From the NCBI GenBank assembly GCA_964479005.1, contig CAYZJA010000001.1, positions 32,001 to 96,000 on the forward strand: 64,000 nt of DNA, in the 5' to 3' direction. The notes beneath the pieces are model-generated. The model was not told the DNA's origin. It was given only the letters and a program-made list of their open reading frames with translations, and searched no databases. Below are positions 1-64,000 of the stretch, in pieces. The stretch is from an uncultured Candidatus Saccharibacteria bacterium. GTDB lineage: Bacteria > Patescibacteriota > Minisyncoccia > UBA6257. Position 1 is the stretch's first letter, and each line of letters opens with the position of its first letter. A program made the position numbers and the translations under genes.

Positions 1-2057
1 AGACTGTCTTGGATTTTCCTTGTCTTTTTACAGCTATTGTTGGTCCGAATGGTTCTGGAAAATCCAATATTGTTGATGCTGTCCGCTGGGCCTTTGGAGA
101 ACAAAGTTTTAAAAATCTTCGTATAGAGAGAGGCAGGGATTTAATTTTTTCCAGTAAAAAGAAAAATTCTTCTGCTGGATTTGCTGAAGTGGAATTAGTA
201 TTTGATAACAGCAAAAAGAATTTTCCTTTAGAAGTTTCCGAGTTAAGTATTTTAAGGCGAATTGATAAAGAAGATAATAATAGCTATTTTTTAAACCATC
301 AATCCTGCCGCCTAAAGGATATTGTTGAAGTGCTTGCTGGGGCCAGATTAGGGCTAAAAGGCCTTTCTATAATTAACCAAGGATCTATTGGGGATATTTT
401 AAAAGTTTCTTCTCAAGAAAGGAGAATGATGTTGGAAGAAAGTTTGGGATTAAAGAACCTGGAAATAAAGAAAGAAGAAGCAAAAAGAAAATTAGCAAAT
501 ACTTTGATTAATTTGGACAAAGCTCAAGCTCTTCAACAAGAAATTCTTCCTCACTTGCGCTCTTTAAAAAGGCAAGTTAGTCGTTGGGAAAAAAGAAAAA
601 AAATCAAGGAGGAATTGTTGAAGATAGAAAAGAAATACTTTGTTAATATTTATCACCAAACCCTGCAAGAAAATACTCATTCACATCTTGATATTGATAA
701 AATTAAAAAAGATATTGAGGCTTTGGAAAATGGGATTAGGGAAAAAGAAAAAGAGATTGGTTTATCAAATGAAAAATTTGATAAAAGCCTAGAAATTAAA
801 ATAAAAGACATTACCCAGCAAATTATTGATTTTCAAAACCAAAAATCAATCCAAATAAGGGCTTTAGGAAGAAAAGAAGTAAGCAGTAAATTAAATATTA
901 CAGGAGAATCTCTTGAAAAAAGGATTTTTTCTATTAAAGAAAAATTACAACCTTTATTAAGCTTTTCCAATTTAGAGGAAATAAAAAAAGAGATAAAGGA
1001 TATAATCCAGGATATAAATACTTTAATCAATTCTGGAAGCCAGGAAGAAGAAAAGGAAGAAAATCTTAAAGAAATTCAGAAAAACCTGGAGAAAATCGAA
1101 GGAGAGATAAATGGAAGAAATGAACAATTGAGTAACTGGCAGGATCAATTAAATAAAAGGGGATTGGATTTTAGAAGTAAGTTTCAAGAAATAGAGTCAA
1201 AAAGGGAAGAAAAGGAAAAACTATACAGGAAATTACAAAGAGAGGAAATTTTAAATGAAAAATTTCGTTTGCGCATGGAAGATTTTAAGAGGCGATTAGG
1301 TGAAGCTGGATTTGAATTCCAAGAAATTGAAAAACTCTATCAAAACGAAAAAAATACGCAATTAGTTTCTTTGGAAGAATTCTCTGTTTTAGAAAATAAA
1401 ATTTGGCGAAGGAAAAAAGAATTATCAGAAATGGGCGCAGAAGACGAAAATATAATAAATGAGTACGCAGATGTTTCTAATCGTTATGATTTTTTGAGCC
1501 GACAGATTGAGGATCTTAATAAAGGGGTGGAAGATCTTAATACTTTGGTAAAAGAATTAAATAATCAAATTGAAGAGAAATTCAGCAAAGCGATTAATGG
1601 AATAAATGAAGAATTTAATCACTATTTCCAACTTATATTTAAGGGCGGTTCAGCGAAATTAATTCAGGTTAAACAAGAATCCAATAATCATGATGTTGTT
1701 TGGGGGGTTGATATTAAAATTAATATTCCAAAAACGCAATTAAAAGGCATTGACATGCTTTCTGGCGGGGAAAAAACCCTAATTACTGCCTGTCTTCTTT
1801 TTGCCTTAGTTAATCAGTCTAATTCCCCATTGGTTGTTGTGGATGAAATTGATGCGGCTTTAGATGAAGAAAATAGCACCCATTTTTCTGAAATTTTAAA
1901 AGCGCTTACTAAAAATACCCAATTTATTATCATTACTCATAATAGAATGACTATGAATGCTGTTCAAATAATTTACGGAGTGACTTTATCAGAGAATGAT
2001 AGTTCCCAACTTTTTTCATTAAAATTGGAAGAAGCAAAAGCCTTGGCAGAAGAATAA
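1..2057 (+). CDS. smc: SMC-family chromosome segregation ATPase, 5'-truncated by the window edge (short coiled-coil form)
   Basis: Walker A TAIVGPNGSGKSNIVDA near the N-terminus, long K/E-rich coiled coil, C-terminal ABC signature LSGGEKTL plus Walker B VVVDEIDAALD. The frame is open back to position 1; the listed start at 9 is TTG. Confidence 0.8.
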   Translation, partial: TVLDFPCLFTAIVGPNGSGKSNIVDAVRWAFGEQSFKNLRIERGRDLIFSSKKKNSSAGFAEVELVFDNSKKNFPLEVSELSILRRIDKEDNNSYFLNHQSCRLKDIVEVLAGARLGLKGLSIINQGSIGDILKVSSQERRMMLEESLGLKNLEIKKEEAKRKLANTLINLDKAQALQQEILPHLRSLKRQVSRWEKRKKIKEELLKIEKKYFVNIYHQTLQENTHSHLDIDKIKKDIEALENGIREKEKEIGLSNEKFDKSLEIKIKDITQQIIDFQNQKSIQIRALGRKEVSSKLNITGESLEKRIFSIKEKLQPLLSFSNLEEIKKEIKDIIQDINTLINSGSQEEEKEENLKEIQKNLEKIEGEINGRNEQLSNWQDQLNKRGLDFRSKFQEIESKREEKEKLYRKLQREEILNEKFRLRMEDFKRRLGEAGFEFQEIEKLYQNEKNTQLVSLEEFSVLENKIWRRKKELSEMGAEDENIINEYADVSNRYDFLSRQIEDLNKGVEDLNTLVKELNNQIEEKFSKAINGINEEFNHYFQLIFKGGSAKLIQVKQESNNHDVVWGVDIKINIPKTQLKGIDMLSGGEKTLITACLLFALVNQSNSPLVVVDEIDAALDEENSTHFSEILKALTKNTQFIIITHNRMTMNAVQIIYGVTLSENDSSQLFSLKLEEAKALAEE

Positions 2058-2179
2058 TTTGTCAATTGCTTGCTTGACTTTCCTTTTTAAGTATTTTAAA
2101 ATAGAAATTATCCAGTGGCTAAGAGAGCGGTCGATAGCTACTTTAGTTGTTAAGTTAAGAAAATATTAATTCTGAAATC

Positions 2180-2539
2180 ATGGCAGAAACACATGTAGAT
2201 CAACAATTGCTCGAATTTATAGTTAAAAGCATCGCAAGTAATCCTGATGCAGTAAAGGTAGAGCGAAAAGTAGATGAAATGGGCGTACTCCTTTCTTTAA
2301 AAGTAGATCCTGAAGATATGGCCCAAATTATAGGCCGTCAGGGTTCAATGGCCAAAGCATTAAGGACTATTTTGAAAGTAGCTGGAGCGAAAAATAAAGC
2401 CCGAGTTAACCTCAAGATTGAAGAGCCTGAAGGCTCTTCAAGAGTAAGCCGAGAGGCTAGCGCTCCCGATTCATCAACTGATTCATCAAAAGAAGCAGAG
2501 AAAGCCGCAGATGATATTGTTGGGGATTTAAAACTCTAA
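2180..2539 (+). CDS. KH-domain RNA-binding protein (KhpA/YlqC-like) with an acidic/Ser-rich C-terminal tail
   Basis: KH GxxG motif IIGRQGSMAKALRTIL; small size; low-complexity tail. Confidence 0.65.
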   Translation: MAETHVDQQLLEFIVKSIASNPDAVKVERKVDEMGVLLSLKVDPEDMAQIIGRQGSMAKALRTILKVAGAKNKARVNLKIEEPEGSSRVSREASAPDSSTDSSKEAEKAADDIVGDLKL

Positions 2540-2564
2540 AATTACACTTAGGTGTAGTGGTAAA

Positions 2565-2630
2565 GGCGAGGAGAAATTGTTTCAAAAACACGCTAATCGC
2601 TATAGTTTTTTTCAACAACCTCTTCTCGCC
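2565..2630. repeat. Hairpin element, copy 1: imperfect ~16-bp stem around a conserved 33-nt loop (TCAAAAACACGCTAATCGCTATAGTTTTTTTC)
   Basis: GGCGAGGAGAAATTGTT ... AACAACCTCTTCTCGCC flank a loop that is almost identical to the loop of the second copy at 33657-33724. Confidence 0.6.
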
Positions 2631-2688
2631 TTTTCAATAGACAAATTTTTCCGCTTTTTTATGCTATTTGTTAATTGTTATTTGTATT

Positions 2689-3366
2689 ATGCGTTTTGAT
2701 ATTCTCACAATTTTTCCTGAGATTTTTGATTCTTATTTTGATGCTTCTATTCTGAAAAAAGCTCAAAAGAAAAGGCTTATAAAAATTCATATTCATAATT
2801 TGCGGAAATGGACGTTAGATCGCCACCAAACAACTGACGATTGTCCTTATGGCGGAGGCATGGGAATGATTTTTAAAGTGGAGCCGATTTTTAAAGCTGT
2901 AAAAGATTTAAAAAAGAAAAAAATTAAAAAATGCCGCATCATCCTTTTTTCCGCAAAAGGGAAGAAATTAACACAAAAAAAGGTAAAACAATTATCTAAA
3001 TACGACCAAATAATACTTATTTGTCCGCGTTATGAAGGCGTAGACGAGAGGGTTACTAAATATATTGCTGATGAGGAAATATCTATTGGGGAATATATTT
3101 TAACAGGCGGAGAATTGCCGGCAATGATTTTAGTTGATACTGTTAGTCGTTTTGTTCCCGGGGTTATTAAAAAAGAATCACTTTTAGAGGAATCATTTTC
3201 TATAGATTTTGAGGAAAAAGGCGAATATCCTCAGTACACAAGACCGGAAATTTTTTATCCAAATAAGAAAAAGAAAAAAATAGCTTGGCGAGTTCCTGAT
3301 ATTTTGCTTTCAGGAAACCATAAAAAGATTAAAGAATGGAGGCGTAGACATTTAAAAAGGATATGA
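2689..3366 (+). CDS. trmD: tRNA (guanine37-N1)-methyltransferase
   Basis: MRFDILTIFPEIF... and the trefoil-knot region GEYILTGGELPAMILVDTVSRFVPGV are typical TrmD. Start set at the MRFDIL methionine. Confidence 0.9.
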   Translation: MRFDILTIFPEIFDSYFDASILKKAQKKRLIKIHIHNLRKWTLDRHQTTDDCPYGGGMGMIFKVEPIFKAVKDLKKKKIKKCRIILFSAKGKKLTQKKVKQLSKYDQIILICPRYEGVDERVTKYIADEEISIGEYILTGGELPAMILVDTVSRFVPGVIKKESLLEESFSIDFEEKGEYPQYTRPEIFYPNKKKKKIAWRVPDILLSGNHKKIKEWRRRHLKRI

Positions 3367-3575
3367 TTTTTCTTTCTTTTAATACAATTGAGGGACAAAA
3401 ATATCGCATTCAAGTGGAAAAAAGCGATGAATTGCTTAAAACACTTGACAAATTTTTAAAAAAGAATAAAATAAAGACGGCAAGTATTAAAGATTGGAAG
3501 GTTGCTTTTTCTAAAGAAAAAAGCATCACTTCGCGAAGAATATCCCAATCTATTTTACACGCGCTAAAATTTTAA
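3363..3575 (+). CDS. Hypothetical small protein, translationally coupled to trmD
   Basis: ATGA start/stop overlap with the trmD stop. 70 aa, no recognisable motif. Confidence 0.4.
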   Translation: MIFLSFNTIEGQKYRIQVEKSDELLKTLDKFLKKNKIKTASIKDWKVAFSKEKSITSRRISQSILHALKF

Positions 3576-3705
3576 AATAGTCTCATTTTAGTTTCGACGT
3601 TTTTAAACAAAGCAAAAAGGTTATCATAACCTATTTTGAGCAGAGCGAGAAACAAGGTTCCGCGAAGTAGGTTCTTATTATAATTAGGAATTTTTTTGTT
3701 ATTAG

Positions 3706-6700
3706 ATGTCTAATCAACTGACAATAAAATCTTTTTCCCGTCATTCCCGGGGCATTTTAGAGCCTCCACGATTAACCCAATTTCAAACTGATTCTTTTCA
3801 GTGGTTTTTAGAAAAAGGAATACGGGAGGTTTTTAAAGAATTATTACCAATTGGGGATTATACAGGCAAAGATTTAGAATTGGCTTTTGGAGATTATTAT
3901 TTTGAACCTCCAAAAATATCTGAGATTAAAGCCAAAGAAAAAGGGTTAAATTATGAATCTACAATTCGTGTAAAGCTGCGTTTAATTCATAAAAAGACAG
4001 GTGTTGAGAGAGAACAAGAAGTATATTTTGGTGAAATTCCCGTTATGACTCCACGGGGGACTTTTATTATTAATGGTGTAGAAAAAGTTGTTATTTCGCA
4101 AATCAATCGTTCTCCAGGAGTATATTTTTCTTCTGTGAATTTTAGAGGACGAAGGCTATTTGGAGCAAAACTTATCCCTTATCATGGGGCCTGGTTAGAA
4201 TTTGAGACTGATAATGATGGGGTTATTAGCGTAAAAATAGACAGGAAAAGAAAAGTGCCAATAAGCGCTTTACTTAGGATTTTTGGCTTAAAGACAAATG
4301 ATGATATAAAAAAAGCGTTTAAAATTAAAAAAGAAAAATCTTCTATTGAATATATTGAAAGCACTTTAAAGAAAGATTTGTCTACTAATCAAGAAGAAGG
4401 TTATGTTGAAATTTATCGCCACTTACGACCCGGGGAATTAGCCACTTTTGATAATGCTTATGATTTAATTAATAATATGTTTTTCCGATCTGATAGATAT
4501 GATTTAGCTAAAGTTGGAAGGTATAAATTTAATCAACGGCTTGAGCTTGATACCTCTTTTGATGAAAGAAGTTTAAAATTAGATGATCTTGTAGCGATTG
4601 TTAAAGAAATTATCAGATTAAATGATGACCCAGAGGCTATTGATGATGACATTGATCATTTAGGAAATAGGAGAGTAAAAGCGGTTGGGGAAATTTTAAC
4701 AGAAAGATTTAGGGTTGGATTGATGCGTATGCGTCGGACAATACAAGATAGAATGGCGACTTTAGATCCTGAAACATTAGTCCCTGCCCAATTAATAAAT
4801 CCTCGACAATTAGTAGCTGTGCTGCGGGAATTTTTTAATGTTTCCCAGCTTTGCCAGTTTATGGAACAAATGAATATGCTTTCAGAATTAGAGCATAAAA
4901 GAAAAATTACTTGTATGGGTCCAGGTGGATTAGTAAGAGAAAGAGCGGGATTGGAAGTTAGGGATATTCATACCAGCCATTACGGACGTTTGTGTCCTAT
5001 TCAGACTCCTGAAGGGCAGAATATCGGTTTGGTTCTTTCCCTGTCTCTTTATGCGCGATTAAATGAGTTTGGTTTTATTGAAACACCTTATATCAAAGTA
5101 AAAAAAGCCAGGCTTACTAATGAAATAATCTGGCTCAACGCTTTTGACGAATTAAAATATAAGATTGCTCATGGCACTGTTAATGTTGATGAAAATGGAA
5201 GGATGAAAGAAGAATTAATAGGGGCAAGGGTTAAAGGGGAGCCAACTTTAATTCACAACAAAGAAATTGAATTAATTGATGTGTCTTGCCAGCAAATTAT
5301 CTCTGTTGCTGTTAGTTTAATACCATTCTTAGAGCATGATGAATCTAATAGAGCGTTAATGGGAGCGAATATGCAAAGACAGGCTGTTCCTTGTTTAAGG
5401 CCAAAAGCTCCGTTGGTTGGTACTGGAATGGAGGAAAAGATTGCTTTTGAGTCGGGCCAGTGCCTGATTAGCGATATTGAGGGAAAAGTTATTGAAGTGG
5501 ACGCAAATCATATTGTTGTAAAGACAAAGGATAAGAAAAATAGAACTTACGAATTAATTAATTTTGGCCGCAGCAATAAAAATAGTTGGTTGATGCAAAA
5601 ACCTGTTGTAAACAAAGGGGATGTTGTAAAGGAAGGAACTTTATTGGCAGATGGAGCAGCTACGGAAAACGGGGTTTTAGCTTTAGGGCAAAATTTATTG
5701 GTTGCTTTTATGCCATTTTTTGGAGCTAATTATGAAGATGCAATTGTTATTTCAGAACGAGTTTTAAAAAATGATTATTTTACCTCTGTTTATTTAGAAG
5801 AGTTTACTTGTGATGTAGTGGAAACTAAGTTAGGTCAGGAAAGCACCACTCGTGATATACCTAATGTTTCCGAAAATAAATTAAAGAACTTAGATGAGGA
5901 TGGAGTAATAATGATAGGAGCTGAGGTAAAAGGGGGGGATATTTTAGTTGGGAAAATTTCACCGAAAGGAAAAGCGGAATTAACTCCAGAAGAAAGATTG
6001 CTACAAGCTATTTTTGGAGAGCAGATGAAGGATATAAAAGATACATCTTTAACTCTTCAGCCATCTCGACAAGGCAGAGTTGTTAAAACAAAAATTCTTT
6101 CCCGTAAAGAAGGGGATAAATTAAATGTTGGCGTTATAAAAAGTATAAGCGTGGAAATTGCAGAGCTAAGAAAAACTATGGCAGGAGATAAATTATCTGG
6201 ACGGCACGGAAATAAAGGCGTTATTTCTGTTATTGTTCCTGAAGAAGATATGCCTTATTTAGAAGATGGAACTCCAATTGATGTGGTTTTAAATCCTTTG
6301 GGAATCGGCAGCCGAATGAATTTAGGGCAGGTTTTTGAAAATCATTTAGGTTTAGCAGCTCAAAAATTAGGATATAGAGCTGTTACTCCGTCTTTAGATG
6401 GTGCCACTGAGGAAGATGTAAAAAAAGAACTTGTAAAAGCCGGATTGCCAGAAGATGGAAAAATTGCTTTATATAATGGCAAAACTGGCGAGAAATTTCA
6501 TAAAGACGTAGCAGTAGGCATAATATATATAATGAAATTAGAGCATATGGTAAAGGACAAAGTTCATATGAGAGCAATTGGTCCATATTCTTTAATTACC
6601 CAGCAACCTTTAGGCGGTCGAGCTCATCTTGGAGGTCAGAGATTCGGTGAAATGGAAGTTTGGGCATTAGAAGGATATGGCGCCGCATACTCACTTCAGG

Positions 6701-6894
6701 AAATGATAACAATAAAATCTGATGATATATTTGGAAGGGGGTCAGCTTACGAAGCTATAATTACCGGGGAAAAAATTAAAAACCCAAATATCCCCGCCGC
6801 TTTTAACGTAATTCTCAAAGAATTGCAATCATTATCTTTATCAGTAAATTTGATTGGAGTAAAAAAAGAAGAAGAAACAAATAACGATAGATAG
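3706..6894 (+). CDS. rpoB: DNA-directed RNA polymerase subunit beta
   Basis: Conserved blocks across the protein, e.g. GPGGL...RDIHTSHYGRLCPIQTPEGQNIGLV and GNKGVIS. Confidence 0.97.
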   Translation: MSNQLTIKSFSRHSRGILEPPRLTQFQTDSFQWFLEKGIREVFKELLPIGDYTGKDLELAFGDYYFEPPKISEIKAKEKGLNYESTIRVKLRLIHKKTGVEREQEVYFGEIPVMTPRGTFIINGVEKVVISQINRSPGVYFSSVNFRGRRLFGAKLIPYHGAWLEFETDNDGVISVKIDRKRKVPISALLRIFGLKTNDDIKKAFKIKKEKSSIEYIESTLKKDLSTNQEEGYVEIYRHLRPGELATFDNAYDLINNMFFRSDRYDLAKVGRYKFNQRLELDTSFDERSLKLDDLVAIVKEIIRLNDDPEAIDDDIDHLGNRRVKAVGEILTERFRVGLMRMRRTIQDRMATLDPETLVPAQLINPRQLVAVLREFFNVSQLCQFMEQMNMLSELEHKRKITCMGPGGLVRERAGLEVRDIHTSHYGRLCPIQTPEGQNIGLVLSLSLYARLNEFGFIETPYIKVKKARLTNEIIWLNAFDELKYKIAHGTVNVDENGRMKEELIGARVKGEPTLIHNKEIELIDVSCQQIISVAVSLIPFLEHDESNRALMGANMQRQAVPCLRPKAPLVGTGMEEKIAFESGQCLISDIEGKVIEVDANHIVVKTKDKKNRTYELINFGRSNKNSWLMQKPVVNKGDVVKEGTLLADGAATENGVLALGQNLLVAFMPFFGANYEDAIVISERVLKNDYFTSVYLEEFTCDVVETKLGQESTTRDIPNVSENKLKNLDEDGVIMIGAEVKGGDILVGKISPKGKAELTPEERLLQAIFGEQMKDIKDTSLTLQPSRQGRVVKTKILSRKEGDKLNVGVIKSISVEIAELRKTMAGDKLSGRHGNKGVISVIVPEEDMPYLEDGTPIDVVLNPLGIGSRMNLGQVFENHLGLAAQKLGYRAVTPSLDGATEEDVKKELVKAGLPEDGKIALYNGKTGEKFHKDVAVGIIYIMKLEHMVKDKVHMRAIGPYSLITQQPLGGRAHLGGQRFGEMEVWALEGYGAAYSLQEMITIKSDDIFGRGSAYEAIITGEKIKNPNIPAAFNVILKELQSLSLSVNLIGVKKEEETNNDR

Positions 6895-6915
6895 TAATTA
6901 GTAATTAAGTAGTTT

Positions 6916-9900
6916 ATGATAAAAGACACAGAAAAAAAGGTTAGTGATTTTGAAGCGCTTGGTTTAAAAATTGCCTCTCCAGAGGAGATTTTATCTTGGT
7001 CATATATAGAAGGGAATAAGTCATACGGAGAAATTACTAAAGCTGAGACAATTAACTATCGGACTCAAAAGCCGGAAAAAGAAGGCCTCTTTTCTGAGCA
7101 GATTTTTGGACCTGTAAAAGATTATGAATGTCCTTGCGGAAAATATAAAGGCGCTCACTACAAAGGGATTATTTGCGATCGTTGCGGAGTAGAAATAACC
7201 CGTTCTTTTATTCGCAGAGAAAGGATGGGTCATATTAAATTAGCTACTCCAGTAGTTCATATTTGGTTTTTACGTAGCATTCCTTCACGAATTGCTTTGG
7301 CGCTTGATGTTCCAATGGCCGCTTTAGAAAGAGTCATTTATTACAATAGCTATATTGTAGCTTCTATAGATGAAGCCGCAAAAAAAAGAGCTTTAGATGA
7401 AATAGAATCTGAATACAAGATTAAATCAAAAACATGGCCCAAAGATAAGAAAAAAGATTTAACAAAATCCCGCAGTCAAGCGCGAATGGGATTAGATATG
7501 ATAAAGCCAAAAGCTATTTTTTCTGAAATTGATTATTTAAACCTTTCAAAAAAATATGGTGAAGTTTTCACAGCAGAAACAGGAAGTGAGCCAGTGAGAA
7601 AATTCTTGGAGCAGATAGACCTTAAAAAATTAGTTAGTGAGTTAGAAAAAGAAATTGAGAAAAAATCGCACTTAAAAAATGTTGATAAAAAACTTCTTAA
7701 TCGTCTTAAATTAGCGAAAGGGTTTTTACACTCAAAGGCGCGCCCAGAGTGGATGTTTTTAACTATACTCCCCGTACTTCCTCCTGATTTGCGTCCAATG
7801 GTTGAGTTGGATGGAGGAAAATTTGCTACATCAGATTTAAATGACCTTTATCGCCGTGTTATTAATCGTAATAATCGTTTAAAAAAATTATTAGAGCTTA
7901 GAGCACCTGAAGTTATTATAAAAAATGAAAAGAGAATGCTGCAGGAAGCAGTAGACGCTTTAATTGATAATTCTATAAGAAAAGGTTCTGGCGCTACACC
8001 TATGCATTCAGCTCAACATCGTCCGTTGCGTTCTTTAGCTGATATCTTACAAGGCAAGCAAGGGCGTTTCCGTCAGAATCTTTTAGGAAAAAGAGTGGAT
8101 TATTCAGGCCGTTCAGTAATTGTTATTGGTCCTGAACTAAAAATTCACGAATGTGGATTGCCAAAAAAAATGGCTTTGGAATTATTTAAACCATTCGTAG
8201 CTGGGGAGTTAATAAAAAGAGAAATTGTTTTTAATCCTCGCGCCGCAAACCATTTAATTGAAGAGGGGTCTGACGTTATATGGGAAATTTTAGAAAATAT
8301 AGTAAAAAATAAATACGTTCTTTTAAATAGGGCTCCTACGCTTCATCGTTTAAGCATTGAAGCTTTTCGTCCAAAATTAATCGAAGGATTAGCTATTCAA
8401 ATTCCTGCAATGGTTTGCCCTCCTTTTAATGCTGATTTTGATGGAGATCAAATGGCAGTGCATGTTCCTTTATCTGAGGAAGCTCAGAGGGAGAGTGAAA
8501 ATAGAATGTTATCAACCTTAGGATTATTAAAGCCGTCTAATGGAGAACCTGCTATGTTGCCTCGACATGAAATGGTCGCAGGTATTTATTGGTTAACAAT
8601 GGATATGACGGAGAAAGAGGTTAAAGGCGATGATTTAAAAGAAAAAATCTTTTCTGATTCAAATGATGCGTTATTAACTTATGAATATAAAAAGATCGGA
8701 CTTCAAGAAAGAATTAAGGTCCGTATTTTAAAAGAAAACAATAAATTGATTAGTACTACTGTAGGAAGAATTATTTTTAACGAGATTTTACCAGAAGACT
8801 TTCCGTTTATAAACAAACAATTGAAGAGCAAGGACATAAAAGGTATTACTAAGGATATAATCCATTATTTTAATGATTTTCATAAAAGCGCCGAAATTCT
8901 AAATAATATAAAGAAGTTAGGTTTTTATTATTCTACTTTATCAGGCGTGTCATGGGGGCTTACTGATATAAAAGTTCCTGTAAAGAAAAAAGAGATTTTG
9001 GATGAGGCATCTGCAAAAGTTGAAGAGATTACCATTCAATATGAAGAAGGGCTTTTAACTGCGCAGGAAAAGAAGATTTTAACAGAGACACAATGGAGGC
9101 ATGCCGTTGATCAAATATCAGGATTAGTTTTAAAGACTTTAGACCCGAAAGATTCAGTTTATATATTTTTTAATTCAGGGGCAAAAGGAAATTGGGCAGT
9201 GGCCGCGCAAATTATGGGTATGAAGGGATTAGTGGTTAATCCTCTTGGGCAGTTGATAGAAATGCCTATTTTATCTTGTCATCAGGAAGGGTTTAATGTT
9301 CTGGAATATTTTGCCGCTTCACATGGCGGAAGAAAAGGATTGGCTGATACTGCTTTAAAGACCTCTTTTGCAGGCTATCTCACCAGAAGATTAGTGGATG
9401 TTGCTCAAGATGTTCTTATTAGGGAAAAAGATTGCCGAACAAAAAAGGGCTTGATTGTTAATAGAAAAAAGGTTGAAGAACAAAATGAAGATTTATCAAA
9501 GAAGATTTTTGGAAGAATTTTGAGTGATAATGCTGTTGATAAAAAAGGCAAAATTATAGCTAAAAGGGGAGAATTAATGGATGAAATATTAACTAAAAAA
9601 ATAGTAGATTCTTCAGTTGGAGAAATATTAGTTCGTTCTCCAATCACTTGCGAAAGCTTAAATGGAATTTGCCAGAAGTGTTATGGGCTTGATTTAGCAT
9701 GGAGAAAACTTATTGATTTAGGAGAAGCAGTTGGTGTTGTAGCTGCTCAATCTATAGGAGAACCAGGTACCCAGTTAACTTTAAGGACATTTCATACAGG
9801 TGGAGTAGCTCAAGCCGTTGATATTACTCAAGGGTTGCCAAGAGTAGAAGAAATTTTTGAAGCCAGGATACCTAAAGGTGAGGCGCCTATGAGCGAAGTA

Positions 9901-10524
9901 GATGGAGAGATTATTGAAATAAAAAAAATAAATCATCAAAAATTTATCAGGATAAAACCAAATGACAAAAAATCTCGTGTACTTGAATATGTTATATCTG
10001 AAACAGTAACTTTATGGGTTAAAAATGGAGAAGAAGTCAAAAAAGGCGATCAGCTTTGCGAAGGGCATCTTAATCTTAAAAAACTTTTTAGGATTTTGGG
10101 CAAAAATGCTTGTCAGGAATATATATTGGCGGAAATAAAGAAAGTATATGATATTGCGGGCGAGAATATTAATAATAAGCATTTTGAGATAATCATTAAA
10201 CAAATGTTCTCTCAATTAAAAATTACACATAGTGGTGATAGTGAGTTTATTCCAGGTGAAGTGATATCTAAAAAATCTTTTCAAGAAGAAGTAGATAGAT
10301 TGAAAAGTTTAAAGAAAGAAGCGCCTAAGGGAAGCGAAATACTTATGGGAATTAAAAATGTTGCGTTGAATTCTGACAGCTTACTTTCAGCTGCGTCCTT
10401 CCAAGAAACATCAAGAGTATTAATCAGAGCTGCTGTTGAAGGAAAAAAAGATTATCTGAAAGGCCTTAAAGAAAATGTTATTATTGGCAGGTTGATTCCT
10501 GCTGGGACAGGGTTTAGGGAATAA
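6916..10524 (+). CDS. rpoC: DNA-directed RNA polymerase subunit beta'
   Basis: Zn-finger CPCGKYKG...CDRCGVE, catalytic NADFDGDQMAVHVPLS, trigger-loop region. Confidence 0.97.
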   Translation: MIKDTEKKVSDFEALGLKIASPEEILSWSYIEGNKSYGEITKAETINYRTQKPEKEGLFSEQIFGPVKDYECPCGKYKGAHYKGIICDRCGVEITRSFIRRERMGHIKLATPVVHIWFLRSIPSRIALALDVPMAALERVIYYNSYIVASIDEAAKKRALDEIESEYKIKSKTWPKDKKKDLTKSRSQARMGLDMIKPKAIFSEIDYLNLSKKYGEVFTAETGSEPVRKFLEQIDLKKLVSELEKEIEKKSHLKNVDKKLLNRLKLAKGFLHSKARPEWMFLTILPVLPPDLRPMVELDGGKFATSDLNDLYRRVINRNNRLKKLLELRAPEVIIKNEKRMLQEAVDALIDNSIRKGSGATPMHSAQHRPLRSLADILQGKQGRFRQNLLGKRVDYSGRSVIVIGPELKIHECGLPKKMALELFKPFVAGELIKREIVFNPRAANHLIEEGSDVIWEILENIVKNKYVLLNRAPTLHRLSIEAFRPKLIEGLAIQIPAMVCPPFNADFDGDQMAVHVPLSEEAQRESENRMLSTLGLLKPSNGEPAMLPRHEMVAGIYWLTMDMTEKEVKGDDLKEKIFSDSNDALLTYEYKKIGLQERIKVRILKENNKLISTTVGRIIFNEILPEDFPFINKQLKSKDIKGITKDIIHYFNDFHKSAEILNNIKKLGFYYSTLSGVSWGLTDIKVPVKKKEILDEASAKVEEITIQYEEGLLTAQEKKILTETQWRHAVDQISGLVLKTLDPKDSVYIFFNSGAKGNWAVAAQIMGMKGLVVNPLGQLIEMPILSCHQEGFNVLEYFAASHGGRKGLADTALKTSFAGYLTRRLVDVAQDVLIREKDCRTKKGLIVNRKKVEEQNEDLSKKIFGRILSDNAVDKKGKIIAKRGELMDEILTKKIVDSSVGEILVRSPITCESLNGICQKCYGLDLAWRKLIDLGEAVGVVAAQSIGEPGTQLTLRTFHTGGVAQAVDITQGLPRVEEIFEARIPKGEAPMSEVDGEIIEIKKINHQKFIRIKPNDKKSRVLEYVISETVTLWVKNGEEVKKGDQLCEGHLNLKKLFRILGKNACQEYILAEIKKVYDIAGENINNKHFEIIIKQMFSQLKITHSGDSEFIPGEVISKKSFQEEVDRLKSLKKEAPKGSEILMGIKNVALNSDSLLSAASFQETSRVLIRAAVEGKKDYLKGLKENVIIGRLIPAGTGFRE

Positions 10525-10547
10525 TTTTTAATATTTAATTTATTATT

Positions 10548-13181
10548 GTGCCTTTAGGAAGATTTACAGCAAAAGCTCAAGCGGCGATAGAAAGGGCTCA
10601 GCAAATGGCTATGGAAAGAAACCAGGGAGAGATGCGCGCTCTCCATCTTTTGTATGTTTTGTTGGACGAAGAAGGGTCTGGCCCAAGGGAGATTTTAGAA
10701 AAAGAATTAAAAATTAATGTAGAAAAATTCTTAAAGAAGATATTAGAGGAAATTGTTAAATTACCGCGCATCTTTTCTGTTGGCAAGGGTTTTGGTCCAA
10801 TGTATCTTTCTCAGGAAATGTTGCAAATTATAGAAGTTACCGCTAAAAAAGCGATGGAGGAAAAAAATGAATTTATTTCCCCAGAATATTTATTTTATGG
10901 CATACTTGCTTCTAAAAATTCTGCGCAGGAATTAATAAGCGAATTTAATATTAGCAAGGAAGAGTTTTTAAAAGCTCTTCATCATTATACAGCTGGTGAA
11001 AAAATTACTGATGAATTTCAAGAAGTTGGCGCTAATGCTATAGAAAAATATACCCAAGATCTTACTGAATTAGCAAGAGAGAATAAATTGGACCCAGTGA
11101 TAGAAAGGGAGGAAGAATTACGGCGAGTTATGCAGATATTGTCACGCAGGACAAAAAATAACCCAATATTAATGGGTGAAGCAGGTGTAGGAAAAACCGC
11201 TATTGTAGAAGGATTGGCTCAACGTATTGCTTCTTCCGAAGTTCCGGAAAGTTTAATTGATAAAAAAATTATATCATTAGATTTAGGGGCATTAATAGCC
11301 GGGACCCGTTTTAGAGGGGAGTTTGAAGAACGATTAAAAAATCTTCTTAAAGAAATAAAAAAGGCCGGTAATATTATAATTTTCATTGACGAAATTCATA
11401 CATTGGTAGGAGCAGGAGCGGCTGAAGGAGCTATTGACGCTTCTAATTTATTAAAACCCGCATTAGCCAGAGGTGAATTGCGGGCTATTGGAGCGGCAAC
11501 TTTTAAAGATTATCGTGAATATATTGAAAAAGACCCGGCTTTAGAAAGACGTTTTCAGCCAGTATTAGTAGAAGAACCTTCAATTGAAGAAGCAATTGAG
11601 ATTTTACGGGGATTAAAATCAAAATATGAAGCTCATCATGGATTAAAGATATCTGATCAAGCAATTATAATGGGAGTACAATTATCCAGCCGTTATATTA
11701 CCTCCCGTTTTTTGCCTGATAAAGCCATAGATTTAATGGATGAAGCCGCTTCATCAATGAGCTTGGATATTGGTAGCATTCCTTTGCCCATCTCTGAATT
11801 AGAAGCCAAAATAAAATCTCTGGAACTGCAAAAAGAGGCAAGCAAAAAGGAAATACGGGAAGGTAAAAAAATAACGCAAGATAGAAGAAGAATCGGAAAC
11901 GAGTTGAAGAAATTAAAACAAAAATATAATAAGATAAAAAGTAAATGGCAGAAGGAAAAAGAAATATTTAACGAAGTGAGCGCCATTAAAAAAGAAATAG
12001 AGGAATTAGAAAAAAATTCGCAAGAATTTGAGAGGACTGGGCAATTAGATAAAGTTGCGGAAATAATTTATGGTAAAATTCCCCAATTAAAAAAAACATT
12101 AAGATTCAATGGAAAGTCTTTGAGTAAAATTTCCGAAGAAGAAAGGTTTTTAAAAGATGAGGTAACAGCTGAAGATATCGCCCGCGTAGTTTCCCGATGG
12201 ACTGGAATTCCTGTAACAAGAATGCTTGAAGAGGAAAGCAAAAAATTAGTGAGAATGGAGAAAGACTTAAGCAAAAGAGTTGTGGGGCAAAAAGAGGCTA
12301 TTTTTGCGGTAAGCAGGGCTATTAGAAGAGCCCGCGCAGGAATATCAGAAGAAGACAGACCCATAGGTTCTTTTATGTTTTTGGGGCCAACTGGAGTGGG
12401 AAAAACAGAGCTTGCTAGGGCTTTGGCAGAATTTATGTTTTCTAATGAAAAAGCAATGATTCGTATAGATATGTCCGAGTATATGGAAAAACATAGTGTT
12501 GCCCGTTTAATTGGTTCTCCTCCTGGATATGTTGGTTATGAAGAAGGGGGGCAATTAACAGAAGCAATAAAACATCGCCCATATAGCCTGATTTTGTTTG
12601 ATGAAATAGAAAAGGCCAATCCAGAGGTATTTAATATTCTTCTTCAAATATTAGATAATGGCCGTCTTACTGACGGTAAGGGTCGGGCAGTGAATTTTAA
12701 AAACACAATTATTATTATGACCTCTAACTTGGGCGGGGAATATTTACAGGAAATGGTTTCTTTGGGATTTGTTGCGAATAAAAAGAATAAGGTGGAACAA
12801 CAGAAAGAGGAATTAAAAAATAAAATTCATGATGCTTTAAGGGAAAAATTCCGTCCAGAATTTCTTAATCGTGTTGATGAAATTGTCATTTTTAATACTT
12901 TAAGCATTCGGAGCATAGAAAAAATTGTGGATTTGCAAATAAATATAATTAATCATCGGTTAGTTGATAAGAAGATTGCTTTAAAATTAAGCAAAGAGGC
13001 AAAGAAATATTTAGCTCAAAAAGGTTATAATCCTAATTATGGCGCACGACCGTTAAAAAGACTTATTGAAAAAGAAGTCCTTGATCCTTTAGCTGATGAA
13101 ATTATCAAAGGCAAAATAAAAGAAGGAAACAAAATTACCGTTTCTTTCAAGAAAAATACTCTGAATTTATGCAAAAAATAA
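10548..13181 (+). CDS. clpB: ClpB-type AAA+ disaggregase chaperone (two AAA modules plus a middle coiled coil)
   Basis: Clp N-domain; Walker [16 protein letters not shown] and [15 protein letters not shown]; long middle coiled coil; sensor regions. Confidence 0.9.
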
Positions 13182-13816
13182 AAGATTTTTTTTCTTTTAT
13201 CGGAATTAGAAAGTTTCTCTTTTTTTTGTTCTACGGCTTTTGTCTGATTGGTAGCATCCTTTTTTCTTTATCTTTTTTTCAGTCTATTTTTATATGTTTT
13301 TTGCTAATTTTTCTATGGAAAGCGTTTTTAGGCCTTTCCTGGTTTAATTTTATCTTTCTTCTTTTAGCTTCTCTCGAAGTCAATATTTTAGTCTTTTTTG
13401 TAAAACCTTTGTGGGCTATTGGTTTTGTTTTAATATTTCTGGGTCTTTTTTGGAAGAAATTGTTTTTTCCTCTACCTAGAGAAAAGTATTGGCAGGAACT
13501 TTTATTTTATTATCTTTTTTTATTTTGGATAATTATTTCCTACGGCCTTTATTTTTTTCTTAATTATCCTTTTTGGATTGGGTTTTTAATTTATGCTTTA
13601 GGGCTAATAGGTTTTTCCTATTTTTATTTTTTTTCCACTGACACCTTGCGCTCAGATTTTCTACCGTCATTTTTGGTTTTGATTCTTGTGAATTTGGAAT
13701 TTTTCTTGCTTCTAAGTTATCTTTCCCTGAGTACTTTGGCATTAGGAGTACTTAGCATTTTAATTTTCCGTTTTGTTATTTATCTCTTCCAATATGATTG
13801 GGAAAAGTTTTTCTAA
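13169..13816 (+). CDS. Hypothetical polytopic membrane protein (F/L-rich)
   Basis: Highly hydrophobic 215-aa ORF. Its start overlaps the clpB stop; its 3' end overlaps pth convergently by 57 bp. It may be an artefact of T-rich sequence. Confidence 0.3.
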   Translation: MQKIKDFFSFIGIRKFLFFLFYGFCLIGSILFSLSFFQSIFICFLLIFLWKAFLGLSWFNFIFLLLASLEVNILVFFVKPLWAIGFVLIFLGLFWKKLFFPLPREKYWQELLFYYLFLFWIIISYGLYFFLNYPFWIGFLIYALGLIGFSYFYFFSTDTLRSDFLPSFLVLILVNLEFFLLLSYLSLSTLALGVLSILIFRFVIYLFQYDWEKFF

Positions 13817-14305
13817 AACCTTATTTTCTTGCAGAGTGAAATTTTTGAGAACCAATTTATCGGCTTTTTCCCTTTTTTTGGAAGAAGGCCTGATGCCTAT
13901 TCTTATTCTATAAAAAGTTTTTGATTTGAGGTAATTAATAATAGATTTAATACCATTGTGTCCTGCTGATCCGCGATCATAGCTTATTTTAAAATCTCCT
14001 AAGCTTATATCAGCGTCATCTTGCGCAATGAATATATTTTTTAGCGGTACGTTATAAAATTTTTTAAGCTGGACCACGCTTTTTCCTGAATTATTCATAA
14101 ATATCAGTGGTTTGGCTAAGATAATCTTTTTATCTTTTTTTTCAACGTAGCTTATTTCAGCAAAGCATCTTTTATTCTTTTCCCAGCCAGAACCACGCCA
14201 CTCTTTTTCTAAAAACATGACAAAATCAGAACCGATATTATGTCGGTTTTTTTCATATTTTTTATCAGGATTTCCTAAGCCAATGAGAAGATAGTTTTTA
14301 TTCAT
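13760..14305 (-). CDS. pth: Peptidyl-tRNA hydrolase
   Basis: LIGLGNPDKKYEKNRHNIG ... ISYDRGSAGHNGIKSI. Confidence 0.9.
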   Translation of the reverse strand: MNKNYLLIGLGNPDKKYEKNRHNIGSDFVMFLEKEWRGSGWEKNKRCFAEISYVEKKDKKIILAKPLIFMNNSGKSVVQLKKFYNVPLKNIFIAQDDADISLGDFKISYDRGSAGHNGIKSIINYLKSKTFYRIRIGIRPSSKKREKADKLVLKNFTLQENKVLEKLFPIILEEINNKTEN

Positions 14306-15308
14306 AAATTTTTTCCTTAATATAATTATTTATTTCTTCATAATTTTCAAATCCTTTGGCTGGTATAAGAATATAAATATCCTTGTCAGCCCAATTGTCA
14401 TATATTGTAGATGTCATTAATAGTTCATCAGGGGGTTTGTTTGTTATGCTGAGATATTGGATTTGGCTGGATGATATATCCTTCACAACAGGGAATATTT
14501 GCCATATTGTATTAAAATCCAGGTTAGTGATAACATGCCCGCTTAAAGACTGCCAAATCTTTAACCAAGTAATTAAATTCCAAATGTCAGCTAATTTAGT
14601 AAGTTTATCTTTTAATGCGGCAATTATTTGTTGTTGATGCTCAATTCTATAGAAATCGCCATTAGGGGCATAACGTGTGCGAATAAATTTTATAACTAAT
14701 GCTCCGTCTAAATGGCGCCAGCCAGCAGAAAGATGAAAAATTTCCGAAGGATTATGGGGATTTACTAAACTTGGATCTATTATATCTTTTTCCAGCCAAA
14801 TATCTATTCCTCCCAAAGCGTCAATTAACTTTTCAAATCCTTTTAAATCAAGAATAACAATATAATTCATAGGCAATCCTGTTATGTCCTCTATTTTTTC
14901 TTTTATTAATTCATAAGAGTCTGCTTTTGAGAATCTTTTTCCTTTGTTTTCTAATTCATAAAGGGAATTAATTTTAACGCCAGTAGAGCCACTTGGAATT
15001 TTTACCCATAAATCTCGGGGCAGGGAAATCATTGAGATTTGTTTTTTAGATGGAATAATACTCGCGACGAAAATAGTGTCGGTAAGAAAAGCGCCTCGCG
15101 ATTCTTCTCCTGCTATTCCTAAAAAGAGGATATTAATTGGTGAATTTTCTGGTTTTGGAAATTCTTCTTTTGAGAAGGCGTTGGAATCATTATTATAAGA
15201 AAAAGAGTATTTTTTTGAATCATTTAATCCATAAAATAAAAAGAACAGAAATATAATTCCGCCAATAATTAACCCCAATACGATGGTTTTTTTGTTAATT
15301 AACGTCAT
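14298..15308 (-). CDS. LytR-CpsA-Psr (LCP) family cell-envelope phosphotransferase
   Basis: N-terminal TM anchor and LCP core FLTDTIFVASI...SLPRDLWVKIP. Overlaps the pth start by 8 nt, so the two are likely an operon. Confidence 0.85.
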   Translation of the reverse strand: MTLINKKTIVLGLIIGGIIFLFFLFYGLNDSKKYSFSYNNDSNAFSKEEFPKPENSPINILFLGIAGEESRGAFLTDTIFVASIIPSKKQISMISLPRDLWVKIPSGSTGVKINSLYELENKGKRFSKADSYELIKEKIEDITGLPMNYIVILDLKGFEKLIDALGGIDIWLEKDIIDPSLVNPHNPSEIFHLSAGWRHLDGALVIKFIRTRYAPNGDFYRIEHQQQIIAALKDKLTKLADIWNLITWLKIWQSLSGHVITNLDFNTIWQIFPVVKDISSSQIQYLSITNKPPDELLMTSTIYDNWADKDIYILIPAKGFENYEEINNYIKEKIYE

Positions 15309-15427
15309 GCTTTCTATAATCTAACATATTTGCTTTGATGGTTCAATTATGGTATTATCAGCAATAGTTTTTACTAATTATGAGCCAAAGGCGAATAACA
15401 AGGTTCTTGTAAACGAGGTTCTTATAT

Positions 15428-15958
15428 ATGTGGAAGAAAATTCTTCGGGAAAATATAGAAATGATTTTTATCGCTATTCTTATAGTCGCTCCTATAAGAT
15501 ATTTTTTAATTCAACCTTTTATAGTTCATGGCAGCAGTATGGAGCCAAATTTCTATACCCAGGATTATCTCATTATTGATGAATTGTCGTATCGCTTTCG
15601 TCAGCCAACAAGATATGAAGTAATAGTTTTTAAAGCCCCTAATCATCCACATCAATATTATATCAAAAGAATTCTTGCTTTACCTATGGAAACAATAATC
15701 ATAGAAGATGGCAATATAACCGTACTTGATAGTTCTGGGGCTCAAATCTCTTTAGAAGAAAATTTTTTACCTAAGGCATCAAATACCTCAGGCAATCTTG
15801 AGTTAACCCTTGGAGAAAACGAACTTTTTGTTTTAGGCGACAATCGTTTGGCTTCTTACGATTCACGTAATTGGGGGCCCTTGGATGAAAAATTGGTAAT
15901 AGGCCGGGTATGGCTTCGGCTTTGGCCTTCACAAAGAATAATGGCTTATGGTTTATAA
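15428..15958 (+). CDS. lepB: Signal peptidase I
   Basis: Catalytic Ser box VHGSSMEPNF, Lys box YIKRILALP, box E LGDNRLASYDSRNWGP. Confidence 0.85.
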   Translation: MWKKILRENIEMIFIAILIVAPIRYFLIQPFIVHGSSMEPNFYTQDYLIIDELSYRFRQPTRYEVIVFKAPNHPHQYYIKRILALPMETIIIEDGNITVLDSSGAQISLEENFLPKASNTSGNLELTLGENELFVLGDNRLASYDSRNWGPLDEKLVIGRVWLRLWPSQRIMAYGL

Positions 15959-17252
15959 AAGAAAATTTTTTCAAACGCTTCGCGGAATGAAAGATATCTT
16001 GGCAAAAGATTGGCTTTATTATGATTATATTTTATCTAATGCTAAAAAGATTTTCGAATTTTACGGTTTTCAAAGAATAGAAACTCCCATATTAGAAAAA
16101 GCCGAATTATTTACCAAAGGAATAGGTAAAAAAACAGATATTGTAGGCAAAGAGATGTATATTTTGAGAGCCAAAGAAAATAAGGAATTATTGGCTCTTC
16201 GGCCAGAAGGAACAGCTTCAATAGTAAGGGCATATATAGAAAAAGGGATGTTTAATTTGCCTCAGCCAGTCAAGCTTTATCATTTTGGTCCTTTCTTTCG
16301 CCATGAAAAACCACAAGCCGGCCGTTACCGTCAATTCTATCAATTAGGAGCGGAAATAATTGGGGAAGGTTCTCCAGCCACTGATGTAGAAATAATTATT
16401 GCTTCAAAAGTTTTTTTAGAAAGCTTGGGATTTAAGCAAAAGAATATTTGTTTATCTCTTAATAGTATTGGTTGTTCTGAATGTAGGCCTGTCTATATAA
16501 AAGAATTAAAAAAATATTATAGAAAATATATTAAGCAAATCTGCGCTGATTGCCGAAGGCGCATAAGAGAAAATCCTTTAAGGGTTTTAGATTGTAAAAA
16601 TGAGAAATGTTTATCTATTAAAAATGGCGCTCCAACTTTTTTAGATTACCTTTGTTTAGAATGTCATAGCCACTTTAAAGATATTTTAGAATTATTGGAT
16701 TATTTAGGCATTTCTTACATACTGGACAAAACATTAGTCCGGGGGTTTGATTATTACACAAGAACTGTTTTTGAATTTTCTCTTGGCAGCGAAATAAAAA
16801 GCATTGCTTTAGCTGGTGGTGGAAGATATGATAAATTGGTAAAATTTTTAGGCGGAACATATAAACCGGCTGTTGGCGTTGCTTTTGGCGTTGAAAGATT
16901 GATAAATGAGTTGATAAAAAAAGGCAAAGAATTAGTTTTGCCAAAACCAAAAATATTTTTGGTGCAAATAGGAGATGCGGCAAAGAGGCAATCTTTCAAG
17001 CTTTTAGAGCAATTTCGTAAAGAAAATATTTTTCTTGGGGAGAATTTAGGAAAAGAGAGTTTAAGGGCTCAATTAACAGCTGCCAATAAATTAAATGTAG
17101 ACTATGTTCTTATACTTGGACAGGAAGAGGTTTTAAATGGTATGATAATTTTGAAAGATATGGATTCAGGGCTGCAAGAATTAATTCCTCTGGAAAAGAT
17201 AATCAATGAAGTTAAAAAGCGATTAAAGAAGCAGAAAACAAAGAACAAATAA
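15948..17252 (+). CDS. hisS: Histidyl-tRNA synthetase, with a Cys-rich (CxxC x4) insertion domain
   Basis: N-terminus RGMKDIL, RPEGTASIVRAY, motif 2 FRHEKPQAGRYRQFYQLGAEIIG, motif 3 GGGRYD. The insertion-domain residues are replaced by CSEC...CADC...CKNEKC...CLEC. Confidence 0.9.
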   Translation: MVYKRKFFQTLRGMKDILAKDWLYYDYILSNAKKIFEFYGFQRIETPILEKAELFTKGIGKKTDIVGKEMYILRAKENKELLALRPEGTASIVRAYIEKGMFNLPQPVKLYHFGPFFRHEKPQAGRYRQFYQLGAEIIGEGSPATDVEIIIASKVFLESLGFKQKNICLSLNSIGCSECRPVYIKELKKYYRKYIKQICADCRRRIRENPLRVLDCKNEKCLSIKNGAPTFLDYLCLECHSHFKDILELLDYLGISYILDKTLVRGFDYYTRTVFEFSLGSEIKSIALAGGGRYDKLVKFLGGTYKPAVGVAFGVERLINELIKKGKELVLPKPKIFLVQIGDAAKRQSFKLLEQFRKENIFLGENLGKESLRAQLTAANKLNVDYVLILGQEEVLNGMIILKDMDSGLQELIPLEKIINEVKKRLKKQKTKNK

Positions 17253-17279
17253 CAAATAACAAATAACAATTTGTAAGAT

Positions 17280-17495
17280 ATGCCTATTACAGTAAAAAGA
17301 AGACAAGGAGAAAATCAGAATTCTTTTCTCGGCCGAGCCTTTAAGATTATAAAAAAGAGTGGTGTGCTTTTGGAAGCTCGAAAAAGAAAATATTACCATT
17401 CTAAACCGACTAAAAGAAGCCAAAAATTATCAGCTCTTCATAAAATAAAAGTTCTCAAAGAAGTAGCTATTAAAAGAAAAAAGGGGATTCTTTAA
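17280..17495 (+). CDS. rpsU: 30S ribosomal protein bS21
   Basis: MPITVKRRQGENQNSFLGRAFKIIKKSGVLLEARKRKYYHSKPTKRSQK. Confidence 0.85.
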   Translation: MPITVKRRQGENQNSFLGRAFKIIKKSGVLLEARKRKYYHSKPTKRSQKLSALHKIKVLKEVAIKRKKGIL

Positions 17496-17504
17496 CATAA
17501 AACG

Positions 17505-17990
17505 ATGGTTTTCAAGCATGAAGTTTTAATATATAATTTAGATAGACAAAATATCCCTTCTAAAAGATTCTTTTACGGCATTGTTGAGAAGTCCTTAATC
17601 GTTCTAAAAGAAAACAAAAGAATAGTTTTATCTTTAATTTTTGTCAATTCTCAAAATATTCGCCGGTTAAATAATTATTGGCGAGGAAAAAATAAAGAGA
17701 CCACTGTTCTTTCTTTTCCCTTGAATGAAACTCTTCCGCTAGAATTAGGAAAAAAAGAAAAAATACTTGGGGATATTTTTCTTTGCCCTGAAGAAATAAA
17801 AAGACAAGTTAAAATATTCAATGTATCCCTGGATTCTTTTTATCAAAAATTAGTAGTCCATAGCCTATTGCATCTTTATGGGTATACTCATGATAAAAAG
17901 GAGAACAAGTTGAAAATGGAACGTTTAGAAAATAAAATTCTGCTCACTCTGGCTCCCAGAATTTTGTTTTCTCGCTTTGCTCAAAAATAA
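17505..17990 (+). CDS. ybeY: rRNA maturation endoribonuclease YbeY
   Basis: Zn-binding HSLLHLYGYTHD (HxxxHxxGxxH). Confidence 0.8.
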   Translation: MVFKHEVLIYNLDRQNIPSKRFFYGIVEKSLIVLKENKRIVLSLIFVNSQNIRRLNNYWRGKNKETTVLSFPLNETLPLELGKKEKILGDIFLCPEEIKRQVKIFNVSLDSFYQKLVVHSLLHLYGYTHDKKENKLKMERLENKILLTLAPRILFSRFAQK

Positions 17991-18045
17991 AATTCTACAG
18001 GCAATTAATGAGTAATTAATAATTTGTAATTGGAAAATAACAAAT

Positions 18046-19254
18046 ATGCGTTCTCATATTTTAGCAATAGATTTAGGCACGTCTAATATGAAAGCTTTAG
18101 TTGGAAAGCAAGATTCTGACAATTGGAGTGTTGTTTTGTCTGCCCATAGAAAATCTCGCGGCATTAAAAAAGGAGAAATTGTGGATATAGAGGGAACAGC
18201 TGAGGAATTAGATAATTTGGTGGCAGAAATAGAAGGAATGCTAAAGAATGTTCATTTTAAAGAATCCATTATAGGCATAGGAGGTCCTAATATAAAAACC
18301 CGTCTTTCTAAGGGTGTGGCCGTAGTTTCACGGCCAGATCAGGAGATTACTGAGGAAGATAAAGAAAGGGCAGATAAAGCTGCCCAAGCTTTTGCTCTTC
18401 CATCTAACAGAACATTAGTTCAAACTGTTTCAAGAAGCTACATTGTTGATGGAGTGGCAAAAGTAAAAGATCCAGTAGGAATGAAAGGATTAAAAATTGA
18501 GACCGAGTGCCTTTTAATTGATGCTTTTAGCCCTAATATTAGTTATATTAATCGTTTAGGCGAAATAATTGGTTTAAGGCTTGATCCAAAAATTATTTTA
18601 CCATTTGCAGGGGCAGAAATTGTTCTTACTGACCAAGATAAAGATTTAGGGGTAATTGCTTTGGATTTAGGCGCTGGAACTACTAGCGCTTGTGTTTATG
18701 AAAATGATGAGATTTTGGATTTGCAGGTGTTTTCAATGGGAGGGGATAATATTACAAATGATATTGCAGTAGGCCTAAAAACTTATGTTGATATTGCTGA
18801 AAAAATAAAAGTTAATGAAGGTGCGGCAATAAAAAAGAAAATTAGCAAGAATGAAAATGTAGATTTAAATATTTACCTGGAAGAAACTGAATCTAGCGAG
18901 AAAGTAAGTAAAAGATTTTTAGCGGAAATTATTGAAGCTCGCTTATCAGAAATTTTCGATTTAGTAATAAAAAGATTAAAAGAAATTGATCGCTTTGGAA
19001 AACTTCCTGGCGGCGTGGTTCTTTATGGCGGTGGGGCTAATATGCCTTTTATTGTTGAGTTAGCAAAAGAAAAATTCAAACTTCCTGTAAGATTAGCTAA
19101 TCCGGATATTGAATGGTATAGAGAAAACCCAGATTTATCTTTTATTCCTGTATTGGGATTACTTAACTTGAGATTTCAAGCAGAAAATGGTCCGATTCCC
19201 ATGGAAAATAAGATTTTTCAAAAAATTAGGAATTTTTTCAATGGCCGTTTATAA
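18046..19254 (+). CDS. ftsA: Cell division protein FtsA
   Basis: Actin-like ATPase: N-terminus ILAIDLGTSNMKALVG, phosphate-2 DLGAGTTS, adenosine motif GGGANMP. Confidence 0.9.
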   Translation: MRSHILAIDLGTSNMKALVGKQDSDNWSVVLSAHRKSRGIKKGEIVDIEGTAEELDNLVAEIEGMLKNVHFKESIIGIGGPNIKTRLSKGVAVVSRPDQEITEEDKERADKAAQAFALPSNRTLVQTVSRSYIVDGVAKVKDPVGMKGLKIETECLLIDAFSPNISYINRLGEIIGLRLDPKIILPFAGAEIVLTDQDKDLGVIALDLGAGTTSACVYENDEILDLQVFSMGGDNITNDIAVGLKTYVDIAEKIKVNEGAAIKKKISKNENVDLNIYLEETESSEKVSKRFLAEIIEARLSEIFDLVIKRLKEIDRFGKLPGGVVLYGGGANMPFIVELAKEKFKLPVRLANPDIEWYRENPDLSFIPVLGLLNLRFQAENGPIPMENKIFQKIRNFFNGRL

Positions 19255-19310
19255 TATCAAATATTAAACATTAAACTTTTAAACTGACAGCGTAGCATTA
19301 CAATAATTTT

Positions 19311-20540
19311 ATGAAAAAACAAAAAAAAAGAGTACTAATAGAAAAAAAACAGAATAAAGGGTTAAAACATAAACAGAAGCCAAAACAGAAATTGGTTGAG
19401 AAACCAAAACAAAGATTGAGGCCAATAAGGAAGAAAGCAAAGGAAAAGGAAAAGAAGAAGTTTTTAACTAAAAATATTCGTGTAAAAATAGTTGGTGTAG
19501 GGGGAGCTGGTGGAAATGTAGTGACAAGGATGAAAGAGAAAAAGATTGAGGGAGTAGAGTTTATTACTATTAACACTGATACTCAAGGTTTGCATAATAC
19601 AAAGGCAGATATTAAATTACAAATTGGAAAAGAAGTTTGCCGCGGGTTAGGGGCTGGAATGGACCCAACAAGGGGAAGAGAAGCGGCAGAGGAAAATATT
19701 GAAGAAATAAATCAGATAATCCAAGGCGCTGATATGCTATTTCTTACATGTGGTTTGGGAGGAGGAACTGGTTCAGGCGCTTCGTCTATTATTGCAAATT
19801 TGGCAAGACAATCAGGAGCTTTGGTGATAGCGGTAGTAACAAGGCCGTTTGTTTTTGAAGGAGAAAAAAGGTTGGAAATTGCCGAGGAGGCATGGAGCAG
19901 GCTTTTCAATGAAGTTGACGCTTTAGTGACAATTCCTAATGATAGAATTTTTAATATTATTGATGAAAAGACGCCGATTCTTGACGCTTTTATTAAAGTT
20001 GATGATGTTTTAAAGCAGGGAGTGGAAGGAATGGTTAATTTAATTGCTTATCCTGGTTTAATTAACTTAGATTTTGCAAATTTAAGAACAACTTTAACAG
20101 AGGCGGGAAGCACTTTATTGGGGATAGGAAAAGCAAAAGGGCAGGAACGGGCGAAAAAAGCGGCTCAATTAGCTATTTCCTCGCCTTTATTAGATATTTC
20201 TATAGACGGGGCAAGACGTGTTCTGTTTAATGTGGCTGGCGGGAAAGATATGTCATTAGTGGAAATTCATGACGCGGCTCGAGTTATTACTGAATCTATA
20301 GCAAAAGATGCGCAGGTGGTTTTCGGCGCTAGTTTTGATAATGATCTTAGGAAAGGAGAAATGAAAGTTACAGTTGTAGCTGGAGGTTTTGGAGAAGAAT
20401 TTAAAGAAACCAGTCGCGTTTTACCATTAGAAATAAAAATTCCTGTGAACGAAGAAGAAAAAAAAGAAGAAAAAGCAAAAGAATTTGAGATTCCCGCTTT
20501 TCTCCGAAGAAAAAACAAGAAAGACGACGAAGAAGAATAA
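19311..20540 (+). CDS. ftsZ: Cell division GTPase FtsZ, with a ~50-aa Lys-rich N-terminal extension
   Basis: GVGGAGGNVV, tubulin signature GLGGGTGSGASSIIA, T7 loop NLDFANL. Confidence 0.95.
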   Translation: MKKQKKRVLIEKKQNKGLKHKQKPKQKLVEKPKQRLRPIRKKAKEKEKKKFLTKNIRVKIVGVGGAGGNVVTRMKEKKIEGVEFITINTDTQGLHNTKADIKLQIGKEVCRGLGAGMDPTRGREAAEENIEEINQIIQGADMLFLTCGLGGGTGSGASSIIANLARQSGALVIAVVTRPFVFEGEKRLEIAEEAWSRLFNEVDALVTIPNDRIFNIIDEKTPILDAFIKVDDVLKQGVEGMVNLIAYPGLINLDFANLRTTLTEAGSTLLGIGKAKGQERAKKAAQLAISSPLLDISIDGARRVLFNVAGGKDMSLVEIHDAARVITESIAKDAQVVFGASFDNDLRKGEMKVTVVAGGFGEEFKETSRVLPLEIKIPVNEEEKKEEKAKEFEIPAFLRRKNKKDDEEE

Positions 20541-20617
20541 TAATAATCAAGAACCAAATAACAATTAACATTTTTGTTAGCTGTTAGTTGTTCATTCTTA
20601 ATTTATATTTTATTTGT

Positions 20618-22729
20618 ATGTCCCCAAAAAGAAAATTTCATAATCATATAAAGCAAGTAGAAAAAAGAACAGGGGATATTGTTCTTTTTGATAAAAAGAA
20701 GATTGAGGAAGTTGTTTACAAAGCTTTAACAGCCACTGATGAAGGTGGTAAAGTTTTATCACGGCAATTATGCACTCGTGTAATAAAAATTTTAAACAGG
20801 AGATTTAAAAAAGAAGAAATTCCTACTGTAGAACAGATTCAGGATATTGTTGAAGAGGTTTTCATTTTAGAGAATTTGGTGGAAACAACAAAAGCTTATA
20901 TTTTATACCGTGAGCAGCGCAAGAAAATAAGAGAGAGTCGCATTGTTTCCGAAGAAGCAATAAGTTTAGTGGATGAATACTTGAAAGAAAAAGATTGGGA
21001 GGTAAAAGAAAATAGCAATATGGCTTTTTCTTTGCAGGGATTAAATCATTATGTTGCTGCTTATGTGGCAAAAAAATATTGGTTAAGGAAAATTTATCCG
21101 CCAGAAATTAGGGAAGCAGCTGAAACAGGCGATTTTCATATTCATAATTTGGATATTTTAGCTACTTATTGCTGCGGTTGGGATTTATATGATCTTTTGT
21201 TAAAAGGATTTGGCGGGGTTTTTGGCAAGATACAATCCAAACCTGCAAAACATTTTCGTCCTGCTTTAGGCCAAATAGTTAATTTTTTCTATACATTACA
21301 GGGAGAAGGGGCTGGTGCTCAGGCTTTTTCTAATTTTGACACTTTGTTAGCGCCTTTTATTCGTTATGATGATTTAAATTATAATGAGGTAAAACAATCC
21401 TTGCAGGAGTTTCTTTTTAATTGCAATGTTCCGACTAGGGTAGGGTTCCAAACTCCATTTGAAAACATTACATTGGATTTGAAAGTTCCAAATCATTTCA
21501 AAGACTTGCCTGTGATAATTGGCGGTCAGTCCCAGAAGGAAACTTATAAAGAGTTTCAGAAAGAAATGGATATGCTTAATCAGGCGCTTTGTGAGGTTTA
21601 TGTAGATGGTGACGCCAGTGGCAGAGTTTTTACTTTTCCCATTCCCACATATAACATTACTAAAGATTTTGATTGGAATAATCCAATTTATGATGGAATT
21701 TGGAAGATGACGGCAAAGTATGGCATTCCATATTTCTCAAATTTTATTAATTCTGATATGAGTCCTGACGATTCACGTTCAATGTGCTGCCGACTCAGGC
21801 TGGATAACAGAGAGCTTTATAAACGCGGGGGAGGATTGTTCGGAGCAGCGCCCTTAACAGGAAGTATTGGCGTAATAACCATTAATATGCCTCGCTTAGC
21901 ATATTTATCAAAAACAAAAAAAGAATTTTTCCAAAGATTAGCTGATTTAATGGATTTAGCAAAGGTTAGTTTAGAAATAAAAAGGAAAGTTTTGGAAGAT
22001 TGGACAGACAAGGGGCTTTATCCTTATGCGCAACATTATTTAGATGGAGTAAAAAAGATGAGGGGTTATTATTGGGGCAATCATTTTTCCACTATCGGAT
22101 TGATTGGAATGAATGAAGCTTTGCTTAATTTTTTGGGAATAAATATTGCAAATAAGAAGGGCATAGAATTTACTTTAGAAGTATTAGATTTTATGCGCGA
22201 TAAATTAGTAGAATATCAGGAAGAAACTGGAAATATGTATAATTTGGAAGCTACTCCTGCTGAAGGGACATCTTATCGTTTGGCGCTAAAAGACAAGAAA
22301 AAATATCCTGATATTATTACTGCAGGGGAAAAAGAACCTTATTATACCAATTCCACCCAATTGCCTGTAAATTATACAGATGATTTATTTGAAGCTTTGA
22401 AATTGCAGGATGAATTACAAACAAAATATACTGGCGGTACGGTATTTCATGCTTTTTTAGGGGAGGCAGTGTCTAATTCTGAATCAGTAAAATCTTTAAT
22501 TAAGATTGTTTTTGAAAAATTCCGTTTGCCGTATTTTACTCTTACGCCTACTTTTTCTGTTTGTCCTATTCATGGATATATAGCAGGGGAACATTTTATT
22601 TGTCCAAAATGCACAATAGAACAAACTTGCGAGGTTTATTCCAGAATTGTCGGATATTTGCGTCCTGTACAACAATGGCATAAAGGAAAACAAGAAGAAT
22701 TTGGAGAACGTTCCACCTTTAAAATATAA
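20618..22729 (+). CDS. nrdD: Anaerobic (class III) ribonucleoside-triphosphate reductase
   Basis: N-terminal ATP-cone, Cys-rich C-terminus CPKCT, glycyl-radical motif RIVGYLRPV. Start set at MSPKRKF. Confidence 0.9.
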   Translation: MSPKRKFHNHIKQVEKRTGDIVLFDKKKIEEVVYKALTATDEGGKVLSRQLCTRVIKILNRRFKKEEIPTVEQIQDIVEEVFILENLVETTKAYILYREQRKKIRESRIVSEEAISLVDEYLKEKDWEVKENSNMAFSLQGLNHYVAAYVAKKYWLRKIYPPEIREAAETGDFHIHNLDILATYCCGWDLYDLLLKGFGGVFGKIQSKPAKHFRPALGQIVNFFYTLQGEGAGAQAFSNFDTLLAPFIRYDDLNYNEVKQSLQEFLFNCNVPTRVGFQTPFENITLDLKVPNHFKDLPVIIGGQSQKETYKEFQKEMDMLNQALCEVYVDGDASGRVFTFPIPTYNITKDFDWNNPIYDGIWKMTAKYGIPYFSNFINSDMSPDDSRSMCCRLRLDNRELYKRGGGLFGAAPLTGSIGVITINMPRLAYLSKTKKEFFQRLADLMDLAKVSLEIKRKVLEDWTDKGLYPYAQHYLDGVKKMRGYYWGNHFSTIGLIGMNEALLNFLGINIANKKGIEFTLEVLDFMRDKLVEYQEETGNMYNLEATPAEGTSYRLALKDKKKYPDIITAGEKEPYYTNSTQLPVNYTDDLFEALKLQDELQTKYTGGTVFHAFLGEAVSNSESVKSLIKIVFEKFRLPYFTLTPTFSVCPIHGYIAGEHFICPKCTIEQTCEVYSRIVGYLRPVQQWHKGKQEEFGERSTFKI

Positions 22730-22732
22730 ATT

Positions 22733-23428
22733 ATGTTGTTTGGCGGTCTACAAAAAACAACTTTAGTTGATTATCCGGGGAAAGTGGCAGCTACTGTTTT
22801 CGCTGTTGGCTGTAATTTTCGTTGTCCATATTGTCATAATCCAGAATTAGTTTTACCAGAATTAATAAAAAAACAGCCAAAAATTACAGAAAAAGAAATT
22901 CTTGATTTTTTAAAAGAACGCCAGAAATTATTAGAAGGATTATGTATTACTGGAGGAGAACCCACTATTCAACCTGATTTAATTGATTTTATAAAAAAAG
23001 TAAAGGATTTGGGTTTTTTGATAAAATTAGACACGAATGGTTCTTGCCCAGATGTTTTAAATAGTTTAATCGAGGAAAAGTTAATAGACTATGTGGCAAT
23101 GGATATAAAAGCGCCGAAAGAAAAATATGAAATTTTTAGTGAAGATGAGAAGATTATAGAAAAAGTTAATAAAAGTATTGAATTATTAAAGAAAGATAAA
23201 ATTGATTATGGATTTAGAACAACTTTGGTGTCTGATATTTTAGATGAGCAGGATATTTTGGCCATTGTTAATTGGATAAAATTCGCTCCTCATTATTATC
23301 TTCAGCGTTTTCAAAAAGGCAAGGTTTTGGATGAGAAATTTCAAAATGCCCAACCGTGGTCAGAACAAAGAACAAAGCAACTATTAAAAAAAATAAAACC
23401 GTATTTTTCCAAATGTAGTATAAGATGA
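22733..23428 (+). CDS. nrdG: Anaerobic RNR activating enzyme (radical SAM)
   Basis: GCNFRCPYCHNPELV (CxxxCxxC), immediately after nrdD. Confidence 0.85.
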   Translation: MLFGGLQKTTLVDYPGKVAATVFAVGCNFRCPYCHNPELVLPELIKKQPKITEKEILDFLKERQKLLEGLCITGGEPTIQPDLIDFIKKVKDLGFLIKLDTNGSCPDVLNSLIEEKLIDYVAMDIKAPKEKYEIFSEDEKIIEKVNKSIELLKKDKIDYGFRTTLVSDILDEQDILAIVNWIKFAPHYYLQRFQKGKVLDEKFQNAQPWSEQRTKQLLKKIKPYFSKCSIR

Positions 23429-24819
23429 CGCTCTCGGCTTCAAAAGTATTTCGTCAATGCGGGGCGTCTTTTTTAATTGGTGTAATTTTATCTTATTACT
23501 TTTCCTTATCTGTTGTTTTCTTCTTTGCTTTCTTACTTTGCGTTTATCTTTATTATAAAAGAAAAGAATTTATTGTTTTGATTTTAGTTTTATTAAGTTT
23601 ATTTTTAGGGGGATATCGATATTTTGTTGTTTTTAGAGAATTAAAAAATACTGCAATTGTGGAAGAAGTGCAAATAGAAATCAAAGCTCCAATTATTGCA
23701 GAGCCTATTCTTAAAGAGAATTATCAAAGAATTATCATCTCAAAAATTGTTATCTATGCAGATAGATATCCTCGTTATCATTATGGGGATATTATAAATA
23801 TTAAAGGCAAAGTTAAACCCTTTTCTGACTTTCGTTCATATAGCTCAATAATTGTTTCTGGAAGAATGAGTTATCCCTCAATTGAGCTTTTTTCTCCAGC
23901 TAAATTTTCTTTGAGAAGAGCCGCTTTATTAGTAAAAAATAAAATTACATCATCTTTACAAAAAATAATTCCTGAACCCAAATCCAGCCTTCTTATTAGT
24001 TTAATGTTTGGCGCTAAAAATAATTTAACGTCTATTTTGGAAGAACAAATAAGAAGATGTGGTTTATCTCACGTTATTGTCGCGTCTGGCCTTCATTTAT
24101 CAATAATAGCAAAAGCGCTTTCTGGTTTTCTTGATATTTTATGTATGAGTAATTCTGTTAATTTTATTATTTCTTTTCTGTTTATATTAAGCTTTGCTTT
24201 TATGGCAGGTTTAACTCCGTCTATTATTCGGGCTGCTATTATGGCGTCTTTATTGATTTTATCCCGTTTCAGTTTTCGTCTTTACAATTCCTTTAATGCT
24301 CTGCTTTTAGCTGCTGTGATAATGATTTGGTTAAATCCTTTGGTTCTTTTTTGGGATTTGGGTTTTCAACTTTCTTTTTTAGCTACTGCAGGGATAATTT
24401 TTCTTTATCCTATATGGAAAGAAAGTCCATTTTGGCAACAAGATTGGTTTAATCAAAAAGGCCAGATTATCAGGGAAACAGCTCTTTCTACATTTTCAGC
24501 TTTAACATTTGTTATTCCTTGGGTGATATTTAAAATGCAGGTTTTTTCTCTGGTTTCTCCAATTACAAATCTTTTAATCCTTCCTTTGGTTCCTTTAATA
24601 ATGGCAGGCGGAGCAATTGTAGCGATTTCTTCTTTATTGTTTTATCCATTAGGGCTTTTTCTCGGGGCTTTGCTTAATTTAATTCTTGCCTATTTCCTAA
24701 AAGTTATTTCATTATTTTCTTCTTTGCCTTGGTCGCAGATTTATATTCCATCCATTTTACATTGGCTCATTATTCCTTATTATATTTTTCTTTTCTTCTA
24801 CATTCGCAAAAGAACATGA
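23425..24819 (+). CDS. comEC: ComEC/Rec2 competence channel, membrane domain
   Basis: Polytopic membrane protein with the ComEC signature LSHVIVASGLHLSIIA. Confidence 0.8.
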   Translation: MTLSASKVFRQCGASFLIGVILSYYFSLSVVFFFAFLLCVYLYYKRKEFIVLILVLLSLFLGGYRYFVVFRELKNTAIVEEVQIEIKAPIIAEPILKENYQRIIISKIVIYADRYPRYHYGDIINIKGKVKPFSDFRSYSSIIVSGRMSYPSIELFSPAKFSLRRAALLVKNKITSSLQKIIPEPKSSLLISLMFGAKNNLTSILEEQIRRCGLSHVIVASGLHLSIIAKALSGFLDILCMSNSVNFIISFLFILSFAFMAGLTPSIIRAAIMASLLILSRFSFRLYNSFNALLLAAVIMIWLNPLVLFWDLGFQLSFLATAGIIFLYPIWKESPFWQQDWFNQKGQIIRETALSTFSALTFVIPWVIFKMQVFSLVSPITNLLILPLVPLIMAGGAIVAISSLLFYPLGLFLGALLNLILAYFLKVISLFSSLPWSQIYIPSILHWLIIPYYIFLFFYIRKRT

Positions 24820-25640
24820 AAAAACTTTTTAAGTATTTTTTAATAATTTTCATTTGTGCCAACATTTTTGCTTATTGGATTATTCTTGATTTTCTTTATA
24901 TGCCTAAAGGTGAAGTGAGTTTTTTATCTGTTGGACAGGGTGATGCTCAACTTATTCAAATTTTAGCTGGCAATATTTTAATTGACGCTGGCCCTGACGC
25001 GAAAATTCTTTCTGAATTAGACAAATTATTGCCTTTTTACGACAGGACAATTGATCTATTTATACTTTCTCACCCTAACAAAGACCATCTTAATGGTCTG
25101 TTTGATATATTGGAAAGATATAAAATTAGGGCTGTAATGCTTAATAATTTATCTTATTCTAGTTCTTTGTTTCAAAAACTGCTCCAAGAATTAGACAAAA
25201 GAGGAATATTGATAATTAAGGGAATAACTGGTGTAAATGTAAGTTGGGAAAATCAAGACAATCTTTTATTTCTTTATCCAGATACAATGGTTTCTTCCAG
25301 GCAAGATCCTAATAAATTTAGTTCGGTTAATATGTTATTTTTGGGACAAAATTGTTTTCTTTTTACTGGAGACATTAGTTTTGCCCAAGAAAAGAAAATC
25401 CTGCCTTTGCTTTCCTGTTCTAATGATAATTCTCACATACTAAAAGTGCCGCATCATGGTTCTCGTTATTCATCTTCCAATCTGTTTTTAGAAAAATTTA
25501 AACCTCAAATAGCGGTTATTGAGGTAGGGGAAAACAGTTATGGTCATCCACATCCTGACACGCTTGAGCGTTTAAAAAACATTGGCGCTCAAATCTTTCG
25601 CACTGATTTAGACGGTACAATCCGTTTTAAAATTAAATAG
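24816..25640 (+). CDS. ComEC C-terminal metallo-beta-lactamase domain, encoded as a separate coupled ORF
   Basis: MBL motifs HPNKDHLNG and VPHHGSR. Its ATG overlaps the upstream stop as ATGA. Confidence 0.75.
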   Translation: MKKLFKYFLIIFICANIFAYWIILDFLYMPKGEVSFLSVGQGDAQLIQILAGNILIDAGPDAKILSELDKLLPFYDRTIDLFILSHPNKDHLNGLFDILERYKIRAVMLNNLSYSSSLFQKLLQELDKRGILIIKGITGVNVSWENQDNLLFLYPDTMVSSRQDPNKFSSVNMLFLGQNCFLFTGDISFAQEKKILPLLSCSNDNSHILKVPHHGSRYSSSNLFLEKFKPQIAVIEVGENSYGHPHPDTLERLKNIGAQIFRTDLDGTIRFKIK

Positions 25641-25678
25641 TTGCCTAATAACGCTTTTTATTATACAATAAAAACATT

Positions 25679-27088
25679 ATGCGCCTTTGGATAAAAGATA
25701 CTCCACAACATATTGATAAAGAGATAACCCTTTATGGATGGGTAGATTCCCGTAGAGATCACGGGAAGATTATTTTTATTGATTTGCGCGACAGAACAGA
25801 AAAAGTACAAGTTGTTTTTTCCCCAGACAAAAAAGAAACTTATGAATTAGGCAATAAACTGCGTCCAGAATGGGTTATAGAGATAAAGGGCGTTGTGAAG
25901 GCTCGTCCCAAATCAATGGAAAATCCCAAAATGCCAACTGGCTCCATAGAAATTGAAGCAACTGGTTTAAAAATATTAAGTGAAGCGCTTACTCCGCCAT
26001 TTGATTTATCAACTGATGGCAAGGATGTTAAAGAAGAAGTGCGTTTAAAATATAGATATTTGGATTTGCGTCGAGAACGCTTGAGTAAAAATATTGTTTA
26101 TAGGCATAAAATAATTAAGTTTATTCGCGATTTTCTTTCTGATGATGGTTTTATAGAAGTGGAAACGCCTATTTTAACTAAATCTACTCCAGAAGGAGCC
26201 CGTGATTATATTGTACCTTCCCGTCTAGATCCTGGAAAATTTTATGCTTTACCACAAAGCCCCCAACAATATAAACAACTTTTAATGGTGGCTGGGCTTG
26301 AAAGATATTTTCAAATTGCCCGTTGTTTTCGGGACGAAGATACGCGTGGCGACAGACAACCTGAATTTACCCAATTAGATTTGGAAATGGATTTTCCTAC
26401 GCAAGAGGACATTTTAAGTTTAATAGAAAATTTATTCAAGCAATTAATTGAAAAAATTTATCCTGAGAAAAAGATTAAAGAATTTCCTTTTCCGCGCATT
26501 AGCTATAAAGATGCAATTGAAAAATATAAATCAGACAAGCCTGATTTGAGAAAAGATAAAAACAATCCAAATGAATTAGCTTTTGCTTTTGTTGTTGACT
26601 TTCCTCTTTTTGAATTTAAAAAAGAAGAAAAGAAATGGGGAGCTGTTCATCATCCATTTACAAGGCCTAAATTAGAAAAAGACGAAACAGTTGAGCAGTT
26701 GATTAAAAGAATTAAAAAAGATCCAGGTAAACCATTTGCCGACCAGTATGATTTTGTTTTAAATGGTTATGAGATTGGAGGTGGTTCTTTAAGAATTCAT
26801 GAGCCAAAATTATTGCAAGCTATTTTTGAACTATTAGGTCATAAAAAAGAAGACATTGTAGAAAAATTTGGCCATTTAATAGGAGCGTTTAAATACGGAG
26901 TTCCTCCTCATGGAGGTATTGCATTGGGGCTTGATAGAATTGTAATGATTTTTGAAGATGAACCGAGTATTCGGGAAGTAATTGCTTTTCCTAAAACCGG
27001 AGACGGCAAAGATTTAATGATGAATGCTCCAGCAGAAGTGGATGAAAAGCAGTTGAAGGATCTTCACATTAAGACTTTAAAATCTTAA
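25679..27088 (+). CDS. aspS: Aspartyl-tRNA synthetase (short form without the GAD insertion)
   Basis: OB-fold N-domain, motif 2 FRDEDTRGDRQPEFTQLDLEM, motif 3 GGGSLRIH. DKPDLR runs straight into VVDFPLFE, so there is no GAD domain. Confidence 0.9.
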   Translation: MRLWIKDTPQHIDKEITLYGWVDSRRDHGKIIFIDLRDRTEKVQVVFSPDKKETYELGNKLRPEWVIEIKGVVKARPKSMENPKMPTGSIEIEATGLKILSEALTPPFDLSTDGKDVKEEVRLKYRYLDLRRERLSKNIVYRHKIIKFIRDFLSDDGFIEVETPILTKSTPEGARDYIVPSRLDPGKFYALPQSPQQYKQLLMVAGLERYFQIARCFRDEDTRGDRQPEFTQLDLEMDFPTQEDILSLIENLFKQLIEKIYPEKKIKEFPFPRISYKDAIEKYKSDKPDLRKDKNNPNELAFAFVVDFPLFEFKKEEKKWGAVHHPFTRPKLEKDETVEQLIKRIKKDPGKPFADQYDFVLNGYEIGGGSLRIHEPKLLQAIFELLGHKKEDIVEKFGHLIGAFKYGVPPHGGIALGLDRIVMIFEDEPSIREVIAFPKTGDGKDLMMNAPAEVDEKQLKDLHIKTLKS

Positions 27089-27104
27089 ACCTTTGTGCTA
27101 TAAT

Positions 27105-27258
27105 GCACTGGGTCTTGCCGGATTAAGGAACGATTCAGGACAAGTTGGTTTTCAAAGGGAGCTCAATGTCTTTTGTCCTGTTGGGCAAAAGCGCGAGCAC
27201 CCACTTTACTACTAGCTGATTCGACCTTAGTTGCGGGTAAGGCCCGTTATTTATACTT
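27105..27258 (+). ncRNA. GC-rich structured intergenic element, candidate small ncRNA of unknown class
   Basis: Local GC is well above background. Closing helix GGGUCUUGCC / GGUAAGGCCC (10 bp with G-U pairs). Internal helix CAGGACAA / UUGUCCUG. Lies between aspS and rpmB. Confidence 0.35.
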
Positions 27259-27277
27259 TTAAACCTTTTATATAATT

Positions 27278-27469
27278 ATGTCACGAGTTTGCTCAATTTG
27301 CGGAAAAAGCTATCAGAATGCCATTAAATACAAAAAAGTTCATTCAGCTTATAACCCAACTTCCCGGCATCGTCAGATGCCTAATTTGCAATGGTTTAGA
27401 ATGCCAGACGGCAAAAGAGTAAAGGCTTGCACTAAATGCCGCAAACGCCTTTCCAAAACAATCTCTTAA
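27278..27469 (+). CDS. rpmB: 50S ribosomal protein bL28
   Basis: MSRVCSICGK...PNLQ...ACTKCRK: L28 N-terminus and the PNLQ motif. Confidence 0.8.
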   Translation: MSRVCSICGKSYQNAIKYKKVHSAYNPTSRHRQMPNLQWFRMPDGKRVKACTKCRKRLSKTIS

Positions 27470-27475
27470 ACCTTT

Positions 27476-27688
27476 ATGAAAAAGGTAAAAATAGATAAAC
27501 AAAAATGCCTCGGTTGCGGAGTATGTATTAGTCTTTGCCCCGAGGTTTTTGAATTAAAGGACGGAAAATCACAAATAAAAGGAAAAGTTGATTTTAAAAA
27601 ACACAAAGATTGTATTAAAGAAGTAATTGATTCCTGCCCTGTAAATGCGATATCATCAGTCATTGCGAGCAAAGGGAAGCAATCTTAA
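27476..27688 (+). CDS. Small 4Fe-4S ferredoxin
   Basis: CLGCGVCISLCP cluster motif plus a distal CP. Confidence 0.8.
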   Translation: MKKVKIDKQKCLGCGVCISLCPEVFELKDGKSQIKGKVDFKKHKDCIKEVIDSCPVNAISSVIASKGKQS

Positions 27689-27730
27689 TTACTAGTTATT
27701 TGGTTGTTTTTTCACTTTTGATTTTCTTCC

Positions 27731-27807
27731 CGGGGTGTGGCCTAGTGGTTTAGGGCGCTCGCATGGGGTGCGAGAGATCTTCGCAGGTTCGAGTCCCGCC
27801 AGCCCGA
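27731..27807 (+). tRNA. tRNA-Pro (anticodon GGG)-like gene with a long variable region
   Basis: Perfect anticodon stem CTCGC/GCGAG with loop ATGGGGT; D-arm with GG; T-loop GGTTCGAGTCC. One G-G mismatch in the acceptor stem, one A-C mismatch in the T stem, and an 8-nt variable region. Overlaps the 3' end of rlmE on the opposite strand. Confidence 0.55.
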
Positions 27808-28386
27808 CAAAACAACAAATACTTCTTTACTTCTTTTCCGCGTTGCTTTGGGTCTGAACATTTTAAAGAATTTAAAAAGCGAAGATACTTTTTTAGCTAA
27901 AAAATGAACATCATTACTTTCAAAGGCTTTACAAACAAAAGAGCCTTCTTTTTTTAATAAAGGGGGAATAAAAGAAAAAGCTTTTTTGATTAATTCAAGA
28001 GAGCGTTCGCTATCAACATCTTTAATTCCAGAAGTTGCTGGAGCAAGATCAGATATAATCACATTGAATTTATCTGGAAGATTATTTTTTTTAAGCAAAT
28101 TTTGAATTTTCTCAACTTTTAGCTTAAAAATATCTTTTTGAAGGAAAATAGCTTTGGTAGAAACAGTAATTGGCTTTAAATCTACTCCCACAACTTTTCC
28201 ATTGGGTTGAATAACTTTTTGGGCGTAAAGTAACCAAGAACCTGGGAAACAACCAAGGTCCAAAACTAAGTCACCAGGTTTAAAAATATGGAATCTTTCG
28301 TCAATTTCTTTTAGTTTATAAACTGAACGGGCAGGATAGCCCTCTTTTTTTGCTTTTTTGAAATAATGGTCTTGGGATTTATACAT
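27742..28386 (-). CDS. rlmE: 23S rRNA (uridine-2'-O)-methyltransferase RlmE/FtsJ
   Basis: SAM-binding region VLDLGCFPGSWLLYA and the FtsJ fold motifs. The C-terminal ~20 codons overlap the tRNA on the other strand. Confidence 0.85.
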   Translation of the reverse strand: MYKSQDHYFKKAKKEGYPARSVYKLKEIDERFHIFKPGDLVLDLGCFPGSWLLYAQKVIQPNGKVVGVDLKPITVSTKAIFLQKDIFKLKVEKIQNLLKKNNLPDKFNVIISDLAPATSGIKDVDSERSLELIKKAFSFIPPLLKKEGSFVCKAFESNDVHFLAKKVSSLFKFFKMFRPKATRKRSKEVFVVLSGWRDSNLRRSLAPHASALNH

Positions 28387-28474
28387 TATGTTCAGTATAA
28401 GGAATAAAAATTAAGAGGGCAAGGATATTAATATGTGATTGTGAATAAAGCACAATCATAGTAAAATAATATTA

Positions 28475-31063
28475 ATGAAGAGAATGTGGCATAGTCTTTC
28501 TTGGCAGGAAGCATTGCAAATATTAGATTCAGACTTTAAACAAGGTTTGTCTAAGGAAGAAATAAAGATTCGCCAAAAAGAATTTGGAAAAAACAAGCTT
28601 CCTGAAGAAAAACCATTATCAAAATTAAAAATATATTTGGAGCAGTTTAATAGCCCCTTTGTTTATATTCTAATAGTTGCTGGAATTGTTACTTTATTTT
28701 TAAGAGAATTTGCTGATACTATTGTTATTTGGGCGGCAGTGTTTATGGATACAACCGTTGGGTTTATTCAGGAAAACAGAACTTCAAACGCTTTAAAAGA
28801 ATTAAAAAAGATTATTAAACAAGAATCTGAAGTTCTCAGGAATGGAAATTTAAAAATTATTAATTCTGAAGAATTGATTCCTGGCGATATTATCATTTTA
28901 AATCCTGGAGATAAAATTCCTGCAGACGCGAGAATAATTGAGTCCCAGGGCCTAAAAGTGAATGAGATGACTTTGACTGGAGAATGGTTGCCATCAGAAA
29001 AGATTTTCAGAACATTATTAGGTCAGACGCATTTGATGGACAGGGACAATATGGTTTATATGGGATGTATTATAGAAGCTGGAAAAGGCAAGGCTATTGT
29101 GGTAAATACCGGCATATATACAGAAATTGGAAAGATTGCCAAAATGGTAAAAGAGGCGCCAGAAAGAAAAACTCCTTATCAAAAGAAATTAGCAAGTTTT
29201 TCAACTATGATAGGAATAGGCATTACTTTTGTTTGTGCCTTTATTTTTTTTGAGGGATTAATAAAGGGAAAAGAATTTGTAGAAATGTTTACTACTTCTG
29301 TTGCTGTGGCTGTTTCTGCTATACCCGAAGGATTACCTGTGGCAATAACAGTAATTTTAGCTTTAGGAATGCAGAAAATTTTAAAAAAGAAAGGATTAAT
29401 AAGAAAATTGGCTTCAGCAGAAACCCTGGGAAATACCAGTATAATATGCACTGATAAAACAGGTACTTTGACTAAAGGAAAGATGAAAGTTAGTGAGATA
29501 ATTGGTGATAAATCTTTGGTTCTTAAATCAGCTGTTTTAACATCAGAAGCGTTTATTGAAAATCCAGATGATATTATGAAAAAATGGATTCTAAGAGGTA
29601 GGCCCACAGACAGGGCTTTATTAGAAGCTGGAATTGAAAATGGATTGATTAATATGAAGAAAAAGATGGAAGAAGATAAATTATCTGAGGTTCCTTTTAA
29701 CCCAATAAATAAATTTGCTGCTGCTTTTTATAAAGAATCAGGGGAAATGAATTTGTATATTTGCGGCGCTCCAGAAAGAATTTTTGAAAGAAGTAATTTA
29801 AATGATGAACAAAAAAGAAGATTAGAAGAAAAATTAAAAGGATTAACTAGTAAAGGATTGCGTGTACTTGCTACAGGCTGCAGGAAAGTTGAAAAAAGTG
29901 AGAATATAACTTATGAAATTAAAGGATTAGAAGTGCTTTGTTATGATTTTATTTTTACTGGTTTTATTGCTTTAAATGATCCAATTCGTAAAGAGGTAAA
30001 ACAAGCAATAAGAGTTTGCCAAAAAGCTGGTATGAGACCTATTATAGTTACTGGAGACCATAAATTAACAGCTAAGGCAGTGGCAGAAGAATTAGGTTTT
30101 GAAATAACAAAAGAAAATATTTTAGAAGGAATGGATTTGGATAAATTGTCTAATAAAGAATTTGAAGCAATTCTGGATAAAATACAGATTTATTCTAGAG
30201 TGGAACCTAAGCATAAGATGAGAATTATTGATGCTTGGCAGGATAGAGGTGAAGTTGTGGCAATGACCGGAGATGGAATAAACGACGCGCCAGCTTTGAA
30301 AAAAGCGGATATTGGGATAGCCTTAGGTTCTGGAACAGCTGTGGCAAAAGAAAGTTCAGATTTAATTTTATTAAATGATAGTTTTTCTATCATTGTTAAA
30401 GCCATAGAAGAAGGAAGGGTTATTATTGATAATATTAGGAAGGTTATTACATATTTACTTTCAGATAGTTTCACAGAAGTAATTTTAATAGGGACGAGTA
30501 TCTTTATTGGAGCTCCTTTACCAATAATCGCCGTACAGATATTATGGGTTAATTTAATTGAAGATGGTTTGCCTGATATTGCTTTGGCTTTTGAACCCAA
30601 AGAAGAGGGAATAATGGAACAAAAAGCCCAAGGCCATGAAGTTCATTTATTGACCAAAGAAATGAAATTCATAATTGTGATTATTGGAGTGATTACTGAT
30701 TTAATGCTTTTAGGATTATTCTTTTGGTTATGGAAACTAAATTTTGATATTACATATATCAGAACAATGATTTTTGCCTGCCTTTCAATTGATTCAATTT
30801 TTTATGTTTTTTGTTGTAAAAGCCTGCGTAAGAATTTATGGCAGATTAATATTTTTTCCAATAAACTTTTATTAGTAGCAGCAGTTTTAGGAATAATAAT
30901 GTTGGTAGCTGCTGTTTATGTTCCAATGCTTCAAAGTCTTTTGAAAACAGTACCTTTGGGAATTTATGATTGGTTGATTGTATTGACCTTGGGAATAATT
31001 GAGTTAATTGCTATTGAAGCGGCAAAGCATTATTTTATTGTCCGCCACCAAACCGAAGATTAA
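28475..31063 (+). CDS. P-type cation-transporting ATPase (type IIA/Ca2+-ATPase-like)
   Basis: Phosphorylation site ICTDKTGTLT, hinge GDGINDAPALKKADIGIA, TGES-region, about 10 TM helices. Confidence 0.9.
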   Translation: MKRMWHSLSWQEALQILDSDFKQGLSKEEIKIRQKEFGKNKLPEEKPLSKLKIYLEQFNSPFVYILIVAGIVTLFLREFADTIVIWAAVFMDTTVGFIQENRTSNALKELKKIIKQESEVLRNGNLKIINSEELIPGDIIILNPGDKIPADARIIESQGLKVNEMTLTGEWLPSEKIFRTLLGQTHLMDRDNMVYMGCIIEAGKGKAIVVNTGIYTEIGKIAKMVKEAPERKTPYQKKLASFSTMIGIGITFVCAFIFFEGLIKGKEFVEMFTTSVAVAVSAIPEGLPVAITVILALGMQKILKKKGLIRKLASAETLGNTSIICTDKTGTLTKGKMKVSEIIGDKSLVLKSAVLTSEAFIENPDDIMKKWILRGRPTDRALLEAGIENGLINMKKKMEEDKLSEVPFNPINKFAAAFYKESGEMNLYICGAPERIFERSNLNDEQKRRLEEKLKGLTSKGLRVLATGCRKVEKSENITYEIKGLEVLCYDFIFTGFIALNDPIRKEVKQAIRVCQKAGMRPIIVTGDHKLTAKAVAEELGFEITKENILEGMDLDKLSNKEFEAILDKIQIYSRVEPKHKMRIIDAWQDRGEVVAMTGDGINDAPALKKADIGIALGSGTAVAKESSDLILLNDSFSIIVKAIEEGRVIIDNIRKVITYLLSDSFTEVILIGTSIFIGAPLPIIAVQILWVNLIEDGLPDIALAFEPKEEGIMEQKAQGHEVHLLTKEMKFIIVIIGVITDLMLLGLFFWLWKLNFDITYIRTMIFACLSIDSIFYVFCCKSLRKNLWQINIFSNKLLLVAAVLGIIMLVAAVYVPMLQSLLKTVPLGIYDWLIVLTLGIIELIAIEAAKHYFIVRHQTED

Positions 31064-31120
31064 AAACCCCGAAGAGTTATTGACAACCAGTTATTAATAT
31101 ACGATTATATAAATGATAGA

Positions 31121-31561
31121 ATGTTCTTAACGCTCTTTGATAATATAGTTCCCAAAAGTCCTGACCTAAGAATGACAGTCAGGAGAAAGGAGGAAAATAA
31201 AATGGGAACGTCTCAGGTCGTTCTAACAAAGAAAATTTCTTTGTGGGAAGACCCGGAAATCAGAAGTGAGGGTTTAATAGGAACCAAGAATGAGGTTCTA
31301 AAAATTCTCAGCGAAATTCTTGATAAGAATCAACATCCATTGTTTGATTTAGTGCTGTATACAGACGGTCAAGGTAGCACTGGGCCTTTTGTGAATAAAA
31401 TTTTTATTCTTGGAAGACGAGAAGTTATTTCCTGTAATCTACAAGAGATTGCAGAGAGAATAGCTTCTAAAAAGAGATTGAAGAAGAATGAAGTCTGGAT
31501 TAGGGGAATCTGGATCGGGTTTGATCCTTTAGGAAAACCAAGGATTGAGGAATTGACTTAA
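31121..31561 (+). CDS. Hypothetical protein
   Basis: ORF with no recognisable motif; the start may be the internal Met MGTSQ. Confidence 0.4.
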   Translation: MFLTLFDNIVPKSPDLRMTVRRKEENKMGTSQVVLTKKISLWEDPEIRSEGLIGTKNEVLKILSEILDKNQHPLFDLVLYTDGQGSTGPFVNKIFILGRREVISCNLQEIAERIASKKRLKKNEVWIRGIWIGFDPLGKPRIEELT

Positions 31562-31613
31562 TTTTTTCTAGTCTTTGTTATAAAAGAAAGAAACGCGTAC
31601 TTATAAAAAATAG

Positions 31614-31654
31614 AAGGAGTAAAGTATTATGATTTTCATAATACTTTCTCCTTC
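31614..31654. repeat. Near-perfect 19-bp inverted repeat (hairpin)
   Basis: GAAGGAGTAAAGTATTATGA-ttt-TCATAATACTTTCTCCTTC. Confidence 0.6.
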
Positions 31655-31810
31655 CCAAACATTTCAAAATTTTAAGCCTAATTATAGGGCTTTTTTTATT
31701 ATTTACGTTTAATTCAAAGGGTTAACATAGCATAGAAAAGGGAGTAAAATATGTTATATAGCTGAAAACTCAAAATTTAAAGGGTTGGAAGTTAATTAAA
31801 AGATAAATTT

Positions 31811-32311
31811 ATGGAGAAACAAGAAAATAATTTTGCCTTTATTGATAGTCAAAATCTTAACTTAGGAATTCAAAGTTTAGGCTGGAAATTGGATCATCGA
31901 AGATTTAGAATTTATTTAAAGGAAAAGTATAGAGTCTCAACGGCATATCTTTTTATTGGTTATATTCCGGCTAATCAGGATTTATATTCTGCATTACAAA
32001 GAGATGGTTATGTTTTAATTTTTAAACCAACATTACCTGATAAAAGCGGAGAAGTTAAAGGTAATGTAGATGCGGATTTAGTCTTACAAGCAATGGTTGA
32101 TTATAAGAAATATGATAAAGCCGTAATTGTTACAAGCGACGGAGATTTTTATTCTTTAATTAAACATTTATACAAAAATAAAAAGCTTATATGTGTAATA
32201 AGCCCATATGTCAAAACTTGTTCTGTTTTATTAAAAAAGACGGCAAAAGAGAAGATATTCTTTATGGCTAATTTAAGAAAAAAACTTGAATATAAAGAAA
32301 AACACCGCTAA
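31811..32311 (+). CDS. NYN-domain (LabA-like) predicted ribonuclease
   Basis: AFIDSQNL ... GNVDADLVLQAM ... VIVTSDGDF: the acidic residues of the NYN/PIN-like fold. Confidence 0.75.
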   Translation: MEKQENNFAFIDSQNLNLGIQSLGWKLDHRRFRIYLKEKYRVSTAYLFIGYIPANQDLYSALQRDGYVLIFKPTLPDKSGEVKGNVDADLVLQAMVDYKKYDKAVIVTSDGDFYSLIKHLYKNKKLICVISPYVKTCSVLLKKTAKEKIFFMANLRKKLEYKEKHR

Positions 32312-32439
32312 GGGACAAAACCCATAGAGGTGTTTTTCATGTGTATTCTGATTAAATTATAGCGAAAATACGCCCATTGTCAAGTACTACTTATTCACAA
32401 GAGATTATTTAAAAATTAATAATTTATTAATGCAATAAA

Positions 32440-33456
32440 ATGAGTTTAAAAATAACTAAAATATTGTCTAAAAACTGGCTTTCTAATAAACAATGGGGGG
32501 AGATTTTGCGTCAGAAAGATAAAACAAATTTTAAGGTAAAAATTGGTCATATTGATCCAAGGCGTCTTGCTGATCCTAATTTTATCAATCGCAGGGTTTT
32601 TTCAGAAAGTAAAACCAAAGAAACGATTATAATTGGTTCAGAGCATCCACACGGTCCAAAGATATGGGAAAGAGCTCAGCAGGAAGCTTCAAAAATGGTG
32701 GAAGAGTGCGCTCAAGCATTTGGGCAAGCAGATCTTATTCAGAAAGCGCAGGAATTGAAAGAGCAAAGTGGCGAGGCAATAAAAACCTTGAAACAAGATG
32801 ATTTACTTGCTCCTGTATCAGAAAAATTTGATTATCATAGTTTTATTATCATTACAGAGTGTACTGATGAGAAAACAGCTAAACAAACCTTGGAAAACCG
32901 TTATTTAGTGCCAACCCATGGTTTTTTAGATGCTCCTGTTCCAGGAATGAATATACCGGGAATGAGTGATAAAACTACTCTAAGAGAACTCTTAAAGACT
33001 GATATGATGAAGGATTATATAACCAAAGAACAGATTAAGGAGATGGAGAAAGCAATGGAGGAGGTAAAGGGTAAATTTCCCAAAGATGTTAAGATTCGCA
33101 AGGGGAAATATCAAGGATTTGATGTTGTATTTCTTGAAGGCAAGAATAAGAGTTCTGTTGTTTCTTACATTAAAGAAAGTAAAGACAGGAATAAGGTTTT
33201 TGATATGGTAAGAGCAGGACGTTTTATTGTGTCAGGCACTTTATTGCGAATAATTAATAGTTTTCCATTAGGAAGTACTCCTTGTGATTCTTTAACAAAA
33301 TTCAAAACAAAAACCACAACTTACGAAATAGGAGGAGAGACTTTCACTACTAAAGAGATTTATCCCATCAAAAGCACCCTTTCTAAGGAGGGTTATCTTT
33401 ATAAAGAAGAAGTTGATAAAATATTCAAATCTATTTTCTCGGCAATTAAAGGATAG
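32440..33456 (+). CDS. Hypothetical protein
   Basis: Long ORF, no recognisable motif. Confidence 0.5.
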   Translation: MSLKITKILSKNWLSNKQWGEILRQKDKTNFKVKIGHIDPRRLADPNFINRRVFSESKTKETIIIGSEHPHGPKIWERAQQEASKMVEECAQAFGQADLIQKAQELKEQSGEAIKTLKQDDLLAPVSEKFDYHSFIIITECTDEKTAKQTLENRYLVPTHGFLDAPVPGMNIPGMSDKTTLRELLKTDMMKDYITKEQIKEMEKAMEEVKGKFPKDVKIRKGKYQGFDVVFLEGKNKSSVVSYIKESKDRNKVFDMVRAGRFIVSGTLLRIINSFPLGSTPCDSLTKFKTKTTTYEIGGETFTTKEIYPIKSTLSKEGYLYKEEVDKIFKSIFSAIKG

Positions 33457-33656
33457 ATTATTTTTTTTAAAGATAGTGAAAAATGCTATAATAAAATAAG
33501 GAGGAAAATTCAGTTCCTCCTTTACCTATAGATATTATTCGTAAATGGCGATGGAGAGAAAAACAAAAAGTTATACTTAAAATAAACGAAAAAAAGAAAA
33601 CAATTACTATCAGCGATTGGAAACCAAAGAGTTAATCTATTCTGTCATCCTGAAGT

Positions 33657-33724
33657 GAGGCGAGGAGATATTGTTTTAAAAACACGCTAATCGCTATAGT
33701 TTTTTTCAACAACATCTCCTCACC
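33657..33724. repeat. Hairpin element, copy 2 (same conserved loop as 2565-2630)
   Basis: GAGGAGATATTGTT ... AACAACATCTCCTC (13/14 bp) flanks a loop TTAAAAACACGCTAATCGCTATAGTTTTTTTC that differs by 1 nt from copy 1. Confidence 0.6.
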
Positions 33725-33860
33725 TTTAAACCTTTAAACCTTAACAATATAACAATTTAAAACCATGCCCCACCGTATTTAGGTGGTTTTTATTTATGGA
33801 TTTAAAATAAATATATGAAAAATCTTGATTAGCAATAAGAATAATTAATAAGCTAAATCA

Positions 33861-34976
33861 ATGGATAAAATAAGAAAAATTTTTATTGTTGTAGCAGGCG
33901 GTAATCCAGAGGCTCAAAAACACTTTGAAGATACAATTAAACGGAAAAGAACACTTAGGGAAGTTCGACAGTCTTTGCCTGCGTCAGAAATAGAAAATCT
34001 GAAGAATATTTATCATGATGCTGCATTTATTGTTTGGGGTTCTGTTCCAGGAAAAATGAATGAACCTCGATGGGAGAAAATGGATGTTGGTGATATTGTT
34101 TTAATTTACAATAAAGGATTTATAAAATTTATTGGTGAAGTTGCTGCGAAGGTACGCAATAAAGAATTAGCGCGTTATTTTTGGAAAGAAACAGAAGAGC
34201 GCAAAACTTGGGAATTAATGTATTTTATAGTTAACGATGAAAAAATTAATGTCCCTATAGAAGAGATTAATAAACTTTTCGGATTTAAGGAAAGATATAT
34301 ACCACGAGGATTTAATATGGTAAATGAAAAAGCCGTTATAGATTCTATGAAGAAGTACGGCGATATTCGAGGAGTATTAAAAACTTTAGAAAGAGGTCAA
34401 CGACTTATTCAAATTCCTGAGAAGCAAAATATTATCTACGAAGCTGAAGAAAAAATTAAACATGTTACTACAGAACATGATGAAATGCAGTGGCGTTTAA
34501 TTCATTTAGGAGGACTAGCAAAATGCGATATTTGGGTTCCTAAGAACGATCAAACGCATCAATATGAGGGACGTCGATTTAAGGATTTTGTTTTACCTGA
34601 ATTTCACCAGACATTAGATGTACCGCTTACAATAAAAAATATTGATGTAGTGTGGAAATTTGGACCTTATTCGATAAAATCAGCCTTTGAGATCGAACAT
34701 TCTACTCAAGTTTATTCCGGAATATTGCGTCTTTCAGATCTACGTGCAGCAAATCCAAATTCAAATTACCCGCTTTTTATAGTAGCTCCTGAGGAACGTA
34801 AAAGAAAGGTTTTTGATGAACTAAGGCGCCCAACTTTTTCGAGCCCATGTTTAAGATTAAATGAAGTAATTAAATTTTTAGGATATAAAACAATTAGAGA
34901 AATTGATAAATCTATAGAAGGTCAAAATGAATTTGATAGCAATGTTTTATTTTCTGCAGGAGAAAAAATAGTATAA
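33861..34976 (+). CDS. Hypothetical protein; possible PUA-like N-domain fused to a restriction-endonuclease-like C-domain
   Basis: N-terminal pattern AAFIVWG...VGDIVLIYNKG...IGEV (PUA/EVE-like); C-terminal D...EIEHS block. Read by eye only. Confidence 0.4.
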   Translation: MDKIRKIFIVVAGGNPEAQKHFEDTIKRKRTLREVRQSLPASEIENLKNIYHDAAFIVWGSVPGKMNEPRWEKMDVGDIVLIYNKGFIKFIGEVAAKVRNKELARYFWKETEERKTWELMYFIVNDEKINVPIEEINKLFGFKERYIPRGFNMVNEKAVIDSMKKYGDIRGVLKTLERGQRLIQIPEKQNIIYEAEEKIKHVTTEHDEMQWRLIHLGGLAKCDIWVPKNDQTHQYEGRRFKDFVLPEFHQTLDVPLTIKNIDVVWKFGPYSIKSAFEIEHSTQVYSGILRLSDLRAANPNSNYPLFIVAPEERKRKVFDELRRPTFSSPCLRLNEVIKFLGYKTIREIDKSIEGQNEFDSNVLFSAGEKIV

Positions 34977-35003
34977 TTTATAATGCTATTAAAGAAATTC
35001 AAC

Positions 35004-35030
35004 CAAAAGGTTAAAAATTAATTAAAAAAT
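35004..35030 (+). promoter_or_regulatory. Island 5' cassette motif (variant copy) directly before the ATG
   Basis: CAAAAGGTTAAAAATTAATTAAAAAAT-ATG. Confidence 0.5.
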
Positions 35031-35906
35031 ATGAAAAGAATATTTTATATTATAGGTGGGATAATTGTTTTAATTATCATTATTATCACAAGTAGTGGAG
35101 GTAAAAGGAGTGGAATAAAATCAGAAGAACTCACCGCTGGAGTCATTGTTGGGGATAAATTATTGGTTGAAGAAGAAAAAACTTATTTAGTGACAAAAGT
35201 AATAGATGGAGATACTATTACTATAGAAGGTGGTGAGGTAATTCGTTATATTGGGATTGATACTCCTGAAACTGTTCATCCTTCAAAACCAGTGGAATGT
35301 TTTGGAAAAGAAGCTTCTAGTAAAAATAAAGAGTTAGTTGATGGGAAGAGGGTAAAATTAGGAAAAGATGTTTCGGAAACAGATAGATATGGACGTCTTC
35401 TTCGTTATGTTTGGGTTGGCGATATTTTTGTAAATGATTATCTTGTAAGGCAAGGTTATGCTTATGCTTATACATATCCTCCTGATGTAAAATATTCTGA
35501 ACAATTTGTTCAAGCCCAACAAGAGGCAAGAGAAAATAATAGGGGGCTATGGGAAGGTTGTCCAGTTACATCTACAGAATATCCTACTACAACCATAATA
35601 ACTCAAGTTGTACCACCAACTACGACAACTACAATAGTAGCCCCCACTACTACAACAACCACAATAGTAGCTCCTACCACTACAACAATCACAACATTGC
35701 CACCTACGACTACTACTGTACCTCCCACTACTACCATTACTTATTTTACCGAGGAAATAATTTGTTCTTATAATGCTTATAATTGTTCTAATTTTTCTAC
35801 TCATGCCGAAGCTCAAGAAGCCTATGAATTCTGCGGTGGAGTTAGTAATGATATCCATCGACTTGATAGAGATAAAGATGGACTAGCATGCGAAAGTTTA
35901 CCTTAG
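35031..35906 (+). CDS. Secreted/membrane-anchored thermonuclease (SNase-like) with a Thr/Pro-rich linker and a C-terminal Excalibur Ca-binding domain
   Basis: N-terminal TM helix; SNase motifs GDTITIEG...IGIDTPE...RYGRLLRYVW; TTTT(I/V)(A)P repeats; DRDKDGLACE Excalibur motif. Confidence 0.85.
   Translation: MKRIFYIIGGIIVLIIIIITSSGGKRSGIKSEELTAGVIVGDKLLVEEEKTYLVTKVIDGDTITIEGGEVIRYIGIDTPETVHPSKPVECFGKEASSKNKELVDGKRVKLGKDVSETDRYGRLLRYVWVGDIFVNDYLVRQGYAYAYTYPPDVKYSEQFVQAQQEARENNRGLWEGCPVTSTEYPTTTIITQVVPPTTTTTIVAPTTTTTTIVAPTTTTITTLPPTTTTVPPTTTITYFTEEIICSYNAYNCSNFSTHAEAQEAYEFCGGVSNDIHRLDRDKDGLACESLP
35590..35740 (+). repeat. Tandem ~30-nt coding repeats (ACTACTACAACAACCACAATAGTAGC...) encoding the Thr/Pro-rich linker
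   Basis: At least two near-identical units plus degenerate copies, visible by eye. Confidence 0.6.
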
Positions 35907-35937
35907 AAGAATTTATGACTTATTCAAATTTAATTTT

Positions 35938-35971
35938 GTAAAACGTCAAAAATTAATTAAAAAATAAAATT
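35938..35971 (+). promoter_or_regulatory. Island 5' cassette motif copy
   Basis: GTAAAACGTCAAAAATTAATTAAAAAATAAAATT-ATG. Confidence 0.55.
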
Positions 35972-37807
35972 ATGGTGAAGGAAAAAGGGAAAAAGAAAGA
36001 ATATCCTAGTGAAACAGCTGTTCAGCTGATTCCTCATTTAAGCGAAGGCACATATACCACTTTTGCAAAAGCAGCAAAGGAATTGGTTATTAATGCATTC
36101 GATGCTAACGCATCGGAGATTCGTATAGATTTTGATAAAGATTTTTCAAGCCTTATATTACTTGATGACGGAGATGGGATGTCATCGAAGAAGTTCAAAA
36201 CAGAATTTCTCCGTATAGCGGGGTCAAAAAGACGGCTAGAATCTCAAAAGAGAAAATACAATAGACCGATGGTGGGAAGATTTGGAATAGGCTTTCTTTC
36301 TGTAGCGAGATTGTGTAAAACCGTTAAAGTTTATTCAAAAGAAAAAGGGAATAATTTTGGCATTGCTAGAGAAATACCCTTGGAGCATCTTTTTGATAAA
36401 GGTAATCAATTAAAGAATTTAAAGGAACAATATTATTTTTATTCTTTACCCGACTTTAGAGATGATAAAAAGAAAAGCTATACGAAAATAATCCTCAGCG
36501 GGCTCCGTCAGGATATTCAGGAAGACCTAAAGTCCGCAAAGAAATTCAAGAAAGTTTGGGGTAGGGTGGATGATCTTTGCGGAATTGAGAAATTTAAGTG
36601 GGAATTAGGCATACTCTCACCTGTGAAATATTTTAATAATTTTCCAGTGCACAGACTATCTAATAGTCAAATTGAACGAGCTAAACAAGAATTAGATAAA
36701 TTTAGTTTTAGAGTTTTTGTTAATAAAAATGAAATATTGAAACCAATTTGTTTAGGATACCATTATTTTACTAACGCTAAATGGGAATATCTTACTAAGG
36801 CTGTACCGAGAAATCATTGTGGTATTATCCCAATCATGTCTCCTCCGGGAGAAAAATTTAAATTTTATGGTTATATTTATAATCAAACTAAACAAATTCA
36901 GCCCTCTTCGCTTAGAGGTATTCTTTTGTGCATTAATCACATTGGCATAAAAGGCTACAGTAAGTCATTATTTGAATTTCCTAAAAACATAGGACCTATT
37001 CTTTCAGCAATTAGTGGAGAGATTTTTCTTGACCCTGCTTTCGAAGAAATACTGACTATTGATAAAGATGATTTTAAGGAAGACCATCCATTATTTAAGA
37101 ATTTAGCAGGTTATATTCATAATGCCATAGATGAAGTTGCTGCTAACTCTCGAAAAAGATCCAGTAGGATTAAAGCAAAAAAGAAGGAAGTTGCAAGAAT
37201 AAAAGACTTAGATCTTTCTTCGGAGGAAGTAAAACAAGCACAGAAGATTTTAGGCAAAAAAGAATTCAAACAAGAATATTTCCCGAATCCCGATATTTCA
37301 ATAAGAACAAATATCAAAAATTTAAAGACTCGAGTAAGAAATTTGGTCGGGAAGACCATAGACCAAGACGAGGCAAGCTATTTAATAGAATCTCTCGAAT
37401 GTTTTGAGGCGGATTGTTTCAGGGGGTCTATATTAATGGCATGGAATACAGGGATGTTTCGTATTCACCGAAAGATAGCAAAAAATATAGGGTTTGCTAA
37501 ATTTCAGAGCGAAATTATAAAGATGAGAACTTCATTACAAACACCACAAGCTCAAAAAAGCAGGCTGAAAAATTGTAATTGCTTAGATGATTTGAAGTAC
37601 TATAATGAAGAAATGATTTGTAGACTTTTGAAAAAAATTCAGTTAATGGACAGCATCACGGCGAAATTATTTTATGAAGTACTAATCAAGATAAGGCATT
37701 ATTGCGCACATCCTACTGGGCACAGAGCAACTGATGGAGAGGCTATTTTTATGATTCAGTCTGTCTTAGATAGAATTTTGAATAGTAATAGGTTTATTAT
37801 TAAATGA
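35972..37807 (+). CDS. GHKL (Hsp90/MORC-like) ATPase with a C-terminal HEPN-like domain
   Basis: Bergerat-fold motifs ELVINAFDA (N box), LLDDGDGM (G1), GRFGIGF (G2). C-terminal Rx4H motif IKIRHYCAHPTGH. Confidence 0.7.
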   Translation: MVKEKGKKKEYPSETAVQLIPHLSEGTYTTFAKAAKELVINAFDANASEIRIDFDKDFSSLILLDDGDGMSSKKFKTEFLRIAGSKRRLESQKRKYNRPMVGRFGIGFLSVARLCKTVKVYSKEKGNNFGIAREIPLEHLFDKGNQLKNLKEQYYFYSLPDFRDDKKKSYTKIILSGLRQDIQEDLKSAKKFKKVWGRVDDLCGIEKFKWELGILSPVKYFNNFPVHRLSNSQIERAKQELDKFSFRVFVNKNEILKPICLGYHYFTNAKWEYLTKAVPRNHCGIIPIMSPPGEKFKFYGYIYNQTKQIQPSSLRGILLCINHIGIKGYSKSLFEFPKNIGPILSAISGEIFLDPAFEEILTIDKDDFKEDHPLFKNLAGYIHNAIDEVAANSRKRSSRIKAKKKEVARIKDLDLSSEEVKQAQKILGKKEFKQEYFPNPDISIRTNIKNLKTRVRNLVGKTIDQDEASYLIESLECFEADCFRGSILMAWNTGMFRIHRKIAKNIGFAKFQSEIIKMRTSLQTPQAQKSRLKNCNCLDDLKYYNEEMICRLLKKIQLMDSITAKLFYEVLIKIRHYCAHPTGHRATDGEAIFMIQSVLDRILNSNRFIIK

Positions 37808-38940
37808 CAAAAATCCTATTAGTAGAACCAAATTTTCCTATACCACCTAAAAGTAAAAATCATAGGGATTTTTTACCTATTGGATTATTAAAACTAGCAA
37901 ACTATCACAGAGGAAAGGGGGATAAAATTAAACTTGTTAGGGGAAATTATTATTTCCCCGATTTTTATCCCAGTCAGGTAAAAATAACTTCGCTTTTTAC
38001 ATATTGGTCTAATTATGTGTGGGAAAGTGTAAAATTCTACAAAGAAAACTATCCGAAAGCCAAAGTGATAGTTGGCGGCATTTATGCATCGTTAATGCCG
38101 GAGCATTGCAAAAAATCAGGTTGCGACGAAGTATTCATTGGAGTGGATAAGAACGCTGAAAAGTATGAACCAGCCTATGATTTGGTAAATGTAGATTACC
38201 AGATAATGCATACAAGCAGAGGTTGTATTAGAAGATGCAAGTTTTGCGGCACATGGAAGATAGAGCCGGAATTCAAATATAAAAAAAGCATAAAAGACGA
38301 GATTTGTAGCAATCGAATAATCTTTTATGATAATAATCTCTTAGCCAATCCTTATATAAAAAATATTTTTGAAGAGCTAAAGAATTCTAAATATAATGGC
38401 AGGGTTGTATATTCTGAAAGTCAATGTGGCATTGATGGTAGATTGCTTACGCCAAAACTAGCGAAATTGCTAAAACAAGCGAGATTTCTGAATCCGAGAA
38501 TTGCATGGGATCATAGTTATGGTCAGCGAAAAATGATAAAAAAACAAATTGATATGTTGGTAGATGTCGGTTATCCCGTTAAAGACATCTATATTTTCAT
38601 GATCTATAATTTTGAACAAGATTATTATGAAATGCTGAATAAACTTAGGCAATGCAAAAAATGGGGTGTCCAGATTGCGGATTGTAGATATCGACCCTTG
38701 GATCAAACTTTTGATAATTATAATCCTCGAATAAGCCAGACAAATAAAGATTATTATATTCATTCTAAATGGAGTGATAGGCAAATTAAACTTTTCAGAA
38801 AGAAAGTCAGACAACAGAATATTATGATAAGACATGGGTTTGATTTTTACAGTAAAGAGTTGGAAAGATTGGGGACGAAGAAAAGAAATAAAAAAAATAG
38901 TGTCAAATCTATCCTAAATAACCAAAAGGTCAAAAATTAA
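37804..38940 (+). CDS. B12-binding-domain radical SAM enzyme, translationally coupled to the upstream GHKL-HEPN gene
   Basis: ATGA overlap with the upstream stop; N-terminal B12-binding-like segment; radical SAM cluster motif SRGCIRRCKFCG (CxxxCxxC). Confidence 0.75.
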   Translation: MTKILLVEPNFPIPPKSKNHRDFLPIGLLKLANYHRGKGDKIKLVRGNYYFPDFYPSQVKITSLFTYWSNYVWESVKFYKENYPKAKVIVGGIYASLMPEHCKKSGCDEVFIGVDKNAEKYEPAYDLVNVDYQIMHTSRGCIRRCKFCGTWKIEPEFKYKKSIKDEICSNRIIFYDNNLLANPYIKNIFEELKNSKYNGRVVYSESQCGIDGRLLTPKLAKLLKQARFLNPRIAWDHSYGQRKMIKKQIDMLVDVGYPVKDIYIFMIYNFEQDYYEMLNKLRQCKKWGVQIADCRYRPLDQTFDNYNPRISQTNKDYYIHSKWSDRQIKLFRKKVRQQNIMIRHGFDFYSKELERLGTKKRNKKNSVKSILNNQKVKN

Positions 38941-38955
38941 TTGAAAAATAAAAAT
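38923..38955 (+). promoter_or_regulatory. Island 5' cassette motif copy; its 5' half encodes the C-terminus (QKVKN*) of the radical SAM gene
   Basis: CAAAAGGTCAAAAATTAATTGAAAAATAAAAAT, followed after 24 nt by the ATG at 38980. Confidence 0.55.
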
Positions 38956-38979
38956 TAGGAATAGAAGGCGGAAATTATT

Positions 38980-40296
38980 ATGGGAAAAGAAGAAACAAAA
39001 AAAGAAGAAATGAAACCATGTCCTTTATGTGGGACAATGCTTTTATATGATAAATGGTTACAAGTAGTAGGTGTATATGAAGAACAGCAGAAATATAAAA
39101 AACAATTGGAATTAGAATTAAGCAAAGCCAAAAAGCAAGAATTAAAGCTAAAAGAAGAATATAAAAAAATTCGTCAGAAAGAAAAAGAAATACGGACTCA
39201 GTACGCTCTTAAAAAATCAAAACTTAGCCAGCAGCATAAAACGCAATTAGAAAAACTCCAAAAAAGATTTGAAAAAGAAAAACGAAAAGTGCTGAATCAG
39301 GCTAAAAAGGAAGGCATTAAAATCGGTTTTGAGAAAGAACAAGCAAGATTAAAAAAGCTCAAACAACAACAAAAGAAGATCAAAAAGCAATTAGAAAGAC
39401 AAAAACAAATAGAATTAAAACGAATTTATCGTAAAGGAATTGGAATGGGGGAAGAAAAACAGAAAGCAAGAACAGAAAAAGTAAGTCTGATGGCTGAGAG
39501 ACGTCGTAAAGAAAGGGACAAAGCAATGGAGAAAGTAAAACAACTTGAGGAAATGATGAAACAAGGTACAACACCACAGATAGAAGGGTTTAATTTTGAG
39601 AAAGAGTTTGCTAAGCAACTCAAGCAAAAATTTCCAGAGGATGACATAAAGCCAACTGGACATAAGGGGGATATTATCCATACAGTTCAAGCAAAAGAGG
39701 AGAAAATTGGAAAAATTATCTATGAGTGCAAAAAAACTAAAGAATTCGAAAACAAATTTATTGAACAAATTCGACGAGATAAAACTAGAGTAATTGCAGA
39801 TTATGGAGTAATTGTTACTTGGACCACAAAAGAGAGTAAGCAGAATTTTTGGTTGGCGGGAGATATAATTATAGTTCATCCCTATGGGGCCTTAGATATA
39901 GCAACACTTCTCCGCGAAACACTGATACAAATGTATACACTTAAGTTATCAAGGGCAGAGTTTGAGACCAAGGGTAAAGCTATTCTTAAATTTATGCAAT
40001 CTGAGGAATTTAGAACAAGAATTCAAAATTCTATTGTTAAAAGCAGAGAAGCTTATGAATCTTTAAAGAAGGAGATTACAACGCATTTTAATACTTGGGA
40101 TAAGAGAGCCAAGATATACGAAAGTATCTATAAAAACACAAATATTATTCAGCGTACCGTTCAATACGTATTACTTTATAGTAAGATTCCTGAAAATTTA
40201 CCCGAAACAAAAGGACTTCCGCCACTCCAAATATTACCCAAAAAAGAATCAAAAGAGCAAGAAAAAGAGCAAAATGAACAAAACAGACAAAAATAA
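38980..40296 (+). CDS. Coiled-coil protein with a C-terminal PD-(D/E)xK nuclease-like domain (DUF2130-like architecture)
   Basis: N-terminal CPLCG Zn-ribbon-like motif; ~200 aa of K/E/Q coiled coil; GDIIHTV...KIIYECKK gives a D...ExK motif. Confidence 0.55.
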   Translation: MGKEETKKEEMKPCPLCGTMLLYDKWLQVVGVYEEQQKYKKQLELELSKAKKQELKLKEEYKKIRQKEKEIRTQYALKKSKLSQQHKTQLEKLQKRFEKEKRKVLNQAKKEGIKIGFEKEQARLKKLKQQQKKIKKQLERQKQIELKRIYRKGIGMGEEKQKARTEKVSLMAERRRKERDKAMEKVKQLEEMMKQGTTPQIEGFNFEKEFAKQLKQKFPEDDIKPTGHKGDIIHTVQAKEEKIGKIIYECKKTKEFENKFIEQIRRDKTRVIADYGVIVTWTTKESKQNFWLAGDIIIVHPYGALDIATLLRETLIQMYTLKLSRAEFETKGKAILKFMQSEEFRTRIQNSIVKSREAYESLKKEITTHFNTWDKRAKIYESIYKNTNIIQRTVQYVLLYSKIPENLPETKGLPPLQILPKKESKEQEKEQNEQNRQK

Positions 40297-40353
40297 CCAT
40301 TTTTTAGTATAAATTATCTATTTTAAATTTGTGGATTATATAATATTTGTGCC

Positions 40354-41310
40354 ATGGATGATTTATTTTTTCAAGACCAAAAAGACTATAATGAATTTAC
40401 AGTGTTTCAGGATGAAGCAGGATGTAAAGTCTCCAATTATTTTTATCATGGGTTTCTATTTATAGATAATAGATTTGGGAGAGAGATTCTTGATAGTTTA
40501 ATAAATATCAAAAAAGATGAGAATCATAGGTATACAGAAGTCCATTTTACAGATATTAAAGCTGGTAGTAATAAAGAATATGGATATAAGACAAAAATTG
40601 CTCTTGAATGGTTGAATCTAGCAAAAGGATGGTTGTTTAATAGAAAGATTAAATTTTATATTTTAGGAATTAATAAGAATAATTTAGGAAATTTTTGGAA
40701 TAATAATTGGCGATATGAAAAGAATATTTATTTACGATTTTTTGAATTAGGACTTAAGACATCTATGGGCTGGTTTGGGAATGATAAAAGGTTGATTAAA
40801 CCATTAAGAGCATCACATTTATTTTACGAATATGGAAAATATAATGATGACAGAAAGAATAAAGTAATTTGGTTAAGTAAATTCAATTTTGGAAATTTAT
40901 TAACTAATCAAAATATACAGCCAATTTTCTCTGATGAGAAAAAACAACAAAAACAAAATCCGCTACTTGCTGAATTCTCAAATTTAGACCAATTAACAGA
41001 TCTTATACTTGGCGTGACTAAATATAGTTTTATTAACATAAACCTAAAGCATATAGGAAAGCAGGAATGCATTGTTAGCTTTATTGATATAATAGAAAAA
41101 TTTAATAATCAAAAAACCGCTTTTAATACAAACGATGATTTTTATAAGAATTTTTGTCTTAGCTTTTTTCCTAAAAATGAGATAGATAAAAAAGATTTTT
41201 TGGAAAAGACTACAGATTACTATATTAAGACTATAGATAATTTTTACCCTGATAGATTTACATATAGGCAGCAATTAGCCAAAGACAAAAATTTAACACT
41301 TAATTTTTAA
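40354..41310 (+). CDS. Hypothetical protein, possibly DUF3800-like
   Basis: N-terminal FTVFQDEAG resembles the DUF3800 DExG start. No upstream cassette motif, so it is probably co-transcribed with 38980. Confidence 0.35.
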   Translation: MDDLFFQDQKDYNEFTVFQDEAGCKVSNYFYHGFLFIDNRFGREILDSLINIKKDENHRYTEVHFTDIKAGSNKEYGYKTKIALEWLNLAKGWLFNRKIKFYILGINKNNLGNFWNNNWRYEKNIYLRFFELGLKTSMGWFGNDKRLIKPLRASHLFYEYGKYNDDRKNKVIWLSKFNFGNLLTNQNIQPIFSDEKKQQKQNPLLAEFSNLDQLTDLILGVTKYSFININLKHIGKQECIVSFIDIIEKFNNQKTAFNTNDDFYKNFCLSFFPKNEIDKKDFLEKTTDYYIKTIDNFYPDRFTYRQQLAKDKNLTLNF

Positions 41311-41323
41311 AAACTGAACTTAG

Positions 41324-41367
41324 CAAAAGGTCAAAAATGAATTGAGAAATAATTTAATTATAAAAAT
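41324..41367 (+). promoter_or_regulatory. Island 5' cassette motif copy (variant)
   Basis: GCAAAAGGTCAAAAATGAATTGAGAAATAATTTAATTATAAAAAT-ATG. Confidence 0.5.
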
Positions 41368-41958
41368 ATGCCAAGAAGAAAAACATTGCTTGATGAAATA
41401 TTTTATATATTAGAGAGAATTAGTGTTGTATATGTAATAGCATTATTTTTTATTTGGTTTTCTGACAAAGAATTATTTTTTAAATTATTAGGATGGGGAC
41501 TCGCAATATTAGGTATTTTAATCGCAATTGTAATATTTACGAAAAGATCGAAGATTCATAAACGAAGTCAATTTGATACTGATAGGGAGTTACAGAAATG
41601 GCTAGGTGATTTGAAGCATTGGGAATTTGAAAATTACATTGGAGATTTATTTAATAAATTAGGATATAAAACTCGGGTTATTGGTGGATCATATGATGAA
41701 GGAATTGACGTTATTGCTGAGAAAAACGGAATAAAACATTATATCCAATGCAAAAAATATAGTAATAGTGTTGGGGTGAAGGATGTGAGAGAATTTTATG
41801 GAGCTTTATCTGATAAATTATCTAATGATAAAGCCTTTTTTATCACCACTAATTTTTTTACTGAAGGAGCTGAAAGATTTGTCGAAGACAAACCAATTGA
41901 ATTAGTTGATGGTAATCAACTCGTTAAATACATTCGCCTTGCCGAAAAATCTAACTAA
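41368..41958 (+). CDS. Membrane-anchored Mrr-cat restriction endonuclease-like protein
   Basis: Two N-terminal TM helices; Mrr_cat core FENYIGDLF...GGSYDEGIDVIAE...IQCKKY (D/ExK). Confidence 0.7.
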   Translation: MPRRKTLLDEIFYILERISVVYVIALFFIWFSDKELFFKLLGWGLAILGILIAIVIFTKRSKIHKRSQFDTDRELQKWLGDLKHWEFENYIGDLFNKLGYKTRVIGGSYDEGIDVIAEKNGIKHYIQCKKYSNSVGVKDVREFYGALSDKLSNDKAFFITTNFFTEGAERFVEDKPIELVDGNQLVKYIRLAEKSN

Positions 41959-41995
41959 AACGTCAAAAATTAATTGAAAAATGAAAAATAAAATT
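41955..41995 (+). promoter_or_regulatory. Island 5' cassette motif copy
   Basis: CTAAAACGTCAAAAATTAATTGAAAAATGAAAAATAAAATT; the ATG is 20 nt downstream. Confidence 0.5.
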
Positions 41996-42015
41996 TAGTC
42001 CGAAGTTGGATAATT

Positions 42016-42588
42016 ATGTTTAAAAATCTTTTGCTAAAAAACAAATCATTAAAAATTTTAATACTCATTAATGCCGTTTTTTTACTTGGAGCCAGTATGT
42101 TTCCTCCAATTTTTGCTTTGTTTGTAGAAGAAATAGGGGGAAATGCCTTTACTGCAGGAAGTATTTGGGCAACCTTTGCTATTGGGACAGGATTTTTAAT
42201 GCTGATTATCAGTCGTTATGGTGACAAACTGAAAGAGAGAGAATATTTAGTAGCAGCAGGCTATATTTTTAGATGTTTGGCTTGGTTAGGTTACTTTTTT
42301 GTTAATGCGCTTTGGCAGTTATATTTCTTGCAATTAATATTGGCTTTGGGTGAATCTTTTGGAACTCCCGCGTTTCTGGGTATATATTCTGAGCATTTAG
42401 ACAAAGGAAGACATATAAGACAGTGGGGAGTTTATACTTCTTTTACTATAATTATCGGAGGAGTTGCCGCCTTTCTGGGAGGGGCAATAGTTTCTCAATT
42501 CGGATTTAGGGTTCTTTTTCTTGTAATGACCTCTTTATCTGCTTTAGCTTTTTTTCTTTTGATTATTCAGCCTCGAAAACTGCTCTAA
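42016..42588 (+). CDS. MFS-transporter C-terminal half (6 TM); possibly a truncated gene
   Basis: Hydrophobicity pattern and the GxxxG-rich helices typical of MFS TM7-12. Only a half-transporter is present. Confidence 0.5.
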   Translation: MFKNLLLKNKSLKILILINAVFLLGASMFPPIFALFVEEIGGNAFTAGSIWATFAIGTGFLMLIISRYGDKLKEREYLVAAGYIFRCLAWLGYFFVNALWQLYFLQLILALGESFGTPAFLGIYSEHLDKGRHIRQWGVYTSFTIIIGGVAAFLGGAIVSQFGFRVLFLVMTSLSALAFFLLIIQPRKLL

Positions 42589-42661
42589 GGAAAAAGTCTG
42601 TCTTTTTTGGGCCATTCTTTCCTGGGCCATCAAATTTAGTTCGAAGTTGAGAAAATTTAAC

Positions 42662-42692
42662 CAAAAGGTCAAAAATTAATTGAAAATAAAAA
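42662..42692 (+). promoter_or_regulatory. Island 5' cassette motif copy
   Basis: CAAAAGGTCAAAAATTAATTGAAAATAAAAA-ATG. Confidence 0.55.
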
Positions 42693-43019
42693 ATGATTAA
42701 AAAACATAATAAGTTAATTCGGGATAGAATTTTGGAAATTATTGAGGCAAATAAAGAGAAGTCTTATTTTCGGATTCTAAATAAAAAAGAATATATTAAA
42801 GAGATAAAGAAGAAAATATTAGAAGAAGCTAAAGAATTAATTGAAGCCAAAAGCAAAAAGGAAGTTATTAATGAAATTGTTGATATTCAAGAATTAATTG
42901 ATGTTTTGATATCTGAAAGTGGTTTAACAAAATTACAGATTCAAAAACAGCAAGAAGTAAAAAATAAAAAGCGAGGCGGATTTAAAAAGCGACTATTTTT
43001 AATAAAGACAAAAAATTAA
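42693..43019 (+). CDS. Small MazG-like/PRA-PH-like nucleotide pyrophosphohydrolase (putative)
   Basis: N-terminal KLIRDRILEII resembles MazG-like NTP-PPases. All-alpha, 108 aa. Confidence 0.45.
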   Translation: MIKKHNKLIRDRILEIIEANKEKSYFRILNKKEYIKEIKKKILEEAKELIEAKSKKEVINEIVDIQELIDVLISESGLTKLQIQKQQEVKNKKRGGFKKRLFLIKTKN

Positions 43020-43092
43020 TCCTTCGACACGGTTCAGGACAAGTTGAGAAAAATAACTCAAAATTGAGAGGATTAAGAATTTTAGAAATTTG

Positions 43093-43875
43093 ATGAAAAT
43101 TAAGTTTATTAAAATCAAAGCAAAGCAAATTTTTACTAAAACTGGCATTCCAGGGGCAAAATGGGTCTTAAATCAGTATGTAGGATGTGAACATGCTTGT
43201 CCATATTGTTATGCTAAGTTTATGGGCAGATGGCGGCCGAAAAACTATGGAAAATGGGGAAACTGGGTTGAAGTAAAAGAAAATGCTTCTGAATTAGTAA
43301 AAGGCAAGTATGTAGATTCTTGGGTATATATGAGTTCTGTTTCTGATCCATACCAACCCATTGAAAAAAAATTAAAAATAACTCGTAAAGTTTTAGAAAA
43401 TTTAGATAAAAGAATTAAATTAGCTATTCTTACTAAGTCAGATTTAGTGTTACGAGATATAGATTTATTTAAGAAGTTTAAGAATATTGAGGTTGGGTTA
43501 ACTATAAATAGTTTTGATAGTTCTCTGAAGAAGGTTTTTGAGCCGTTTTCATCAAAAAACGAGGATAGAATAAAGGCTTTGAAAGTCCTTAAAGAGAATG
43601 GAATAAGAACTTATACTTTTATTAGCCCGATAATTCCTGGACTAATAAATTTAAAAGATGTAATTAGAAAAACTAAAAATTTGACTGATTATTATTGGTT
43701 CGAAATGATTAATATGAAACTAGCTGGTAGAGAATTTATCAAGATTTTGAGAAAAGAATCTCCCGAAAGTTTAGAAGTCGTTACTAATAAAAGGAAGTTT
43801 GAAAAGTTTGTAAAAGAATGTAAAAATATTATTAATTCAGAAGATATAAAGGTTAGAGGGATAGAGATTCACTAA
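43093..43875 (+). CDS. Radical SAM protein of the SplB/DNA-photolyase-like (COG1533) type
   Basis: VGCEHACPYCYA CxxxCxxC cluster close to the N-terminus, typical of the family. Confidence 0.7.
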   Translation: MKIKFIKIKAKQIFTKTGIPGAKWVLNQYVGCEHACPYCYAKFMGRWRPKNYGKWGNWVEVKENASELVKGKYVDSWVYMSSVSDPYQPIEKKLKITRKVLENLDKRIKLAILTKSDLVLRDIDLFKKFKNIEVGLTINSFDSSLKKVFEPFSSKNEDRIKALKVLKENGIRTYTFISPIIPGLINLKDVIRKTKNLTDYYWFEMINMKLAGREFIKILRKESPESLEVVTNKRKFEKFVKECKNIINSEDIKVRGIEIH

Positions 43876-43905
43876 AGGGTCAAAAATTAATTGAAAAATA
43901 AAAAT
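43874..43905 (+). promoter_or_regulatory. Island 5' cassette motif copy
   Basis: AAAGGGTCAAAAATTAATTGAAAAATAAAAAT-ATG. Confidence 0.55.
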
Positions 43906-44358
43906 ATGGCAATAAAATGGAACAAGATCGATTTTGATTTAGTTAAACGTCTTAGAGGATTGGCTGAATTATCTTGTAATAATGGAGATTATATAGGGGC
44001 CTTTGTTCTTCAGATGCTATTTTTGGAGGGTACGTTAGTGTTCATAGTTAAGAATTTATTAAATCAAAAAAGGGTAGACAAGGAATTATCTAATAAATTT
44101 TCTCAAGGATACCCAACATTCGCTTCTCTTATGGATTATTTTTTTCTGTTGACAACGAATCACGATATATTTAATAAGTTAAGAGATGTAAATAAACGTA
44201 GAAATAAAATAATTCATAATATTTTTGAATTTGAAACTTTTGATGCTCTCCAGCAAGAATCGCGAGAACTGTATTTAGAATCGCGGAAACTAGAAGTTGA
44301 TTTAATAGGTCAATACCTTAGTAAGTTTTTGAAAAATAAAAAATTAATTGAAAAATAA
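43906..44358 (+). CDS. Hypothetical protein with a possible HEPN-like Rx4H motif
   Basis: KRRNKIIHN near the C-terminal third. Start set at the ATG that follows the motif rather than the upstream TTG. Confidence 0.35.
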   Translation: MAIKWNKIDFDLVKRLRGLAELSCNNGDYIGAFVLQMLFLEGTLVFIVKNLLNQKRVDKELSNKFSQGYPTFASLMDYFFLLTTNHDIFNKLRDVNKRRNKIIHNIFEFETFDALQQESRELYLESRKLEVDLIGQYLSKFLKNKKLIEK

Positions 44359-44362
44359 GATT

Positions 44363-44935
44363 ATGGAGAGTAAAGCTTATATTAATTTTCGCGCTCAAGT
44401 ACATAAACAAAGCATAGATGTTTTAATGCGTATTTTCGGTGATTTAATATCTAAAAATATAAAAGATGTGACTTTAATTGTTTCTTCATCTGGTGGACAA
44501 GTTCAACCAGCTCTTGATTTTTATGATTTTGCAAAAGGATTACCAATAACTATCGCCACGTATACTATTGGACAGGTTGCTTCTGCGGCTATCGTAATCT
44601 ATTGTGTAGCTGAAAAGCGATATACGCATAGCCGAAGTAAATTCCTAATTCATGGTATTCGTGGGGATGTAAAAGGTTTCTCTATTAAGGATATGAAAGA
44701 AAAGATAATGCCAAATTTAACAGATCAAAGTAATAAGATTGCGGAAATTATTGCCGAAGCAACAAAAAAGAATAAATCAGATGTTGAAAAAGATATGACC
44801 GAAGAGAAAGAATTAAGTGCAGAAAAAGCGATCAAGTATGGTTTAGTTACCGCTAGTGTCGATGATCAACCCATTAAAATGATAGGAGATCCAGTAATAA
44901 CTATTGGTGATGATCTTTTCAAAGATAAACGATAG
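44363..44935 (+). CDS. ClpP-family serine peptidase paralog
   Basis: ClpP-like blocks SSSGGQVQPALDFYDF, GQVASAAIVIY (Ser), LIHGI (His). A partial cassette motif is encoded in the last codons of the upstream gene (KKLIEK*). Confidence 0.6.
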   Translation: MESKAYINFRAQVHKQSIDVLMRIFGDLISKNIKDVTLIVSSSGGQVQPALDFYDFAKGLPITIATYTIGQVASAAIVIYCVAEKRYTHSRSKFLIHGIRGDVKGFSIKDMKEKIMPNLTDQSNKIAEIIAEATKKNKSDVEKDMTEEKELSAEKAIKYGLVTASVDDQPIKMIGDPVITIGDDLFKDKR

Positions 44936-44967
44936 AAAAGCTAAAACAAGAGTCAATTTTATTTTTA

Positions 44968-44999
44968 ACAAAAGGTCAAAAATTAATTAATAAAAAAAT
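44968..44999 (+). promoter_or_regulatory. Island 5' cassette motif copy
   Basis: ACAAAAGGTCAAAAATTAATTAATAAAAAAAT-ATG. Confidence 0.55.
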
Positions 45000-46259
45000 A
45001 TGTATAAAAAAATTATATTAATTGGAATAATATTTGTTTTGTTTGCAGGTATAGCTGTTGCTGCAGTATTGTTCCTTTTTCCTTATGAGCCAAATGAGCC
45101 ACCTCAAGCAGATAATACTGGTTCAACAGAACAAGGGATACAAGATGTAGTTAATGCAAATAATCAATTTGCTTTTGATCTTTATTCTGAATTAGATAAA
45201 TCTGAAGATGGAAATATGTTTTATTCTCCATACAGTATCTCTGCAGCTTTGGCAATGACTTATGAAGGCGCAGAAGGGCAGACAGCAGATGAAATAAAAT
45301 CAGTTTTTCATTTCCCAGAAGATAATATTTTAAGACCTAATTTTGCTGCTATTTATAATGATATTAATAAAGAAAATGGAGATTATGAGTTGAAAACCGG
45401 AAATGCTTTATGGGTTCAAAAAGATTATTCTTTTTTACAAGAATATATAAGCAGAGTTGAAAACTATTATGGCGGAAAAGCGGCAATTTTAGATTTTAAG
45501 AAAGAAACCGAAAAATCAAGGCAAACTATTAATAGTTTTATAGAAGAACAGACTAATGACAAAATTAAGGATTTAATTCCTAAAGGTTATCTTGATGAGA
45601 TGACAAGACTTGTTTTAACCAACGCAATCTATTTTAAAGGCATTTGGGAATGGGAATTTGATAAAGATGATACTCGTGACGGAATTTTTAGGATAACTCC
45701 TGATAATACTGTAGAGACTTCTATGATGCACATGAATCCTGAAGAGGCAAAATTTAATTATGCCGAAACAGAAGATTTGCAGATATTGGAATTACCATAC
45801 AAAGGTGACAAAATTTCAATGCTGATACTTTTGCCAACTGAAAATCTTGATGTAATAGAATCTTCTCTGACAACAGAAAAATTAAATGGATACAAATCTC
45901 AGATGAAAGAAACAAAACTAGATTCAATATCGCTTCCTAAATTTGAATTTGACACAAAATATTTTATGAAAGATACTTTGATTTCTTTAGGGATGCCAAC
46001 AGCTTTTTCAGAAAATGCTGATTTTTCTGGAATGACTGGCAAAAAGGATTTATTCATTAGTCATGTTATTCATCAAGCGTATGTTGGTGTTGACGAAGAG
46101 GGAACAGAAGCAGCTGCTGCAACTGCTGTGGTTATGACGATGTCAGCAGTTCTGCAAAGAAAAGTATTCAATGCGGATCATCCATTTATATTTCTAATAC
46201 AAGAGAAAGACACTGGAAATATTTTATTCTTCGGCAGAGTAGTTGATCCAACAAAATAA
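45000..46259 (+). CDS. Serpin (serine protease inhibitor) with an N-terminal signal/anchor
   Basis: FSPYSISAALAMTYEGAEG, NAIYFKGIWEWEFD, hinge EEGTEAAAATAVVM, C-terminal HPFIFLI. Confidence 0.9.
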   Translation: MYKKIILIGIIFVLFAGIAVAAVLFLFPYEPNEPPQADNTGSTEQGIQDVVNANNQFAFDLYSELDKSEDGNMFYSPYSISAALAMTYEGAEGQTADEIKSVFHFPEDNILRPNFAAIYNDINKENGDYELKTGNALWVQKDYSFLQEYISRVENYYGGKAAILDFKKETEKSRQTINSFIEEQTNDKIKDLIPKGYLDEMTRLVLTNAIYFKGIWEWEFDKDDTRDGIFRITPDNTVETSMMHMNPEEAKFNYAETEDLQILELPYKGDKISMLILLPTENLDVIESSLTTEKLNGYKSQMKETKLDSISLPKFEFDTKYFMKDTLISLGMPTAFSENADFSGMTGKKDLFISHVIHQAYVGVDEEGTEAAAATAVVMTMSAVLQRKVFNADHPFIFLIQEKDTGNILFFGRVVDPTK

Positions 46260-46340
46260 AGGAGAACTGTTCTCCTTTATTTTGTTAAGCAGAAATTAAT
46301 CCTTCGGCAAACTCAGGACAAATTAAAAAATAGAAAATAA

Positions 46341-46856
46341 ATGGTTAAATTAAATTTTGTTTATAAAAAAGAAGAATTATTGAAGATCTATAAAGCAGGA
46401 TGTGATGTCTGGAAAGTTCCTTTTGATTTAAAAGATTTTTTGCAAAACTATCCTGAAGGAGACGATACAAATATTCCTTTCTTTAGGGGGATGAATCGTG
46501 CTCATTTTGTTGAGCTTTGGAAAGAAAAAGAAGAGAATGTGATTACTGAGATTGGAAAGGTTTATAAGCCCTTCTCTGAAGGGGAAATTATTATTGGTTT
46601 ATTTCCGAGTAGAGATATTTTTTGGAAATTTGAGACACAGAAAAGTTATGCTATTCTGGGTCCTGATAAGAAGGCTTTAGTAGCTTTAGTTCCTGGTCCT
46701 GATCGTTTTAGATATTTAATTCATGAACTTTTTCATGCTAATAATGATTTGAGAATGGAAACAGGTTTAACCCCTATTAAAAAGCATCAATGGTTTGATG
46801 ATCAATCCCTGGAGATCGCAAAGAAATATTTTAAAATTTCTTTTAATAAATTATAA
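46341..46856 (+). CDS. Hypothetical small protein with an HExxH motif (putative Zn-metallopeptidase)
   Basis: IHELFHA. The upstream region carries the TCAGGACAAATT repeat variant. Confidence 0.4.
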   Translation: MVKLNFVYKKEELLKIYKAGCDVWKVPFDLKDFLQNYPEGDDTNIPFFRGMNRAHFVELWKEKEENVITEIGKVYKPFSEGEIIIGLFPSRDIFWKFETQKSYAILGPDKKALVALVPGPDRFRYLIHELFHANNDLRMETGLTPIKKHQWFDDQSLEIAKKYFKISFNKL

Positions 46857-46880
46857 AATCCTATCAAAGTCGAATTTCGT

Positions 46881-46913
46881 AAAAGGTCAAAAAAATAATT
46901 AAAAATAAGATTT
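46881..46913 (+). promoter_or_regulatory. Island 5' cassette motif copy
   Basis: AAAAGGTCAAAAAAATAATTAAAAATAAGATTT-ATG. Confidence 0.55.
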
Positions 46914-47516
46914 ATGAAAAAAGTTATTATAATTCACGGTTGGGGCGGTTCTTCAGACGAACCTTTACTTAGGTGGTTGAAATCAGAATTAGAGAAAAAC
47001 GATTTTGAGGTTATTGTGCCGGAAATGCCCAATCCAGAAAAGCCAAATATTGAAACTTGGGTTTTAAAACTCAAGGAATTAATCGAAATACCAAATAAAG
47101 ATACAATATTGGTAGGACATTCTATTGGTTGTCAAACAATATTGAGATATTTAGAGAAATTACATCCTACATCAAGAATCGGTGGCGTTGTATTTATTGC
47201 GCCGTGGCTTACTTTGTCAAATTTAAAAAATGATGAGGAATGGCGAGTCGCTGGCCCTTGGCTCAATACGCCAATTAGAGAAATAAATATTATAAAACAC
47301 ATTCCGAAAATAACGGCTATTTTTTCAGATAACGATCCTTATGTGCCGAGCGAAAATATAGAGATGTTTAAGAGAAAGTTTAATGACTACATTAAAGTCA
47401 TTGTTGAACACAAAAAAGGGCATTTTACTGCTGATGATGGTGTAGAAAAATTAGAATCTGCCCTGGATGCTATATTTGAGGTAAATAATTATATATGGGA
47501 AAAATTAAAATTGTAG
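46914..47516 (+). CDS. RBBP9/YdeN-family alpha/beta serine hydrolase
   Basis: IIIHGWGGSSDEP ... VGHSIGCQ (GxSxG). Confidence 0.7.
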   Translation: MKKVIIIHGWGGSSDEPLLRWLKSELEKNDFEVIVPEMPNPEKPNIETWVLKLKELIEIPNKDTILVGHSIGCQTILRYLEKLHPTSRIGGVVFIAPWLTLSNLKNDEEWRVAGPWLNTPIREINIIKHIPKITAIFSDNDPYVPSENIEMFKRKFNDYIKVIVEHKKGHFTADDGVEKLESALDAIFEVNNYIWEKLKL

Positions 47517-47550
47517 AAAATTATAAAATTAGAATAAAAATTTAAACTTC

Positions 47551-47580
47551 AAAAGATCAAAAATTAATTAAGAAAAATTT
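47551..47580 (+). promoter_or_regulatory. Island 5' cassette motif copy
   Basis: AAAAGATCAAAAATTAATTAAGAAAAATTT-ATG. Confidence 0.55.
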
Positions 47581-48441
47581 ATGCTCTCGTATGCTAATGG
47601 AAAATTTATTTCAACAGACGAACTATCTCTACCTGTGCAAAAAGATTTGATAGGCACTTTTCGTGGTTTTCGCATTTTTACTGCTTGTCGCACTTTACCA
47701 AATGGAAAGATTTTTCGTTTTGAAGATCATATTAACCGTTTGTTTAGTTCTGCTAAAGTCATTCATATGGAATTGCCGCATAACAAAAATGAATTAAAAG
47801 AAATTGTTCGAGAGGTAATAACTAAAAATAACAAAGACAACGGGGAATTGTTGCTTGAGATAATGTATAGTGGCGGTAAAGCAGCTTCAAACGGGATAGC
47901 GCCAGTAGGGGAGACTATTTTGTATATTTTGGTTTTGTCTTTAAATCTGCCGCCTGAAGAGTGGTATCAGCAAGGTATAAAGTTGGCAAGTTTTCCTTAT
48001 CAGCGTCAGTGGCCAGAAATTAAGTTCTTAAACTATGTTGGTGCTGTGATTGCCCATCAAACGGTAGTTAAAGAATACGGAGCAGATGAAGTTCTTTTTC
48101 TTTCGCCAGACGAAAAAAACATTGTGTTGGAAGGCACTACTTTTAATTTTTTTGTTGTTAAAAATGGTGTTGTGTTTACTCATGCTTTAGATGGTAAGAT
48201 TTTGCCTGGTATAACGCGCAAGGTGGTTTTAGAATTAGCGTACAAAGAAGGTGTTGAGGTTAAAGAGATAAATTTTTCTCTTAATGAATTAGCTGAAATG
48301 GATGAGGCATTTATTACATCTTCAACACGCAATATAGTGCCTGTGATTAGGGTTGATAACATAATAATAGGCAATGGTAAACCAGGTGAACTAACCCTTA
48401 AACTGGCAAGGATTTTTAAAAAATATCAAATCAACTATTAA
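47581..48441 (+). CDS. Class IV (fold-type IV) aminotransferase (branched-chain/D-amino acid type)
   Basis: FEDHINRLFSSAK, EVLFL...GTTFNFFVVKNG...LPGITR. Confidence 0.8.
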   Translation: MLSYANGKFISTDELSLPVQKDLIGTFRGFRIFTACRTLPNGKIFRFEDHINRLFSSAKVIHMELPHNKNELKEIVREVITKNNKDNGELLLEIMYSGGKAASNGIAPVGETILYILVLSLNLPPEEWYQQGIKLASFPYQRQWPEIKFLNYVGAVIAHQTVVKEYGADEVLFLSPDEKNIVLEGTTFNFFVVKNGVVFTHALDGKILPGITRKVVLELAYKEGVEVKEINFSLNELAEMDEAFITSSTRNIVPVIRVDNIIIGNGKPGELTLKLARIFKKYQINY

Positions 48442-48462
48442 CTAATTGAAGTTTAATTTCGT

Positions 48463-48492
48463 AAAAGGTCAAAAATTAATTGGGAATAAAAA
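48463..48492 (+). promoter_or_regulatory. Island 5' cassette motif copy
   Basis: TAAAAGGTCAAAAATTAATTGGGAATAAAAA-ATG. Confidence 0.55.
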
Positions 48493-49485
48493 ATGAGTTT
48501 GTTTATAAGAAAAAATTTAGTAAAGACATTAATCTTTTTGTTTTTTCTGATTTTGGCAGGAGGCATTTTTCTTATAGAAGAAGAATTGTATACAGGGACA
48601 ACCCTTGAAGAAGATTTTGTTTTAGAAAAAGGGTTGAATGAGGCTCCAACAGAGAGCCCAGAATTAAAAGAGCCTTCTTTTATAGTTTTATTTTCAGCTA
48701 CTGAGCTTCAGCAAGGAAATACATTAATTATTATGGCAGAGAATATTCCTGAGGGGGAAAAAATTACGGGAAAATTTAACGGTAAATCATTTGATTTTTT
48801 TCCAGTTAAACCAGAAGGAAAATGGAGAGCTCTTTTGGGAATTGATGCAAAAAAAGCTCCTGGAGAATATTCTTTATCAGTTTTTCTTTCTGATGAATCA
48901 GAAATCAAAGAAACAATAACAGTAAAAAAGAGCAACTTTCCTGTAACCAAAATTGTAATAACGCCAGAACTGGAAGAAAAGGGTTTTACTGCATCAAATA
49001 TAGCAGGAAATATTGCTACTAAAGACGGGGTTATTATTTATGGGGTTTTAGAAAAATATAGTTCTATGGCATATTTTAACCAGAGTTTTATTTATCCGTT
49101 TGAGGAAATAATAAACGTGGGCGCTTTTGGAAACATTAGAAAAGACGGAAAGATTACAATTCAGCATTTGGGAGTGGATTTAGATGCTGTTGAGGGGACA
49201 TCAGTTTATGCGATTAATAATGGTAGAGTAGTTTTTGTTGAAGAATTAACAGTTTTTGGTAATACAATTATTATAGATCATGGCTTAGGAATTTATTCTT
49301 TATATTTACATCTTTCTGAATTTAAAGTTTTGGAAGGAGAAATACTGGAAAGGGGAGAATTAATTGGACTTTCTGGAAACACTGGTTGGTCAGTAGGGCC
49401 TCATTTACATCTTTCCATAAAAGTAAATGGAGCAAGCGTTGATCCTTTGGAGTTTATTAGAACGGTTGATGAATTTTTGAAATAG
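48493..49485 (+). CDS. M23 (LytM-type) metallopeptidase with an N-terminal TM anchor
   Basis: HLGVDLDA...IDHGLGIYSLYLHLS...GNTGWSVGPHLHLSI. Confidence 0.85.
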   Translation: MSLFIRKNLVKTLIFLFFLILAGGIFLIEEELYTGTTLEEDFVLEKGLNEAPTESPELKEPSFIVLFSATELQQGNTLIIMAENIPEGEKITGKFNGKSFDFFPVKPEGKWRALLGIDAKKAPGEYSLSVFLSDESEIKETITVKKSNFPVTKIVITPELEEKGFTASNIAGNIATKDGVIIYGVLEKYSSMAYFNQSFIYPFEEIINVGAFGNIRKDGKITIQHLGVDLDAVEGTSVYAINNGRVVFVEELTVFGNTIIIDHGLGIYSLYLHLSEFKVLEGEILERGELIGLSGNTGWSVGPHLHLSIKVNGASVDPLEFIRTVDEFLK

Positions 49486-49491
49486 CGAAAC

Positions 49492-49526
49492 AAAAGGTCG
49501 AAAATTAATCGAAAATGAAATCTGTT
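49492..49526 (+). promoter_or_regulatory. Island 5' cassette motif copy, displaced ~50 nt from the ATG by an inserted GC-rich segment
   Basis: AAAAGGTCGAAAATTAATCGAAAATGAAATCTG then GGAGGTTGGGCCTCGC before the ATG at 49575. Confidence 0.45.
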
Positions 49527-49574
49527 TGGAGGTTGGGCCTCGCATTATTCTTTTTAAAATGATAATCTTAATAT

Positions 49575-50186
49575 ATGAGATTAGTTTTAAAAAATAAATA
49601 CTTCTTACTAAGGCACGGAAAAACTATTCATCAAGCAGAGAAGGAGGATATTGTTTATTACCATCCTGATGATAATCCTGCTTGTGCTTTATTAGAGAAA
49701 GGAATAAAGGAAGCTCAGCTAGCTGGGGAAGCACTAAAAGAAAAAAACATCGATTTAATATTTTCATCAGATATTTTAAGAACAAAACAGACAGTTAAAA
49801 TTGTTGCTGAATTAATTAACTATGATCTAGAGAAAGTAGTTTATGATGTAAGGTTAAGAGATGTTAATTGGGGAATATTTGGAGGAAAGAGTGAAGAAGA
49901 AGCTTGGTCATACTATAACAATGATATGATGAACAAGTTTGAATCAAGTGTTCCTCAAGGAGAGAGCTGGAATCAGTGCAGAGAAAGGATGGTTGAAGTT
50001 TTAAAGGAAATTGAAAATAATTTTGCAAATAAGAATATTTTAATAGTTTCTCATGGAGATCCTTTATGGCTTTTAGAAGGATATATTAAAGGAAAAAGTA
50101 ATGAAGAATTGGTTTTTGGAAAGAATAGAAAAAAAGATATTAAAACCGGGGAAATAAGAGAAATTAATAATCAAACCAAAAAGTAA
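49575..50186 (+). CDS. Histidine phosphatase superfamily (phosphoglycerate mutase-like) protein
   Basis: LLRHGKT catalytic RHG motif; downstream His in SHGD. Confidence 0.75.
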   Translation: MRLVLKNKYFLLRHGKTIHQAEKEDIVYYHPDDNPACALLEKGIKEAQLAGEALKEKNIDLIFSSDILRTKQTVKIVAELINYDLEKVVYDVRLRDVNWGIFGGKSEEEAWSYYNNDMMNKFESSVPQGESWNQCRERMVEVLKEIENNFANKNILIVSHGDPLWLLEGYIKGKSNEELVFGKNRKKDIKTGEIREINNQTKK

Positions 50187-50208
50187 GAATTAATTGGGAA
50201 ATAAAAAT

Positions 50209-50544
50209 ATGTCGAAAATGACTATAAAAGAAGCTCAAGAAATTGTTGATAAATGGATTAACACAACCGGGGTGCGATATTTTTCTGAACTTACAAATTT
50301 AGCTCAATTGGTTGAGGAAGTAGGTGAGGTTGCTCGAGTTATGTCCAGAACTTATGGTGATCAGAGTTTTAAGAAATCAGAAGAGGGTAAAAAATTAGCC
50401 GATGAATTGGCGGATGTACTTTTTGTACTTATATGTCTTGCCAACCAAACGGGTGTTGATTTGACAGAAGCACTTCAGGGGAATATTGAGAAAAAGACAA
50501 AAAGAGACAAAGATCGGCATCGAAATAATCCAAAATTAAAATAA
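50209..50544 (+). CDS. MazG-family nucleotide pyrophosphohydrolase
   Basis: EEVGEVARV...ELADVLFVLICLA EExxE motifs. A partial cassette motif is upstream; the ATG was chosen over the TTG. Confidence 0.8.
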   Translation: MSKMTIKEAQEIVDKWINTTGVRYFSELTNLAQLVEEVGEVARVMSRTYGDQSFKKSEEGKKLADELADVLFVLICLANQTGVDLTEALQGNIEKKTKRDKDRHRNNPKLK

Positions 50545-50573
50545 AAAACGTCAAAAATTAATTGAAAATTAAA
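50545..50573 (+). promoter_or_regulatory. Island 5' cassette motif copy with no gene behind it (followed by a 10-codon mini-ORF and a hairpin)
   Basis: AAAACGTCAAAAATTAATTGAAAATTAAA-ATGCCC... Confidence 0.5.
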
Positions 50574-50576
50574 ATG

Positions 50577-50600
50577 CCCAAGGATAAGCTTATCCTTGGG
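50577..50600. terminator. Perfect 12-bp palindrome (CCCAAGGATAAG/CTTATCCTTGGG); likely terminator for the convergent minus-strand gene
   Basis: Perfect inverted repeat. A T-rich run follows on the minus strand. Confidence 0.5.
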
Positions 50601-50618
50601 CGGTGATAGTGGGATTTA

Positions 50619-50855
50619 TTATTTCTTTTCATGATAAACTACCATAAAGATTGCAAATATTGCTACGAGCAAATAAATAGTAAAATCCGAGCTCATTATA
50701 CCAATATTTTTGACCGTTAATCTTTCTATTGAAGAAAACATAATGATAATACAACAGACAAGAGATGTTACAATAGAAATTATAAGCAGAATTGTCAAAG
50801 ACGCTAACACACGAGAGAAAATCTTCTCAATTTTAAAAGGAAAAAATTCTTTCAT
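50619..50855 (-). CDS. Small two-TM membrane protein
   Basis: Good SD (GGAGGAAGGGATCA-ATG) on the minus strand; two hydrophobic helices. Confidence 0.5.
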   Translation of the reverse strand: MKEFFPFKIEKIFSRVLASLTILLIISIVTSLVCCIIIMFSSIERLTVKNIGIMSSDFTIYLLVAIFAIFMVVYHEKK

Positions 50856-50997
50856 TGATCCCTTCCTCCTTCTTATTTATTAAATCTTTTATCAAAGATT
50901 TTAATATACTATTTGTACAAAATAATACCATAAACTATTGGTTAGAAAACTTAAAAGATTATGAAAGTAGGGACAAGGAGAGCTAGAGAACTGGCTA

Positions 50998-51201
50998 TTA
51001 GCCTCCTTGTCGCCCGTGAGTTATTAAAAGAATTTTTTGTTTTTCGATTTCTATTTCAATCGTATTTAGTCCACCGTGGGTACTATCTGAGTAACCCTTG
51101 CCAGATCCGCAAACTGGACACGCTCCATCTTTCCAAAGTTTATGATGGGTTTTGTATAAGCAATGGCTGCATCTCCAGATCCTTTTAGGTACATTTTGCA
51201 T
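50998..51201 (-). CDS. Small zinc-ribbon protein
   Basis: CSHC...CPVC motif; SD AAGGAG 6 nt before the ATG. Preferred over the overlapping + strand ORF 50961-51188. Confidence 0.5.
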   Translation of the reverse strand: MQNVPKRIWRCSHCLYKTHHKLWKDGACPVCGSGKGYSDSTHGGLNTIEIEIEKQKILLITHGRQGG

Positions 51202-51300
51202 TTGCTTTCACTCCTTCTTTTTTCTCTTTTTATTAGATTTTAAGATGTCAATATGCTATTTGTATAAGATGATACCATTAATTATAATAAAGGTCAAGTT

Positions 51301-51332
51301 CGTAAAAGGTAAAAATTAATGGAATATAAAAT
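51301..51332 (+). promoter_or_regulatory. Island 5' cassette motif copy (variant), ~90 nt upstream of the ATP-cone gene
   Basis: CGTAAAAGGTAAAAATTAATGGAATATAAAAT. An extended -10 TGGTATAAT follows at ~51387. Confidence 0.45.
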
Positions 51333-51422
51333 AATAGTTAGACTTTCTAATGTATTAGATTTTTGAAAAATCTGGTATAATTGAAAAGGTCGTTAACATT
51401 AATAAATAATTCTTAATAAATT

Positions 51423-51701
51423 ATGGCAGAAGTTATTAAAAAAAATGGAATGAAAGAACCATTTGATCCTGAAAAAATTAAAAAATCAATTGCTGGTGCT
51501 GCTCAACAGGCTGATGTCCCAGAAGAGAGAAAAGACGAAGTAGTATATGAAGTGGCAGGAACAGTAATCCCTATGTTTGAAGGTAAAGAGGAAATTGATA
51601 CAAGTGATATTAAGAAAGCTATTCTTAGTGAGTTGGATAGGGTTGAACCGGCTGTAGCTAGTGCTTGGAGAAAATATGAGGAAGGTAAAAGGAAAGTTTA
51701 A
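51423..51701 (+). CDS. Stand-alone ATP-cone domain protein
   Basis: VIKKNGMKEPFDPEKIKKSIAGAA matches the ATP-cone consensus (VIKRDG..E.F...KI). Confidence 0.55.
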   Translation: MAEVIKKNGMKEPFDPEKIKKSIAGAAQQADVPEERKDEVVYEVAGTVIPMFEGKEEIDTSDIKKAILSELDRVEPAVASAWRKYEEGKRKV

Positions 51702-51898
51702 TAAAGAAGGATGAAAGGCGTCCCAATGGGGCGCTTTTCAATTTAGGTAAAAAAGAAATTAAAGTAATCTTTATTATCTATTACTTTTTCTACTTTTTAA
51801 TTCCTTTATTAGCTAAGATATTAATTATATTATATACTTATATATAATTTTAATAAACTAATCTTTATAAAAAGCTAAAAATTAAGGGAGAATTTATT

Positions 51899-52105
51899 AT
51901 GGAATGTCAAAAAGAAGAAAATTTAAAAAGTTGTCCTTGTACTTATCCTGATTGTCCAAGAAAAGGCATTTGTTGTGAGTGTATAAAATATCATTTGGCG
52001 CGCAATGAATTGCCAGCTTGTTGTTTTTCAAAGGAAGCAGAAAAGACTTTTGATCGTTCCTTTGAAATGTTTATTAAAAATCAAAAAGGCAAATTGAAAG
52101 AATAG
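51899..52105 (+). CDS. Small cysteine-rich protein (CPC...CP...CCEC...CC)
   Basis: 9 Cys in 68 aa arranged as a metal-binding-like pattern. Confidence 0.5.
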   Translation: MECQKEENLKSCPCTYPDCPRKGICCECIKYHLARNELPACCFSKEAEKTFDRSFEMFIKNQKGKLKE

Positions 52106-52140
52106 AGAAGATAATAAGCATTTTATGTTAAAATATATTA

Positions 52141-52174
52141 AAAGGTCGGAAATTAATTAAAGAAATTAAATACT
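52141..52174 (+). promoter_or_regulatory. Island 5' cassette motif copy (last clear copy in the island)
   Basis: AAAGGTCGGAAATTAATTAAAGAAATTAAATACT-ATG. Confidence 0.5.
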
Positions 52175-52339
52175 ATGAAAAAAGAATTTCCTTATCAAAT
52201 TCATATGGCCCTTGGACTCATTTGGCTTTTTGTTGGGGTAGTTTTTCATTCAGGAATTGAGTTAGCTATTTGGGTCGCTGGAGGATTAGTGATGGTAACA
52301 ATTGGTTTTTTAAACAAAAAAGGCAAAGAAAATCATTAG
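52175..52339 (+). CDS. Small (54 aa) two-TM membrane protein; not in the ORF track because it is under 60 aa
   Basis: MKKEFPYQIHMALGLIWLFVGVVFHSGIELAIWVAGGLVMVTIGF... preceded by the cassette motif. Confidence 0.35.
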   Translation: MKKEFPYQIHMALGLIWLFVGVVFHSGIELAIWVAGGLVMVTIGFLNKKGKENH

Positions 52340-52362
52340 TAGGTAAAAATAGTAAAAATAAT

Positions 52363-52584
52363 ATGAATAATAAAATCTTAAAAGCCCTAAGAGAAGATTT
52401 AATTGGGGAATTAGGGGCTATTAATCAATATCAGGAGCATATTGATGAAATTGATGATGAAGAGGCCAAAAAAGTATTAAGTCATATTAGAGATGATGAA
52501 AAAGAGCATGTCGCTGAGTTAATTAAGATAATTAGAAAATTAGATACTACACAGGAAGAAAAGTTCCAGAAAGAAGAGCTCTAA
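52363..52584 (+). CDS. Small all-alpha protein, possibly ferritin-like
   Basis: EDLIGELGAINQYQEHIDEIDDEEAKKVLSHIRDDEKEHVAELI. Start set at the internal ATG. Confidence 0.4.
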   Translation: MNNKILKALREDLIGELGAINQYQEHIDEIDDEEAKKVLSHIRDDEKEHVAELIKIIRKLDTTQEEKFQKEEL

Positions 52585-52589
52585 ATCAT

Positions 52590-52880
52590 ATGGTAGGAAA
52601 ATCTGAAAAATATTGGTCTAAAGAAGTTACTTTAAAGAGTCGCGCTTTAGTCTTAGAAGAGGGTGTTTTTACTTGGCAAGATCCAAAACATATTGCTCAA
52701 TCGCTGAAAAAATCAGCTGAAGAAAGTACTGAGCGAAAGGGAACACCGCTTCAATCAGCGATGTCAATGCTTAATTTTTATATTAACCGCGCTGGTAAAA
52801 ACCTTGATTCAAAGCAACGCAAGATTTTGGAACAAGCCAAAAAAGAATTGAGAATAGTTTTTGGAAAAAATAAAGAATAA
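52590..52880 (+). CDS. Hypothetical protein
   Basis: 96-aa ORF, no motif recognised. Confidence 0.45.
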   Translation: MVGKSEKYWSKEVTLKSRALVLEEGVFTWQDPKHIAQSLKKSAEESTERKGTPLQSAMSMLNFYINRAGKNLDSKQRKILEQAKKELRIVFGKNKE

Positions 52881-52892
52881 TTAATAAAAAAG

Positions 52893-53894
52893 ATGAAGAA
52901 AGGAAGTAATATTAATAAAGGCGAGATTGTTATTTATCGTCCCAAAAGTGGTGAAGTTGAAGTAAAAGTTAAATTGGAGAAAGAAACAATTTGGTTAACG
53001 CAAGCGCAAATTGCTTCACTTTTTGGTACAAAAAGACCAGCAATTACCAAGCACCTTAGTAATATTTTTAAAAGCGGGGAATTAGATAAAAATTCAGTAT
53101 GTTCCATTTTGGAACATACTGCCGCTGATGGAAAAACGTATAAAACCAAGTTTTATAATTTAGACATAATTATTTCTGTTGGCTATAGAGTGAATTCTAA
53201 AAGAGCGACACAGTTTAGGGTTTGGGCAACAAGAGTTTTAAAACAGCATATTCTTCAGGGTTACACCATTAATCAAAGGCGTTTATTAGAAACCAGGTCC
53301 AAGTTTAAAGAATTGCAGAATGCCATTGCTTTTTTACGGGAAAAATCAAGCAAGAAAACACTTAAAGGACAGGAAAAAGAGATATTAGATTTATTAGGTA
53401 ATTATGCTAAAACACTGACTATTTTAAGGCAGTATGATAAAGGAAGAGTGCGGAAGTCAAAGGGTATGGAGGCTAAGTTTGTTTTAAGATATGATAATTG
53501 CAAGAATATTATCGTTGTATTAAAGAAAAATTTAATAGCAGAAAAAAAGGCTAGTGGTTTTTTTGGCGTTGAGACTGAAAGTAAATTTGAAGGTATAGCT
53601 AAAAATTTATACCAGACATTTGATAGAAAAATATTGTATAAAACTATTGAGGAAAAAGCAGCGCATTTACTTTACTTTACTATTAAAGATCATCCATTTG
53701 TAGATGGTAACAAGCGAATTGCTTCGTTTTTGTTTGTTTATTTCTTAGATAAAAATGATTATCTTTATCGTAAGAATGGTGAGAAGAAAATAAATGATAA
53801 TGCTTTAGTTGCTTTAGCTCTCTTGGTTGCAGTAAGTGATTCTAAAGAAAAAGATATTTTGATTAAAATAATCATAAATCTTATAAATACTTAA
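52893..53894 (+). CDS. RhuM-family N-domain fused to a Fic/Doc domain protein
   Basis: RhuM-like N-terminal region and the Fic motif HPFVDGNKRIASF. Confidence 0.85.
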   Translation: MKKGSNINKGEIVIYRPKSGEVEVKVKLEKETIWLTQAQIASLFGTKRPAITKHLSNIFKSGELDKNSVCSILEHTAADGKTYKTKFYNLDIIISVGYRVNSKRATQFRVWATRVLKQHILQGYTINQRRLLETRSKFKELQNAIAFLREKSSKKTLKGQEKEILDLLGNYAKTLTILRQYDKGRVRKSKGMEAKFVLRYDNCKNIIVVLKKNLIAEKKASGFFGVETESKFEGIAKNLYQTFDRKILYKTIEEKAAHLLYFTIKDHPFVDGNKRIASFLFVYFLDKNDYLYRKNGEKKINDNALVALALLVAVSDSKEKDILIKIIINLINT

Positions 53895-53926
53895 TTTTTA
53901 AATTTAAAAAGATAATTAATAAAAAT

Positions 53927-54640
53927 ATGAAATTAGATAAAAAAGTAGCTTTAGTAACAGGCGGTTCAAATGGCATTGGAAAAGCTATTGCCCAGAGATT
54001 TTTAGATGAAGGAGCAAAGGTTATAATCTTTGATATTGTAAAACCAGATTATGATGTGAATTTTTATAAAGTTGATATAAGTAAAGAGGAACAAATCAGA
54101 AAAGCGTTTGAGAAAATTGAAGAATTAGATATTGTTGTTAATAACGCTGGAATTTATTTTCAAGCATCTGTTGAAGAAACATCAGGCGAACAATTAGACA
54201 AAATGATGGATGTAAACTTTAAAGGAGCATATTTGATTTCTAAATACGCGCTTCCTTTGGTTAGAAAAAACAAAGGAAATATTATCAATATTTCTTCTGC
54301 CATTGGAATTGCACCTGAGCCAGGATCTCCAGCTTATTGTTCATCTAAAGCAGCGATAATAATGCTTACTAAATGTATGGCTCAGGAATATGCTGCAGAA
54401 GGAATAAGAGTAAATGTGATATTACCAGGACCTATAGATACTCCATTATTGAGAAGAGTTCTTTCTTCTGATGAAGCGATTCATAAGTATGCTGAGTTAA
54501 ATCCCATGAGAAGAATTGGAAAACCTCAAGATGTTGCAAATGTGGCAGTCTTTTTGGCTTCAGATGAAGCAGGTTATGTAACTGGTGGAATATATTCAGT
54601 GGATGGCGGAGAATCCAGTTCTAGCCGATATTCAAAATAA
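53927..54640 (+). CDS. Short-chain dehydrogenase/reductase (SDR)
   Basis: TGGSNGIGKA, NNAG, YCSSKAA (YxxxK). Confidence 0.85.
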   Translation: MKLDKKVALVTGGSNGIGKAIAQRFLDEGAKVIIFDIVKPDYDVNFYKVDISKEEQIRKAFEKIEELDIVVNNAGIYFQASVEETSGEQLDKMMDVNFKGAYLISKYALPLVRKNKGNIINISSAIGIAPEPGSPAYCSSKAAIIMLTKCMAQEYAAEGIRVNVILPGPIDTPLLRRVLSSDEAIHKYAELNPMRRIGKPQDVANVAVFLASDEAGYVTGGIYSVDGGESSSSRYSK

Positions 54641-54687
54641 GAACCTGCTTCGCAGAACCTTGTTTTTCATTTCATTCAAAATAACAA

Positions 54688-55065
54688 TTGAAAAATATTA
54701 TGCTTAAATTAACAATTTTTGAAGCATTATTGATTACCCACGTTCTAGTAGATTGGATATTTCAATGGAAGTGGGAGGCGATGAATAAATCTAAAAAATG
54801 GTTGCCTTTATTTTTTCATTGCGCAGTTTATACAATAGGTTTTATTCCAGTGTTTTTGATATATAAAATTAATTTAATTTGGTTAATTTTATTGTTTGTT
54901 TCTCATGTTGTTTTTGACAGACGGAAATTTGAGGTATGGTTGTTAGAAAGTTTTAAGGGAATCACCAAAAAAGACACACCCGAATCTCTTTGGAGGATAT
55001 TGTTGATTGGAACTGACCAAATTTTACATATTGTAATTTTAACATTGGTAGTTATATTTAATTAA
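54688..55065 (+). CDS. Hypothetical membrane protein
   Basis: Three to four hydrophobic helices. Confidence 0.5.
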   Translation: MKNIMLKLTIFEALLITHVLVDWIFQWKWEAMNKSKKWLPLFFHCAVYTIGFIPVFLIYKINLIWLILLFVSHVVFDRRKFEVWLLESFKGITKKDTPESLWRILLIGTDQILHIVILTLVVIFN

Positions 55066-55218
55066 CAAAAAAATATGAAAAATGATTTTATAAAATATTT
55101 ATTCTTGTTTATTATTGGAATGTTAGGAGTTTTTGTTGGTAGAAGGATGGCGATTAAAAGAATGATAAAAAAATCTTCGTCAGATAAGGAAGATATGGTA
55201 TAGTAATAAAAGAAAGAT

Positions 55219-56004
55219 TTGTATATGTCCCAATATTACAATTCACAAAGAACGCATGGATTATATGATTCTGCTTCAAAAGAGCCGTTTAAAATTTCGC
55301 GGTCAAAAATTGATTTGTTTTTGCAATGTCCGCGATGTTTTTATTTGGACAGAAAATTGGGAGTCGCGCGGCCGCCAGGATTTCCATTTGCTTTAAATAG
55401 CGCTGTTGATACTTTACTAAAACAGGAATTTGATATTTATCGCGCTAAAGGCGCAAAACATCCTTTTATGGAAACTTATAAGGTTGATGCTGTTCCTTTT
55501 AAACATGAAAAGCTTGAAGAATGGCGTGATGCAAGAACAAGGGGAATAACTTATCTCCACAAACCAACAGATTTATTAATTACTGGTGGCATTGATGATA
55601 TTTGGGTAAATTCTAAAGGAGAATTAATTATTGTTGATTACAAGGCAACATCAAAGAACGGAGAAGTGAGTTTAGACGCTGATTGGCAGATTAGCTATAA
55701 AAGACAAATGGAAATATATCAGTGGTTGTTTAGAAAAAACGGATTTAAAGTTTCTGATACTGGATATTTTGTTTATTGTAACGGTAAAACAGATGTAAAA
55801 GTTTTTGATAATAAATTGGAATTTGATGTCACTTTAATAGCATATAAAGGTGATGATTCTTGGATAGAAAAAACTATTTCTGATATTCATAAATGTTTGA
55901 ATAATGATAAAATTCCAAAAGCAGACGCTGATTGTGATTATTGTAACTATGTTGAATCAGTAAAATCTAAAACAATAGAATCTAAAAACGGAACATTGTT
56001 TTAG
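55219..56004 (+). CDS. Cas4-like PD-(D/E)xK nuclease (RecB-family) with an Fe-S Cys cluster, stand-alone
   Basis: N-terminal C...CPRC, core GGIDDIW...IVDYKAT, C-terminal CDYCNY. Confidence 0.7.
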   Translation: MYMSQYYNSQRTHGLYDSASKEPFKISRSKIDLFLQCPRCFYLDRKLGVARPPGFPFALNSAVDTLLKQEFDIYRAKGAKHPFMETYKVDAVPFKHEKLEEWRDARTRGITYLHKPTDLLITGGIDDIWVNSKGELIIVDYKATSKNGEVSLDADWQISYKRQMEIYQWLFRKNGFKVSDTGYFVYCNGKTDVKVFDNKLEFDVTLIAYKGDDSWIEKTISDIHKCLNNDKIPKADADCDYCNYVESVKSKTIESKNGTLF

Positions 56005-56009
56005 AAAAT

Positions 56010-56489
56010 ATGAAAAAACAAAATCTTTTAATTGGTTCAATAGTTATTCTGATATTGGTCTTAGTAGGAGTTATTGGGTATTTTATTATTGGACAAGAAA
56101 AAACCATGACAGTAAAGATATTTTTTGGAAATATTAAAGAAGATCCAGAAGTTCTAAATTGCGAGAAAGTTTATTCTGTAGAAAGGCAGGTTCTTAAAAG
56201 CAAAGCAATAATTCAAGCATTAGAAGAACTTTTAAAAGGTCCAACTGTAGAGGAACAAGAAAAAGGATATTTAACTAATATTAATTCTGGCGTGAATATT
56301 AATAATTTGATTGTAAAAAATAATGTAGCTAGAGTTGATTTTGATGAACAATTAGAATTTCAAGTAGGAGGGTCTTGTCGGGTAATGGCTATTCGTTCTC
56401 AAATTACTGGAACTCTAGTACAATCTTCTGAAATTAATGATGTTATAATTTCTATTAATGGTCGTATTGAAGATATTTTACAACCTTAA
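56010..56489 (+). CDS. GerMN-domain protein with an N-terminal TM anchor
   Basis: GerMN-like region ALEELLKGPTVEEQEKGYLTNI...ARVDFDEQL. Confidence 0.6.
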   Translation: MKKQNLLIGSIVILILVLVGVIGYFIIGQEKTMTVKIFFGNIKEDPEVLNCEKVYSVERQVLKSKAIIQALEELLKGPTVEEQEKGYLTNINSGVNINNLIVKNNVARVDFDEQLEFQVGGSCRVMAIRSQITGTLVQSSEINDVIISINGRIEDILQP

Positions 56490-56498
56490 ATATATCAA

Positions 56499-56726
56499 AT
56501 GCTAATTAAAGTTAAAGTTTTCTCGCATTCAAAGAAGCGAGGAATAATTAAAAAAACTGAAGATAGTTTTGAAGTAAGAGTAAAAGTAAAGCCATTGCAA
56601 GGTCAGGCAAATAAAGAAGCAATTAAAGTTCTGGCAGAATATTTTGAAATTCCAGAATCAGATATAAGATTGATTAAAGGATTTAGGCACACAAATAAAG
56701 TTTTTACAATATCAGAAATTAAATAA
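56499..56726 (+). CDS. DUF167 (YggU-like) protein
   Basis: KVKPLQGQANKEAIKVLAEYF...IRLIKGFRHTNKVF. Confidence 0.7.
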   Translation: MLIKVKVFSHSKKRGIIKKTEDSFEVRVKVKPLQGQANKEAIKVLAEYFEIPESDIRLIKGFRHTNKVFTISEIK

Positions 56727-56730
56727 ATTT

Positions 56731-56856
56731 ATGAAAAAGGAGATTAAAATTAGAAGAAAAGTGCATACGCCGTTGCGCCGTCCGCCTCGTTTAAGTGGGA
56801 AAAGGCATAAATTTGGAATAAAGCCAATTAAGAAAAAAGCAAAAGGTCGGAAATAA
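56731..56856 (+). CDS. Small, very basic 41-aa protein with GC-rich codons; possibly a divergent bL34-like ribosomal protein
   Basis: MKKEIKIRRKVHTPLRRPPRLSGKRHKFGIKPIKKKAKGRK. The RRKVH and AKGRK segments echo bL34. Its 3' end encodes a cassette-motif-like sequence just before rarA. Confidence 0.35.
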   Translation: MKKEIKIRRKVHTPLRRPPRLSGKRHKFGIKPIKKKAKGRK

Positions 56857-56866
56857 CAATTAAAAT

Positions 56867-58075
56867 ATGGATTTTGTAGATAAAAACAAGCCATTGGCTG
56901 ATAGAATGAGACCAGACTCTCTGGGTGATTTTTTAGGTCAGGAAGAACTTGTTGGGGAAGGAAAACTATTAAGGCAGGCAATTGAATCTGATAAAGTCCC
57001 TTCAATGATTTTTTGGGGACCTCCAGGAAGTGGTAAAACCACCTTGGCTTATATTATTGTCAAACAAACTAAATCTGAATTTAGACGGATGAGCGCTGTT
57101 TCCAGCGGAATAAAAGATTTAAGAGAAACTGTAAAACAGGCAGAAGAAAACAAAAAATTAGGAAAAAGGACAATTTTATTTATTGATGAAATTCATCGTT
57201 GGAATAAAGCTCAGCAGGACGCATTGCTTCCTCATATTGAACAAGGATTGATAATACTTATTGGGGCTACAACAGAAAATCCCAGTTTTGAAGTTATAGG
57301 GGCATTACTTTCCCGTTGTAGGGTTTTTGTTTTAAAACAGCTCAATAAATCTCAGATTTCAGAGATTATTAAAAGAGCGCTGAAAGATAAGAAAAAAGGA
57401 TTAGGCAAATTAGGCATAAAAATAGATAATGAAATAATTGATACTATTTCAGAGATGAGCAATGGGGATGCTAGAATTGCTCTTAATGTTCTTGAATATG
57501 CGTCTTCTATTTCAAATGAAATCACATTAGATCTTGTAAAAGACGCTTTTCAGAAATCCAATTTGTTTTATGATAAAAATGGTGAAGAACATTATAATAT
57601 AATTTCAGCATTACACAAATCAATGCGTGGATCTGATGCTAATGCCGCTTTGTATTGGTTAGCAAGAATGTTGGAAGCAGGTGAGGACCCTTTGTATGTA
57701 GCTAGAAGAATTGTACGGTTTGCTTCAGAAGATATAGGTTTATCTAATTCTCAGGCATTACAACAAGCTGTTACTGCTTATCAGGCTTGTCATTTTATAG
57801 GAATGCCAGAATGTAATGTTATATTAGCCCAGGCAGTTGTTTATATGGCTAAATGTAAAAAATCAAATGATTTATACGTTGCTTATAAAAAGGCCGCTGA
57901 AGATGTGAGGAAATATGGAAATTTGCCAGTGCCTTTGCATATTCGTAATGCCCCGACAAAATTAATGGAGGATTTAAAATATGGTAAAGGATATAAATAT
58001 AGCCCTGATTATGATTACAAAGAAAATCAAGAATATTTACCAAAAGAATTAAAAGATAAAAAGTATTTAAAATAA
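56867..58075 (+). CDS. rarA: Replication-associated recombination protein A (AAA+ ATPase)
   Basis: GPPGSGKTTLA Walker A, ILFIDEIHR Walker B, MgsA C-terminal domain. Confidence 0.9.
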   Translation: MDFVDKNKPLADRMRPDSLGDFLGQEELVGEGKLLRQAIESDKVPSMIFWGPPGSGKTTLAYIIVKQTKSEFRRMSAVSSGIKDLRETVKQAEENKKLGKRTILFIDEIHRWNKAQQDALLPHIEQGLIILIGATTENPSFEVIGALLSRCRVFVLKQLNKSQISEIIKRALKDKKKGLGKLGIKIDNEIIDTISEMSNGDARIALNVLEYASSISNEITLDLVKDAFQKSNLFYDKNGEEHYNIISALHKSMRGSDANAALYWLARMLEAGEDPLYVARRIVRFASEDIGLSNSQALQQAVTAYQACHFIGMPECNVILAQAVVYMAKCKKSNDLYVAYKKAAEDVRKYGNLPVPLHIRNAPTKLMEDLKYGKGYKYSPDYDYKENQEYLPKELKDKKYLK

Positions 58076-58113
58076 AAATCCTCTCATTCCTTTTTTGTAG
58101 AAATAAGAGGATT

Positions 58114-58830
58114 TTAAATTTTGTCTGCCATGTTTAAGAGTTCTTCAATTATGGCTTCTCTTGTTTCCTTTTTGCTTTCTTTATTATCAAGCATTTTTTC
58201 CAAATCCTCAAGAGAAATATGGTCACCAATTTTTACTTTAATTCTTACTTTTCGGAGTAAGTAACCAATCCAATCCCCATCTGGTTTTCCATAAGGACCT
58301 TCCGCTTCAATTCTGAGAGGGAAAACAGCGATTTTTTGATTAGTTGTTTTTTCTGTTTGTTCGATAACCAGACTAACTAATCCCCCGACTCTTTTGTCTT
58401 TTGGGACTACTGTTCCCTCAGGGAAGATAACTATACTGACACCCTGCTTTATAAGACTGATCATTTCTCTAATAGTGTCCCTTTTTGTATTTTTTTGATT
58501 GATAAAGATAATATAAGGGCTTAAACAAAGGCATTTGAAAAGCGTTCTTAAGTTATCTTTAGCAACATATCTTGTTGTGCTATACAGAAAGATATGTCGA
58601 AACTGAAGTTTCCAAAAAGCAGCTGCCAGAAAAACCGGATCCCAACAACCGAAGTGGCGAGCTACAAAAATAGAACCGAGATTATTCCGTTTTTGCCAGA
58701 GAGAGATTTTCTTTTGACCATATACCCGCACTCCGAAGAAAATTAGAGAAAGTAAAAAGCACAATAATCCGTAGACTTGATAAATCCAAGCATAAACAAT
58801 TTTCAAAGAGCTTGATTTCATTTCTATCAC
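58114..58830 (-). CDS. Lysophospholipid acyltransferase (PlsC family)
   Basis: N-terminal TM; HxxxxD acyltransferase motif ARHFGCWD; FPEGT motif. Confidence 0.75.
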   Translation of the reverse strand: MIEMKSSSLKIVYAWIYQVYGLLCFLLSLIFFGVRVYGQKKISLWQKRNNLGSIFVARHFGCWDPVFLAAAFWKLQFRHIFLYSTTRYVAKDNLRTLFKCLCLSPYIIFINQKNTKRDTIREMISLIKQGVSIVIFPEGTVVPKDKRVGGLVSLVIEQTEKTTNQKIAVFPLRIEAEGPYGKPDGDWIGYLLRKVRIKVKIGDHISLEDLEKMLDNKESKKETREAIIEELLNMADKI

Positions 58831-58985
58831 CTCCTAAAGTGATTATTAATTATTTATAAAACTATACAATTAACCAAGATAGATGTCAACTGGCATGCTT
58901 TAGGAAAAATATCCTGAGATTCCAGTAATAACCGTTAGCCTAAAAGAAACTAAAAATTCAATAGAGAGGGGAATCTTAGAACTAC

Positions 58986-59014
58986 TTGACAAGAGCAAGG
59001 AACTATGCTAACAT
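58986..59014 (+). promoter_or_regulatory. Sigma70-like promoter (TTGACA-N17-TAACAT) in the plsC / antiporter divergent region
   Basis: Exact TTGACA, 17-nt spacer, 4/6 match at -10. Confidence 0.4.
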
Positions 59015-59020
59015 AAATGT

Positions 59021-59273
59021 AGTACATTTTGAGAATAAATTGAGAATACAGAGAGTCCTTGGTTTTATTAAAAGCTCTAAGATAGAGTTTTATGAGATAA
59101 TAGGGTTATCCAGATAACCTAAAGAAATATCTCAATATTGATAAACTAGCTAGAATGTAGCAATTACCGCAACAATTAAATAAGTTGTAATTGAAGAAGC
59201 GAGGACTCTTAATTAATCGGCGGTGTCAGGTTAGTCAGGAAAAAGGAACTAATCTGATACCGCCTTTTTTCTT
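59021..59273 (+). ncRNA. Candidate ~250-nt non-coding RNA or 5' leader ending in an intrinsic terminator
   Basis: No ORF; internal hairpin GGTTATC/GATAACC; 11-bp terminator stem GGCGGUGUCAG/CUGAUACCGCC followed by a T-run at 59265-59273. Confidence 0.3.
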
Positions 59274-59317
59274 TGTCAAAAAATTGATAAGATATAATAG
59301 ATCTGAAAATATTAAAT

Positions 59318-60286
59318 ATGTTTATAATATATAGCTTAATTTTTATAACCTCTTGCGTTGCACTTTATTTTTCAGGCAATTGGCTCATTGATGGGTTAAA
59401 AAGAATTGGTAGATTTTTACGTTGGAGGGAATTTATCATTGCTTTTTTCGTTATGGCTTTTGCAGGGTCTTTGCCAAATCTTTTTGTAGGAATCAGTTCA
59501 GCTCTTCATAAAGTTCCGCAACTCTCTTTTGGTGATATTGTTGGAGGTAATTTAATTGATTTAACATTGGCTGTGGCTTTAGCTGTTTTAATTGGTGGCA
59601 ATGCTATTCCTACCAAGGGCAAGATTTTAGAGAGAAGCGCTCTTTTTACGACTTTTGTCGCCATTTTACCCCTGCTTTTAATATGGGACGGCGTATTGGC
59701 AAGAGGTGATGGATTAATACTACTTTTCGTTTTTGTTTTTTATATCTTTTGGCTCGTTTTAAATAAAGAAAGATTCAGAGAATTTTCCGGAGATGAAGAA
59801 AAACAAATGCCAAGTATTTTAAAAGAATTCAAGGTTTTTATAAAAGATATTGGGTTAATTCTTTTGTCTTTTATTTTGCTTTTATTAGCAGCAGAGGGCA
59901 TGGTACAAAGCGCTAAATTTTTTGCTGTGGCTTTGAATATTTCCTTGCCTATTATTGGGATTTTAATTGTAGGATTAGGTAATACTTTGCCGGAAATTCG
60001 TTTTGCTGTTGCGTCGGCTAAAGCTGGGAAAACAGAAATGATTTTAGGAAATTTAATGGGCGCTGTTATTATGCCTGCTACTTTGGTTTTAGGCACAGTC
60101 GCTTTGATTAGTCCGATTGTAATTCCCAGTTTTACGCCTTTTGCTGTTGCAAGAGTTTTTTTGATAATTTCAGCAGTAACTTTTTATATCTTTACAAGAA
60201 GATATAGAAAGATTACAAAGAAAGAGGCGATAATTCTGCTTTTACTTTATGTTGCTTTTGTCGTAATTGAAATTTTAATAAGATAG
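59318..60286 (+). CDS. CaCA-family Na+/Ca2+ exchanger (YrbG-like)
   Basis: Two alpha-repeat regions GDIVGGNLIDL and GNTLPE; ~10 TM helices. Confidence 0.8.
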   Translation: MFIIYSLIFITSCVALYFSGNWLIDGLKRIGRFLRWREFIIAFFVMAFAGSLPNLFVGISSALHKVPQLSFGDIVGGNLIDLTLAVALAVLIGGNAIPTKGKILERSALFTTFVAILPLLLIWDGVLARGDGLILLFVFVFYIFWLVLNKERFREFSGDEEKQMPSILKEFKVFIKDIGLILLSFILLLLAAEGMVQSAKFFAVALNISLPIIGILIVGLGNTLPEIRFAVASAKAGKTEMILGNLMGAVIMPATLVLGTVALISPIVIPSFTPFAVARVFLIISAVTFYIFTRRYRKITKKEAIILLLLYVAFVVIEILIR

Positions 60287-60287
60287 C

Positions 60288-60316
60288 TTGACAAAACAAG
60301 GAAAAGGATATATAAT
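60288..60316 (+). promoter_or_regulatory. Consensus sigma70 promoter TTGACA-N17-TATAAT
   Basis: Exact -35 and -10 hexamers with a 17-nt spacer. About 90 nt upstream of ORF 60412, which has SD AAAGGAGG. Confidence 0.6.
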
Positions 60317-60411
60317 CGGGGTAGTTATGGAGAAGATTGAGTTGCACCTTTACATTTTAAAAGATAAAAAAGATTAAAATATAAGAAAGATTAGAATATA
60401 AAAAGGAGGTA

Positions 60412-61002
60412 TTGAAAATGAAAAAGTTATTATTAATACTAATGATGATTGTTTTGGTGGCTTTTGCTTTAATGATCCTTGTTTTTCCTGTAGAGAGTAT
60501 GTATACTGCCCTAGATTCTGAACACGAGATACCTGAAACTATTTTGATAAGTAAATTAGGCATAGAGGTATCATACCAATATTGGTATGATACAAAAGAG
60601 GGTATAATGAAAGTAGAATTTGTAACCTATATAGATGAGGATGATCAAACATCGTGTGCGCAGATTGTTGATGCTGAGGTAGGAGATACCTTCACTGGGA
60701 TTTCCGGAAGAACCTATGTACTACAAGAACAAACAACGCTTACTCAGGCACAAATACAATATCTGACTCATAAGGATATTGTAGTTGTAGGTGAGTGGGT
60801 GCCGGTAGATGAAGCTAGTGATAGTGGAGGAAGTGAAGGTACTAGTAGTATAGGTATTTCTACTCTGGGGCCATATTATTTTATAGAAGGTGGCGTCACA
60901 TATAAATATTATATAGGATACATTCCGCCTCCACCTCCTATTACTGAAGTTGATGAAGCTGTCGATGGAGGATGGATTGTAACATACTTTCAGCAGAATT
61001 AA
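60412..61002 (+). CDS. Hypothetical secreted protein (signal peptide; Pro-rich near the C-terminus)
   Basis: Strong SD, N-terminal hydrophobic signal, no motif recognised. Confidence 0.55.
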   Translation: MKMKKLLLILMMIVLVAFALMILVFPVESMYTALDSEHEIPETILISKLGIEVSYQYWYDTKEGIMKVEFVTYIDEDDQTSCAQIVDAEVGDTFTGISGRTYVLQEQTTLTQAQIQYLTHKDIVVVGEWVPVDEASDSGGSEGTSSIGISTLGPYYFIEGGVTYKYYIGYIPPPPPITEVDEAVDGGWIVTYFQQN

Positions 61003-61144
61003 AATGAAGATGAATGAAGATAAAATTGTCAACTTTTCAATATATAAAGAGGCGTTTGGTTTAGAACTGAACGTCTTTTTCATTAACAAGGACTAGCTTT
61101 ACTAAATTTATGCCTTTGGCATTTGTCCTTATTTGGTGTGGGGG

Positions 61145-61172
61145 TTGACAAATTATTTTTCTTTGCTATACT
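61145..61172 (+). promoter_or_regulatory. Sigma70-like promoter TTGACA-N16-TATACT
   Basis: Exact -35, 16-nt spacer, 5/6 match at -10. Confidence 0.5.
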
Positions 61173-61176
61173 AAAG

Positions 61177-61237
61177 ATGCCGTTGTTTTGAGATATGTAG
61201 CTTGCTATATATCAATGGGCAGCGGCATTTTTTTTTG
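61177..61237 (+). terminator. Intrinsic terminator hairpin with a 9-T run, starting ~5 nt after the predicted TSS (short-transcript/attenuator unit)
   Basis: Stem AUGCCGUUG/CAGCGGCAU (9 bp with one G-U), 34-nt loop, then TTTTTTTTT. Confidence 0.55.
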
Positions 61238-61297
61238 CGCTTTTTGATGGTATAATAAAATATAGAAATAATTAAAAAAGATAAAGTATTAATTAAT

Positions 61298-61960
61298 ATG
61301 ATTAGTTTAAATCAAGTTAAAAAGAATCCGCAGATATTAGAATTTATCAAACAGTCAGATGAAGCTTTAGCGGCAGTAGGTTATACAGAGCATAGTTTGT
61401 CTCATGCCAAGATTGTTGCTACTCGAGCGAGAACAATTGCTAAAGAACTTGGTTTTTCAAAACAAAAGCAAGAAATAGCAGCTATTGCCGGTTTTTGTCA
61501 TGATATGGGGAATTTTTTAAGCAGAAGCCATCATCATTATTTTGGAGCTTTATTATTCCATCAGACTTTTAATCAGGATTTTACTCCAGAGGAATTAGCA
61601 ATAATCATGAATGCAATTTCCAATCATGATAAAGACGAAATGAATTTTTCCAACATTATTACTGCGATACTTGTTTTAGCTGATAAAACAGATGTGCGCC
61701 GTTCAAGGGTGGTTAATAAAAAACCTAAGAAAATAAAAAAGGATATACATGATAGGGTTAATTTTGCCACAAAAATATCAAGAGTAAGAATTAACAAAAA
61801 GAAAAAATTAATTACTTTAATTCTTAAAATTGATACTGGCTTTGTACCAATAATTGAATACTTTGAAATTTTTACAGATAGAATGGTTTATTGTCGAAAA
61901 GCGGCAAAGTTTTTAGGCTATAAATTTGGTTTAATAATTAATAACTTTAAATTACTTTAA
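61298..61960 (+). CDS. HD-domain phosphohydrolase
   Basis: H...HD metal-binding motifs (HAKIVA...FCHDMGNF). Confidence 0.75.
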   Translation: MISLNQVKKNPQILEFIKQSDEALAAVGYTEHSLSHAKIVATRARTIAKELGFSKQKQEIAAIAGFCHDMGNFLSRSHHHYFGALLFHQTFNQDFTPEELAIIMNAISNHDKDEMNFSNIITAILVLADKTDVRRSRVVNKKPKKIKKDIHDRVNFATKISRVRINKKKKLITLILKIDTGFVPIIEYFEIFTDRMVYCRKAAKFLGYKFGLIINNFKLL

Positions 61961-61972
61961 AATTAAAACAAA

Positions 61973-62650
61973 ATGGCAAATTTATTTATTGTTGCCACGC
62001 CGATAGGGAATTTAGAAGATATTTCTTTGCGAGCGCTTCGTATCTTGAAAGAAGTTGATATAATATTATGCGAGGATACGAGAGTAACAAGGAAGTTATT
62101 ATTGCGTTATGATATCAAAACTCCAGTTTTAAGTTATCATCAACATTCGCAATTAAAAAAAGTAAATCATATAGCAGATTTATTAGAAGAAGGAAAGAAC
62201 TTAGCATTAGTTTCTGATTCTGGTACTCCTGGGATTTCTGATCCGGGAAATAAATTAATAGATTTTCTTGTTAAGAAAAATATTAATTTAACAATTATTC
62301 CAATACCTGGCTGTTCAGCTTTAATAACTGCTGCCTCTATTTCCGGTTTTCCAATGGATAGATTCACTTTTTTAGGATTTCCTCCACATAAGAAAAAAAG
62401 AAATAAATTCTTTGAAGAATTATTAAAAATAAAACACCCAGTTGTTTTCTATGAATCACCTCATAGAATTATTAAAACATTAGAAGAGATTGGTAATAAA
62501 TCTCAAAAACTTAATCTTAATTTACAAGTAATCGCTTGTCGGGAATTAACTAAAAAATTTGAGACGATTTACAGAGGAACGATTAATGAAGTGATAAAAA
62601 AGGTAAAAGATGATAAAATAAAAGGAGAATTTACAGTAATAATAAATTAA
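61973..62650 (+). CDS. rsmI: 16S rRNA (cytidine1402-2'-O)-methyltransferase
   Basis: LFIVATPIGNLEDIS...ILCEDTRVT tetrapyrrole-methylase fold typical of RsmI. Confidence 0.9.
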   Translation: MANLFIVATPIGNLEDISLRALRILKEVDIILCEDTRVTRKLLLRYDIKTPVLSYHQHSQLKKVNHIADLLEEGKNLALVSDSGTPGISDPGNKLIDFLVKKNINLTIIPIPGCSALITAASISGFPMDRFTFLGFPPHKKKRNKFFEELLKIKHPVVFYESPHRIIKTLEEIGNKSQKLNLNLQVIACRELTKKFETIYRGTINEVIKKVKDDKIKGEFTVIIN

Positions 62651-62654
62651 AATC

Positions 62655-62975
62655 ATGTATAATTTGAAGCAATTATATAAACTTAAGCAAAAAGTAAGGA
62701 CATTAGAGGATGAAAAAAACAGAGTAGAAAGAGATCTGAGAAAGATAACAGTAGGCTATATTATTGCAGCCTTTGGTTTTGTGGCTGGTTTAGCTTGGAG
62801 GGATTTATCCATAGCCTTGGTAGAATATTTATTCCCGATGAGTAAAGACACTATTTTAGCTAAGTTTATTTACGCAATTTTGGTAAGCGTTGCATTAGCT
62901 TTTGCTAGTATCTATGTGCTGAGATTTATAGGTAAAACAAAGAAGAAAAAAGGCCTTGAAGATATACAACGATAG
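62655..62975 (+). CDS. Hypothetical protein with a coiled-coil N-terminus and two TM helices
   Basis: Composition only. Confidence 0.5.
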   Translation: MYNLKQLYKLKQKVRTLEDEKNRVERDLRKITVGYIIAAFGFVAGLAWRDLSIALVEYLFPMSKDTILAKFIYAILVSVALAFASIYVLRFIGKTKKKKGLEDIQR

Positions 62976-63000
62976 ATTATTTAAATAGAATTCTATATTT

Positions 63001-63888
63001 ATGGAAAATTTGGTAATAGGAGATGAGTTAGCTAAAAAATTAGCCAGGCAACTGAACTTAGATTTCATTTTAATAGAAGACAGGGTTTTTCCTGATGGTG
63101 AAGTACAGCCCCGTTTAGAAAAAGAGAAAAAAGCTAATAAAGCTATTTTAATTTTTCAGAAAAAACAAAACGAAGACATTAATACTTATTTAATTAAGTA
63201 TTTTTTATTATTAAGAAAGCTAAAAGATCTTGCGCAAGAAATAATATGTATCATGCCTTATTTTCCTTATGCTCGCCAAGATTCTATTTTCCAAGAAGGT
63301 GAATCTCTTTCCTCTTTGTACATTTCTGAATTAATAGAAAAAAATGCAGATGTTTTTATTACATGTAATATGCATGAACATAGAAAAAAAATTGGAGATT
63401 TATTTAAAATTTCAAGCCACAACGTCTTTCTTTTTCAGGATTTGGCAGAAGAATTTGAAGATTTTTCCCCTTCTAATTCAGTGGTTATAGGCCCAGATAA
63501 AGAGTCTGAAGCATTTGTTAATGATTTCTGTAAAAGATTTTCCGCGCAAAAAGTGATTTTTCAGAAAACAAGAGATATTAAGACAGGAAAGATAGATTTT
63601 TCTTATGATAAAAATTGTGACTTCACAAATAAAGATGTTATTATCGTAGACGATATTGTTTCAACTGGCAGAACTATTTTACAAGCGGCCGAGATAGCGA
63701 AAGAACTTAAAGCCAAAACAATTAGCTTTGCCTTTATTCATTCCATATTTGGGGACAAAGCAATAGAACAATTGAGTAAAATAAATCCTAAGAAGATTGT
63801 ATTTACAAATACTTTAGAAAACTCTTGTTTTTCAGTTGATATTACCAAGCCGATAGCAAAATATATTTTAGAAAATAAATTAGTTTAA
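63001..63888 (+). CDS. prs: Ribose-phosphate pyrophosphokinase (PRPP synthetase)
   Basis: FPDGE region and the PRPP-binding loop VIIVDDIVSTGRT. Confidence 0.85.
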   Translation: MENLVIGDELAKKLARQLNLDFILIEDRVFPDGEVQPRLEKEKKANKAILIFQKKQNEDINTYLIKYFLLLRKLKDLAQEIICIMPYFPYARQDSIFQEGESLSSLYISELIEKNADVFITCNMHEHRKKIGDLFKISSHNVFLFQDLAEEFEDFSPSNSVVIGPDKESEAFVNDFCKRFSAQKVIFQKTRDIKTGKIDFSYDKNCDFTNKDVIIVDDIVSTGRTILQAAEIAKELKAKTISFAFIHSIFGDKAIEQLSKINPKKIVFTNTLENSCFSVDITKPIAKYILENKLV

Positions 63889-63894
63889 AAAAGA

Positions 63895-64000
63895 TGAAAA
63901 AGAAAAACAATTCTAAAAATTCAAAAACAAACGGTATTTTTTTTCTCAAAGTTAAATATTTAGATATTAAAACAGGGCATCCTTGGATTGTTATTATTAA
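63895..64000 (+). CDS. Thymidine/AMP phosphorylase family protein, 3'-truncated by the window edge
   Basis: N-terminal LKVKYLDIKTGHPWIVIIN resembles the N-terminal domain of archaeal-type AMP phosphorylases. Confidence 0.45.

What the first reader, a model, noticed from the sequence alone, without database searches (positions are those of the whole stretch)
35972..38940. Translationally coupled GHKL-ATPase/HEPN protein plus B12-binding radical SAM enzyme: candidate new two-gene conflict system
ORF 35972-37807 has clear Bergerat-fold motifs (ExxxNAxDA, DDGDGM, GRFGIGF) and a C-terminal Rx4H motif (IKIRHYCAHPTGH), the hallmark of HEPN RNases. An Hsp90-like ATPase plus HEPN is the architecture known from sacsin-like proteins. 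Its stop overlaps, as ATGA, the start of a radical SAM protein that carries a B12-binding-like N-domain and a CxxxCxxC cluster (SRGCIRRCKFCG). The pair sits inside the cassette island among nucleases and other defense-like genes, and each gene unit has its own cassette motif. I do not recognise a GHKL-HEPN ATPase paired with a B12-radical SAM enzyme as a described defense system; it could be an NTP-dependent RNase effector paired with a nucleotide- or RNA-modifying radical enzyme.
Basis: partly seen in the sequence, partly recalled or inferred. Interest (0 to 1): 0.75.

Follow-up and report, generated by a model that had tools for sequence, protein, structure and literature searches.

The report
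Radical SAM enzyme with swappable nuclease partners
A fused ATPase-nuclease gene is translationally coupled to a very conserved radical SAM enzyme gene; this pair is one variant of a widespread, mobile and apparently undescribed family of candidate anti-phage modules in anaerobes, in which the same radical SAM enzyme is teamed with many different ATPase-nuclease partners.

Summary
ORF 35972-37807 is a GHKL ATPase with intact Bergerat motifs. Its C-terminal domain models confidently as HEPN, with an invariant Rx4H. ORF 37804-38940 overlaps it by ATGA and is a radical SAM enzyme with a cobalamin-domain-like N-terminus and an invariant CxxxCxxC.

Distant homologues of the fusion (42-58% identity) still have the radical SAM gene directly downstream. 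The C-terminus is HEPN. The enzyme matches no housekeeping family.

The picture is larger than a two-gene pair. About 2,500 radical SAM homologues exist, often about 80% identical across bacterial and archaeal phyla. Among about 90 cellular loci, every one with enough flank pairs the enzyme with an NTPase plus effector set. These include:
- GHKL plus an unknown 330-aa protein (commonest)
- GHKL-HEPN
- ParB-HEPN
- ParB fused to a DpnII/MboI restriction nuclease
- SNF2, SMC-like, NurA-HerA, DndB-like and DrmE-like partners

Loci sit in defence islands, a conjugative element and plasmids. Phages carry solitary copies. PADLOC and the literature searches gave no match.

Best reading (about 0.4): a restriction-modification-like system, with the radical SAM enzyme marking nucleic acid and an NTP-gated nuclease as effector. 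Function is untested.

The parts
35945..35965 (+). Upstream copy of the 21-nt intergenic motif GTCAAAAATTAATTAAAAAAT. It marks the 5' boundary of the two-gene unit and ends 6 nt before the ATG.
   Evidence: exact match; 11 copies against 0.25 expected.
35972..37807 (+). GHKL ATPase - HEPN fusion protein gene (611 aa).
   Evidence: ORF; HATPase_c_3; precomputed Pfam PF13589 + PF27235 'AF_1680'; about 36 full-length homologues.
36059..36358 (+). Bergerat-fold ATP-binding domain (aa 30-129): N-box ELVINAFDA (aa 37), DDGDG (aa 65), GRFGIG (aa 102).
   Evidence: E=4e-17, above Pfam cut-off; BbrUII/HgiDII restriction enzyme N-terminus E=6e-28; sacsin ATP-binding domain E=2e-10; motif residues nearly invariant.
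36359..37243 (+). Middle region (aa 130-424). It is shared with the unfused ~520-550-aa GHKL partners of the three-gene variants; its fold was not determined.
   Evidence: phmmer 1e-19 to 1e-28 to the L004, L009 and L005 GHKL proteins.
37244..37804 (+). C-terminal HEPN domain (aa 425-611; Pfam PF27235 AF_1680 family).
37694..37711 (+). Rx4H catalytic motif RHYCAH (R575...H580). The family consensus is R-N-x-C-A-H-P-T.
   Evidence: R, A, H and P invariant across the GHKL- and ParB-fused subfamilies.
37804..37807 (+). ATGA stop/start overlap (translational coupling).
   Evidence: The same -4 overlap between partner and radical SAM gene is seen in many loci.
37804..38940 (+). Radical SAM enzyme gene (378 aa), the invariant core of the family.
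   Evidence: 2495 homologues; the top 120 are at least 68% identical, across many phyla; structure.
37804..38178 (+). N-terminal Rossmann-like, cobalamin-binding-domain-like domain (about aa 1-125).
38224..38247 (+). CxxxCxxC radical SAM [4Fe-4S] motif (C141, C145, C148).
   Evidence: invariant in 107 sequences; C107, C208, C284 and C294 are also invariant.
38764..38937 (+). Strongly basic C-terminal helical extension (aa 321-378, pI 11.2) with invariant K329, R332, R336, N339 and R343. It is a candidate nucleic-acid-binding surface (inference).
38929..38949 (+). Downstream copy of the 21-nt motif. It overlaps the radical SAM stop codon and marks the 3' boundary of the unit.

Best explanation
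The two genes form one co-transcribed, translationally coupled module of a mobile conflict (anti-phage or anti-plasmid) system with restriction-modification-like logic.

Shown:
- The first protein joins an active-looking GHKL ATPase to a HEPN nuclease domain with an invariant Rx4H.
- The second is a class-B-like radical SAM enzyme. It is the invariant core of a large family of modules whose other genes are interchangeable NTPase plus effector sets.

Inferred mechanism:
1. The radical SAM enzyme uses SAM-derived radical chemistry to put a covalent mark on host nucleic acid. DNA is the most likely target.
2. The GHKL module is an NTP-driven dimerising clamp, as is ParB_N in sister variants. When it loads on unmarked, foreign nucleic acid, ATP-dependent dimerisation brings two HEPN domains together and completes the composite nuclease site.
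3. The activated nuclease cleaves nucleic acid, either restricting the invader or shutting the cell down.
4. Phages carry solitary copies of the enzyme as a counter-measure, much as they carry orphan methyltransferases.
For: Module is real.
- The pairing holds from 100% down to 36-44% identity.
- Even radical SAM relatives at about 25% identity on alphaproteobacterial plasmids sit in a DGQHR(DndB/DpdB-like) + radical SAM + GHKL triad.
- The pair is bracketed by the intergenic motif, with none inside.

Core plus variable partners. Among 91 cellular loci:
- 38 have GHKL plus the X330 protein
- 6 have the GHKL-HEPN fusion
- 7 have the ParB_N-HEPN fusion
- 4 have ParB_N plus a 500-aa protein
- 5 have SNF2 plus a 335-aa protein
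- 8 have an SMC-like ATPase plus a 135-aa protein
- 3 have a DndB-like protein
- 2 have NurA plus HerA-like
- 1 each has ParB_N-REase_DpnII/MboI, DrmE_C or AIPR
The rest (5 with a cut X330 gene, 10 undetermined) lie at contig edges or are truncated.

Effector swap. The ParB_N-REase protein of L063 is 42% identical to the ParB_N-HEPN protein of L002 over its first ~290 aa, but carries a DNA restriction nuclease domain where HEPN would be. Its radical SAM gene is 66% identical to the window's.

R-M analogy.
- The GHKL N-domain is most similar to BbrUII/HgiDII restriction enzymes and PADLOC REase_II models.
- A related GHKL (P0048) follows a C5 DNA methylase where the radical SAM gene would be.
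- The modification-like gene is far more conserved than its partners.

Context.
- hsdM lies directly downstream in about 10 loci.
- One copy is on a conjugative element.
- One sits beside a type IIG-like methylase and toxin-antitoxin genes.

Phage copies. All 7 viral contigs carry the enzyme alone. In two it lies beside or two genes from the terminase gene, and in one it is close to a C5 methylase.

Active sites are intact. Both proteins are basic, pI about 9.6. The host is an anaerobe carrying NrdD.

Precedent. A radical SAM enzyme that installs a DNA modification is known from phage M6 gp53 (PMC8989533).
Against: - No modification has been shown, and the substrate is entirely inferred.
- HEPN domains are, as far as is known, RNases. 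A DNA-marking enzyme coupled to an RNase needs an extra step: sensing at DNA level and killing at RNA level.
- A GHKL + X330 (PF28273 PP_RS20740) pair occurs without any radical SAM gene on a 47-kb contig. The 'restriction' half can therefore exist unprotected, which is unusual for a true R-M system.
- No solitary radical SAM gene was seen in cellular loci with adequate flank, whereas orphan modification genes are common in R-M, Dnd and Dpd systems.
- Identity of about 80% between archaea and bacteria is higher than usual for DNA-modifying enzymes. It would also fit an enzyme acting on a universal small molecule.
- Adjacency to type I R-M may be only defence-island clustering.
Confidence: 0.4

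Rival explanations
1. Abortive-infection or signalling system. The radical SAM enzyme is not a self-marker. It converts a universal nucleotide or metabolite into an antiviral analogue (viperin-like) or into a signal. The NTPase-nuclease partners act as sensors or second effectors, possibly binding that product in their nucleotide pockets.
For: - Extreme conservation of the enzyme across phyla fits a universal small-molecule substrate.
- 'One conserved enzyme plus swappable effectors' is also the layout of CBASS, Thoeris and type III CRISPR (my own knowledge).
- Every partner set contains a nucleotide-binding NTPase.
- HEPN is a typical abortive-infection RNase (PMC3710099).
- GHKL + X330 exists without the enzyme, so the enzyme looks like an add-on.
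Against: - There is no PADLOC viperin hit.
- No recognisable ligand-sensor domain (CARF, SAVED, SLOG or STING) was found in partners.
- Solitary copies in phages next to packaging and methylase genes are easier to explain as modification enzymes.
- The partners are DNA-handling proteins of the R-M, Dnd, Dpd and DISARM type.
Confidence: 0.2
2. RNA-level immunity pair. The radical SAM enzyme modifies a host RNA, such as a tRNA anticodon loop or rRNA. That RNA is then resistant to the HEPN RNase, or the modification state is what the nuclease reads. This would resemble methylthiotransferases or Cfr/RlmN acting on RNA.
For: - HEPN domains are RNases.
- NTPase-HEPN anticodon nucleases (PrrC, RloC) linked to type I R-M are a known precedent (PMC3710099).
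- Type I R-M is a frequent neighbour here.
Against: - Most variants have no HEPN at all.
- One variant replaces HEPN by a DNA restriction nuclease domain on the same ParB scaffold.
- Partners such as ParB, DGQHR/DndB, SNF2, NurA-HerA and DrmE are DNA-directed.
- There is no TRAM, PUA or THUMP-type RNA-binding domain.
Confidence: 0.15
3. Toxin-antitoxin-like or maturase relationship. The radical SAM enzyme covalently modifies its partner protein, either to activate it or to keep it harmless. Known parallels are MNT AMPylating HepT toxins, and MgmA or Mmp10 methylating a protein.
For: - The genes are translationally coupled.
Against: - An almost invariant enzyme (about 80% identity) serves at least ten unrelated partner families, which does not fit a dedicated protein substrate.
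- Phages carry the enzyme with no partner.
- No residue or motif common to all partners was found: hhalign shows no relation between HEPN, X330, W500, Y335 and the others.
Confidence: 0.08
4. The adjacency is incidental. The radical SAM gene is a metabolic or housekeeping enzyme that happens to lie next to a GHKL-HEPN gene in an island.
For: Pfam and NCBIfam give only weak, generic radical SAM and B12 matches, so a metabolic role cannot be excluded by annotation alone.
Against: - The linkage is kept over deep divergence and in many phyla.
- Overlapping stop and start codons recur.
- Both gene orders occur.
- The module is inserted between unrelated housekeeping genes in different genomes: enolase/DivIC in L108 and DnaJ/MiaB in L107.
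Confidence: 0.02

Closest known systems
Sacsin (eukaryotic Hsp90-like ATPase repeats + DnaJ + C-terminal HEPN)
   Different: This protein has a single ATPase module and no UBL or DnaJ domain. It is prokaryotic and mobile, keeps an intact Rx4H, and is always coupled to a radical SAM gene. The HEPN belongs to a different family (PF27235 AF_1680). It resembles sacsin in architecture but is not an orthologue.
GHKL-ATPase restriction enzymes and R-M-associated MORC/paraMORC ATPases (BbrUII/HgiDII family)
   Same: This is the best sequence match of the ATPase domain: NF050001 E=6e-28 over aa 20-187, and PADLOC REase_II models. A related GHKL (P0048) sits directly after a C5 DNA methylase.
   Different: Only the first ~170 residues match, at 97.7 bits against a family cut-off of 550. 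The nuclease part is HEPN rather than the family's own C-terminus. The companion gene is a radical SAM enzyme rather than a methyltransferase.
Dnd/Ssp (phosphorothioate) and Dpd (7-deazaguanine) DNA modification-restriction systems
   Same: In those systems a conserved modification module that does not use a methyltransferase combines with variable restriction modules. ParB-like DndB/DpdB (DGQHR) proteins, SMC-like ATPases and SNF2 helicases are among the partners. DGQHR/DpdB-like proteins sit next to the radical SAM gene in several loci and plasmids here.
   Different: No Dnd, Ssp or Dpd enzymes (DndA, DndC, DndE, DpdA or DpdC) are present. The only candidate modifying enzyme is a class-B-like radical SAM protein, and no modification has been shown.
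PrrC / RloC anticodon nucleases (ABC NTPase + HEPN, embedded in type I R-M loci)
   Same: Both have an NTPase-gated HEPN nuclease associated with R-M genes (PMC3710099). Type I R-M is a frequent immediate neighbour here.
   Different: The NTPase here is GHKL or ParB rather than an ABC ATPase. There is an obligatory radical SAM partner, and no evidence for tRNA targeting.
Class B (cobalamin-domain) radical SAM enzymes: AprD4, TsrM, MgmA, CysS, TokK; and the methylthiotransferases MiaB and RimO
   Different: Identity is only 10-15%, and no PDB relative is found by sequence. At 378 aa it is shorter than these enzymes, and it has a unique basic C-terminal helical tail. Cobalamin use is unknown; AprD4, the best match, does not use it as far as I know. 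The genomic context is entirely different.
Prokaryotic viperins (pVips), to my knowledge the only radical SAM enzymes established in anti-phage defence
   Same: Both are radical SAM enzymes encoded in defence contexts.
Phage M6 gp53 radical SAM isomerase (thymidine hypermodification)
   Same: It is a precedent for a radical SAM enzyme acting on DNA bases in a host-phage conflict (PMC8989533).
   Different: gp53 is like spore photoproduct lyase. It works on a pre-installed glycinyl-thymidine within a multi-enzyme phage pathway, and it is unrelated in sequence and context.

Membership tests
GHKL (Bergerat-fold) ATPase superfamily | N-box ExxxNAxDA, G1 box DxGxG and G2 box GxxGxG in order, with a profile match above threshold. 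| tested here: met
   ELVINAFDA (aa 37), DDGDG (aa 65) and GRFGIG (aa 102). HATPase_c_3 scores 62.9 bits against a cut-off of 25. The motif residues are nearly invariant in 34 homologues.
GHKL (Bergerat-fold) ATPase superfamily | ATP binding, ATP hydrolysis and nucleotide-dependent dimerisation. | not testable with these tools
   Inferred from motif conservation only.
HEPN superfamily | All-alpha up-down helical bundle of the HEPN fold. | tested here: met
HEPN superfamily | Conserved Rx4-6H motif. | tested here: met
   R575-x4-H580 is invariant. The consensus R-N-x-C-A-H-P-T holds across the GHKL-fused and ParB-fused subfamilies.
HEPN superfamily | Metal-independent endoribonuclease activity. 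| not testable with these tools
Radical SAM superfamily | CxxxCxxC cluster motif in a partial TIM barrel. | tested here: met
Class B, cobalamin-dependent radical SAM enzymes | N-terminal Rossmann-like cobalamin-binding domain fold. | tested here: met
Class B, cobalamin-dependent radical SAM enzymes | Actual binding and use of cobalamin. | not testable with these tools
   The best structural match, AprD4, has the domain but to my knowledge no cobalamin. Hosts include reduced-genome lineages (Saccharibacteria, Nanoarchaeota) that rarely make B12. This is an inference and only weakly argues against cobalamin use.
BbrUII/HgiDII family restriction enzymes (NF050001) | Full-length match above the curated cut-off of 550 bits. 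| tested here: not met
   Only aa 20-187 match, at 97.7 bits.
Known anti-phage systems in PADLOC-DB v2 (including viperin, Tiamat and Mza) | Profile matches to the system's component proteins. | tested here: not met
   The radical SAM protein has no hit at E<=0.1. The GHKL domain gives only N-terminal matches to REase_II and weak TmtA models. MzaB scores 16.8 bits against a cut-off of 850.
Restriction-modification-like (modification-based self/non-self) systems | A modification enzyme that marks host nucleic acid, and a nuclease that is blocked by the mark. | not testable with these tools
   Only indirect support is available: partner types, the REase/HEPN domain swap, orphan phage copies and a methylase in the equivalent position.
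Sacsin family | Repeated SRR (Hsp90-like) supradomains plus DnaJ plus HEPN; eukaryotic orthology. | tested here: not met
   There is a single ATPase module and no DnaJ. Pfam SACS scores 17.9 bits against a cut-off of 32.8.

The most novel reading that the evidence does not exclude
A new class of modification-based immunity, spread by horizontal transfer among anaerobic bacteria, archaea and their plasmids. In it, a cobalamin-domain radical SAM enzyme replaces the methyltransferase and writes a radical-derived mark on DNA that has not been described. Interchangeable NTP-gated nuclease modules (GHKL-HEPN, ParB-HEPN, ParB-REase, GHKL + PP_RS20740-family protein, NurA-HerA, SNF2 and others) read its absence. 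Phages carry orphan copies to escape.
Probability: 0.3. Interest if true: 0.9.

Novelty: new variant of a known kind. Interest (0 to 1): 0.78.

Why it matters
If the radical SAM enzyme is the self-marking component, this would be the first cellular restriction-modification-type system built on radical SAM chemistry, and it probably implies a new nucleic-acid modification.

The family is large: about 2,500 clusters at 90% identity. It spans many phyla of anaerobes, including candidate phyla and archaea, and appears to be missing from defence-system catalogues, so it may be a real blind spot in defence annotation of anaerobic microbiomes.

The same HEPN domain is fused to two unrelated nucleotide-driven dimerising clamps, GHKL and ParB. 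This gives a simple, testable model for how HEPN nucleases are switched on, and a prokaryotic counterpart for the unexplained Hsp90-HEPN combination in human sacsin.

Even under the rival readings (antiviral nucleotide synthesis, or RNA-level immunity), the enzyme's chemistry would be new.

Tried and rejected
- Third large homologue search, with a HEPN-domain profile. It returned only 7 fragments and added little.
- Profile-profile comparison of the HEPN domain with the other partner families X330, W500, Y335, DndB-like and HerA-like. No relationship was found, so these are different effectors and not diverged HEPN.
- PDB sequence searches. The HEPN domain, the radical SAM enzyme and the X330 profile gave nothing usable. 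Pfam on 33 X330 members also gave nothing. X330 is only identifiable as the uncharacterised PF28273/NF047698 'PP_RS20740' family. The one paper naming that gene calls it hypothetical.
- Structure searches. AFDB50 was unavailable. The BFVD search gave only generic radical SAM phage proteins.
- Integron idea for the 'cassette' motif. The 336-aa minus-strand ORF at 14298-15308 is an LCP-family protein, not an integrase. No recombinase was seen near the array. I did not resolve what the motif is.
- Viperin-like reading: rejected as a family assignment.
- Literature searches on AF1680, GHKL/HEPN/radical SAM, ParB/HEPN/radical SAM, MORC/R-M, DGQHR, B12/anti-phage and DNA modification/defence island. 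None described this module. Subscription-only papers are not covered.
- Whether the many ~250-290-aa AF_1680-family HEPN proteins are also linked to radical SAM genes could not be tested, because no context look-up is allowed for those ids.


Full report
OBSERVATION

They share ATGA at 37804-37807. All quoted peptide motifs are present.

The first protein has a significant HATPase_c_3 domain at aa 30-129: E=4e-17, 62.9 bits against a cut-off of 25. Its best curated match is the N-terminal ATPase of BbrUII/HgiDII restriction enzymes (E=6e-28, N-terminal 170 residues only). It also matches the sacsin ATP-binding domain (E=2e-10).

The second protein gives only sub-threshold B12-binding and Radical_SAM matches.

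STRUCTURE

I modelled the C-terminal 212 residues of the first protein with 33 homologues. The model has pLDDT 94.8 and pTM 0.90 and is all-helical.
- R575, H580 and P581 are invariant in 34 homologues. The R and the AHP are also invariant in a second subfamily in which the same domain is fused to ParB_N instead of GHKL.
- A newer Pfam release used by the database calls this domain PF27235 'AF_1680'.

The radical SAM protein modelled at pLDDT 89.9.
- Viperin reaches only 10.9.

The architecture 'cobalamin-domain-like Rossmann domain + radical SAM barrel' is therefore correct. Whether cobalamin is used cannot be said. C141/C145/C148 are invariant in 107 sequences, as are C107, C208, C284 and C294. 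The last 58 residues form a very basic helical tail, pI 11.2.

IS THE PAIR A UNIT?

The radical SAM protein has about 2,495 homologous clusters. The best 120 are all 68-100% identical although they come from many phyla: Elusimicrobia, Zixibacteria, Omnitrophota, Ignavibacteria, Atribacterota, Bacteroidota, Clostridia, Saccharibacteria, Methanobacteriota and Nanoarchaeota. The GHKL-HEPN fusion has only about 36 full-length homologues.

I collected 13 genome loci, 80 metagenome loci and 7 viral loci anchored on the radical SAM gene. I called ORFs and clustered the neighbours.
- All six further GHKL-HEPN fusions lie immediately upstream of the radical SAM gene. Four have the same 4-nt overlap and two lie within 2 nt.
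- In the reverse direction I looked up three divergent fusion homologues chosen without reference to the radical SAM gene: P0018 (58% identity), P0026 (44%) and P0031 (42%). Each has a radical SAM homologue directly downstream, at 53%, 36% and 37% identity.
- In P0026's contig the pair sits alone between the enolase and divIC/recO genes. In a Zixibacteria MAG a sister pair sits between dnaJ and a miaB-like gene. The module behaves as an inserted unit.
- In the window, a 21-nt motif occurs 11 times against 0.25 expected, all on the + strand. It brackets the pair at 35945-35965 and 38929-38949 and is absent between the two genes.

THE WIDER FAMILY

The two-gene form is a minority. Partner sets among the 91 cellular loci anchored on the radical SAM gene:

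| Partner set | Loci |
|---|---|
| Separate GHKL ATPase (~520-550 aa) + unknown ~330-aa protein ('X330') | 38 |
| SMC-like AAA_23 ATPase + 135-aa protein | 8 |
| ParB_N-HEPN fusion (~478 aa; Pfam ParB_N + AF_1680) | 7 |
| GHKL-HEPN fusion | 6 |
| SNF2 helicase + 335-aa protein | 5 |
| X330 gene seen, but contig or ORF cut | 5 |
| ParB_N protein + ~500-aa protein | 4 |
| DGQHR/DndB-DpdB-like protein | 3 |
| NurA + HerA-like pair | 2 |
| ParB_N fused to a DpnII/MboI-type restriction nuclease | 1 |
| DrmE_C-containing protein | 1 |
| AIPR protein | 1 |
| Undetermined: radical SAM gene at a contig edge or with under 1 kb of flank | 10 |

In the GHKL + X330 variants, the GHKL is homologous to the window's GHKL and middle region, and both gene orders occur. 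No cellular locus with adequate flank shows the radical SAM gene alone.

Two comparisons are especially informative.
- Effector swap. The ParB_N-REase protein of L063 is 42% identical to the ParB_N-HEPN protein of L002 over the first ~290 residues, with a different C-terminal domain. Its radical SAM gene is 66% identical to the window's. HEPN and a DNA restriction nuclease are therefore interchangeable effectors on one scaffold.
- Deep linkage. Radical SAM relatives of only ~25% identity on Rhizobium, Roseomonas and Novosphingobium plasmids sit in a DGQHR + radical SAM + GHKL triad. ParB_N, DEAD-helicase and PIN_8 + GHKL genes lie beside it. The radical SAM-GHKL link is therefore old.

CONTEXT
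- hsdM lies directly downstream in about 10 loci. One is a full type I R-M operon with an inserted TIR gene.
- The Velamenicoccus copy lies on a conjugative element carrying TraG, a T4SS and TraE.
- P0031's pair overlaps the end of a type IIG-like methylase-nuclease gene and is followed by HEPN-MNT and PemK genes.
- The window's host is an anaerobic bacterium, with bacterial rpoB/rpoC and NrdD.
- All seven viral contigs carry the radical SAM gene alone. These copies match phrog_9298. In L100 the gene is next to the terminase gene, in L101 it is two genes away, and in L102 it lies close to a C5 DNA methylase. GenBank phages also have distant copies, for example Marinitoga camini virus 1 at 34% identity.

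MECHANISM

What is shown:
- Two intact enzymes, a GHKL ATPase and a radical SAM enzyme, and an intact HEPN site.
- Obligate linkage of the two genes.
- A constant enzyme with variable NTPase-effector partners.
- Mobility and defence-island context.
- Solitary phage copies.

What I infer:
1. The radical SAM enzyme is the modification half of a restriction-modification-like system. The conserved-modifier, variable-restriction pattern is that of Dnd/Ssp and Dpd systems, which also use ParB-like DndB/DpdB, SMC-like and SNF2 proteins (my knowledge, plus PMC10853773). A related GHKL protein sits behind a C5 methylase in the equivalent position.
2. GHKL and ParB_N are both nucleotide-driven dimerising clamps, binding ATP and CTP respectively (established knowledge). 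HEPN nucleases need dimerisation to form their active site. Fusion of one HEPN family to both clamps therefore suggests NTP-gated assembly of the nuclease on unmarked nucleic acid.

I put this at about 0.4. The main difficulties are these:
- HEPN domains are RNases.
- A GHKL + X330 pair exists without any radical SAM gene.
- Orphan cellular copies were not seen.
- The very high conservation would also suit a small-molecule substrate.

The rivals, with my estimates:
- a viperin- or signal-type enzyme in an abortive-infection system (0.2)
- RNA-level marking (0.15)
- modification of the partner protein (0.08)
- coincidence (0.02)

COMPARISON WITH KNOWN SYSTEMS

The protein resembles sacsin in architecture only. 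Its ATPase resembles HgiDII-type restriction enzymes, but only at the N-terminus (97.7 bits against a cut-off of 550). The radical SAM enzyme has the class-B fold but no close relative by sequence. It hits nothing in PADLOC-DB v2.

Nine full-text searches found no description of a radical SAM enzyme coupled to GHKL, ParB or HEPN partners. The HEPN survey of 2013 lists ParB-HEPN fusions but no radical SAM link. The only radical SAM enzyme reported to install a DNA modification in the papers I found is phage M6 gp53, which is unrelated to this one.

VERDICT

The pair is a fused two-gene variant of a large, modular, horizontally mobile family centred on one radical SAM enzyme, and that family appears undescribed. 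I class it as a new variant of a known kind (modification-type or NTPase-nuclease conflict systems). It would move towards a new category if the enzyme proves to write a new DNA mark. Function is inferred and has not been demonstrated.

Noticed in passing
window 35010-50570 (11 sites, e.g. 35010, 35945, 38929, 41330, 41962, 42668, 43879, 44336, 44975, 47556, 50550): The 21-nt AT-rich motif GTCAAAAATTAATTRAAAAAT occurs 11 times, all on the + strand, against 0.25 expected. It sits at gene boundaries and sometimes overlaps a stop codon, often only 6-35 nt before the next ATG. It defines gene units in a one-directional array. Its nature (promoter, terminator, recombination site or translation signal) is unresolved, and no integrase was found nearby.
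   Followed up: partly
window 38980-41310: DUF2130 protein (438 aa, long coiled-coil N-terminus) plus an unknown 318-aa protein. They lie between two motif copies (38929 and 41330) with no motif between them, so they may form another two-gene unit.
   Followed up: no
window 31811-35906 and 41368-41958: A run of nuclease-type genes surrounds the pair: NYN (31811-32311), an NmeDI_C/REase_II-like protein (33861-34976), a secreted SNase + Excalibur thermonuclease with a Thr/Pro-rich linker (35031-35906), and an Mrr_cat nuclease with N-terminal membrane helices (41368-41958).
   Followed up: partly
window 43090-43875: A second, unrelated small radical SAM protein (about 260 aa, Pfam Radical_SAM in the precomputed annotation) lies in the same one-directional array. 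It is followed by ClpP-like, serpin, hydrolase and aminotransferase genes.
   Followed up: no
L001 4994-6001, L004 4614-5612 and 40 other loci; the P0038 contig: The ~330-aa 'X330' partner is the commonest neighbour of the radical SAM gene. It belongs to the uncharacterised PF28273/NF047698 'PP_RS20740' family, with conserved motifs YLTLP...D, E, YNLDF and FLT. A GHKL + PP_RS20740 pair also occurs with no radical SAM gene, so it may be a self-standing two-gene module.
   Followed up: partly
L114 (Rhizobium pCC511_1), L116 (Roseomonas p2-AD3), L117 (Novosphingobium pNL1): Alphaproteobacterial plasmids carry a conserved block: ParB_N protein, DEAD/DEAH helicase, DGQHR protein, ~545-aa radical SAM protein and GHKL ATPase, plus a separate PIN_8 + GHKL pair. 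It looks like a larger relative of the same system.
   Followed up: partly
L105 9186-17137 (Elusimicrobia UBA5214): A type I R-M operon lies directly after the radical SAM module. It has a TIR-domain gene inserted between hsdM and hsdS, and an unknown 564-aa gene before hsdR.
   Followed up: no
proteins P0210-P0335: The AF_1680-type HEPN domain is much more widespread than the fusions: 1,063 representatives at E<=1e-3. Most are ~250-290-aa proteins with an unknown ~100-aa N-terminal domain. Their genomic context could not be examined.
   Followed up: no
window 33457-33860: An unusually long (404-nt) non-coding gap in an otherwise tightly packed array. It contains the 7-bp inverted repeat GGAGGAA / TTCCTCC with a 5-nt loop.
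   Followed up: no
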